A DNA stretch of 64,000 nt from Octopus vulgaris (Eukaryota): contig OX597828.1 in assembly GCA_951406725.2 (NCBI GenBank), positions 69,254,001-69,318,000 on the forward strand. The letters are read 5' to 3'. Below, piece after piece: positions 1-64,000 of this stretch. The notes under the pieces are model-generated. The model had not been told where the DNA came from. It saw only the letters and a program-made list of their open reading frames with translations, and did no database searches. The position numbers and the translations under genes were made by a program. Positions within the stretch are counted from its first letter, which is position 1; the number at the start of each line of letters is the position of its first letter.

Positions 1-779
1 GGACAGTTTGACCAGGGATGGTAAGCTGGAAGGCTACACCAGACTGCAGTCTTTGACATTGTTTTCTACGACTGGATGCCCTTCCTAATGCCAACCTCTC
101 CGAGAGTATAGTGGGTGCTTTTATGTGCCACCAGCACAGGTGCCATTTGCGTATCTGCCACGACTGCAATTTTGCTCGGTTTCATGGGTTTCCTTCTCAA
201 ACACAACATAATGTCAGAAGTTTCGGTCTTTGCTTCTACGAGGCCCAACGCTCGAAAGGAACTCAGCCACTTTGCCTTCGGGGGGCCCAATGCTTGACAG
301 ATGATATATTGTATTCAAAATGATTGCCGTTGATTTTAAACCCCATATCAGCCTTCACCAAATTTACGTATAATCAGAGTCAGTCAAGGCATGGCCACCC
401 ACCCTGCGTGGTTACACAGTCTCTTATTTCTAGCAGGCCGAATGACCATGAATATGTTCTATTTGTGTTTAAAAGAATGTATATAGAGTGGTACATTGAT
501 ATCCAATGGTATGTAAACTCTGGAATAATAATATATTTTGAAGAAATGAAACACAGCCGACTCATAAGTTAAAGATGCTGGAAAAGTATGTATGTATATC
601 AAAGTATGTATGTATATCAAGAATATATGTTATATGGCATTTGATATTCCTGTCTAAATTGTTCTAATACATGTCATTGGCCATTCTGGGTTATCTCTCT
701 TGTCCCGTTTTTGTTTAAACTATGAAAATTACCAAAGCCATAAAAGGAAGGGGGTCTACTCTTTTTTGTACAAGTCCAA

Positions 780-792
780 GTTCCTTGGTTAC
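780..792. promoter_or_regulatory. Candidate RFX X-box upstream of the ZNF474-like gene
   Basis: GTTCCTTGGTTAC resembles the imperfect palindrome GTTNCCATGGNAAC bound by RFX. It lies ~640 bp upstream of the ATG of a gene whose vertebrate relatives are associated with ciliated cells. Confidence 0.3.
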
Positions 793-1078
793 TGGAGATA
801 AGGACGGTCAACTGGCCTGCTAACTGGACAGTTATTGGGCCACAAACACACGTCTACGGCTTTCTTCTTGTCTCGAGACAATTAACATTTCCGTTTCTTT
901 GATGTTGTCATATCAACTTTGGAGAATTTAGAATCTTCAGATTATCTCCCCTTCGCAAGTGGAGCTGATCTAAATTGCCATTTGGTATTTATGATGCAAC
1001 AGTCAACAATTTATGTTTTATAGTATTTGATATTTCTTACTATCTTTCTTTCTTTCATTCTTTTTCTTTGTGTGGGTG

Positions 1079-1177
<99 letters not shown>

Positions 1178-1183
1178 GTATAA

Positions 1184-3077
<1,894 letters not shown>

Positions 3078-3445
3078 AATAAATGAAAAAGAAAAGCAAA
3101 CGTATTTTTGTAATTGGTAAGTATTGTAATGGCAAAGATTCTATATTAAATGTGGAGTGAGGAGTACACTCTTTGTGAAATCCTGAAGAGGATTGAAAGA
3201 AGCTAGAAAGAGGGGAGTGTGATAGATGAAGTGAGGGACTTAAAGAGAGAGGGAAAGGCAATGCTTAGCAGGATATACATGAATTAGAATGCGAAACTGA
3301 AACCCTTTTCGCTATTTAGTTCTGTTCATCTTAGGTCTGAGTTCAAATCCCACCTGGAACAATATTTTCTTTTTATCTCTCCAAGGTCGATGTAAGTAAA
3401 TGCTACAGGGCTACACAGAGACCAATTTACGATACCTCACGATAT

Positions 3446-3660
3446 AAGGCGGCGAGCTGGCAGAATCGTTAGCACGCCGGGCGAAATGCTTTTTGGTATT
3501 TCGACTGCCGCTACATTCTGAGTTCAAATTCCGCCGAGGTCGACTTTGCCTTTCATCCCTTCGGGATCGATTAAATAAATACCAGTTTCGACTTAATCCG
3601 TTTGTCTGTCCTTGTTTGTCCTCTCTATGTTTAGCCTCTTGTGGGCAATAAAGAAATAAG
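3446..3660 (+). mobile_element. Octopus-type tRNA-derived SINE (tail A)
   Basis: AAGGCGGCGAGCTGGCAGAATCGTTAGC head, GAGTTCAAATTCC B-box, tail ...ttgtgggcaataaagaaata. Many copies occur in the window. Confidence 0.85.
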
Positions 3661-3916
3661 AATCTACGATACCTACCCTGCAAATTTGTGGACTTGTACT
3701 ATGTGAGAAGTCATTATGTACATCCATAAAGGAAGTGCAAAAGTTGGAATTTGGTCGAGATTATAAACGAGATCATGCGCTGTTTATCTTGATATGAGAT
3801 CACCATGTCGCGCACATATAGTTGTGATGCATGTGCCTAGTGTAATCTTATCAGATGGGTATATCCGTATATTTTACCCCAGTGTCACTTTGATGGCATG
3901 CACTGCTCTCTCACTC

Positions 3917-3956
<40 letters not shown>

Positions 3957-4006
3957 TTATAGAAAAATACCTTAGGAATGAGAACCCAGGTTCGAAATTT
4001 CCCCAA

Positions 4007-4052
4007 GACACCTGATGAAGGTTAGAGGGTATATCAGTCGAAACGTTGTGTT
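4007..4052 (+). ncRNA. Minimal type I hammerhead ribozyme motif (degenerate stem II)
   Basis: GACAC-CTGATGA-aGGTTAG..TCAGTC-GAAAC-GTT-GTGTT. Stem I is GACAC/GTGTT and stem III is the palindromic ACGT. Confidence 0.55.
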
Positions 4053-4681
4053 AACAACAAACAAGATGAGGACAAATATTCATCAAATGTAAATAATGTA
4101 AATAATGTACATAATTGCTCATCTCTTAAGCATAGGTTGTAGAGAGAGCGCATATTTATCCTCTAAACTAAATTTCTTAGTTTTCTAATGCAATCTATTT
4201 ATTATTATTATTTATCTATTTATCTATTTATGATTTTTGATAATTTTCAAAATATTTTTCAATATGTTTTTTTCTTTTACTTTCAGTTATTGTGAAAATG
4301 AATTTGTATATAAACACTCCGACATTAAGCTGGGTTTCTCATGCATCGAACCATCCAGTGTCAAAAGCTCAATATGAATTCTGTGTCAGTACATTGTTTA
4401 ACATGTTCTCAAATTTTATATCTTCCAGCGGTCATCTTTCTCAGCTGTTCTTCCATTGTTGAAACCACTATTATTTTGTTCCTGAGTTCCCTTCTGGGGA
4501 ACAAAAAGTATTTTGTTATTATTCAATGGTCCAGTTTTATATTCCCATTTGGGATCTCTTCATAATCAATACTAATTTCCATATTCCAATTCTAATCATA
4601 AATGTCACAAAAGGTGTTAGCTTTATCTAAATAATAATAATGATAATGATAACGATGATTATGATGATGATGATGATGATG

Positions 4682-4721
<40 letters not shown>

Positions 4722-4722
<1 letters not shown>

Positions 4723-5071
4723 CAGCAGATGTCAACGTGTCTCTAAAAGAAATGGAGAAACTTTCAAAATACAAAGACCTGGAAATAGAGGTAACTAGAA
4801 TGTGGAATCTAAAAACAGAAACAATTCCTATCATAGTAGGCGCATTAGGTATGATAAAAAAAATATTCAGACAAATACATAACAAAAACGCCAGGACTTA
4901 CAAACACATATAACATACAGAAAATCGCACTACTAGGCACTGCACACATCCTACGCAGAACACTTTCAATACAGTAGCCATCAGAGCATCACAACAAATC
5001 ACAGCACATACACAAGGCACACAGAGCTGCGCTCGGTAGTGAAGTGAAAGCACACTATAAAAATAAAACTA

Positions 5072-5075
<4 letters not shown>
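4722..5075 (+). mobile_element. Dong/R4-clade LINE 3' fragment
   Basis: DVNVSLKEMEKLSKYKDLEIEVTRMWNLKTETIPIIVGALG...IQKIALLGTAHILRRTL (one frameshift), followed by a 3' UTR, between (AAT)n runs. Confidence 0.85.
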
Positions 5076-5100
<25 letters not shown>

Positions 5101-5102
<2 letters not shown>

Positions 5103-7990
5103 TTTTTCTTTACTGGCCACAAGCGCAACAAAAACATTTAGGATAAGTCAAAAACAAAGGACAGATTTACATATGCACGTATAAACAAAATAAACAAAAG
5201 TAATTAACAAGAGTATTATAATAACAAAATTCACAAATAGGGGGTAGTGCCACCCAACAGTAACAAAGAATCCGACAGATTCTGGATTACCCCAGCTGCC
5301 AAGTGCTCCTCTCTTATCAATTCAATCCATTCTTAAAGGTGCAAGCTTAGGGTAGGCCCACTCATCGGAGCCATCATCACCATATTAACCCACGTATCGA
5401 GAAATTTTTGGAGAGCAGCGCCTTCCTTTCAAACCTCACCTTGCTTTACAAATGGAACTTAGAAGAGTCGACGGCCGGAGAGGAAAGTATCTGCAGTCAG
5501 TAATTTCAGTCTAGTTCACCATACAACATCTCTCACTATAGTCACCAGGCCGAGGAATACTGTTATCCCTTCTCAGCCAAAGGAAGGCAGTGGAGTGATC
5601 TTCACAATGGTGTCGGCTGATAGCCAGACCCTTCTTACTCGCACTCCACAAGTCAGTAATGTTAGTACACTACGAGCGCGTGCATCTTGGGCAAGCCCGG
5701 TGGACGACACCGCCATGCCTATAGAGTTTATCCTGAAACAGTAATATCTCTCACCACACCCGGCAGCATTGCCGAATCAAGGATTTCTAGAAATTATCCA
5801 TAGGCCCTTGATCGAAAGTCCTCCGTAACAAAGAAACCAGTTTACTTCCGGCGACGTCCAAAGTCTTCCTTGAATACGTAGTCGCTCTCGCTTATCACTA
5901 ATCCTATACAGAAACTTATGGTGAAGCTTCCAACGACCACATTGTTCGACTGGCAGAAAACGGCGAGCCTCTGACGATACTTTAGGTGCAACCTTTGTCA
6001 AAGTGAGTCTAATAAAGGTAACCACACCTACACGTCGCCAAGGAAGCGCAAGAAATGTCGCAACCTCAGACATGTCTGCATCTCATTATCCACTGCATGC
6101 TCAGCCCTCAAAGCAGCAGGTGTTGACAGCGAACGGAGTGTCTGTCCACCAGAATCCGTCCCTTCCATAGAAAGTGGAAGAGTTGACACTCCAGTCGGGT
6201 CATCAACGGAGCCGAGCATGACACAATAGCCAGGTAGTAGCAGGTGATAGATGCAATGTAGGCGTTCTCCACCCCGCCCTACCGTTCAGGGTGAAATTGG
6301 TGACACTGCTCGCCATTTCGAACCAGTTCTTGTCCACCTAGAGATCTGAACCAAATCAGACACCGAATAATGCAACTCGTCAGTAACCCCAGGTAGCATG
6401 ACTCTCCGGGTGCCGAGCTGTAGGCTCATTGACTGTTCCTGGTTAATTTTTTATGTTAATTTTTTTCCTCAGAAAAGTGCCGATCTGTCCGAACATTTTT
6501 AAGGTGACAACATGAAATACGTATATCTGTGCCAATCTTTTGGCTACTACCTTGGCCAAAATCTTAAATTCTGCATTTTGCAGTGTTACTGGCCTGAGTT
6601 TGTCAAAATCAACTCCCTTGTTCGGGTCCTTTCTCTGTAGCACTACTTACACCTCGTTTCGCGGAATTGGGAAATTTTCCATTCTGCTGCCAGTTGCAGT
6701 AGACACCTGCCAAGAGACCGCCGAGTAAGATGGCATACTTGGTGACTTATCACTTGTGCAGCCATCCATCGCTTCCAGTATGTCATCAGCTGTTATCGAC
6801 CTTTCGCAGAACTTTGCATCTAGTCGTGACCTGCGGTAGGTCATTGAGATAGGTGGTAAGGTCCACTCCATCTCTGACCGCCCTAAACAGTTTAGCTAAA
6901 TGACGCTGGAAAGCTGCACACATCTGCTCGGAACGAAGTACCATGCGCTTTTACTGATCCGTCAAAGACTGAATTGTGGCTTTGTTGCCACGTTGTGCTT
7001 CTGCCTTCCGGAACCATCGAACGGCTTTCGTTCCCTCATACCTTATAGCGTGCACCCTTGTGCCCTGACAGCACAACCTTCGTGGTTAGCATTGAAGACT
7101 TGGTCAAGAGTCAATCTTGCCGTCAGCACGTCAGTGGCAAAGCCTTTCCTTGGTACCTCCTCTGGGATACTAAGTAGCTTTTCCTCTACTCTATCACTAT
7201 TTCATTACTAAACCATATTGATTTTCATCTAAGGTTGAGCTGACCACCATCGGTTATTGACGAATGCCTCTTAACTTCTTCTTAATTTATTCTCTAATCC
7301 GGTCTCTGTAAACTTGGCATGCATGGAAAGACGCTTTCTGTTTCCAATAATCAGGTCCCGGTCTATTCTGCTTGTCAAGGTCGATAGTACAGATAAAAAT
7401 GTGTGTAGCCGACCACTTTGAATTGTGGGCAACCTATACTGTCCCTGTTTGCCCGTGTTCACATTTGGGCATTCGGATAATCTAGGCACTACCTGTCAAA
7501 CAGTTGGAAACGTATGAACAGGTTTGTGATGCTTTTGCACCCAACTCTCTTATCAGTGAACACCACACAATCAAAACGTGCATCCAAGATATCGTTCCAG
7601 TTGTCCATTAACGCTAAAGCATTCTGACGTTCCGAGGAAAATCTCCAGACTCCTAAAGAAATCTGGTTGCCCTGACAAAGTCATAGACAGCCGCTAGTCT
7701 GAAGTCGCCTCTTCGTTACATTTCACATCCAGGATAATCAGTTTCCTTTTCGGGCCCAGGAAGATCGACAGCTTCTCGAGATTCAAGGTCTTTCTAAAAC
7801 AACGCTGTCAATCTGCCTCCTATCCCAGGTCCCTTACAGATGCGTAGATATCAATCATCAAAAATGGACGCTACGGCATGTGTACTTGAACATCCTAGTA
7901 TCACTTATGACTTGAGATCATTGAGCAGGTGACCCTGATTCCAGATTGACTGATGAACGCGCATTTATGCAACCTACTTTTAAAGCTGTT
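5101..7990 (-). mobile_element. Degenerate L1/Tx1-clade LINE (APE-RT remnants, RT core deleted)
   Basis: Minus-strand KDPNKGVDFDKLRPVTLQNAEFKILAKVVAKRL motif, VGCINAR endonuclease start near 7975, C-terminus homologous to 56040-56350, and 3' end ...cttgtggccagtaaagaaaaata. Confidence 0.75.
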
Positions 7991-8689
7991 TTGTTGGTAG
8001 AAGGAAAGGACAAAGAAAAACAGGTCATCTAACTTAAAGATGTTTCTTTAGGCAATCGGTTATATAAAAAATCCCTTCACCGTATAGGGTTTTGCGGGGA
8101 GCCTTCGAAGTTTTCTGCTCTTGACCGTGACGCTGGAGTTTCCAATGTCATTTGGAAAACTTGCTCATTTTCTTATATCTGTCTACTGGCAGCCTTACAA
8201 ATTTCAAGTTCTCTGGGATTTCCTCTGCGCTTTTATTGTAGGCCCTCCCCATTATCCTATGTCTCCCCTTTGTACTGTTGAACTGCAGTTCTTTATTTTT
8301 ACTTCTTACCAGGACAAAACTGAATGTGGCTGCAAATTGTGGCTACTTTCGTTCTGGTCGTTGTTGGGATTTATGCAGACGCTAGTTTTTCTCTTGTATT
8401 TTCGTTTTGTTATGTTTTCTTTTAGTTGCTATGAGTAGAGGTGATGGTGTTGCTGGTGTTTTTGTTATTGTTGTTGCAGATATAGCGTTAAATGGGAGAG
8501 ATGTGGAGTTGGTGTTGTTTTATGTTTTGTATAACTTCATGAATGTTTTTAACGTTTTTTTACCCTTTCTTTTATGTTCTTTTTTTCTATTTTGGTTTAC
8601 CCTTTCTTGCCCTCTCTCCTCATCAGAGATTTGGTCAGGAAGATCCAACGTAGGCGAATACAAGCGCATGTTTTCTTGTGTGTGTATGT

Positions 8690-8880
8690 CCGTCCGTTCA
8701 GCGCGCAACGACGCTGTTGGACGGAATGGACTTGCCTCTCCAGGTGCCGAGTTGCATGCCCACCGACTTTTCCACGTTAAGTTTTGCTCCCGTCAACTTT
8801 TCATATTCTTCCAGTGATGTGCCGATCACCTAAAATACAATTCCAGTCGCCCACTAATGTTCACGAGCGCGATATTCTTA
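8690..8880 (-). mobile_element. Tx1-like RT thumb fragment
   Basis: Reverse strand reads LEEYEKLTGAKLNVEKSVGMQLGTWRGKSIP, resembling the L1/Tx1 post-RT motif. Confidence 0.6.
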
Positions 8881-10007
8881 GAGACGCCTCATGACGTCTG
8901 AAGACTTCGTTCTTCTTTTACCTATCCAAGTACAAACAGCCACTTGTCTGAAAGCACTATCATCATCATCATTGTTCGACCGTGGTCGAGACAATGGAAT
9001 TTACTATGTTACGCCAGACTTCACGGTCCATCATAGCATTACGGAGGTCCTGTTGCTGGATGCCTGTATCCCTGGAGATTACATCAGGATAGGAGAGTGT
9101 GCGCCCTCTGGTATTGCGAGTAGATGGCTTATAGAAAGCACTATACCGCTATTGATGTGCACGTCTACGACCACCAGTCGTCCTTACCTCTATATCCGTA
9201 CCTTTCCGATATTGTACTGTCTCATCTCTCAAATTGGACTAGCGAAAGAAGTGTGGATCCCGTTGTCTGTCAGAAGGAGAGCAAGCTAGTTCTTTGAGAT
9301 CCTATCTCCGTTGATGGTTACCACATCTAGATTTTGTAACCAAATATAATACAACAGTTTTTTCAGCTTCCACACCGACTTAAGACCACGTGAGTTTAGG
9401 ATCTCATGCTGTTGATACTGTGGAGACTGTTGATATTGTGGATACTATTGATGTTGTGGATAGTTTTGATGAAATTGTTGACGAGGCGGCTGATTTCATT
9501 TGTTTTGCCACGCTTTTTTATTTTAGTGAAATGTCAGCTTGCTTGATGTTCAGACTGCCAATGCATGGCTCATCAACCTTGGCCACATCTGTCATTTCTG
9601 TCATTTCTCTCATTCTTCCATATCATCCTTATCGTTTTCATTTGCTGAATCTCATGCCTCTATTCCCGAGCCTTTTCTTATATATCAATGTTTGCACGAA
9701 TGTCGCTTTGTTTAGGATGGCACTTCAACTTGATCTCCTTGGATACTTGTTGTTGTTGTGACTTCTGCTTTTTCTTCGACTGTTATTGCTGTTGTTATTG
9801 CTACTGTGTATTTTGTTTTAGCTGTGGTCGAGGTATTGATATCATCAAGGCATATCCGCCACCTTTCTTTTCTCTCGCATGGAGCAGAAAGCTCTTATGC
9901 ATGTGCAGCATTTGCGCTTCTTGTCCTCGGCTATCATCATGATTTTCTCTCATTTCAAGAAGTTCATAACACGCAGTAAAACTAATGCTACTTAATAATA
10001 ATAAGAA

Positions 10008-10372
10008 GAAACGTTAGTACGCCGAGCGAAATGCTTTGTGGTATTTCGTCCACCGCTACGTTCTGAGTTCAAATTCCGCCGAGGTCGACATGGCCTTTCA
10101 TCCTTTCGGGGTCGATAAATTAAGTACCAGTTACGCACTGGGGTCGATGTAATCGACTTAATCCGTTTGTCTGTCCTAGTTTGTCCTCTCTGTGGGTAGT
10201 AAAGAAATAGGTATTTCGTCTGCCGCCACGTTCTGAGTTCAAATTCCGCCGAGGTCGACTTTGCCTTTCATCCGTTCGGCGTCGATTAAATAAGTACCAA
10301 TTACTCACTAGGGTCGATGTAACCGACTTAATCGCTTCCCCCAAATTTGAGGGCTTGTAATTCCAGTAGAAA
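10008..10372 (+). mobile_element. Dimeric SINE (head-body-tailA-body-tailB)
   Basis: Second body starts at GGTATTTCGTCTG directly after tail A (taaagaaata). Ends in tail B ccccaaattt...gtagaaag. Confidence 0.8.
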
Positions 10373-10389
10373 GAATTATTATTATTATT

Positions 10390-10672
10390 ATTTGATGAAA
10401 ACTCACAGCTTATTTTGCCGGGTATGTTGGAACGTGTCAGCTGTCCACAGAGAGCAGACTAAGGTAACACTTGTTTACTCGTCATACTTCAAGAACCCTG
10501 CGAAGAATTCTTGCAGTCCCAAGCAATGCTGGTTTTTGTAGGTGTTCTACTGTCACACATTTACCAATCTTTTTCAGCCATGTTGGTAGTTGTGGGCTGA
10601 TACTTCCAAGTTTCCAAGTGCACCAATTACTATTGGTATCACACCTACTCTCCTCATTCACCACAAATTTCG
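10390..10672 (-). mobile_element. Dong/R4-clade LINE 3' fragment
   Basis: VTVEHLQKPALLGTARILRRVLEV* C-terminus on the minus strand, between ATT/AAT runs. Confidence 0.75.
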
Positions 10673-10673
10673 T

Positions 10674-11162
<489 letters not shown>

Positions 11163-11274
11163 AAGATTAGTTAGTAGGTACATAACAGATGTGGTAAAAT
11201 GTGACTTTTAAATTATGAATTCAAATCCCTCCAATATTAACTTTCCTTTTCAGCCTGGGTTTATAAAATAAGTA

Positions 11275-12375
11275 CGAAGGTTGGATGAAAGGTGCATAGG
11301 TTGACCCTGAAGGAGTGATGCTAGAGCTGTGAAATCTGGCATGCATTAACTTTCCTTATTAATGGTTTCATTGTTTCATTCCAAGTAAACTGACATTTGA
11401 CTGTTCAAAGAAGATTTCACAAGTAACTAGTAACGACTTCTCTTGAAAGTCGACACAGTTTGGCATCGTCGTCTCATCAAATACCTGCCGAAAAAGAATT
11501 TATCTCTGAACTACTTTCATGCTGATATGGTTGCTTTATTAAGAGGTGACGCTCTAGTGTTATCAACAGTGCAAAAGTGAACGGCTGAATTGAAGAGAAA
11601 AGGGGAGAGTCTTGAAGATCACCCACGGCCTGGACGTCCTACAACTGCAACCACCGAAGAAATCATTAATCGTATTCACTACCTGGTGATGAATAACAGG
11701 CGATTGACTATAAATCAAAAATCCATTGCTATTAGTGTATCCCGTGATAAAGTTGAGAATATCCTGCACATTGAATTTGGCACGACGGGGGTTTTTGCTT
11801 CCTCATTTTGAGCCAAAAATAAAGAGACTTTCCATACAGTGGAAACACCCTTCGTCACCTACTCCATCTGCAGGGAAAGTGATGGCTCTGGTCTTTGGGA
11901 TGCAAATGGCATGTGTTTTTTTTTATTATCGTCAAAAGGGCCACATCATCAATGGAGAGTGCTACGCCAACTTACTGAGGCAGTTAAGAAACAAGAACAA
12001 ACGTCCACAAAAACTGACGAAAGGGGTCTTGTTTCATCATGGCACTGCTCCAGCGCACAAGTCCTTGGTTTCAGTGGCTGCTGTGCGTTACTGTGGCTTT
12101 GAACTGGTTTATCACCATCCCTATTCCGATAAGGCCCCATCTGATTATCCTCTCTTCCCCAACATGAAAAAGCACTTGACTGGGAACCAGCATTGCAGTG
12201 TCACATCTGTTTTGACCAACAAGATGAATGCTTTCTCCTCAATAGGATCCACGCACTGCAACATCGAAAGAAGTGTGTGGACCGCAAGGAGGACAACGTT
12301 GAAATATAAACCGCACTTGATTACATCCCATAAGGGTATCCTTGGTCAGCCTATGAACTTATCAGCCGACCCTCG
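11275..12375 (+). mobile_element. Degenerate mariner DNA transposon nested in a SINE remnant
   Basis: ~30-bp imperfect TIRs (CGAAGGTTGGATGAAAGG.. / ..ATCAGCCGACCCTCG) and TA TSD. Transposase remnants LEDHPRPGRP, SAGKVMA, HHPYSDKAPSDYPLFPNMK. Confidence 0.9.
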
Positions 12376-12779
12376 TACAAGTCTCGTGTGTTGGGTCCAT
12401 CCGATCATCTATAAACTATAAGCTTTCCTAAAATTTGTGGCCTTGTGCCAAAGCCAGAAATTATTATTATTGAAGACAACATCGTTGGTTTCATAACTCG
12501 CACCATTTCAAGAGCGTTACTCAATTGTTCATTCATTAATGGTTTATGTGTAAGAGCGAATTCTTCACCAGTAGAAATATCAGCCGTAGCAGCGGCAGTA
12601 GTAGCAGTGGCAGCAGCAACAACATCTTTCGTATATATTTTATGACTAATTAATAAGTGCTTGTTACTAGTCCTTACATAAAACGCCCCCTTACATAATA
12701 CATCTCCGCAAGGAAGGACCGCAAGCAAAATGAAAAAACAGAAAATGCTTATTATTTATGAAACAAGTATATACACAAA

Positions 12780-13223
12780 CAGGGTGGGCCAAAATTAGTG
12801 CCCCAACTTGAGTTTTTGAAAAATAAATACATGAAATGTAATGAAAATGAGAAGAGAAAAAAGATCATAATGAGGATATGCTCCATCTTGCACAAAGATT
12901 TAGGAAAGACGGTATCGAAAATACGGCCAGATGATGTTTTCACACAACGTCAGGTAACGATCAATCACCATTCATCGTATCTCGTTGAATATGGAATGCA
13001 CAAATTCCTGAAGACGATATCGCCGCCCAAATGACAAGAGAAAATGAGTCGATCAAAAAATCTGGAATCTTTGGCTTCGGCCAGAATTATCTCACAGAAT
13101 TCGACACATCGAACAATCAATGACACATAGAAATATTAACAGCTTGCATCAAGAAACTGCAGAACTTATAGATATGTATAACTGGAACGCATAAAGTTGG
13201 GGCACTAATTTTGGTGCACCCTG
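12780..13223 (+). mobile_element. Internally deleted Tc1/mariner element
   Basis: 29-bp TIRs CAGGGTGGGCCAAAATTAGTGCCCCAACT / AGTTGGGGCACTAATTTTGGTGCACCCTG, followed by TA on the right. Confidence 0.8.
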
Positions 13224-13307
13224 TATATATTACAGATATGCATATACATATGCATGTGTATATATGTATGTATGTATGCATATATTATACATATACATGT
13301 GTGTGTA

Positions 13308-13377
<70 letters not shown>

Positions 13378-13926
13378 GTGATGGATGTTTCTCAGTCCGA
13401 CAAAAACTTGGGCTGTTCTGCAATTTCTTGCTGAACAACTTTCTTCTCAGATGATTCGTTTATTGTGATCAAGTGTTTGTGCGGCACATAAGTTCCCTTC
13501 CTCTATCCAATTGCCCGTACAAGATGCACGATGTGCCATAACGTCAGGTGTCGAAGTGGTCGCAGAACAACGAGATGAAGTGTTTAAGAACACAATGCAC
13601 CACTCGGCCTGGGAATCGAAACCATGCTCTCGCGATTCGTGATTCATGTGTGATACATCCTAACACATACATACCTATGTATGCGTGTGTAACTGTGTGT
13701 GCGTATGTGTGCGAGTGTGCGAGTGCGTAAATAAAATTTCAAATCCTTTACATATGCCAGCAATTATCGATGTAGTCGATGGTCGCCTTTATGAAACACC
13801 ATTTATCATTTCCATAATTGTTCCATATTCTAATAACACATATTTCAAGTATGTATTAGATCTCGAAAATTCGCACATGCACGGAAACGCATATACATAC
13901 ACAAGTGTAAAATATACACATCTATT

Positions 13927-14156
13927 AAGGCGGCGAGGTGGCAGAAACGTTAGCCCTCTGGGCGAAATGTGTAGCCGTATTTCGTCTGCCGTTACATTCT
14001 GAGTTCAAATTCCGCCGAGGTCGACTTTGCCTTTCATCCTTTCGGGTCGATAAATAAAGTACCAGTTACGCACTGGGGTCGATGTAATCGACTTAATCCT
14101 TGTGTCTGTCCTTGTTTGCCCCCTCTATGTTTAGCCCCTTGTGGGTAGTAAAGAAT
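13927..14156 (+). mobile_element. tRNA-derived SINE (tail A) with 14-bp TSD
   Basis: TSD ATATACACATCTAT at 13912-13925 and 14157-14170. Confidence 0.9.
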
Positions 14157-15794
14157 ATATACACATCTATGTTTATGTTTCATAGAAAAATGTGTGACAC
14201 GAAGAGCGGAATCACCAATTCTAATTAGAGTAGAATGTTTTCTTTGGCTGATAAAAGATAACACTGACTTCGAAGTTTCACATGGTCGGTTTTCATTATT
14301 AATTGAGAAAAAAATGAAATATTTACATATTAGATACATGTAATCTTTGGTCAATTGAGAAAAGAAAATGCTTGAGTTAGAGAGGAGGAACCATATAATG
14401 ATTGATTTTAGAATCAATAATGATTGATTTTCGAAAATTCTAATTTAATTAGAATATTAATAGACAGGGTAAATTCGATAGGTTTTAAAACATATCTAAA
14501 CATATATTAATTACCTTTGTTTAAAGTTTCGTGTGGGTCATACATATATAAATGCTATGTAGTTTTAGTCACTTTAACGATGAAGTTAAAGTGAATATGT
14601 ACTGTTATTTATCACAAAAATTGTGTAGAATATATTTCAAAGTTGGACAAATTTAGAAGGTTCTCTTGGTACGTTTACCTATTGTTATTCATAAAATAAA
14701 ATCCTATATACACACACTCACACATGCACACACACACACACACACACACACAAACAAACAAACAAACACGAAGCTGAGGTAAGTTCACGATCAGAACTAT
14801 TAGTTTGACACTCAGAGAAACGGAAAGAGTAAACTGTTACAAGGTGTCAGACATCGGATATAAGTTTCCCTATTTTGATAGGAAATTGATTTAAAGCATT
14901 CGTTGTCCTGGACATTCTGTATCTGCCGGATGAAACTAATTGCCAGTGAAGGCTAAGTTAATGGATGTTACATCATATGACTGATTATATAAGTCCCTTT
15001 TTTATTAAATGTTGATGAAAAGTTTTGCAAAACAAAGTATTCTCGATTTTATATCAGAAAATGAATGATTAGGTTTCATGTTCCAAATATATGTCGACAG
15101 CAACGTGTCGCCTTTATTCCGGTTTTGAATCATATATACGTGTTGATAAACCAAAGTTTAAAAAATCTAACGGTTAATCTGATATATGATTTTGATCAAC
15201 AGTCAGTGTTAACAACAGCCCATTATACCAATTCTTTGGCTTTTTAATTATCTTTTAGAGAGCATTTGTCATTGTTAACATCACAGGATCTCAACCAGGG
15301 TCCAATATGAGCCTTGAATGTGCACAGAAGATTTAGTTGTTAAAATTTATGTGCAGTAAATTGGTTATACCTCTACAATATACAAACTAGTTTAACATTT
15401 TTTCCTGCAATTCTTAATAATATTTAATTCAACAAATAGGAATCAAAGGGATCCATCGATAAAATATGGTCGAGAACCACTGAGTTATACAGTTTCAATT
15501 TAAGTTGTCATAGATAGAGGGGTTGCTTTTAATTAAGATTAGTTGAAACTATCTCATGTTGGTATGAACTTGTCTGAAAAGAGATTTCAATGTAAACTTT
15601 GTTGAAAACATGGCGTTTGTAAGTGAAGAAATGCATAAAAGTGTTTGAAAATTACTTTGGCTACAAATATCGTTAGCTGTAACTTATACGGTGAATTGTG
15701 TCGCACAAATATTTTACAGCTCCTGGTGAAATAATCATGTGAAACATTTTCGATGTATAAACGGCCCTTTTAGTGTATTACATTTCATTTTATT

Positions 15795-16031
15795 AAGGCG
15801 GCGAGCTGGCAGAATCGTTAGCACGCCGGGCGAAATGCGTAGCCGTATTTCGTCTGCCGTTACGTTCTGAGTTCAAATTCCGCCGAGGTCGACTTTGCCT
15901 TTCATCCTCTCGGGGTCGATAAATAAAGTACCAGTTTCACACTGGGTCGATGTAATCGACTTAATCCCTTTGTCTGCCCTTGTTTGTCCCCTCTATGTTT
16001 AGCCCCTTGAGGGCAGTAAAGAAATATATAT
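15795..16031 (+). mobile_element. tRNA-derived SINE (tail A) with 12-bp TSD
   Basis: TSD ATTTCATTTTAT at 15782-15793 and 16032-16043. Confidence 0.9.
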
Positions 16032-17856
16032 ATTTCATTTTATAGCTTGCTATGATACAAAATCTTTTAATTTAAAACGTGAAAGCGTGTGGCTTGGTGA
16101 TTAGTGTATTTGACTTACAATCGGAAGGTCGTGAGTTCGATTCCCGGCGACGTATTGTGTCCTTGCTCAAGGCACTATATTTCTCGTTGTTCCATTCCAC
16201 TGATCCGGTTTAAGGGTCAGCCTGGTCATATTCAGTGCGTATCACGCTGAATCTACATGAGAACTACGTTAAGTACGTGCGTGTATGTGGATGTAGTCGA
16301 GGTCGAGTTAACCCCTACCCTACCCTTGAAATTGTTGGTATTGTGCCAAAATAAAAATCAATATAAATGCAATACTAGCTCAATGATTTTAGGGTAACAT
16401 AAATACATAGTAATTGCCTATTATTATGTATATCAATATTGATACACTAATGTTGTTACTGCACAGCTGTGGATATTGTACCGAACACTGTTGTAGCTGC
16501 TGCGCTGATATGAAAACATTTTTATTAATAATAATACGGTACTTGTTATGACTTACAGTACTAATATAGTTTCAGTGATACTGTACTGATTGTATGTTGT
16601 GAAATCACTTTGTTACAGCATTGATGTATGACTATAATATTTGACTGAATGCAATAACATGGTCACCGTAATGACGTGAACACTGTACTAACGTGGCTAC
16701 AGCTCTGATATCATTATTTTATTCTTGTTGAATGCGACGATGGGAGTATTATGCTCTGATGAGGTGAACATAACTAAAGCAGATACGAAATTTAATCCAA
16801 TTTTGATTTTGCACTAATTTTAATAACATATTTACGTGGGTGTTGCACTAATTTATGATAATTGCACTAATATCTATCTCTACTGTACAGATATGGATTT
16901 TGTACTGATGTGCATACTGTATTAATGTGGACACACGACTGTGATTTTACTAACGTGCTGACACTAAGTATTGTTCTGCTCTTGTTATTATTCCACACTG
17001 CACTAACGAGGTGAAAACTATATTGCTCTGAATGCTATCCCATTGAGGATATTCATGGAAAAGATATGCCAAACAAATGGGAAAAATGGAATATAATCAA
17101 ATACAAGATTCAAAAAGACTTCTGGTAGTCGGCGTCGGGAAGAATCAATAACGCAAAATCAAAGATGAGGTGTTAGTTTGATCTGAGGAAAGTTTCAAAC
17201 AGAAAAAAAGTATCTTTTTGCCGTTGAAAGAGAAAATATTTGTTTTTCTTTTTCCTGTAATTGAGAGATTGTAAATGTTTTGTTCATACAGATTAATTAC
17301 ACTTCGCGGATACCTGAGCAAAATGTTGTCATGTAGTGACCTGAGGTGAGACTGGCTGACAGAAATGGTTTCTCCTAAGCAATGGCCGAAACGTAAGTGA
17401 AAGCGGTTAGATGAAGATGGCTATCGACCACCATTTTTAACTGATGTCAAAATTCTCTTCTAAAAAAACAAAGAAGGGTTTTGTACTGGAATGCATTAGC
17501 TGTAATTATATGATACTGTATTAACATGATCTTCCTTCCTGTAGGAACATGTACTGTACATGACAACACCATACTACAGAGTCTACTCAACAATTATGGA
17601 CTACATTTAGATAGCATTGCGTAATCCCACACTATGTTTGATTGTGTTAGCTCTCTCTCTCTCTCTCTCTCTCCACAAACACATACGCACGCGCGCACAC
17701 ACATATTGTTTGTTTTTATGTAAAGTTATGTGCAAAAACAATTTAACATTAAACGGAAGGATTACAAAATTTATTTAGTAGATTGCACATTGACTAACAC
17801 TTAAAAAATAAATGGCTAATTGCAACTTGGAAGTTCCAGCTCCCTTGCCTTCGTCA

Positions 17857-17895
17857 AGAAGTCTGATGAAGGCGAGCAAGCCGAAACGTCGAAGT
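17857..17895 (+). ncRNA. Hammerhead ribozyme core, stem I apparently lost
   Basis: CTGATGA-aGGC-GAGCAA-GCC-GAAAC-GTC. No clear adjacent stem I. Confidence 0.4.
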
Positions 17896-17960
17896 GGCTG
17901 CCACACTTTTACGTGTAAAAGAAAACACACACACACACACACACACATACATTGATGTTT

Positions 17961-19146
17961 TGCGTTGAGTCAAAAGTTTTGCAATATTTCCGTAACTTTT
18001 CTACTCTAGGCACAAGGCCTGAAATTTTGGGGGAGGGGGGCCAGTCGATTAGATCGACCCCAGTACGCAACTGATACTTAATTTATTGATCCCGAAAGGA
18101 TGAAAGACGAAGTCGACCTCGGCGGAATTTGAACTCGACTTTGCCTTTTATCCTTTCAGGGTCGATAAATTAAATACCAGTTGCTTACTGGGAACAATCT
18201 AATCGACTGGCCCCCCTTCCCCCAAAATTTCGGCCTTGTGACTGGAGTGGAAAAAAGAATATTTTCGTAACATTTTGCTTTATTCATCAAGTTCCAATAA
18301 AAACAGCATAGCATTCAAAGTAGAGGTCATTATGTGGCACCACCTGAAGCCACCATTTTGCCAGTTCTTTGGTCCCACACTGATACCAGTTCTTGTCTTT
18401 CGAAATGAAGAACTCCTTCACTGAAGCTGTCACCTCCTCTTGGTTGATAAACTATCGCGAGCGCTGTAAGCCAGCCATGGATCGGAACAAGTAATAATTC
18501 TAGAGGGCTAGGTCCGGACTATATGCTGGGTGTGTAATCAGTTCAATTCCCTCACGTTCCTGAAGTTTATTCCGACTCACTCAAGTGGTATGAGATCTTG
18601 GGTTGTCTTGCGGCAGAAGAGGCCGCCTTCTGTTAACCAATGCCGGGCATTTTTCCAGCACAATGGCGTACATCTGCTCTAGCTTTTCGGAGTACAGGTT
18701 TGCATCGATGGTTCGACCGCCCAGAATGAACCTGTAGTGAATTATCCCCTTATAATTCCATCAGACGTAGACCATCACCTTGTGTTCGAAACGCCCATGT
18801 TTGGGGACATGTTCCAGAAGTAGGACTCTGCTTAACCACTGCTTATGCACGTTGGGATTGCCGAAAACTATCTCCATCGGATTATTACTTGCTCCGATCC
18901 ATGGTTCGCTTTCTGCGCTGGCGACTCTTCGTCAACAAAAAGAAGGTAGAAGCTCCAACGAAGGAGTTCTTCACTTCTAAGGACAAGAACTGTTATCAAC
19001 ATGGAATCAATGAACTGGCAGAAAGGTGGCCTTAGACCGTGCAACACAATGGCTCCCTACATTGAATGGTCGGGTTCTTTTGATGTAACTTGACGAATAA
19101 AGCAAATAAGTTACTAAAACATTGCAAAAAGTTTGACTCAACACAT
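17961..19146 (-). mobile_element. Degenerate mariner DNA transposon
   Basis: TIRs TGCGTTGAGTCAAAAGTTTTGCAAT / ATTGCAAAAAGTTTGACTCAACACA. Minus-strand HPAYSPDLAL*NYYLFRSM and KVMVYV*WNYKGIIHY. Confidence 0.85.
17997..18257. mobile_element. Head-to-head pair of SINE 3' fragments inside one TSD
   Basis: Left arm is a minus-strand tail-B fragment and right arm a plus-strand tail-B fragment. 14-bp TSD AATATTT(C/T)CGTAAC at 17983-17996 and 18258-18271. Confidence 0.8.
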
Positions 19147-19218
19147 GTATATGTCTATGTGTGAATTATGTATATACAAATGCACACACACACACACACG
19201 TGTATATAGACAAACGTA

Positions 19219-19261
<43 letters not shown>

Positions 19262-20113
19262 CAATACTAAATAATTAGGGTTCATCAACGATTTGCCTCA
19301 TCACACACCGAATTTAGAAATAGCAGTCAAAAAGTCTTGGCTATTCCTTCTACTTTAAAGGGAGGCAAATCGTTGCTGAACCCTAATTATTTAGTATTAC
19401 TTAAACTTACCATGAATTGGTCTTTTACATGCCGAATTCTACTTGGTGAAATAACTTATTACTTCTTAATTAATTAATTTCCCCCTTTGTTATTATTGAT
19501 ATATATATATATAAATATAATTAAGGGCTCCTAAATAAGGATGCCAAGTGCTAGTGGCATATATATATATATATGTAAAAAATTTTCTTTAGAGACGCAA
19601 TATTGGAATGTAGGGCAAAGTGTAAATCAAAATAAACAAAGGTGAAAGCCTTAATGCATTTATCATAATCAACTTTAGACTACGTATTGAGTACTTTTTC
19701 CTTGTTACAAGCAGTGAAATACAATATATTCCCACACGCGCACGCACAAAACAATTATTGTGGGTTTACATTAATGTGAATTGCAATTAAACGAAATATT
19801 TCTCGAAGCTTGCGATGAATGATATTGATTTAAAATGAAATCAGTATGAATCGCTACTCAGAGTTTCTTTAAAGAGAGAATGGGAAAAGAAAGAAAAAGA
19901 AACGAATTGTAAATGCGAGTAACTTTGGGAGAGAAGGAAGGAAGGAAGCAAGGAAGGAAGGAGTGGGAGATGAAAATACGTAGTTTTACATAAGTTCTAC
20001 GCTGAAGACGAACCCGGTGACTATTTTACATATATACACTCATAATAATTCATACACGCATTCATGCATAACTATTCAAGTACATAGATAGATACATATA
20101 TTCATATATATTC

Positions 20114-20171
<58 letters not shown>

Positions 20172-20268
20172 GCTAAACTGGCAAAATGACCATTCCGAAA
20201 TATAACAATATATAACACACACAGCGCGCGCACATACACATGCATACACATACACACAAATATGTATG

Positions 20269-20309
<41 letters not shown>

Positions 20310-20396
20310 TCATATATACGTATATGTACTTATATATCTGTGTGTATATCCTTATACATACATATAATATATATATATATATGCACACACACACAC

Positions 20397-20448
<52 letters not shown>

Positions 20449-21029
20449 ATATATATATATTTACACATTCATATATACATATATGTACTTATATATCTGT
20501 GTGTATATCCTTACATATATATATACATATATATATATATATAATATATACATACATATAATATAATATATGTATATTATATATATATATATGATATGCA
20601 TATGAATGTGTATGTTCATATATACACATATAATACACATTCCCACACATACACACACATGATATACGTGAATGTTAGCTAGTCTCTTAGATTGTGTGAC
20701 TGCATGTGTGTACGTAAGACTAATAGTTCGGTTACCATTGAAAAAAAAGCAAAACGTACCATGGACAATGAACGAACTGTAGTATTGCGTGGTGTCTACG
20801 TTACTTATTTGTTATTGATGAAGGAGACAGAAGGAGGACAGTGTATTGTTGTTACCATTGTTTGGTACCAGATTTGTATTGCCTGCCTATTAACAAAAGA
20901 AAGTCAAACGAACCAGAAAGAAGACTGTGATATGATGTATTTCTTCTTGTTATTGTTTTTTTTTTGCTTTGTTTATATTTACATTGATTATTAAATATAT
21001 ATATATATAAATAAATATAAATATTTACG

Positions 21030-21142
<113 letters not shown>

Positions 21143-21576
21143 GTACGTATGTATGTATATATGTCAACATTTTCTAATATTTCTTTTGTGTCTCTTTTAA
21201 AATAAGTCTGGTACTTATTCTATGGAATTCTTTGCCGAACGGCAAGGCTACAGAACGTAAACCTACCAACACCGGTTGTCAAGTGACAATTATAGACACA
21301 AACAAACACACACACGAATACGACCAGATTCTTTCAGTTTCCGTCTACACAATCCACTCACAAGTCTTTGGGCATCCCGGAGCTATAGTAGAAGAGACTC
21401 GTCCGAGGTGGCACGCAGTGGGACTGAACCCGGAACCATGTGGTTAGGAAGTAAACTTCTTACCACATATCCACACCTATTTTATTACTAAAGGCAGTTA
21501 AGTGGCGAACTCGTTTGCGCGGCAGATACAATGGTTTACAGTGTTTGTTCCAGTTCATTACGGTCTGGATTCATAT

Positions 21577-21806
21577 TTCTTTGTTGCCCACAAGGGGCTA
21601 AACATAGAGGGGACAAACAAGGACAGACAAACGAATTAAATCGATTACATCGACCCCAGTGCGTAACTGGTACTTAATTTATCGACCCCGAAAGGATGAA
21701 AGGCAAAGTCGACCTCGGCGGAATTTGAACTCAGAACGTAACGGCAGTCGAAATACGGCTACACATTTCGCCCAGCGTGCTAACGTTTCTGCCAGCTCGC
21801 CGCCTT
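21577..21806 (-). mobile_element. tRNA-derived SINE (tail A)
   Basis: Reverse complement of the same SINE, nested in an older SINE copy. Confidence 0.85.
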
Positions 21807-22310
21807 AAACGTAAAGACGGACAAAATGCTGTTTGGCATTTGTCCGGGATTGCTAACGATTCTGCCAGCTCACCGCCTTTGTTAACTGGATACCAGAGAG
21901 ACATTTACAATTTCAAATGCAATCACGGTTAGCTTAACGAATAAAGACAACATTCTACCTTCAGAAAACAAAAGAAATCATTCAATTAATGGTTGTTTTT
22001 TCTTTACTTATATGCTTGTAAAGAAAAATTGTTGAATATCGATTATTTGATTTCATAGTGAAAAGCTCGACAAGGAGACTTTTCTGATACATAAGGAAAG
22101 AAATAGTTATTTCCTGCTGTTTTCAGTCGTCATTTCTTCAGATATTATCCTCATTCACCTAAACGGTACAGTAAGTTTTAAAAAATGTCTTATTTTTGTT
22201 TCATTATATAATCCAAAGGCGTTTAGCATAGCTACATTACCTACCACAATATTTTAAACGAATTCTCTTAATTGCATACACGAATTCTCTTAATCGCATA
22301 TTACGATTAA

Positions 22311-22709
22311 TCTTTATATATAAAAGTCAAGTTGTGTGTCTGTCTCCTCCGATTTCGATTCCTAACTGCTCCCACATTTTGCGGTGCAGTTTAACCAAAA
22401 CCGGGTATCTTATAGTCGTGATTCATATCGAACCCTTCTGAGTATTAACGCGCGTCTACGATGAGTCTACGATTAAAAAAAAAAATTACCATCATTTTTT
22501 TCCATTTTAATGCATTTTTTTTCGCTATTATATAAGGGAAGTAACTCTCTAAAAATGTCTACGATGAGTCAACGATTTAAAAAAAAATTACCATAATTTT
22601 TTTTCCATTTTTAATGCATTTTTTTGCCATTTTTTGGCTATAACTCTCTAAAAATGTTTATATAGTTATTTCCCTTACAAACCCGAGCAACGCCGGACGA
22701 TACTGCTAG
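22311..22709 (+). mobile_element. Non-autonomous Helitron-like element
   Basis: Inserted between A and T. 5' TCTTTATATATAAAAG, 3' hairpin CCCGAGCAACGCCGG then CTAG. Internal ~105-bp tandem duplication. Second copy at 55264-55660. Confidence 0.8.
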
Positions 22710-23093
22710 TTGCATATAAATTTCAGTCAGAAAGTCTATCTGGTCCAGAGTTATTGACTCCATAAAGTATCTTTCTGGTACCTCAGGACCTGGCCTTACC
22801 TTCTTTCTCAGTGCATCCATCCATCCATCCATCCGTCCGTCCGTCCATCCATCCATCCATCCACCCGTCTCTCTGCCTCTCCGTTTGTCTGGGTAGCTCT
22901 ACATTATTCTCAATCGTCCTTCAACTGTTTCCCCCATTACAAAATAACATATTCTTTACCAACATTGTTTGACATTGATGCGTAAATTAAATCAAATTTC
23001 ATTCATGTTAAAGACTACTGCATCTGTCGACACACTGTGGCCGAGGCTTATGGCACTGGTCTGGAAGAGTGAGAGGCTGGAAGTTGGACACAA

Positions 23094-23331
23094 GGCGGCG
23101 AGCTGGCAGAATCGTTAGCACTCCGAGCGAAATGCTTAGGGGTATTTCGTCTGCCATTACGTTCTGAGTTCAAATTCCGCCGAGGTCGACTTTGCCTTTC
23201 ATCCTTTCGGGGGTCGATAAATTAAGTACCAGTTACGCACTGGGGTCGATATAATCGACTTAATACCTATGTCTGTCCTTGTTTGTCCCCTCTATGTTTA
23301 GCCCCTTGTGGGTAATAAAGAAATATATAAT
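23094..23331 (+). mobile_element. tRNA-derived SINE (tail A) with 10-bp TSD
   Basis: TSD TTGGACACAA on both sides. Confidence 0.85.
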
Positions 23332-23540
23332 TTGGACACAATAATTTTTATGTCAAATCATCAGTATGTTCAATTTGCCCAAAGACAATTCCATCAATGA
23401 TATTTATTCAAAAGGAACGCATTTAGTTTAGAGATACATTCTATTTTATGTTTAACCTAATAGTTTGGAATAAAAAAGAAAAGGTGTTCTCTCCTTTCTA
23501 CCGTCATACCTTCACTTCATCCATAAAATTATTTGTTCAC

Positions 23541-23553
23541 TCTATCTACCTGT

Positions 23554-23651
<98 letters not shown>

Positions 23652-23676
23652 GTCTGTCTATCTATCTATCTATCTG

Positions 23677-23710
<34 letters not shown>

Positions 23711-23821
23711 GATCTATCTATCTGTCTATCTATCTATCCGTCTGTCTGTCTGTCTATCTATCTATCCATCTACCTATCTATCTATCTGCCTATCTACCTA
23801 CCTACCTACCTACCTATCTAC

Positions 23822-23875
<54 letters not shown>

Positions 23876-23920
23876 GTCTGTCTGTCTCTATCTATCTACC
23901 TACCCTACCTATCTATCTAC

Positions 23921-23975
<55 letters not shown>

Positions 23976-23996
23976 CCTACCTACCTATCTATCTAC

Positions 23997-24027
<31 letters not shown>

Positions 24028-24080
24028 CCTACCTATCTATCTACCTACCTATCTATCTATCTATCCATTTACCTACATAC
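23541..24080. repeat. (TCTA)n compound microsatellite
   Basis: Seen directly. Confidence 0.95.
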
Positions 24081-25787
24081 CTTTTTGCCTGTATATCTAT
24101 GTGTCCATCTATTTGTTCATTCATCGCTACTTCTACAGCTTTACTGTTTCTAATCATATATTTTGATGAAAAACAATGCAACCCTTTGAAGTTGAAAAGC
24201 CTACAAAAGCTACACAGATATAACTAACTCATACTGCAACCTGTTCTATTGACAATCTCTTGTCATGTCTATTGTATCTTTATCCTCAAATCTTACTCTA
24301 AACATCTCTAATTTTCCATCTTCAGAATACTGTCTCCCTCGTTGTAATGACATGTTAGTTTTTGGGGGTTTTTTTCTGTACAGGGACTGTGCACTATTCC
24401 ATTAAATATGATACAAAGCTCTCGTGTCATATTTAAATTTGTAATTCCAGATTTTGAAAACAGTTTTCATTCATAAATTTTAAAATGCAAAACATGTTCA
24501 ACTCTTACGCGGCTTAAACACTAAGATATTTTCAATGACGCAAAGTTCCGTATCAATTTCCTTATATGATACAGTGTCAGTTGTTATTAACGTTATCACT
24601 TAATCTTTTGCGTGTTGTTGCACAGTAGTGGTGCTAAATGATGGGAAATACTTCAGTCAAATGAAAATATTTTAACAGCCACATGGGTCAAAAGAGAGAG
24701 GGAGGAGGCGAGGGAGAGGGAAGAGAAAACGATAAAATATTCAGTTGCCAAACGCCATTTATTTTCCGTTATACAAATTAAGCGAATTTATTTCTAAATT
24801 TCAAAGAGACAACAAAAGCACTTTGTTTGAACTGCTAGACATCAAGTGGAGCATTTAAATAATGGAGTAGACAGTGAAAAATATTTCATGAACAAAAACT
24901 GTCGGTTTATATTGCAATATTTTCCTTTTAATTCTTAATGTTCTTGCTTTACCAAGGTCAACGAGCTGACAGAATTGTTAGTAATCCAGGAGAAATGCTT
25001 AGCGACATTTCCTCAGTCTTTACGTTTTGACTTTGCCATCCATCCTTTCGGGGTCGATAAAATAAGTACAAGTTGAATACTGGGGTCAACGTAATCGACT
25101 TGCTGGCCTTGTGCCAAAATATGAAACCAATATTTTTACAGCACTGAAGACTAGGTCTTTTGGAGTTTACTACTATATTTTTGGAAGCTTTGTGAGGAGG
25201 AAAGTATATAGATCAAGAGTAGCAATGGTTTTGCTAATTATATTAAGTGTGAGGTACTAACATCTATCTACTTAATTACCAAGAATTCATATAAGTACAA
25301 AACATTTAACAGAACTAGTTAGAACTAGTAATCAAGGTCTATAAATAAATAAACTTTGTAACTGTGTTATAATATTTGTAATTATACCTGGTGGAGCCAA
25401 TAACTCCCAGGTTCGAACTCAACCGACGTCTTCCTAGAATTTCTCTCAACTGGGTTTAGGCTTTTAGCATTGCAAGTGGAACGTATCACTTATCTCACGC
25501 TACAAATTGTTCGAATGAGCTCATCCTAGATTTTGGCCTCCATTTTTTAAAATGTGTATCACACGGCGAAATTAATTTATGTGGTTACATAAATAAATTT
25601 TACTTATCAGTAAGCTATAATATATATTTTTAACGGTGACAGTCGCTGGATTGTGGCAATCATGAGCAACCATCTTTAAAGTTTTTTGTTATATGCAAAC
25701 ACATGCATAAATTAAGTTCTGATGAGTTGAGCAGATTTTGCCAATGTGTGTTATGTATGTATATGTATATGTGGGTTTGTGTGCTGT

Positions 25788-25843
<56 letters not shown>

Positions 25844-25971
25844 CTTTTCGAAGGCTTAACAGTTGTATTTTCCATATAGACTAGTGTTGCTCTAGTCTGA
25901 GCATATATACGTACATACATATATGTATAAGTGGATACGTATGTACGCATGTATGTATATATGCATGTATG

Positions 25972-26016
<45 letters not shown>

Positions 26017-26105
26017 GTCTATCTATATGTCTCTCTCTATATATAAACACACACACACACACTTGTAGATAGATACGTCTCTCTCTCAGTCTATGTGTGT
26101 GTGTA

Positions 26106-26136
<31 letters not shown>

Positions 26137-26528
26137 GTGTGTGTGTATGTATGTATGTATGTATGTATGTATGTATGTATGTATGTATGTATGTACATGG
26201 GCTAAAAAGTCACATTCGATCACAGCACCAGTAACAGTTAAGCTTCGTGCAATGGTCATACTCGATAACGAGGGGGCAGCCATAATAATGTATGTTTGTA
26301 TAAAGAGGGATTAATAAGGGATATTAATCCAAGCAGGATAAAGAGACAGCGACAAAGTCTTGTGATTGGTATTGTACTCCTAGTAATCCAAAGCCGAAAG
26401 CCGAAGTCGAAACTCATCACCAATGTTAACCCATGGTTTCATTGCTTAGTTAAGATGCTATGTTTTTACAAAGTGATACATAAAATCGACAGAAATAACG
26501 GATTGTATGCTTCTAGCTATTTATTATA

Positions 26529-26646
26529 GGCTTGCAGCTGTTTCAGAGATGCATTTGGGTGCGATCATGTTTCAATTTTATCAATCGATCGATCGATCGA
26601 CTGAAAACATAGGGAACAACCTTAGCAACTTTATCTTCTTCAGAGC
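26529..26646 (-). ncRNA. Degenerate hammerhead motif with long stem II in a Penelope-type UTR remnant
   Basis: Minus strand GGCT-CTGAAGA-AGAT...ATCTCT-GAAAC-AGCT-GC-AAGCC. The cleavage triplet is damaged. Confidence 0.35.
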
Positions 26647-26863
26647 CGAAGCCAATCAAATGCCAACAAAATGAAAGTAAGGAAAGAAAGAAGATGTGGT
26701 TAGGTCAATGTGACCTTTGTAAGAATTAGGTCGTCTGCTTTTAGCTTTCAATCTTAAGCTATTGTTCTCCCTTACCACGAATGAATAGTACTGACGTCCA
26801 GTAGAGAAATTTGATATCTGACAACGTCTTTATGGTCATTGGCAAGCTTTTGAAGTTTACTAC

Positions 26864-27170
26864 TGTGGTGTGATGGAAGAAAAGGACAACAGAAAAAGAA
26901 GCAAACGGGGGAAAGAAATACAAAAAGCCTTACCTGTTGACCTCGGCGGAATCAGCGGTCACTCTCACAAATTAAATACGTCTTGCCTCTCTGCCATCTC
27001 AGCTCGAACTGCCCAAACGTGCTTCCTAACCACACGTGCTTCATGCCCACGCTTGCCCCTTTCACTCTTCCGCCGGTCCCTTCAGTTTTCACTTCCCTTT
27101 TGCCTCATCTACCATCCTCTCCACCAATACCACATAACTCATCACAGCCCATAACACCGCTAAAACCACA
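26864..27170 (-). mobile_element. 3' LTR of a Ty3/Gypsy-like retrotransposon
   Basis: 307 bp bounded by TGTGGT...ACCACA. G-rich polypurine tract immediately inside (27171-27185, minus strand). Confidence 0.8.
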
Positions 27171-27242
27171 CGCCCCCCCCCCCCTGATCTACAGATCATT
27201 CAACCGGCTTTCCCACTCACTCCTCGCTCCCGAACCCACACC

Positions 27243-28085
27243 TTAACTGGTTTCATAATCAGCCAACCAGGGAGGAGGGTGCCGCTCCTTTTGTGGTCGC
27301 AGTGCGACCCCAGGACTGGCCTGAGTTCCTGGCATGCTGCTGCTGGCTTCATCATCTTGTCTACGGATGTTGTCTTCATCTTCTTGCCTACTGTTGTTGT
27401 CTTCATCTTCTTGTCCACTGCTGCTGGTTCCATCCTCTGAGGCATGGACAATCTTCCATACATCCAAAATGTGGCGTGCCATACCATCGACAGAGACGTT
27501 GTTCTTCGAATTGATGGAGGTTATTGCTTCCTTTCCCCATCGTGATGTACACCGTGCGTTTGGGGGTTTTACCCAAACATCTTCCCCAACCTGCACGAAG
27601 GCGTGCTCTTCCTCTGCCCCGGGTCGCATTGATGCAGTACACGGATGCCTCCACTCGTACCTGAATATTGCCCTGTGTGGCACCGACTCCTCAGCCTGTT
27701 CTGACCTGGACGACATATTGTACCAAAATACGGCCTCGATTGGTGGAATGTGGCCCCTCTCTGCCATGGCCTTGATGGTACGATGATGCCTTTCCACCAC
27801 CCCATTTTCACTTGGCTGGCATGCCACCCTTAAGAAGTGGTTGACCTTCCACCCATCAAGCATTTCTTTCAGCACCTCCAAGCGAAATGCAGTGCCATTA
27901 TCCAGAGGCAGTTCATCCACGGGGCCTCGTTCCAGGAATATCTCATTTAATACTTTCACGATTTCCTCTGCAGTCCCCGTCTTCATCTCCCTCCATATGG
28001 CCAACCGCCCCGGTCCGCAGTCAACCATTGAGAGTTATGTCCCCTGCCGGTAGTGTGTTATGTCCACCGCCAGTCGTTTCCAGTT
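27243..28085 (-). pseudogene. Gypsy-like integrase C-terminal part (5'-truncated element)
   Basis: WKRLAVDITHY...*..VDCGPGR...LDNGTAF...SENGVVERHHRTIK, a DDE integrase signature with an in-frame stop upstream of the ORF. Confidence 0.85.
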
Positions 28086-28453
28086 GTGGTAAAAGAAAAT
28101 TATTTCCATGCCAATATGTTGATAACAGACTTTTAAATCGTCAATTTCCACATATTATTTACCCACTACAGAAATACGATTGTGCTGAAATCGGGAAGCT
28201 AGTCCACAGAATTTTTTTAAAAAGTTCGTTATTTCTATATTGAATCAATTTCGGAATTAATCTCATAGATTTTTTTCCTCCTCAGTAGAAAATACGATAA
28301 GAAATAAATGAAATACTTACCTGCGCCCATGGAAAAAAAACCGAAGCAAAAGTTATGAGTACATATAAGTACCCCAGTTAACTGGGGTACTTATGTGTAC
28401 ACATGTAAGACACTCAGCAAGAAATGGAAACAATATTGAAAAAATGAAAGACA

Positions 28454-28516
<63 letters not shown>

Positions 28517-29110
28517 TTCTTTATTGAGCCACTTGCAATTTCATTAATTTTCGTTCATACAAAAATTTTTCGTTCGTGTTAAAAGTCAAAATGTAGGGTT
28601 ATTAGAAAAATTAGTCAGATACGAACACGACAAAGTTATATAAAAGTGAAAAGTGGGTTAGGGGAGTTAGGCAAAAATTTGTATAAAAATAGAAGCATGT
28701 AATATATAAATAAATATAAAGAGAAGACATAGAATACAAATAAATCGTTTAACCCTCTCATCATAAAGGGAGAGAACTCATGGATTTGGTTGCCCACCCC
28801 CATCCCAATTTTTTAAGCATTTGGTCCTCCTTCGCTTGCTGAGTTGTGGTGCACCCAAAGACCATTGGTGAGGGTTCATGGTGAGCAAGTCACGAAAACC
28901 TCAACTGATTCAAGTATTGATTCTTTTAAAAGATCGTAGCGCGGCGCTGGCCACCACTTCAGAATTTCATCAGATCGTCTCTTCTCTTTTCATTATGTGT
29001 TTACTCTCCTAACGCCTCTCCCTCTGTCTTCACATCTTTCTGCCCACCCGTCCGTATCTCTCTCTCTATCTCTCTCTCTCCGTCTCTCTCTTTCTGTACG
29101 GTTTCATACA

Positions 29111-29166
<56 letters not shown>

Positions 29167-29805
29167 CAAAATTAGAAAATGGAGAAACATACTTAAATCA
29201 ATCAAACATCAACCATCAGATGATACCCAATCAATCCTTTATTACACCATTACATAACAGCAAAGGCATTATACAAAATATATTGTAAATATAATTAGAC
29301 AAGGAAATAGAAATATAAAATATAAAATATAATATATAATTATATCATATCTGACAGCTGTTTCGGCCGTGAGGACAAGTATGCCTCATTTAACCTATAA
29401 GCCATATAAGCCATATAAGCATATATATATATATATATATATATAAATTATGAGAGAGTTACCACTATGTGGATAGCTCTAGTGCTAAAAATAGCTCCGT
29501 TCCTAGTAAAGCCACAGAAAAGATGTTTCCAAGGAGAAATAACATTACACTTAACGGAAGGAAAGTGAAACATAACGAAAAACTAGATATACCCACAAAA
29601 CACACACATATATCTATACATTTATATATGTGTGTGTATGTGTATGAGTATACATACACACACACATATACATAATATTACAAATACTGTTAATATTATA
29701 AATGATACTGTTTACATTGCATTATTAGTAAAGTGTAAAATAGCAAATGTCCTGATAATCTGGAATACTTATTAATCCCGAAGTTTATAAAATATATACA
29801 TACAT

Positions 29806-29874
<69 letters not shown>

Positions 29875-30680
29875 ATGTATGTATGTATGTATGTATGTAT
29901 GTGTGTATATGTATGTATGTATGTACGTGTGCATCTATATACGTATATGTTCATATACATACATATATACACATACACACATGTATATTCTGAATTTACT
30001 AAGAGTAAAGGCTGACCATTACGTTATAGAAGATATATATGCCAAGCGGGCATATACTGGGGTGGGGGCGGGGGAACACAGACACCCACTCCACCTTCGA
30101 ATTTCCATCTACCAAGCGTTGGAACTGAATTCGAGACCACATCGGTGTAAAAGCGAGCGCCTCGCCCACATAGCTATGCCTGTGCCGATATCACATTTAA
30201 TTCGAGTCGAGGCCATTTTTCGTTGCTACTTAAAATATTGCCGGCTTTTGGCCAGCCATCGGGTATCTGGGGAAAGGGAATACTATACATGTACCATACG
30301 TGTACCAGACTAAGAATTCAAAAAGAAGTCTTTGTGATTGACATCTTCTGTCAGAACCTGGCTCCAGAAGCCACATGGAATCACGAAATATTCGCACTAG
30401 CAAAATTCATCTTGTAAGGTTGTGTCGCCATTTTTATTGGTAACAACATCTGTTTATTGTGAGAGAAAATCTGTTGGAATAACCCTGGTTTGGAAACGTA
30501 CAAGCAAGATATATAAAGCTTGTAGAAGCTTGGGATCTCATCTGTAATACACGCTTTAAGGGTTGCAGGTTATCAGCTGGGGTTCAAAGTCATTTCAGAA
30601 TACAAAGACGAGATTGGCGATTATCGGAATGTTCTCGAATAATTTGGACTGGTATCATCTGTCAGATGAAGCGATCAACG

Positions 30681-30726
<46 letters not shown>

Positions 30727-31086
30727 TATCATCATCTTCATCATCATCATCATCTCTTCTCTCTCTCTCTCTCTCACACACACACATACATATCTTTTAT
30801 CTTTTACTTGTTTCATACTGGAAGAAATTTTAGTAGACTGTATCGACTCCAATACTTATTTTTCAAAGTCTGCTACTTATTCTATCGGTCTCTTTTGTCG
30901 AACCATTAAGTCACAGGGACGTAGACACATTTGTTGTCAAGCGGTAGTGGGTGGACAAATACAGACACAAAGACACATATGTGAATATATATATATATTT
31001 TGTCGAACCATTAAGTCACAGGGACGTAGACACATTTGTTGTCAAGCGGTAGTGGGTGGACAAATACAGACACAAAGACACATATG

Positions 31087-31155
<69 letters not shown>

Positions 31156-31241
31156 AAGGGTGAAAAGGAACACACGAGTTGATATATATCAAAAAACAAG
31201 TCAAAATAGAAAATGCTAAAATAATTCTATAAAGAACATTT

Positions 31242-31279
31242 CAGTACCGGTTTCGGTCATTTTGAGACCTTTTCAACTG
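31242..31279 (-). ncRNA. Minimal hammerhead ribozyme, U3-A8 core variant
   Basis: CAG-TTGAAAA-GGTC-TCAAAAT-GACC-GAAAC-CG-GTA-CTG on the minus strand. Confidence 0.6.
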
Positions 31280-31602
31280 TAACGATTAAATAATTAAATT
31301 TAGAAAAATTAAAAGAAAAGTTTTTTTAAAGGAATATTTGTATAGTGTTCAAATATAAGTGGCATTCTGCCTTTCTCTGTCTCCCTTGTTTTCACTTGTG
31401 TGTTCTTGTGAATGATGAAGCGATCACAAGATCGCATTCACAAGCATTCACAAGAACACACATGAAGCATTCACAAGAACACACAAGTGCAAACAAGGGA
31501 GACAGAGAAAGGCAGAATGCCACTTATATTTGAACACTATACAAATATTCCTTTAAAAAAACTTTTCTTTTAATTTTTCTAAATTTAATTATTTAATCGT
31601 TA

Positions 31603-31642
31603 CAGTTGAAAAGGTCTCAAAATGACCGAAACCCCGGTACTG
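31603..31642 (+). ncRNA. Minimal hammerhead ribozyme, U3-A8 core variant (inverted copy, +2 C in loop 3)
   Basis: CAG-TTGAAAA-GGTC-TCAAAAT-GACC-GAAAC-CCCG-GTA-CTG. Confidence 0.55.
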
Positions 31643-31690
31643 AAATGTTCTTTATAAAATTATTTTAGCATTTTCTATTTTGACTTGTTT

Positions 31691-31811
<121 letters not shown>

Positions 31812-31834
31812 CATATATATATATATGGAGACAT

Positions 31835-31870
<36 letters not shown>

Positions 31871-32534
31871 GAAAACTGAAAGAAGCCTGTCGTATACACT
31901 TATATACTACCTTACGGGCTTATTTCAGTTTCCTTCTATCAAATCGATTCACAAGGCTTTGCTTGGCCAGGGGCTACAGTAGAAGACACTTGCCCAAGGC
32001 GCCATGTAGTGGAACTGAACCCGAAGTTGTGTTTGAGAAGCAAGCTCCTTACCACACAACCACACCTGCATCTATAACCACGCCTGCGCATGCATACACA
32101 CACACATACGCACATACACACATACACACATACACACATACATACATACACACACATACATACATACATACATACATACATACTCACATACACACATACA
32201 TACATGTATGCATACATGCATACATGCATACATACATACATACATACATACATACATACATACATACATACACACAAACACACATACATACATACATACA
32301 TACACACATACATACATATATACATACATACACACATACACACACACATACATACATACATACATACATACGTACATACATACATACATACATACATAAA
32401 TACGTACACACACATACATACATACATACATACACACATACATACATATATACATACGTACACACATACATACATATATACATACGTACACACATACATA
32501 CATATATACATACATACACACATACATACATACA

Positions 32535-32568
<34 letters not shown>

Positions 32569-33063
32569 CATACATACACACATACATACATATATACATA
32601 CATACATACATACATGCATACACACATACATACACACAAACATACATTCATACATACACACATACATACATACATACATACATACATACATACATACATA
32701 CATACATACATACATACATACATACATACACGCACACGCATATATAAATGTTTGTTTTTTTTATGTTCAGTTAGATAAAAAAAACCAATTACCCCATACT
32801 TTTGAAGAATACGAATTATTATCCTTAAAACAAAATAGTGTTGACAATGACTTCGAAATTTCAGCCGCCAAGCCATGGTGGGACTGCCCAATAATGGCTT
32901 GGCTGACCGACAATTGAAAGTCATGTCAATACTGATTTTGCCTAAGAAGTATATATATATATATATTATTAATTACAGACAAAACCACTATTATGCAAAT
33001 CAAACAAAGAAAGACTTAATCCAATACATAAAAAAATTTATATAAATTAAAAATAATTAAGAT

Positions 33064-33112
33064 ATCCACTACGATCGTTTCTTGTCACTTCTATTGACAT
33101 TCATCAGGTGAT
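33064..33112 (-). ncRNA. Minimal type I hammerhead ribozyme motif
   Basis: CAC-CTGATGA-aTGTCA-ATAGAAG-TGACAa-GAAAC-GATC-GTA-GTG with a palindromic loop 3. Confidence 0.6.
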
Positions 33113-33253
33113 TTCAAGACCTACTATGCAATTTTGAACTATGAAGTAGTTTGTCTCTAATTAATATTATATTATATTTTACTATAAAATTGGATTCAAT
33201 CCTAAATTTGATTTTTCCCTGTAAATTTGGATTTATTCCCTAATATTATATTA

Positions 33254-33308
<55 letters not shown>

Positions 33309-33378
33309 CGATTTACGATTTTGTCTATTTTCGGCATATTTGGCATTATAATTTTTTCTTTTTCCCTTGTTTATAAGT

Positions 33379-33453
<75 letters not shown>

Positions 33454-33555
33454 TTATTTATATATATATATATTTTTATTTTTTTATTTATTTATATATA
33501 TACATATATATACACACATATATAAATGTAATTATATATACATATATAAATTATA

Positions 33556-33735
33556 GGCACAGGTGTGGCTGTGTGGTAAGTAGCTTGTTTACCAGCCACA
33601 TGGTTCCGGGTTCAGTCCCACTGCGTGGCACCTTGGGCAAGTGTCTTCTACTATAGCCTCGAGCCGACCAAAGCCTTGTGAGTGGATTTGGTAGACGGAA
33701 ACTGAAAGAAGCCCGTCGTATATATCTATCTATCT

Positions 33736-33800
<65 letters not shown>

Positions 33801-34015
33801 TGTGTGTGTTTGTGTGAGTGTGTTTGTCCCCCTAGCATTGCTTGACAACCAATGCTGGTGTGTTTATGTCCCCGTTACTTAACGGTTCGGCAAAAGAGAC
33901 CGGTAGAATAAGTACTGGGCTTACAAAAGAATAAGTCCCGGGGTCGAGTTGCTCGATTAAAGGCGGTGCTCCAGCATGGCCGCAGTCAAATGACTGAAAC
34001 AATTAAAAGAGTAAA
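33556..34015 (+). mobile_element. Second tRNA-derived SINE family with an internal microsatellite
   Basis: GGCACAGGTGTGGCTGTGTGG..GGTTCAGTCCC head, CCTTGGGCAAGT core and internal (TC)n(TA)n(GT)n. Fragments at ~21200-21480, 30800-31090, 31910-32085 and 53505-53555. Confidence 0.8.
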
Positions 34016-34138
34016 TGCATATTACAAAGATGAAACAAAAAAGGGATTAAATAAATCCAGGCTAATCTTTTCTTAAACACTGTAAGTATCAAACGTGTGG
34101 ATACTGCGTTTTTTCTTTATATATATTCGTAATTACAA

Positions 34139-34172
<34 letters not shown>

Positions 34173-34321
34173 TTATTACATGCATTTATGTATATATTAC
34201 AGAAAGAAAATTCAACTAAATGACTGGAGTATACGGTTCGGCGTTTGTTGCTTAGTAGTTACGTGGTTTTTACATCCAAGAGTTTGGCGGGTTACCGGTG
34301 TTGCGCGTGTTGCTTGCGTAC

Positions 34322-34405
34322 ATTCTCTCTTTTGTTATAGCCTTTGGAGAGACAAATAAAAGAAGGGAAATAAAGAATCGAAAAAAGAAACGAAAATAGA
34401 ATAGA
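34322..34405 (-). CDS. Microexon membrane-protein locus: 84-nt transmembrane exon
   Basis: tttctctttccag | [28 protein letters not shown] | GTACGC, phase 0-0. Confidence 0.6.
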
Positions 34406-34492
34406 CTGGAAAGAGAAACAAACCAAACTCATTAATTTACTGAAATTGACACCTTGGTAGAAACATGGTCCGACAAACGCATATATATAATC

Positions 34493-34562
<70 letters not shown>

Positions 34563-34621
34563 GCACATACATATGTATAAATATAATCATATATATATGT
34601 ATACATATATATATAAATATA

Positions 34622-34680
<59 letters not shown>

Positions 34681-34695
34681 TAGATAGATAGATAG

Positions 34696-34744
<49 letters not shown>

Positions 34745-34745
34745 C

Positions 34746-34792
<47 letters not shown>

Positions 34793-34891
34793 TATATATA
34801 CACACATATATATATATGCACACATATATATATACACACATATATATATATACACACACATATATATATATACACACACATATATATATAT

Positions 34892-34982
<91 letters not shown>

Positions 34983-34984
<2 letters not shown>

Positions 34985-36182
34985 AGGTTAAGTCAAAAGT
35001 TTTTTTCGGATTTTCGTTGGTGATTTTTGGCAACTCGTATCTCCATATTATAACCTTCATTTGATATAACTTGTCCAAACCGTTGCTGGGTTGTTTGTTT
35101 TTTATCTTCGCATATAACATAAGCATTAATCAGTTATTTTACAGCTTTGATAACGGATGGTGAAAAATTAAAAAAAAGATGTGGCAGATTCAGGAACTGT
35201 TAACTAGCGTCTGGCACAAAACATGTTGAGATGCTTCAAGGAAGGTGACATCTGTCTCGAAGACAAAGCAAGGTCAGGGAGACATTCTGCCGTGAAAGAT
35301 GAGACCTTGCTTCAAATGGTTCAACAACACACAATCACAGGCATTCGTACATCATTGACAGAACTTGGTCCTTCACAAAGCACCGTCAATCGACACGCTG
35401 TTGGCAAGTTCCTCATCAAGTGACCAATCACCAGACGCAACAACTGGTGAAAATTTTTGCAGACAGCTGCTGGCAAATCCTCAAGATGCCCGTTTTTTTG
35501 GCCTTGAATTGTAACTAGGGAGGAAGAAATGGATCTATTTTCGTAATCCTAATAAGAGAAATCAGTGGTTTCGTTGTGGACAGACTTCCGAACCTGTTGT
35601 GTGTTTGGTGGAATTTCAAGGGAGTGTTGCACTTTGAGTTTGTCCCAAATGGTCAGGCTTTGAACGCTAACCTTTATGCTCAACGGCCACAATGAATATA
35701 TAGCGCTTTGAAAGCCTGATACTTTGGCATTGGTCAATCAAAGACACACACTACTACAGCATGACAATGCCCCAGCACACACTGCCAATGTGACCAAGTG
35801 CAAAGTTGAGGAATCTGAGGGGCTGGAAGTGCTGTCTCACCCTATCCACAATCCAGATCTTACACCATCAGATTACTACTTTTTCCAAGTCATGGCTCAT
35901 TTCCTGAACGGACGGCGGATCAACAGTGTGGGTGAGGTTGAAAACGGGTGCAGAGAGATTTCGGCCTCTAAACCTGCCAAATGGCATAAGCGTTAAATGG
36001 AGCTTCGGGTATAACGACGACAACAGACAGTAGAATTAATGAGTTGTAGGCACCCAGTATTTCGTTAGGGAGAGAATAGAATACGATAGGATATATTTTG
36101 ATGAATACACGCTTTACAAATGTAATTTGATTGGACAATTAATTAAAGCTTGAAATACGAAAAAGCGTTTGACTCAACCTGG
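34983..36182 (+). mobile_element. Degenerate mariner DNA transposon
   Basis: TA-CCAGGTTAAGTCAAAAG.. / ..GTTTGACTCAACCTGG-TA TIRs. Remnants FKEGDICLEDKARSGR and QHDNAPAH...HPIHNPDLTPSDYYFF. Confidence 0.9.
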
Positions 36183-36193
36183 TAAATACTTAC

Positions 36194-36301
36194 AGCGATT
36201 TTTCGATAACGGTTGACGCCGAATATAAGGAAGGTCAAAAGGATCACAACAATTAACAGCAACAGTACGGAGATGAGGCAAAAAGCAAAATGGATGTGTA
36301 T
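36194..36301 (-). CDS. Microexon membrane-protein locus: 108-nt transmembrane exon (copy 2)
   Basis: tttctctactattacag | IHIHFAFCLISVLLLLIVVILLTFLIFGVNRYRKIA | GTAAGT. Same length, phase and VNRYR motif as 49502-49609. Confidence 0.75.
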
Positions 36302-37084
36302 CTGTAATAGTAGAGAAACAAACAATAAATATAAACATATACACAATGATAACGATAAACAATAAATATATAACGATTTTGAATGGGCAAAATTTGCTTA
36401 GTTAGAACTAAGAGGACTGGTCCGTTGCCATAGATAATGTAGTGGACTATATGAGAGTGTTGTACCTACTTACAGCCAGATGGACGGGACTAAGGTATTA
36501 ACAGTTAAGTGTCATGTTTACGACTCTATAGTCAACAATATCAGAGTGTTGTGTAGACTTTCAGTCAGGTGGACTGATTTGTTGCCAATCAAATCTTACA
36601 TGGAAACAGTACAGTGAATTATGACATATTGTTGTACCTGCTTATGGCTAGGTGGAGTGGGCTATTGGAAGTTCTTGGTCATGGACAGAACACAGAAAGC
36701 CATACCACTTGTAGTTCCCATTGACGGTTAAATGCATTGGTCTGTTGGCAGTTAGGTAACATATTGAAAAACGTATGTTACATTGTGGTACCCACTTAAA
36801 GCTAGATAGACTGGGCCTAGATTGGGAATGAAATCTGATAGGCGTAGACACAGTACAGTGAAGTGTATCACAGTATGCTGCCTATCTCACTCTTTCCACC
36901 TGTTTCTGTTGTACCTGTATTTCAAAGGTCCAGCCTTGTCACGCTGAATCTTCCCGAGAACTACGTTAAGGGTACACGTGTCTGTAGAGTGCTCAGCCAC
37001 TTGTACGTTAATTTCACGAGCAGGCTGTTCCGTTGACTGGATCAACTGGAACCTTCGTCGTAGTAACCGACGGAGTGCCACGAC

Positions 37085-37125
<41 letters not shown>

Positions 37126-37552
37126 TTTCTATCACGGATCAGTACATTATGTATATATGGAGAGAGAGAGAAAGAGAGAGATGATGTTTTCATCCACCAC
37201 GTATCGTTCTGAGGATTAGTCTCTTGGTACACATATCAGTACTTTTCTAGATATGGCTACACACACGTTCATATATTTACTTATTAATATTGATGTAACA
37301 CTATTATATAACTAACAGGTTTATGAAACGGTTGTAAACGAATGGAATAAACACCTACTCCCTCACCTCTCTTCTCTTATCTGTTCTTTGTATATATAAA
37401 TATGAAAAGAAGCAACATCGCATATTAGATTCGAACGCCGTCTCTGCTCTAAACCGTTTACTGTGTGAGCCACTACACTAATGTGACACCATAGTCATTA
37501 GTGTCCCAAATTAATGGACTTTAATTAAATAGCTACAATAATATACCAGTGA

Positions 37553-37750
37553 TAAGGCGGTGAGCTGGCAGAAACGTTAGCACGTCGGGCGAAACCGCTT
37601 AGCGGTATTTCGTCTCTCTTCACGTTCTCAGTTCAAATGCCTTTCATCCTTTCAGGGTCGATAAATTAAGTACCAGTTGCGTACTGGGGTGGATCTAATC
37701 GACTGGCCCCCGTCTCCAAAATTTCGAGCCTTGTGCTTTGAGAAGAAAAG
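37553..37750 (+). mobile_element. tRNA-derived SINE (tail B) with 16-bp TSD
   Basis: TSD AATAATATACCAGTGA at 37537-37552 and 37751-37766. Confidence 0.9.
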
Positions 37751-37813
37751 AATAATATACCAGTGACGTGTAAACGAAGAGTCTCAGTCGACACAATATT
37801 GGAGTTATAGTGT

Positions 37814-37849
<36 letters not shown>

Positions 37850-37919
37850 ATTTCTTTCTCTGTCTGTGTATGTTGTGAGTGGGTTTGTACAAAAGTGCTA
37901 CAAAAAAGTTTATACTTAC

Positions 37920-37934
37920 ATACTCGTCTGTATC
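37920..37934 (-). CDS. 15-nt microexon (DTDEY)
   Basis: gctgttttattgcag | GATACAGACGAGTAT | GTAAGTATAAACT. Donor flank is shared with other microexons. Confidence 0.65.
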
Positions 37935-37990
37935 CTGCAATAAAACAGCAAAGTGAAATATTTAAATTTTGGATATAATTTAATCTATCT

Positions 37991-38045
<55 letters not shown>

Positions 38046-38896
38046 AATGAACCGAGTGAAATAACTCAATTGGCTATTGGCATGTAGTTAAACAACATAG
38101 ATACACACGGGTTACACCAAACACCATACAACATAAATTCTTGACTTATTAAAATCCTCTTCACCTGCAGAAGATCTGCTATAATTGCTGAATGGCAAAT
38201 AAGGTCAGCTCCACATAAGAACAGGAGATAATTACAAGAATCAGGAATTCTTGAATGCTGACTTACCATTAAGGAAAAGGAGAAAGAAAATAAGAGAACA
38301 ATTGTATAACACGTGTTTCTGCCTTGATAAGCGTCATCGATTTGACAATTGTCTCAGTCTATCTCCAGCAGCCAGCCTTCTCATATGGAAGTGTTCTCAA
38401 TTGCTATTTGCTTATTGTGACCCATCGAGGTCTTTGTACTGCTTGCTTCGCCGCTTTATATACTGGGGTCGATTCGTCTTCTTTTTTCTAAGCCTTTCAT
38501 TCGGTCTGTCTATTTCTCTCCTTGTTGAAGTAATCGAGTGGAGTCAGAGTAGGACAAGAATCAACTCTGCCAAGTCTAAAAAATCTCGTAAACAGGCCGT
38601 ACGACACGATGGCACCCTTATATTCTAGCTATCGGGACACAAAGGCATAGCTACGCGCACACACACACACATATATATATATATATACACACACACACAT
38701 ACATGTAATATGGTTTATGTCAGACGAGTGTGAGAGATGTGTCCTTGCCTGAAGATCGCAATTGCGAGAAACTCGAGTCAATTTTTAAAAAAAACTACAC
38801 ACACAAGCACATGCACATAATACATACATACATACATATGTAAACCCGTATATATATATATACGTATACACACACATATATGTGTATGTATATACA

Positions 38897-38935
<39 letters not shown>

Positions 38936-38960
38936 TATATATGTATGTATATACAGTATA

Positions 38961-38999
<39 letters not shown>

Positions 39000-39002
<3 letters not shown>

Positions 39003-40396
39003 TAAAAAGAATTCCAACCTTGTCTGATTTTCACGTTTTATTTACAATCTTATAATGATAATATTATAAGATAATATATTATAATTGAATAAAATAAAAT
39101 GAAATAGTAGAATGTTAAATATTCATTCTGATTGAACTAGTACTTTCATGCATTGAATTCTGCAATCTTCGGGTTCATGTAGTAGTGTTGACAGTCATGC
39201 TTCACAATTTTTGACTGTAGCAAGATGAGTGATTCTGTGCTATAAATACAGCTGGGAAGGCTCCAGAGTGCTAGGTTTTGCAAACTGTATTCTGACCAAT
39301 CAGTGTGTAGTATCACTCAATTACTTAAGCTGATTGGTTGGTTGAGCTGATTGGTTTAGGCATCACGCTTTGTTGGACAGGTCAAGAGTCCTGTATCTTG
39401 ACCCTGGCCGAAGCAGCAATCGTTGGGTTATTTTTAGAAATGTTGTAAATATCCTTTGTCAGAGATTTTTATATTTTTATATTTCAATTGTCATCATCAT
39501 CATTGTCAGCACCTTAATTATTGTTGCTAGTGGTTATGGTGGTGGCAATAGAACTTTTAACCCTAAATAAGATAATTTTCCTGCTATCTTCGTCTTGATC
39601 ACCTTTAGTATTGTTGTTGTTGTTAGTGGTCATGGTCGTAGCAGTGGAAGTAATACCTCTAAGTATTATTATTATTGCTTATTCAGCTTGGGTTCGAATT
39701 TATCAATAAAATTCTTTTCTCTGATTTTCCTCTCGATTTCACTTGGGCTGTGTAATTTGTAGAATGGAAATATTATATATATTTTCCGACCACATGTTGC
39801 TAGGTGGTTACTCAAAGGTATCTGACGGACCTCTGGGTCTCTAATCTGTTGCCGGTGTACACGTGAGCGTTCTAATAGTGCGTTTCCCGTCTGACCTACA
39901 TATATTTCTTCACAATTTGGGCATTTGATGCAGTAAATTAAATTTCTGCTTTTGCAGTTCATATTCGCGTTTGTGAATATTTTCCCGGTTTTTGTGTTTA
40001 TATATTGACCGGTATGTATGAATTGGCATGTGCCACATCGGCTATCATTGCATTTAGATACCGTGAATGTTTGGTCTTTGTTGCTGAGGTCAAATTTTGC
40101 CTTTGTTAGTAATGTTTTCAAGTTTTTAGGCTGTCTTTTACTAAGCACCATAGCTCGATCCTTGATTATGTCTTTTAATTCATTACTTTGGGCAATGATT
40201 GGAAGGTTTGCTTTGGCAATGTTGAAGATATTCTGGTGACATGGGTTGTGTGTCACTATGAATGGTATGACTTGTTCTTGTTTTCCTCTTCCTTGGGTTG
40301 TCCTAAGTTGTTGTATAGGTATTTTTATAGCCCGCTGTATGCCATTTTCTATAAGTAGAGATGGGTATTTTTGTTTGAGCAAAAATTCTCTTAGTT
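39000..40396 (-). mobile_element. 5'-truncated Penelope-like element (Neptune-type) in (TA)n
   Basis: ORF 39672-40382 has a CNDSRCGTC linker and GIY-YIG NLIYCIKCPNCEEIYVGQTG..R..H..E..PKLN. The 3' UTR carries a hammerhead motif. Confidence 0.9.
39133..39177 (-). ncRNA. Hammerhead motif in the Penelope 3' UTR, core mutated to CCGAAGA
   Basis: TGAAC-CCGAAGA-tTGCA-GAATTCAA-TGCAt-GAAAG-TA-CTA-GTTCA. Confidence 0.5.
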
Positions 40397-40413
40397 CTAT
40401 TAGGCGTTTGTTC

Positions 40414-40488
<75 letters not shown>

Positions 40489-41159
40489 GAAATTTATAGA
40501 AAAACAAAAGACGAAGACAGGTGTATGAACAACAAGCAAGTATATTAGTTTGACGCTCGGGGAAATGAAAAGGTCTTTTATATTTCGAGCCTAAGCTCTT
40601 CAACAGAAAGGATGAAGACGAAATAAATAAAGAATGGAAAAACAAAAAATTGTAGATTTCAGCAGTCCAGCATGGTGAAGCATATCTATTTATGTGTGGA
40701 TGTAAATACCCATGGTAAAGATTCTACCCTGTATATGAAAAGAAAAAAAAATTGCAAAAGTTTTATTAGCAGATTTAGCGTTTGTGAACTACAGAAGGGT
40801 ATATATGATGTACCACAGGCATGGTGTAGAGGTGTTAAAATGCAGCTTTGTTAGTAATTAAAGATGAGCAAATGGATAAAAAAAAACCAAGATGCTCAGT
40901 GTGCTACCAAACAGGTGAAAACTATAAAGAAGCTCTTGAGAAATATGCGATGTGCGTTAGTATTAAAATATAGAAAGCGTGTCCGTTCTAGTGCATTGTC
41001 AGAACTATAGTTGAAGACTGTTAGGCTCGTAAGTTCTTACTAAAATAGGGTTTATTAAAGGAGGTGCGCAAGTGTTGTACAGGAGGCAAGGGGTCAGCTG
41101 AACCCTACTAAATTACTAAAACATTTGGTATGAATATAGAAAGAGGAAACACTACATAC

Positions 41160-41171
41160 CTTTCTAAAATC
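41160..41171 (-). CDS. 12-nt microexon (DFRK)
   Basis: tttttattttcttgtag | GATTTTAGAAAG | GTATGT. Confidence 0.6.
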
Positions 41172-41476
41172 CTACAAGAAAATAAAAACAACAGTAATTA
41201 CAATAATGGTTTCAAATTTTAGCACAAGGCCAGCAGTTTCAAGATGGGGAGGGAAAGTCAATTACATCGATCCTAGTACTTAACTGCTATTCATTTTATC
41301 AACCCCGAAAGGGTGAAAGATAAAGTGGTGGCATTTGAACTCAGAGCGTAAAGACCGACCAAATGTCGCCAAGCATTTTGTCCGCCATACTAACAATTCT
41401 ACCAGTTCGCTGCCATAATAATCATAGTAATAATAATAATTATAATAATAATAACAATAATAACAACAACAACAAC

Positions 41477-41559
<83 letters not shown>

Positions 41560-41561
<2 letters not shown>

Positions 41562-42117
41562 GCCCTGATGCAGTACCAGGCAGTGGCTCTCATGGCTTCT
41601 GATCTTAACTGATTGGAAGTGTTACCATGTACATTGCTTTGTCTTGGTATAAAAGATGGGCTACAGCAAATATTCTGCTCAATACCACAGATTTGCTTGT
41701 CAGTTGTTTGACCTTAACCAGTTGAGCATGTCCCTTAGTGGCTGACGATATGTGCATCTCTGATCACGAGCAGAAGTAGTGGGGGAGCATCATGGCCATG
41801 TGTTGGGGGGGGGATTCTTTGGGGTTTGAGTAATTCACCTCTGGAAACATGGGTGGTTCTTTCAACATCCTTAAACAACCCTTATTCAGGGACCGGTTGA
41901 GCGGGATGGGTTACTCAACCTGAAGAAAATTCTAACTGGGCTCCACCTGCAAGGTCATGTGCTGTTTATCTTGATATGAGATCACCATGTCGTGCACATA
42001 TGGTTGTGATGCATGTGCCTAGTGTACCCTTATCAGACGGGTAGTCATGATGGGTATATTGGGCTTCGTATATTTTACCCCAGTGTCACTTTGATGGCAT
42101 GGACTGCTCTCTCACTC
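41560..42117 (+). mobile_element. Non-coding interspersed repeat inserted in (AAT)n
   Basis: Bounded by (AAT)n on both sides. Its 3' part recurs at ~3770-3917 with the same ...ctctcactc-(aat)n end. Confidence 0.65.
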
Positions 42118-42228
<111 letters not shown>

Positions 42229-42252
42229 CATTATTATTATTATTATTATTAT

Positions 42253-42450
42253 GGTATGTGCTGTGATTTGTTGTGATGCTCTGATTGTTACTGTATTGAA
42301 AGTGGTTTTGCGTACACTGCACACATCCTACGCAAAACACTTTCAATACAGTAGCCATCAGAGCATCACAACAAAACACAGCACATACCCAAGGCACACA
42401 GAGCTGCGCTCGGTAGTGAAGTGAAAGCACGCTATAAAAATAAAACTACT
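42253..42450. mobile_element. Head-to-head Dong/R4 3' ends
   Basis: 42253-~42314 is the inverse of ~42328-42389. The right arm matches the 3' UTR at 4938-5072. (TAT)n on the left, (AAT)n on the right. Confidence 0.8.
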
Positions 42451-42451
42451 A

Positions 42452-42530
<79 letters not shown>

Positions 42531-42547
42531 TGCATGCATGTGTATGC

Positions 42548-42600
<53 letters not shown>

Positions 42601-43292
42601 ATATGTTACACACACACACATACATATATGAGTGTATGTTTAATAGTATATATACATATGGGGAACAACCTCTCATTTATACATGTTTCACTGAAAGAAC
42701 GACTATGTTCAAGTTTTATCTTTTATTATTTTTCTTTCATCTTTCTTGGATTTTTGCAGTTAGTTTGGAGCAATAGAGTTTCTAAATCCGTATCCGACCT
42801 TCACAGCCTCATTATTAGGAATTTTATTGAATATATTTGGAGACTGTTATGTTTCTTATATACGGATTGAATTCGTAGAGGCTTTTATTATGGCCTCTAG
42901 CTTTATTCGTCAACAATCGAGTGACAGGTTATGCTAATAGGAAAATATGAAAGATGTCTAAGATTAAAATGATGAAGCTTAAAAATAGCCGTGTATTTAA
43001 TGAAACACGCATCCACAGACTCCGCCACGCACGTACTCACACATACACACACACATATGCAGTCATGTGTGTCATGCTCGTATTTTATACGTCTTATTTC
43101 GAATAAATTGTGTATATTCAAATGTGTGTCTGTATGTTTCGAGTTGTGCGTTTGTGTATGTGTGTATATGTGTGTATATGCGTGCGTGTGCGGGTGCGTG
43201 TGCGTCCGTGTGTGTGTGAGTTTGTGTGTGTGTGGGGTGGGGGGTATGTACAGGTAATGTTAATAAACGAATTTGAAGAAATGTCAACTTAC

Positions 43293-43373
43293 GTTTGCCA
43301 AGAAACAGAACAAACAAAATGAGACAATTGCCAAAATGTCTGCCACAATGACCAGCACCATCAAATGAGTAGC
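43293..43373 (-). CDS. Microexon membrane-protein locus: 81-nt transmembrane exon
   Basis: atttcattgttgtag | ATHLMVLVIVADILAIVSFCLFCFLAN | GTAAGT, phase 0-0. Confidence 0.7.
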
Positions 43374-43425
43374 CTACAACAATGAAATTTCCATATACAT
43401 ACATTATTAATTCAAAGCCCTGTGG

Positions 43426-43478
<53 letters not shown>

Positions 43479-43700
43479 GATATAATATAATATAATATAA
43501 CATAATATAATATAATATAATATAATAAAATATATATATATTATATACATGCATATACATATATATGTATGTATGTATTATATAAATATATATATAAACA
43601 TAAATATGCATATGTACATATAAAATATATATATACTAATATTATAAATATGTATTCTCATATATGTATTTATATATATGCATATATAGTATGTATATAT

Positions 43701-43776
<76 letters not shown>

Positions 43777-44181
43777 GCGGTGCTCCTACATGGCCACAGT
43801 CAAATGACTGAAACAAGTATTATATATATATATAAAATGGGACAAGAACGCAAAACATCCAGACAGACGATGCAAAGAAAACAAGGACGGGTGATTCGGA
43901 GTTTTCTTTCCTCAGTCGAGTTCCAGATTATCTTTGCAATTTCGGTTGGTTATACTCGAGACTGCTCCAATCTGGCCAGCCCCAAGGAAAAACTAAGCTA
44001 AGAGCACTAGATTCCTTGGAAGAAAGCAGCGAATGTTTACGAAAACAAGGGCGGGAAAACGGAGGAAGTTACACAAATACAAATAACAGAACATAACAAC
44101 ATACATACATACATACATAAATATATATATATATATATATACATACAATACATATATATATGTATATGATATATATATGTG

Positions 44182-44233
<52 letters not shown>

Positions 44234-45033
44234 CACATATATATATCATATACATATATATATGTATTGTATGTATATATACAAGTATATATATGTGTTG
44301 TATATATATATATGTAAGTATGTATATGTATGTACACACATACCTCATACTTGAAGGGGAGCGATAGAAAGAGTGAGTGAGAGAGTGAAAAAGAGTATAA
44401 CCCAATATATTTATTAAAGTTCATTTGTAAATAAGGGCCTTCAATCCGACATTATTCCGAGTTTCATTCTTTAATCTTCAACACGTCAACTGGTTGGGTT
44501 ATGGTTCTCTATACAACACCACTTAACAACTCTACAAACGTAGTTTCTCTTTGAGCGAGTTGATTGAGAAATTTAAGGTGGTACAATTCGCTCCTTGGCT
44601 ATTACGAATGATTGAGCAGTAAGGGAATGGTGACAAGACTAGCTGACTTTAACGTTGTTAGTATTGAAGACGTCATTATACCTGTACATTTTAAATATTT
44701 CAACCTAGAAAATAAAGATCCGGAACGAATACTGCAAGGCATTTGAACTCAGAACGTCGAGAAAATGAAATACTGCTAAGCATTAACCTGATGTGCTAAC
44801 GATTCTGCTAGCTCGTCACCTTCTATAAGTAATAATTCTTGGTACTATAGTGGGGGATAGTCGATCACATCGATTCCACTACTCAACTAGTACTTAATTT
44901 ATCGACCCTAAAAGGTTGAAAGGCAAAGTCGACCCCGGTAGAATTTGATCTCAGAAACAGAATAGCGACAGACGAAATGCCAAACATGTCTGCCACAATG
45001 TCCAGCACCATCAAATGAGTCAGCTCACCGCCT

Positions 45034-45095
45034 TAATAATAATGATAATAATAATAATAATGATAATAATAATAATAATAATAATGATAATAATA

Positions 45096-45139
<44 letters not shown>

Positions 45140-45914
45140 AATAATAATAATGATAATGATAATAATAATAATGATAATGATAATAATAATAATAATGATA
45201 ATAATAATAATAATGATAATAATAATAATAATGATAATAATAATAATGATAATAATAATGATAATAATAATAATAATGATAAAGATAATAATAATGATAA
45301 TAATGATAATAATAATAATAATGATAATAATAATAATAATGAAAATAATAATAATAATGATAATGATAATAATAATGATAATAATAATAATAATGATAAT
45401 AATAATGATAATGATAATAATGATAATAATAATAATAATGATAATGATAATAATAATAATAATGATAATGATAATAATAATAATAATGATAATGATAATA
45501 ATAATAATGATAATAATAATAATAATGATAATAATAATAATAATGATAATAATAATAATGATAATAACAGTAATAATAGTAATAGTGATGATGATAATAA
45601 TAATAATAATGATAATGATAATAATAATGATAATGATAATAATAATAATAATGATAATAATAATAATGATAATGATAATAATAATAATAATGATAATGAT
45701 TATAATAATGATAATGATAATAATAATAATAATGATAATAATAATAATAATGATAATGATAATAATAATAATAATGATAATGTTAATAATAATGATAATG
45801 ATAATAATAATAATAATGATAATAATAATGATAATGATAATAATAATGATAATAATAATAATAATAATGATAATAATAATAATAATGATAATAATAATAA
45901 TAATGATAATAATA

Positions 45915-45964
<50 letters not shown>

Positions 45965-45995
45965 AATAATAATAATGATAATGATAATAATAATA

Positions 45996-46026
<31 letters not shown>

Positions 46027-46247
46027 TGATAATAATAATAATAATGATAATAATAATAATAATGATAATAATAATAATAATGATAATAATAATGATAATA
46101 ATAATAATAATGATAATGATAATAATAATGATAATAATGATAATAATAATAATAATGATAATAATAATAATAATGAAAATAATAATAATAATGATAATGA
46201 TAATAATAATGATAATAATAATAATAATGATAATAATAATGATAATA

Positions 46248-46295
<48 letters not shown>

Positions 46296-46316
46296 TAGTA
46301 GTAGTAGTAGTAGTAG
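45034..46316. repeat. 1.3-kb (AAT/GAT)n compound microsatellite
   Basis: Seen directly. Source of the spurious 427-aa Ile/Met ORF. Confidence 0.95.
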
Positions 46317-47075
46317 TGTCATGCTGGTTACTTACATTGTCCACAAGGGCCCTCAAGATCTTGAGACCAGTGAGAACGATGACCGAACCGATTATCGCAA
46401 GCTGCAAAGAAATATTTTGAAGAGTAATATGCTTTCTATGAAAGGCACAAGGCCTGAAATGTTGGGGGAGGGAATTGGTCGATTACTCACTGCCTTGTAA
46501 TATCGAAGTGTAATATCAGTATAAACATCTACATGCGTGGTGGTAACTCTCTATGCGCGCTGACACAGCCTGTTAGATATAACAGCCAAATTTTTCTCAA
46601 ACGCTACCATCTTAGCCAAATTCATGGAGTATCTCGGACTGTTCTCACTAGCACACAATAGAATCTCACACCGTCCCTTTGCTTCTTCACTACACGGGTT
46701 GTACACGCGTCTCCAGAGTCACACAGCATAGTATATCTTCGTTACGCACTACATACTTGTCGGACTGACTTCATTGCCAAGTGACACTTCCACACATCAT
46801 GTGATTATTGTCTCAATTCAGTTGCACACAGCTTCTCACCGCCACACACATACATCATGGTCTCCTTACCACAGTCCCACAACACCACACAACCAACGCG
46901 TGTCTACACAACAGGATTCATCCACAATGCCTCTCCATTTCACGTATATGAACTACCTTATAACATGTTACCACTACTACATCGCCCAATAAATGCAGTG
47001 GAGCAAGACAAGAGAGAGAGAAAGGCAGTGAAAGAGGGAAAGAGAAAGGAAAGACGCAAAGAGAAGAACAAAAAA

Positions 47076-47142
<67 letters not shown>

Positions 47143-47194
47143 CAGAGAAAAGAAAGACAAAACAGGTTTGCAATACATATATATATATATGTAT

Positions 47195-47985
47195 ATAAGC
47201 ATTTTCCCTAGGCCATCCATACGACCCTGAGCCTTGAAGTAAGATGTAGTTTTGAGGTCTGAAAAGGCAAGGAAAATAATTTTGGCCTAGTTTAGAGTCC
47301 GGTGGTATGATCAAGCCTACGATTGCGTGGAGGCACATGGCCTAGTGGTTAGAGCAGCGGACTCGCGGTCGAGGGATCGCGGGTTCGAATCTCAGACCGG
47401 GTGATGTGTGTGTTTATGAGCGAAACACCTAAGTTCCACGCGACTCCGGCAGAAGGTAATGGCGAGCTTCTGCTGACTCTTTCGCCACAACTTTCTCTCA
47501 CTCTTTCCTCCTGCATCTTGCAGCTCACCTGCGACGGACCGGCGTCCCGTCCAGGTGAGGAACCTATACGCCAAAGAAACCGGGAAACCGGCCCTTATGA
47601 GCAGGCATGGCTCGAGAAGGAACAAACAAAACAAGCCTACGATTGGAAGCGTGTCATGCATCAGAGCCTTTTGCAGGATTCCAGGAAGAAGGAGTGGCAG
47701 TCATAGGTTTTCTCAGTCGAGGTTGGCAGTAGAGGATTCCCTGCCCGGTCGGTATGGGGGATGCTTACAACCTTTGGAATGAAAAGAAAAGAGCATCGTG
47801 TGAGTAGAATGGCAGAGGCCGCAGAAAGAGCCTTTTGCTGGTTATGGATAAGAGAGAGGAGTTAATGTAGGAGCCAGGAGATTATGAGCTGTGATTTGGC
47901 CACCTCTGCAGACCAACGGAACGGTGTAACGGTCCAAGGGTCAAAATACCCGATGACCGTTGGATACCGTCCGATGATATCAGTT
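47195..47985 (+). mobile_element. Hero-like (R2 group) LINE 3' fragment interrupted by a SINE
   Basis: QSLLQDSRKKEWQS*VFSVEVGSRGFPARSVWGML...AEAAERAFCWLW, a restriction-like endonuclease C-terminus. Confidence 0.7.
47326..47631 (+). mobile_element. Young tRNA-derived SINE (third family) with perfect 14-bp TSD
   Basis: A-box TGGCCTAGTGG, B-box GGTTCGAATCT and (CAAA)n tail. TSD CAAGCCTACGATTG at 47312-47325 and 47632-47645. Confidence 0.9.
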
Positions 47986-48239
47986 CTATTCACTTTGGTG
48001 AGTGGAAGAGAAGCAATTTCTAGGTAGGATACATAACAGACTCACAGACACACAATCACACACACTCACGCACACACACACACAAATACACATTCATGCA
48101 CACGCACACACGAACACACATACACAGATATATAAAAAGAATGAGAGAGTGAGAGAAAGAGAGAGAAAGGAAGAGAGTGAAAGGGTGAGAGAAAGAAAGA
48201 GAGAGAGAGAGAACGAGAGAGTACTACAAGTATACTTAC

Positions 48240-48395
48240 TAAAAAACAAGAGACCAGTGTCGCGATGAAGAGCCAATGGGAGTAGATGTAGGAAAATATG
48301 AACGTAAACAAACCAACGAGGGCCGTGGTCAATCCCGAGAAGATTATGAATTTGTAAGGAAAATCTTTGCAAGCTGCTGCAGCCTGGAAAGAAAT
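48240..48395 (-). CDS. Microexon membrane-protein locus: 156-nt (or 144-nt) two-TM exon
   Basis: ctattgcag | ISFQAAAACKDFPYKFIIFSGLTTALVGLFTFIFSYIYSHWLFIATLVSCFL | GTAAGT. An alternative in-frame acceptor tttctttccag lies 12 nt inside. Phase 0-0. Confidence 0.7.
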
Positions 48396-48702
48396 CTGCA
48401 ATAGCACAAAAGACATTGAATAAGTATACATACATACATATATACATACATACATACATACATACATACATACATACATACATACATACATACATACATA
48501 CATACATACATTATATATATTATATTAAATTAGAGATAAAACCACTATTAGGCAAATCAAACGAGGAAAAACATAAGCCAATACATAAAATTAATTAATT
48601 TATATTATTTTAAATATATATCAAAAGTATAAAAAGTTTAATAAAAGATAAAGAGTAAAACACTACGATCGTTTCATGGCTGTACAATTCGTAATAATTC
48701 GA

Positions 48703-48738
<36 letters not shown>

Positions 48739-48967
48739 GGGCACGGGCACACACACATATATTTCGGGTTGCGGGAGCAACAGTTTCCTCGAAGGCACAT
48801 CTTGTCGTAATTGCTCGAAATGTGGAGTAGATGAACAGCCGACAACTGATGAAGGGTCGTTCTTTATGTTACTTGTCTTGTTTTCCATTTGTTTCTTTCG
48901 TTGTTTACAAAAAAAGTCCGTATTCCATGTTTTCGTATTTCGTATTTCATGTTATTTACGCTTTATA

Positions 48968-49005
<38 letters not shown>

Positions 49006-49130
49006 CATATATGCATATATATATATGTACCCATATATGCATATATATATATACGTACCCATATATGCATATATATATATATATACACACATATATATGT
49101 AAGTATGTTCATATATGTATGTATATATGC

Positions 49131-49192
<62 letters not shown>

Positions 49193-49224
49193 AAAGAGAG
49201 AGAGAGATACATATATATATATAC

Positions 49225-49265
<41 letters not shown>

Positions 49266-49329
49266 TTATTTATATTATTATATGATTGAATGTCACGCAT
49301 CCATTTCCAAGTAAGTTTATCTGTCTACC

Positions 49330-49417
<88 letters not shown>

Positions 49418-49501
49418 TGTGTGTGTGCGCGCGCGCGTGTGTGTGTGTGTGTACGTACTGCATTTAGTAGGTAGGGATAGTAAGATTAGTTAAATACGTA
49501 C

Positions 49502-49609
49502 GGTCGTCTCCCGATATCTGTTGACGATATATATAAGGTAAATTGAGACGAGGACACCAATGAAAAGGGATATCGCTGATACGAGGCTCAAAATAAAATG
49601 GTCATCAAT
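49502..49609 (-). CDS. Microexon membrane-protein locus: 108-nt transmembrane exon (copy 1)
   Basis: cttatttttacag | IDDHFILSLVSAISLFIGVLVSIYLIYIVNRYRETT | GTACGT, phase 0-0. Confidence 0.75.
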
Positions 49610-49997
49610 CTGTAAAAATAAGACAGATAAAACGATAAAATAATATTGATCTGATGGAACAGGGAGAGTCGAATGATAATGTATACATAGACTTATATAG
49701 CCTAGACTGTTGATAGTTAAGTACCTTAATTATAAACGCCTCATAGCATATGATACGACATTGGAACACCAGGTTTAAGGACTGGACATCGATATTTGGA
49801 ATGAGAGGTTTTCTAATACTATTCACTAGTTTTTATAATACTTCAGAATGATCTCCCTTTACATGAGAATAATCTTGTTCGTTAACTGATAATTCCTGCC
49901 TCTTCAGGTTTCTATCTCTTTGAATAATATTGATTTTAAAGGTATTGATACGCTAACAATAAATAAATAGATAAATCTGTCTATCTATCTATCTATC

Positions 49998-50166
49998 TCC
50001 CCCCCCCCTTTTTTTTAACCCCCCCTCCCTTTTTTGTCCTTTTTCTTTCCTTTTACGATCCCTTTTGATCGAAAACCACCACTCTCTTTTTTTACCCCCA
50101 AAAGAAAAGCTCTACCTTGTAATTTGTTCTATCTGTGTGCAGCCCTGTGTGGCTAATAAAGAAACA

Positions 50167-50167
<1 letters not shown>
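49998..50167 (+). mobile_element. Probable Tx1-like LINE 3' UTR fragment inside (TCTA)n
   Basis: Ends ...cagccctgtgtggctaataaagaaa, similar to the Tx1 end at 5101. TCTA repeats on both sides. Confidence 0.5.
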
Positions 50168-50204
<37 letters not shown>

Positions 50205-50332
50205 CCTATCGGTCTGTCCGTCTGTCTATTTGTCTGTATATCTATGTATCTGCCTGTCTGTTTGCTCGTCTATGTATGTATGTATGTATGTATGTATGTA
50301 TGTATGTATGTATGTATGTATGTATGTCTGTA

Positions 50333-50365
<33 letters not shown>

Positions 50366-50474
50366 GTATGTATGCATGCAAGCAGTCACCCGTCTATTTC
50401 CCTACATCTATGAGAGAAATATCAACATTTATTCTTTGTTATTCGAGAAGTATTGACGGAAAGTTTATACTTAC

Positions 50475-50486
50475 ACTAACATAAAG
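50475..50486 (-). CDS. 12-nt microexon (LYVS)
   Basis: ttttctcgtttcag | CTTTATGTTAGT | GTAAGTATAAACT. Confidence 0.7.
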
Positions 50487-50531
50487 CTGAAACGAGAAAA
50501 TAGCAAAGGAAAAATTAATATACTTTCAAAT

Positions 50532-50587
<56 letters not shown>

Positions 50588-51545
50588 AATACACACATAC
50601 ATACACACATACATACGCACACACGTGTATTTATGTTTGTTTATATATATATACACATAAATGTACGTAGGTAGGTAGGTAGGTAGGTATGTATGTGTGT
50701 GTGTGTGTTTGACTGAAAAGCACCAAAGCATGAAATATATAGTTGAAAATTTAATTATGTTGAACATGTGTTTCATTAGTATAAACATCGTTAATTTTAT
50801 AATTACGTAATTATGATGCAAGATTAATTTAAATCAATCTATAATAACTTAACTTAAAAGTTATGCTTAGATAAATCTCAGGGAATATGTTATATGCAAT
50901 GAAAAATGCATTGAATTTTAGCGGCCTGGTGCTAATAAAGCCTCTCATTACTGTGGCTATATTTTTTGCTGCTTACACTCAATTCTCTTTATATAAAGGC
51001 TTCAGGTGGAATCTCTAGAAAATTGTACTCATTATGCATGAAACCATTGGTAGCATTCTAATTTTACCAACAGCAAATATATTTATCCGCCAAATCAGAC
51101 TCCATTGTGTTGTGGCACGGTTTTTACAGCTAGATTCCCTTCCTAATGCCAAATACTTTACAGAGTGCCTTCTATGTGGCACCAGCGCTGATAACTGTGG
51201 TTGTGAAATGGGGTCTCCCAGAACCTTCTGTTCCGCTAGAGGTCGCATGCAGCAGCGATACCTATATCAACTATGTGAACATGTAGGATTGATTGATTAC
51301 TGTTTTGCTGTCTACATTCATTTTGAATACTCACATGTGAGTATACGTGTGAGTACACTATGAACACGCACGTGTGAGTACAAAAAATTATTATTTGGTA
51401 GCTTTTTCTCAAAATTAAATGCTGTACGAAATATCCCCTTTTTTATGAATGTTTAATCATTTTTTTCCCCTCTATTAATTATTGGCGATTACGTGCTGAG
51501 AATTCTTTATTATAGCAGAATTGTTAACAAATTGTTTGTACTTAC

Positions 51546-51557
51546 GGCAGCCTTAAC
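51546..51557 (-). CDS. 12-nt microexon (VKAA)
   Basis: atttctcatttcag | GTTAAGGCTGCC | GTAAGTACAAAC. Confidence 0.7.
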
Positions 51558-51674
51558 CTGAAATGAGAAATATGTGAAATTAATAATTCAAAGAATCAAA
51601 ATCATGTTGAAAACGTTCATATTTAAAATGTCAACTGGTACAGAAGCACAGAGACAACATACATACAGATATAA

Positions 51675-52244
51675 TTTCTACTGTAGGCACAAGGCCTGAA
51701 ATATTGGGGGAGGGCGGCCAATCGATTAAATCGATCCCAGTACGCAACTGGTACTTAATTTATCGACCCTGAAAGGATGAAAGGCAAAGTCAACCTCGGT
51801 GGAATTTGAACTCAGAACGTAAAGGCAGACGAAATACCTATTTCTTTACTACCCACAAGGAGCTAAACACAGAAGGACAGACAAACGGATTAAGTCGGTT
51901 ATATCGACCCCACTGCGTAACTAGTACTTATTTAATCAACCCGAAAGGATGAAAGGCAAAGTCGACCTCGGCGGAATTTGAACTCAGAACATAGCGGCAG
52001 CGAAATACCTATTTCTTTACTACCTACAATCGGCTAAACACAGAGATAGGACAAACAAAGACAGACAAACGGATTAAGTCGATTATATGGACCCCAGTGC
52101 GTAACTGGTACTTATTTAATCGACCCCGAAAGGATGAAAAGCAAAGTCGACCTCGGCGGAATTTGAACTCAGAACGTAGCGGCAGACGAAATACCGCTAA
52201 GCATTTCGTCCGGCGAGCTAACGTTTCTGCCAGCTCGACGCCTT
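51675..52244 (-). mobile_element. Trimeric SINE (head-body-tailA-body-tailA-body-tailB)
   Basis: Three bodies, with both internal junctions reading taaagaaata-GGTATTTCG on the minus strand. Confidence 0.85.
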
Positions 52245-52459
52245 ACATACATACAGATGTAGCACATAAAACACACAGGTACATATACATATATACATAC
52301 ATGGACACACATGCTTACACATACACACACGTACATATATATCATGCATATATACATCCGCCATATGTGTGTACATATATGTGGGTCTATGTGTGTATGT
52401 ATGTATGTATGTATGTGTGTACATACCTACATACGTATGTACCTATGTACTTCTTTTTC

Positions 52460-52700
52460 TCTTTTTAATTGAGAGTATTTTGACCGGTCACTCACTGACT
52501 TGGTAGTAAGGTTGTGAAGGAAAGTCTCATCCTTTAAATCTTTGTAAAGCTTGTACATTTTTATAGTCCTCAATATCATGATCCTCTGTAGTGTATGAAT
52601 TAAGGATTTGCATGCTCTCCCCAAGATCCCAAGTTCAGCCATGCTTTGCTCCAGACAGGTCGGTATGTATCCTGTTGCTCCAATAATTATAGGTATGAAT
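52460..52700 (-). mobile_element. R4-like LINE 3' fragment
   Basis: PIIIGATGYIPTCLEQSMAELG...LQRIMILRTIKMYK endonuclease-type C-terminus. Confidence 0.55.
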
Positions 52701-53430
52701 GGCCCTGTATTTTCCTAACTACACTGGTGTCCAGAGAGCAGCTGATTAATTTATTTATTTTGTATGTAGGTTTGTATGTATAATATAAGTGGAACAAACA
52801 GGAGAGACATTATTCATTACATTAGTTTACATAAATTTCTAATGAGCAAGATGGAGCCAAACATTAACGTCCGGTGAAATAGGCTTGATAATTGTTAAGA
52901 GACGTACTTCTCTGAACATGAAACCATCAGTAACCTAGTAAATTAACAAATAAAAAGTATTTATGTACGTACCTACATCTACATGTATATATACATGCAT
53001 ATATAAGTATATATACGTGTGTACAGGACACCACAAATAGACGTAGAACTCAACGAGAAACGAAAACGTAAAAACGAAAACGTAAAACTCAACGAGAAAC
53101 GAAAACGTAAAAACAGCATGGAACGGACCATTTTTTTAACAACGAAAAAAACAGAGTACAAGACAATTACACAAAGAAAAATCCCCTTCATCAGCTGTCC
53201 CTAGTTCAACTCCAGCGTGTTTCGAAGGTGAGGACAGAACACGTCTCGTCGAACTAATCCTTCCTGCGAAAGAATTAACTAAAATTCCTTTGCAGAGGGG
53301 TAAAAACAAGGAAAAAAATGTGACAAAAACAGGACGTAAAAACAATACAATTAAAAACAAATAAAAATAAAAATACAATTACAAAAAATACAGTACAAGA
53401 AGGAATAGAAACAGGACAGGAAAAATATAT

Positions 53431-53501
<71 letters not shown>

Positions 53502-53660
53502 TATACGACAGGCTTCTTTCAGTTTCCGTCTACCAAATCCACTCACAAGGCTTGGGACGTAACTCATTCTGAATAAGTAACAAAGAATACTGACTTTCGC
53601 AATTGTCTGTCACGTTTTAATCGTAATTTTCGAGATTATTAATAAAGATTTTATAATTAC

Positions 53661-53672
53661 CTCATCGTTAAC
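53661..53672 (-). CDS. 12-nt microexon (VNDE)
   Basis: ttattgccatttcag | GTTAACGATGAG | GTAATT. Confidence 0.7.
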
Positions 53673-53824
53673 CTGAAATGGCAATAAATAAATAAATAAA
53701 TATATGAATAAAAAATAAAATGAAATAAATAAATATATTAAAATAAATGATTTAACAATCAATATATTTGTTTAATATGTTCTCAGTTGTAAGTATACAC
53801 AAATGCAGAGCCACAGAGATACAA

Positions 53825-53825
<1 letters not shown>

Positions 53826-53859
<34 letters not shown>

Positions 53860-54436
53860 CAAACACGCACACACACACACACTAACAAACACGCACACAG
53901 ACGAACACACACACACACACACACACACTAACAAACACGCACACAGACAAACACACACACACACACTAACAAACATGCACATAGACGAACACACACACAC
54001 ACACACTAACAAACACGCACACAGACGAACACACACACACACACACACTAACAAACACGCACACAGACGAACACACACACACACACACTAACAAACACGC
54101 ACACAGACGAACACACACACACACACACACTAACAAACATGCACATAGACGAACACACACACACACACTAACAAACACGCACACAGACGAAACACACACA
54201 CACACACACACTAACAAACACGCACACAGACGAACACACACACACACACACACTAACAAACACGCACACAGACGAACGCACACACACACACACTAACAAA
54301 CACGCACACAGACGAACACACACACACACACACTAACAAACATGCACATAGACGAACACACACACACACACACACACACTAACAAACACGCACACAGACG
54401 AACACACACACACACACACTAACAAACACGCACACA

Positions 54437-54472
<36 letters not shown>

Positions 54473-54610
54473 CAAACACGCACACAGACGAACACACACA
54501 CACACACTAACAAACACGCACACAGACGAACACACACACACACACACTAACAAACATGCACATAGACGAACACACACACACACACACACACTAACAAACA
54601 CGCACACAGA

Positions 54611-54650
<40 letters not shown>

Positions 54651-54708
54651 CACAAACACGCACACAGACGAACACACACACACACACTAACAAACACGCA
54701 CACAGACG

Positions 54709-54742
<34 letters not shown>

Positions 54743-54808
54743 CAAACACGCACACAGACGAACACACACACACACACACACACACACTAACAAACACGCA
54801 AACAAACG

Positions 54809-54842
<34 letters not shown>

Positions 54843-54882
54843 CAAACACGCACACAAACGAACACACACACACACACACACA
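53826..54882. repeat. Minisatellite CTAACAAACACGCACACAGACGAA(CA)n
   Basis: More than 20 units of ~38-48 bp with a variable CA tract. Confidence 0.95.
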
Positions 54883-54943
54883 AAAGAAGGCGTGAATAAG
54901 CAATATAAAACCCCAAAAGAAAAGTTCAGTTGTCACTAATTGC

Positions 54944-54980
<37 letters not shown>

Positions 54981-55263
54981 AGAGTTTGACATTAAACTGG
55001 AGGATGTCTCAGTGCTATTTAGTATCCAGCCTGTTCTCCTTCAGCAAACAGTCTGATGGAGGAAAGCAAACGGCAACTTTGAAGACTCATTTTGTCTTAT
55101 TCAAAGAATTCTATTTCTCCGAATAAGTGAAATAGACGGTCGGTGTCAAGGGAGGTAATTCTCATGAGCTTAACAATTCATTACGTACGAGTTACGTCTC
55201 ATTACACCTATTGCTCGGTCATCCCTTGACACGTATTATTATTACTATTATTATTATTGATAA

Positions 55264-55660
55264 CTAGCAGTATCGCCCGGCGTTGTTCGGATTTGTAAGG
55301 GAAATAACTATATAAGCATTTTTAGAGAGTTATAGCCAAAATTAGCAAAAAAATGCATTAAAAATGGAAAAAAAATTATGGTAAATTTTTTTTTTAAATC
55401 GTTGACTCATCGTAGACATTTTTAGAGAGTTACTTCCCTTATATAATAGCGAAAAAATGCATTAAAATGGAAAAAGATGATGGTAATTTTTTTTTAAATC
55501 ATAGACTCATCGTAGACGCGCGCTAATACCCAGACGGGCTCGATATGAATCACGACTATAAGATACCCTGTTTTGGTTAAACTGCACCGCAAAATGTGGG
55601 AGTAGTTAGGAATCTAAATCGTAGGAGACAGACACACAACTTGACTTTTATATATAAAGA
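55264..55660 (-). mobile_element. Non-autonomous Helitron-like element (second copy)
   Basis: Reverse complement of 22311-22709, with the same TC...CTAG ends between A and T. Confidence 0.8.
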
Positions 55661-55700
55661 TTAAGTATTACAGAAATGTTGGCGAAGAGTTTATACTCAC

Positions 55701-55712
55701 GACATCGTTAAA
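55701..55712 (-). CDS. 12-nt microexon (FNDV)
   Basis: atttctcatttcag | TTTAACGATGTC | GTGAGTATAAACT. Confidence 0.7.
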
Positions 55713-56039
55713 CTGAAATGAGAAATAATGAAATATACTTAAAAAAGAGGAAATTATTAATTATATACATAAATAAAATGAATATATTTTACAATCAATA
55801 CAATTTTTGATACCTGCAAATGCATACACGCACGCACACACATACACATAATTAAGTATTACATATGGCCTAATTCCTAGGATGTTCCAGTCGCGATAGC
55901 AAGGACATAATTTCGATTCCCCGAACCGGGCCGCATGTTGTGTTCTTGAGCAATACCCTTCATGTCAATAATGTCACATGTTACCACATTTGTTTGCAAG
56001 TAGGTAACCCTCTGTTTTAAATTTTCCGGGTTCATAGGA

Positions 56040-56350
56040 TTATGCTCAAGGTGGCTTCGTCATTCATACGTGCCATCTTTGCTACATTCACCCATCTTTT
56101 TTTTGAAACATTTGCTAGACAAAACTTGCCTCTCTACTCTCACTTTCCTTTTCAAGTGATACTTGAAGAACTTGATGAGAGATTGACCAGAGAGGAAAGT
56201 GTTTGTCTCCAATCCTTTCAGACGCGTCCACCAGATACATTCTTTCACCATAGCCACAAGAATGATGAAAATAGCTCTTCCTTCCCATTTGAAGGAAGGA
56301 GGCGTGACAATATTGACGATAGACTCAGCTGATAAACCGACTCGTTCAGA
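56040..56350 (-). mobile_element. Tx1-like LINE ORF2 C-terminal fragment
   Basis: [50 protein letters not shown], homologous to the decayed sequence at ~5380-5640. Confidence 0.7.
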
Positions 56351-56471
56351 TACATACACACATACATACATACATACATACATACATACATACATACATA
56401 CATAGCTAGATTGATGGATAGATAGATAGATAGGTAGATAGATAGAGAAACAGGCAGACAGACAGACAGAC

Positions 56472-56643
<172 letters not shown>

Positions 56644-56720
56644 GGATAGATACATACATGCCTACATATATACATACTTACATAAATACATACATACATA
56701 CATACATAGCTAGATTGATG

Positions 56721-56811
<91 letters not shown>

Positions 56812-57439
56812 GAGTTAGTGTTAAGTGTTAAACAGTTGATTGCGATTAGAAAAAAACAGTCATCGATTAATAATAATTTGATCGTCTCCTTGAGGTCACT
56901 CTACAACCACTGCTGCAGGATCCCCTTCTCGCAACTCGATTCTTTCATTGAATATCTCACACCTGTGACTCTCACTCTAATAACATCTATGCTGTATCCA
57001 GCCGCTCCCCGCCCCCACCTAATATTTTCAGCCAACCCCAGCTTGTACAATACAACCAGTCCTTTTTTCTCCGCAAAGAATCCCACGTTTCTCAGAACAT
57101 CAACCATGTTGATCTCACTGGTCCTGAAATATACGCAAAAACTGTAGACATAACTCCTAATTTAGGCCATTTTAATGAAAATAAATTAAGAAAATCTCCA
57201 GAAGATAACTTCGAACATGTTTCGGTTTTATAAAATCTCTTCAGCTAAACGACCATAGTAGTGATGGGAGAATCACTGATACTGTACTCTCAGCCCCCTT
57301 CTTTTTTTGCATAACCTCTTAAATATTTCTAATTAACTCGTTGATACTCCCTTTATTAAATATGTTTATACTAAATTACCTCTAGTTGATTTTTTTTTTT
57401 TAATACTGATTCCGAAGGAGGTGGTGGGGTCTGCGTCCA

Positions 57440-58310
57440 TGATATTTCCAGGCTCTCCGACACCGATGAGATTCCGGGTGCTGACCACGTTCCGTTTAAA
57501 ACATTTGTAGGTTAATAGCCGCAGGAAAGTCCGGAACAGGGAAGAGGAGATTCCAGAGGGATGGTTCTCTTGGGGGTGAGGAAGGAATGGATACCGTGGT
57601 TAGTGTGATGCCGGAGGGAGTTTGGCATAAAAGAAAAAGTGTTATGGGTGATGGAAGGGCGAATGAGCTGATTTCAACTGAGTGAGAGACCAGAACAGAA
57701 GCCGTAATGGTAGTGAGAGAAGTGAGAGGGAGAGAGAGGGAGAGAGAGGGATGGAGACGGAGAGAGAGAGAGAGAGAGAGAGGTGGAGAAATAGCATGAC
57801 TGTAGGTCAGAGGTTGGAGGGTGTGTCTGCTACTGATGGTGATGTCAGTGAACTTTCTCTGCATGTGATTCTGGATGTTAATGCTTGCAACAGTAGTAAA
57901 GTCCCGGATGTAGGGTCAGGGGTCCATTGTTGGTCCCACCTGAGTCTTGCAGAGGGTCGCAGCTAGATCTTCATTGGTAGTAAGACACAGCATTTGAGAG
58001 TAACACTCAGGGCTGAAGCTATCACTCATGTTTACTAGGGTGTGTGGTGGGGATGTTTTCTTAATATGAGATGGGGATTTTTTGCAGAGATAAGGTTGGC
58101 ATGGCTTCCCTGGAGGATGGTCCCAAAGTTTCCGTTTCCATTTATGGAATCACGGAAGGGTTGGTATGTGGTGTCTAGGTTGTGTGTAGATGCTGTATGG
58201 TGTTGTATGGTTCGGGAAAGTTTGGGAAAGAGTGAAGGATCGTTGTTATCTGCATAAGAATAGGCATTACTGAGTTTGGTGGAGGCAAGAAGGCGATTGG
58301 TGTATAAAAG
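57440..58310 (-). mobile_element. Degenerate CR1/L2-group LINE 3' fragment
   Basis: SNAYSYADN RT-like motif and LWNLL..DFPAAINLQMF C-terminus. Confidence 0.55.
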
Positions 58311-58312
58311 CC

Positions 58313-58697
58313 ACTTACACGTTAATTTCACGAGTAGGCTGTTCCGTTGATTCGGATCAACCAGAACCCTCGTCGTCGTAACCGACGGAGTGCTTCCATC
58401 AATTACTTCTAGATCAGGTTTCTGGTCGAAAGAAACCTTCTTCCCCGTAAAAAGTGGCCGAGCACACCAGAGACATGTGGACCCTTAACGTAGTTCCCAG
58501 GGAGATTCTGTGAGACACAGAATGTGACAAGGCTTGGTCCCTTCTGAATTACAGGTACAACTCATTTTCGCCGGCTGAGTTGACTGGGGCAGCAGGTAGT
58601 TTAGTATCTTTACTGCAGGACACAACGCGCCTCCTCCGGAATCGAACTCACAACCTTACGACTGTAAGCCGAACACCCTAATTGTTAAGCCACACGT
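58313..58697 (-). mobile_element. tRNA-derived SINE (fourth family)
   Basis: Head GTGTGGCTTAAC..GAGTTCGATTCC. Related fragments at ~16080-16290 and ~36890-37085. Confidence 0.7.
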
Positions 58698-59079
58698 TTT
58701 CACATAAAATACAGCAGAAGTGAGCAGTCGTCAGGTTTGTGGATGAGTGACTTGCAAAGAATGTGACATGTACAAACAAATTTGCGGTGGATAAATAAAA
58801 GGCTTGCGTATTAGTGTTGGAATATGGGATGCTGGTCAGTTTCAGTGTATAAGATGGAGAGTTAGTGTAACGCATTAGGGTTAAACCATAGGCAAATGTA
58901 TTACTATAAAGAAAGCAGATCAGATTTAATGTACAATCAGATCTCTACCGCTCGTAAATATAGGAACGGCAGTTAATCTTGTGCATTGCAATTAGACTGG
59001 CGACAATGGTGTCAAGCATAAGCAAGCGGTCAATTATCCATAAATAGAATAAAATATATAGAATGAGAAAAACACTTAC

Positions 59080-59091
59080 CGTGCCAAAATA
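59080..59091 (-). CDS. 12-nt microexon (YFGT)
   Basis: attattatatttcag | TATTTTGGCACG | GTAAGT. Confidence 0.65.
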
Positions 59092-59503
59092 CTGAAATAT
59101 AATAATTAAGAGATTGTAGTAAGAATATGCTTGTGTGTACATACATATATGTATGCAATCGATCAATGATAACATTACATCAATTTGAAATGAACTGCTC
59201 TCCTCAGAGCAGACGAGCTGGACGATTAAATAGAGCCACTTGAAACGGCCGTAACGCACTGATACCTGGACATCATTGTTACTAATTTGCTTTTTATTCA
59301 CCTAACTTCGAGCTGCGTGGACTATACCGAACTGGCTTGGTGCCTTAATATAAGTACCTAATCCAACTGAATCTTAATTATTTCTTTATATATATGTATA
59401 TATAAATATATATATATGTATATATACACATATATACATGCATGTGTGTGTATGCATGCATGTATGGATATATGTGTGTATATATATACATACATATATA
59501 TAT

Positions 59504-59548
<45 letters not shown>

Positions 59549-59675
59549 GTAAAGTGTGAAAAAACGACAGAAGGCTTAAATGTTAAAAAATATATATATT
59601 TGTGTTAAAATGTCTGGAGAATATTGGAAAAATTTTTTTTCCTTTCCTTAAAATGACATAATTTTAAAATTTTTA

Positions 59676-59715
59676 AAGAAATTACCGGTTTCGCGTGTAG
59701 CTTTTCAAATTTCTT
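59676..59715 (-). ncRNA. Minimal hammerhead ribozyme, U3-A8 variant, in the Penelope 3' UTR
   Basis: Reverse complement of 62369-62408. Confidence 0.7.
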
Positions 59716-59873
59716 GTGACGTTATGTTTATATTGCATGGAGTTATCGTTGTTTTTATTTCCAGGAGATTTCTAAATAAGGGGAGGTAGTGAGTGATTTC
59801 TTCCGGTGTAAGGGAGATAATCGCTTAAAAATTATTTTTTATTTATTTATTTATTTTTTTTCCCTTTTCCTTG

Positions 59874-61265
59874 TTAATTTCTCTGTGTCAGTATGTTCGG
59901 ATGGTTGAGTCTGGGTTTGTACTTTTCAATGAAGAATGTTTCCTTGTTCAGTCTCATTTGTGTTGATGATCCGAAAGCACATTGGTAAAATGGGAAGATT
60001 AAAAATTGTGGCAGTAGTTGCTTTGCGCATTTCTCAATGTGCTCACTAAAAGGTATCATTCTATATTCTGGGAATGCAATCTGTTGTCGATGCAGTGTGC
60101 ATCTACGCCTGAATGATAGTCCCGTGGAACCCACGTAGTCTTGGTGGCAGCCCGAGCATTTAATAACATAAATTATGTTTTCAGAGGCACAAGTAAAGTT
60201 AGATTTGATCTTAAATTTCTGTCCCTCTTTAAAGAAGAATTCTGATCCTTCCAATAGGTTAGGACATGTTGCACAGTTCGATCTACCACATTTTTTTACT
60301 TTTGCATCCGTAATTTTAGAAGACAATTTTGCCTTTGTGAGAATCTTTTTAAGTGATTTAGGCTGTTTGTAGCTTTTAATGATTTGGTGTATGTTTAGAA
60401 TTTCCTTTAATTTTGGGTTTTTATGAAGTATTGGTAAATTCTGGGTGATGATGGTGAAGGATTCTTTGTTTCTGGGGTTGTATGTAGATATGTAAGGTAG
60501 TATTTTCGGGGAGGGTGTGTTGTTGTGTTGAACTTTTCTTAAAGTTTCTATATTGATTTCTGTTGCACGTCTGATCCCATCCTCTATGAGTTGAGCTGGG
60601 TAATGTCTGTCAATTAGGGTGTTTTTGAGTTCTTGCAGTCTAAAGTTCCTGGTATTTTGTTCTGACACTATTGTGCATATCCTTCTTGCAAGGTTGAAGG
60701 GGATGTTTGTTTTAGTGTGTCTTGGGTGGCATGAATTAAAAAGAAGGTATTGTTTGGCGTCTGTGGCTTTGTAAAAAATGTCTGTTTCTATTTTAAGGTT
60801 AATTTTTTTAATTAGTATATCCAAGAACGGGAGCTCCTTTTGGTTGTATTCCATTGTGAACTGTATATTTGGGTTTATGCTGTTCAATAGGTTTTTAAAT
60901 TTTAGGAGTTTATCTATGTTTTCATTCCAGAGAATGAAACAATCGTCTAGGAATCGTTTCCAATTCTCTTTTATGTATTGAGAGAGGGAGTTTCCAAAGA
61001 TTGATAGAGATTCCTGGTAAATGATTATTTCCATGTATCCCATTGTTAAGTTCGCAATGACTGGTGCTGCCCTTGTACCCATAGCAATTCCGGATTTTTG
61101 ACGGTAAAATGTATTGTCAAACATGAAGTGGTTATTGTGTAGGATGAATTCAATTGATTTAGTAATGAATTCCTTACTGATCCTTTTTGGTATTTCTTCC
61201 GGAAATTGGTCTAACCAGAATTGTATTGCCTCCAGTCCATAATTATGAGGTATACTGGTATACAA
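59874..61265 (-). CDS. Penelope RT + GIY-YIG endonuclease, 5'-truncated
   Basis: SFDVVNLYTSIP, GIAMG, RFLDD, LPFLD RT motifs, CGRSNCATC linker and NIIYVIKCSGCHQDYVGSTG GIY-YIG. Confidence 0.95.
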   Translation of the reverse strand: MYTSIPHNYGLEAIQFWLDQFPEEIPKRISKEFITKSIEFILHNNHFMFDNTFYRQKSGIAMGTRAAPVIANLTMGYMEIIIYQESLSIFGNSLSQYIKENWKRFLDDCFILWNENIDKLLKFKNLLNSINPNIQFTMEYNQKELPFLDILIKKINLKIETDIFYKATDAKQYLLFNSCHPRHTKTNIPFNLARRICTIVSEQNTRNFRLQELKNTLIDRHYPAQLIEDGIRRATEINIETLRKVQHNNTPSPKILPYISTYNPRNKESFTIITQNLPILHKNPKLKEILNIHQIIKSYKQPKSLKKILTKAKLSSKITDAKVKKCGRSNCATCPNLLEGSEFFFKEGQKFKIKSNFTCASENIIYVIKCSGCHQDYVGSTGLSFRRRCTLHRQQIAFPEYRMIPFSEHIEKCAKQLLPQFLIFPFYQCAFGSSTQMRLNKETFFIEKYKPRLNHPNILTQRN

Positions 61266-61383
61266 GTTGACTACATCAAATGAAACCAGGATTGTTTTTT
61301 CCTTGGTTTTTTTTTGGAAGGTGGTTTGACATATCTAAGTCATCTCTGATATGGCTACTTATGGACATCCTCTTGAAACCCTT

Positions 61384-62209
61384 CCTTCAACCTTGCAAGA
61401 AGGATATGCACAATAGTGTCAGAACAAAATACCAGGAACTTTAGACTGCAAGAACTCAAAAACACCCTAATTGACAGACATTACCCAGCTCAACTCATAG
61501 AGGATGGGATCAGACGTGCAACAGAAATCAACATAGAAACTTTAAGAAAAGTTCAACACAACAACACACCTTCCCCGAAAATACTACCTTACATATCTAC
61601 ATACAACCCCAGAAACAAAGAAGCCTTCACCATCATCACCCAGAATTTACCAATACTTCATAAAAACCCAAAATTAAAGGAAATTCTAAACATACACCAA
61701 ATCATTAAAAGCTACAAACAGCCTAAATCACTTAAAAGATTCTCACAAAGGCAAAATTGTCTTCTAAAATTACGGATGCAAAAGTAAAAAAATGTGGTAG
61801 ATCGAACTGTGCAACATGTCCTAACCTATTGGAAGGATCAGAATTCTTCTTTAAAGAGGGACAGAAATTTAAGATCAAATCTAACTTTACTTGTGCCTCT
61901 GAAAACATAATTTATGTTATTAAATGCTCGGGCTGCCACCAAGACTACGTGGGTTCCACGGGACTATCACTCAGGCGTAGATGCACACTGCATCGACAAC
62001 AGATTGCATTCCCAGAATATAGAATGATACCTTTTAGTGAGCACATTGAGAAATGCGCAAAGCAACTACTGCCACAATTTTTAATCTTCCCATTTTACCA
62101 ATGTGCTTTCGGATCATCAACACAAATGAGACTGAACAAGGAAACATTCTTCATTGAAAAGTACAAACCCAGACTCAACCATCCGAACATACTGACACAG
62201 AGAAATTAA
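61384..62209 (+). pseudogene. Inverted partial Penelope ORF (thumb + GIY-YIG) with a 1-nt frameshift
   Basis: ORFs 61416-61787 and 61757-62209 repeat the C-terminus of 59874-61265. One A is missing at ~61735. Confidence 0.9.
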
Positions 62210-62368
62210 CAAGGAAAAGGAAAAAAAAAATAAATAAATAAATAAAAAATAATTTTTAAGCGATTATCTCCCTTACACCGGAAGAAATCACTCACTACCT
62301 CCCCTTATTTAGAAATCTCCTGGAAATAAAAACAACGATAACTCCATGCAATATAAACATAACGTCAC

Positions 62369-62408
62369 AAGAAATTTGAAAAGCTACACGCGAAACCGGT
62401 AATTTCTT
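62369..62408 (+). ncRNA. Minimal hammerhead ribozyme, U3-A8 variant
   Basis: AAGAAAT-TTGAAAA-GC-TACAC-GC-GAAAC-CG-GTA-ATTTCTT with a 7-bp stem I and palindromic ACCGGT. Confidence 0.7.
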
Positions 62409-62582
62409 TAAAAATTTTAAAATTATGTCATTTTAAGGAAAGGAAAAAAATTTTTCCAATATTCTCCAGACATTTTAACACAAATATATATATTTTTTAA
62501 CATTTAAGCCTTCTGTCGTTTTTTCACACTTTACTATTTTTTTATATATTCACCCACGTGCTTTACCAAACAAACTTTCTTA

Positions 62583-62618
<36 letters not shown>

Positions 62619-62829
62619 TGAGTGTACTTTTACCTTGTTAACAATTAACATTGGAAGCTGCGTGGACTATACCGAACTGGCTTGGTGCCTTAATATAAGT
62701 ACCTAATCCAACTGAATCTTAAATATTTCTTTATATATATGTATATATAAATATATATATAAATATATATATATTTATATATACACATATATATGTGTGT
62801 GTATGCATGCATGTATGAATATATGTGTG

Positions 62830-63620
<791 letters not shown>

Positions 63621-63633
63621 ATATGTATATATG

Positions 63634-63691
<58 letters not shown>

Positions 63692-64000
63692 GCGATCATT
63701 TCGTCACCTGACATGTGGCACCCCTTGCACCTGTACAGGTAATGTCAATCTGATGGAAGGAGTGAGCTTATGTCTACACAAGCATTTGATCACTATAAAC
63801 AAATCACCTGTGTGTGGATATTCGGTAAGAAATAGTGGAACACATACGTCTGAAGGACATCACCCTTTCCGGATTAAGTAACTCTTTTCCATTATATTAT
63901 TGTTCACTAACCACATTAATTATGATTCATGCAAAGAAGACGAAGATCGTTTTCTTACAATTCTTGTCTTTCTTCTCATTCCACTTTTTGTATCAACCTA

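Follow-up and report, generated by a model that had tools for sequence, protein, structure and literature searches.

Four 12-nt microexons follow one another on the minus strand of a poorly annotated gene of Octopus vulgaris, and their resemblance raises the question of how such short exons originate and whether the copies started out as alternatives or as additions to one protein. The exons lie in a stretch of 64,000 nucleotides (the window; positions 69,254,001-69,318,000 of its contig, in a 2.8-Gb genome), which was examined together with the 200 kb past its right end, 264 kb in all. Positions above 64,000 continue the window numbering (contig position = position + 69,254,000). The reading favoured here, with a probability of roughly 0.7, is that five frame-preserving exons, the four among them being old tandem duplicates, are all included and together build a hairpin of 20 residues that joins helix 3 to helix 4 of a predicted two-domain membrane protein. 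The locus may thus serve as a test case for the origin of microexons and for an additive as opposed to an alternative start.

Gene structure

All exons were located with P0002 (GAB1605237.1), a predicted Argonauta hians protein of 325 aa. The resulting model comprises 16 exons on the minus strand, all with AG/GT ends and in phase 0, and encodes 326 aa (Table 1); joined, it aligns to P0002 with 168/329 identical positions. P0002, like P0001, comes from gene prediction, and the comparison with Argonauta is one of proteins rather than of exon structures. Within the 264 kb, no strong AG-N3-30-GT site occurs on the plus strand, and the minus strand has 10, of which 9 correspond to model exons. The introns that separate the microexons measure 1,059-3,367 nt and are all in phase; introns at this locus are rich in repeats. 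A single gene with three repeats of three helices each was considered and discarded, as the Argonauta proteins showed that every domain has two further exons and that the paralog described below ends in a last exon of its own.

Table 1. Exons and flank motifs of the two-domain gene and its upstream paralog (window numbering, extended beyond 64,000)
Feature	Position	Strand	Support
Paralog exons 1-3	117126-116965, 115872-115807, 111971-111891
Paralog 9-nt microexon ATS	107761		included in P0003
Paralog 9-nt microexon AMT	102173		included in P0003
Paralog 9-nt microexon AIT	96489		putative, splicing from sequence alone
Paralog microexon VYYT	94277		putative, splicing from sequence alone
Paralog exon	91579-91469
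Paralog last exon	88357		matches end of Argonauta P0004
Domain 1 first coding exon	69402-69235, ATG at 69390	-	guided by Argonauta P0002
Domain 1 exon	66911-66846	-	guided by Argonauta P0002
Domain 1 exon	64860-64780	-	guided by Argonauta P0002
12-nt microexon YFGT, opens domain 1 loop, other flank type	59080..59091	-	4/4 to Argonauta block
Flank motif ACAATCAATA, upstream flank in cassette of 55712	55791..55800	+	motif search
12-nt microexon FNDV TTTAACGATGTC	55701..55712	-	splice sites; O. vulgaris prediction; 3/4 to Argonauta YNDV
Flank motif ACAATCAATA, upstream flank in cassette of 53672	53755..53764	+	motif search
12-nt microexon VNDE GTTAACGATGAG	53661..53672	-	splice sites; O. vulgaris prediction; 2/4 to Argonauta VNNS
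12-nt microexon VKAA GTTAAGGCTGCC	51546..51557	-	splice sites; O. vulgaris prediction; 1/4 to Argonauta IKKD
12-nt microexon LYVS CTTTATGTTAGT	50475..50486	-	splice sites; O. vulgaris prediction; 2/4 to Argonauta LYLT
Domain 1 exon of 108 nt, predicted helix 4, ending VNRYRETT	49502..49609	-	16/36 to Argonauta
Domain 2 exon of 156 nt, predicted helix 1 and first part of helix 2	48240..48395	-	26/52 to Argonauta
66-nt exon, remainder of predicted helix 2, domain 2	46336..46401	-	10/22 to Argonauta
Domain 2 exon of 81 nt, predicted helix 3	43293..43373	-	14/27 to Argonauta
12-nt microexon DFRK, opens domain 2 loop, flank type shared with 59091	41160..41171	-	2/4 to Argonauta
15-nt microexon DTDEY in the domain 2 loop, with the flank type of the four	37920..37934	-	2/5 to Argonauta
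Domain 2 exon of 108 nt, predicted helix 4	36194..36301	-	RNA-like contigs in 4/4 runs; 26/36 to Argonauta
Probable final coding exon, 23 aa plus stop codon, inferred	34270..34341	-	6/23 to Argonauta

In domain 1, the five blocks YFGT-FNDV-VNDE-VKAA-LYVS make up the predicted loop that links helix 3 to helix 4. Their Argonauta counterparts (YFGT YNDV VNNS IKKD LYLT) stand in the same order without an indel, 12/20 residues being identical, and across the block frame 0 alone is open, the other two frames meeting stops. The first microexon in each loop of the gene (59091 and 41171) has a flank type different from the common one; after it come four microexons of the common type in domain 1 and one in domain 2. 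The O. vulgaris protein prediction CAI9734193.1 contains FNDVVNDEVKAALYVS, in which the four microexons are joined in gene order, but omits 59091 and drops or misreads other exons; P0001 lacks 59091 and two large exons. No convincing candidate was found for an extra 9-nt exon in domain 2 matching KAD of Argonauta.

An original prediction, made from the letters of the window, had described the four microexons and their flanks, an observation that is confirmed. The acceptors and donors of the four microexons are those it quoted, and its positions do mark the exons, although they denote the donor end of each and not the acceptor, as labelled. The flank motif ACAATCAATA recurs near 53755 and 55791 as it had noted, with no further copy in the 264 kb on either strand, and the three exons it called related are identical at 8-9/12 positions (5/12 for 50486). 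Its choice of 37934-37920 as a fifth exon of the set does not hold: this exon sits in domain 2, four large exons and one microexon downstream. The actual fifth exon of the loop is 59091-59080, which that set lacked.

Probable origin of the microexons by duplication

The claim that the four microexons share intronic flanks was examined by aligning the flanks, and is borne out most clearly on the donor side. From +7 to +36, 108/180 positions are identical over the six exon pairs, against 54.5±6.5 for a null drawn from 173 AT-rich donor-like sites (214 before repeat copies and microexon copies were removed), and 0/100,000 draws reach 108. A shuffle null gives 57.6±6.0, likewise with 0/100,000 draws. 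An initial null in which SINE copies were kept (p=0.078) was inflated by those copies and was redone. Acceptor flanks are less clearly alike (p=0.026 over all pairs, 1/6 pairs under 0.05). The sequence shared by each pair is short (60-137 nt at 71-77% identity), which suggests that the duplications are old. When two cassette patterns were searched genome-wide, 5/6 and 5/7 matches fell at this locus (0 and 1 match for the reversed patterns). On this showing, the cassette is no dispersed repeat. The flank homology, the confinement of the patterns to the locus and a young example in the upstream paralog together support the tandem duplication of an exon-plus-flank cassette that had been proposed, and the four microexons likely descend by old tandem duplications from one microexon with its flanks. 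In a tree of nine cassettes of the same type 0/6 branches were supported, and the order of duplication was not recovered.

The young example lies in a single-domain paralog ~40 kb upstream of the two-domain gene; the O. vulgaris prediction P0003 contains its exons ATS and AMT. Its three 9-nt exons occupy tandem units of ~5.6 kb that differ at 45/6,016 and 85/5,574 sites (0.75-1.5%). Within the exons 3/9 sites vary, each change altering a residue, compared with 12/565 non-microsatellite sites of the flank (binomial P=7e-4); windows that include microsatellites give values of 0.001-0.04. Such an excess of exon change hints at diversifying selection on the paralog cassettes, a suggestion drawn post hoc from three changes in one assembly. 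Two ages of microexon birth by tandem duplication would stand side by side at the locus: an old set, with flanks ~72% identical and peptide blocks common to Argonauta, and a young set, with cassettes 0.75-1.5% apart and residues already different.

Inclusion of the microexons

Four runs, from four studies with two organism labels, were compared with positions 35100-38800; the sequences matched are assembled contigs whose RNA nature is presumed. One long contig per run (4/4) contains exon 36301-36194 internally, with 910, 910, 912 and 910 nt upstream of it. From the acceptor of the first coding exon, and with all seven microexons, the model measures 813 nt. The 97 nt left over would belong to a 5' UTR, and the sum fits full inclusion without proving it; a search for a 5' UTR exon found collinear conserved patches but fixed no exon. 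Two contigs of 1,211 nt extend 193 nt beyond exon 36301-36194 and, counted from 34341, end inside a GT microsatellite, which agrees with the proposed last exon (34341-34270). Other contigs, of lower depth (4-23 versus 37-271), continue past the donor at 36194 and enter the intron. The contigs thus have a single dominant length in 4/4 runs, although they cover no microexon junction and would lose minor isoforms.

The original prediction had envisaged interchangeable modules, with up to 32 combinations of five skippable exons, or mutually exclusive exons. Since the Argonauta blocks are ordered and free of indels and the contigs have one dominant length, joint inclusion is likelier than the 32 combinations, which are disfavoured also by the O. 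vulgaris prediction, and mutual exclusion is unlikely. Combinatorial skipping like that of schistosome micro-exon genes (MEGs) is, on balance, rather improbable. The full form would be dominant, and each microexon would be skipped at a real rate or in some tissues, giving several loop lengths. Any subset of five 12-nt phase-0 exons stays in frame, the GTAATT donor of microexon 53672 is weak, 59091 is missing from the O. vulgaris prediction, and minor forms would be invisible in contigs. These points are set against the single dominant upstream length in all four runs, the number and order of blocks retained in Argonauta, and the small share of the microexons in the coding sequence, just 87/981 nt (9%; seven exons of 12-15 nt, all phase 0).

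It is very improbable that each transcript takes one of the four exons: they are tandem duplicates, and three are related in sequence (8-9/12), but both predicted proteins, that of Argonauta and that of O. vulgaris, contain the copies together, and the length and common phase of the introns mean that exclusion is forced by neither crowding nor frame. Least credible of all is that the four are unspliced intronic look-alikes or a dispersed repeat, for although the contigs show no microexon junction directly and the introns are repeat-rich, the patterns are confined to the locus and the peptides match Argonauta without a gap.

Predicted protein and family

AlphaFold models P0002 alone as eight long helices (pLDDT 49.5), and domain 1 of the Argonauta protein, with an 8-row alignment, as four helices (pLDDT 64). 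In the latter model, the microexon block completes helix 3, forms a turn of 7 residues and begins helix 4. The protein is accordingly predicted, with low to moderate model confidence, to consist of two four-helix membrane domains, and the basic NRYR after helix 4 suggests that the helix 3-4 loop faces outward. Amphipathic periodicity of the loop, assessed by hydrophobic moment, was not significant (shuffle p 0.14 and 0.09).

Searches for known relatives assigned the protein to no family. Pfam returned 0 families for P0002 at E<=1, CD20 profile included, a PDB sequence search with the A5 profile had no match at E<=10, and Foldseek on both models found none at E<=0.001; at its rank 15 (E 8.9) stood 8k7t_B, one of the chains in the Fc epsilon RI complex. 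VIA-align retrieved common helical bundles and hairpins, with no MS4A among the best 50; its best match (Z 11.5, rmsd 4.1, 139 aligned) is an unrelated helical bundle. ESM Atlas neighbours scored 0.88 for the whole protein (rank 2) and 0.84 for domain 1 (rank 1 of named clusters), and 52% of members in those clusters carry CD20; with scores <0.9, an MS4A/CD20 identity is a lead only. A Bax-inhibitor/Lifeguard likeness, presumed from motifs, was set aside as lacking Pfam support.

Among 1.84 billion representatives, five matched at E<=0.001. Four are from Octopus or Argonauta, and the fifth, P0005 (1,416 aa, 21 stretches), is repetitive sequence and was judged unrelated; 0/289 candidates for shorter relatives of P0002 passed. 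At the search sensitivity used, the family looks restricted to octopods, with squid or other molluscan relatives possible. The locus would reveal an apparently expressed octopod membrane-protein family, given the presumed RNA nature of the contigs, that current O. vulgaris predictions misread.

A possible course of evolution

Because all exons are in phase 0, a duplicated cassette adds 3-4 residues and leaves the frame unshifted. Under joint inclusion, a phase-0 cassette could have been copied repeatedly without damage to the frame, each copy lengthening the helix 3-4 hairpin by about one helical turn (3-4 residues), and the copies would later have specialised by position. In the paralog the loop has 13 residues, against 20 in domain 1 and 9 in domain 2; its length would then be fixed by evolution through copy number and not by a choice in splicing. 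The variable loops of MS4A receptors bind ligand or partner; by analogy with such tetraspans, it might be guessed that the hairpin lies outside and contacts ligands or partner proteins. A bolder proposal, tentative and on present evidence unlikely, is that of an octopod-specific receptor family that tunes an outer binding hairpin in steps of one helical turn, by repeated duplication of 9-12-nt cassettes, with positive selection on the newest copies and possibly tissue-dependent skipping. If true, it would place a micro-exon diversifier inside a multi-pass receptor of a free-living mollusc.

Comparison with known systems

Microexons regulated by neural Srrm/eMIC are included specifically in neurons. 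Among main texts and abstracts, no paper on the octopus gene was found; within the same scope, PMC11703226 and bioRxiv 10.64898/2026.09.05.749416 do not treat it.

In schistosome MEGs, according to the main text or abstract of the sources, ~80% of the coding region lies in exons of 6-36 bp (PMC5825161), and the products are mostly secreted, carry a signal peptide and are varied through alternative splicing (PMC5825161, PMC10526429). As far as those texts go, the likeness comprises runs of symmetric short exons, duplicated exon patterns, exposed products and signs of diversification (PMC5825161, PMC10526429). The octopus gene has seven symmetric exons within the 6-36 bp range (12-15 nt, phase 0), but they form 9% of its coding region instead of ~80%, are confined to one loop per domain of a predicted multi-pass membrane protein, and are likely included together. 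With the MS4A/CD20 tetraspans (PF04103), whose four membrane helices leave both termini inside, the protein shares four predicted helices per domain and a longest loop between helices 3 and 4; it differs in having no Pfam hit and two domains in tandem. Tandem duplicated and mutually exclusive exons, as outlined in the main text or abstract of PMC9741552, are likewise adjacent homologous exons born of tandem duplication. Whereas mutually exclusive exons contribute one copy per transcript, the octopus copies, of 9-12 nt, occur together in two predicted proteins and are apparently additive.

Gene-derived copies and neighbouring elements

The 3' end of the main gene recurs as a distant partial duplicate, which matches positions 28537-42987 of the window at 85-93% identity and retains microexons 41171 and 37934 together with the helix-4 exon. 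The latter carries an in-frame TGA, and the duplicate is likely a pseudogene fragment. On a smaller scale, the SINE copy listed in the table bears, in place of its own head, ~35 nt that almost exactly reproduce the beginning of exon 43373-43293, which lies 1.6 kb away; the arrangement resembles the outcome of a templated insertion, or of conversion, acting locally. Beyond donor 36194, the frame stays open for 16 residues before a stop; read-through might provide a second C-terminus, or might represent pre-mRNA or DNA.

Features of the main gene and its surroundings (plain positions, window; G000:C15, contig containing the window; L-numbers, stretches outside it)
Feature	Position	Strand	Remarks
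SINE copy with swapped head	44985-45020	-	
Read-through past donor 36194	36143-36194	-	minor contigs
Retroelement region	59534-62549		intron between microexon 59091 and exon at 64860
GIY-YIG fragment	39675-40400		
Compound (GT)n-based minisatellite	53826-54882		between microexons 55712 and 53672
Exon with zf-C2HC_2 zinc finger	1400-1600	+	E 2.9e-9
Piece similar to zf-C2HC_2 exon	about 2930-3077	+	
Partial duplicate, main gene 3' end	G000:C15:62,059,700-62,073,100 (L025, L034-L036)	opposite	7 Mb off
Single-domain paralog	G000:C15:69,342,000-69,371,200 (L004-L007)		microexons 9, 9, 9, 12 nt
220-nt segment, two copies	L002:5909-6128; G000:C15:69,374,865-69,375,084		upstream of both paralogs

The retroelement, presumably Penelope-like, has an ORF matching RVT_1 (59874-61334; E 1.7e-6), and its region includes an inverted 1.2-kb duplication (99% identity). 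The minisatellite comprises 25 copies of a ~40-nt unit. The zinc-finger exon and the similar piece downstream belong to a neighbouring gene on the strand opposite to the main gene.

In the upstream paralog, each of the three 9-nt microexons lies within a young tandem cassette of ~5.6 kb. These microexons differ at three of nine exon sites, and every difference alters a residue. The two copies of the 220-nt segment are 97% identical, whereas the exons of the paralogs are much less alike; the shared segment reflects either a recent repeat or gene conversion.
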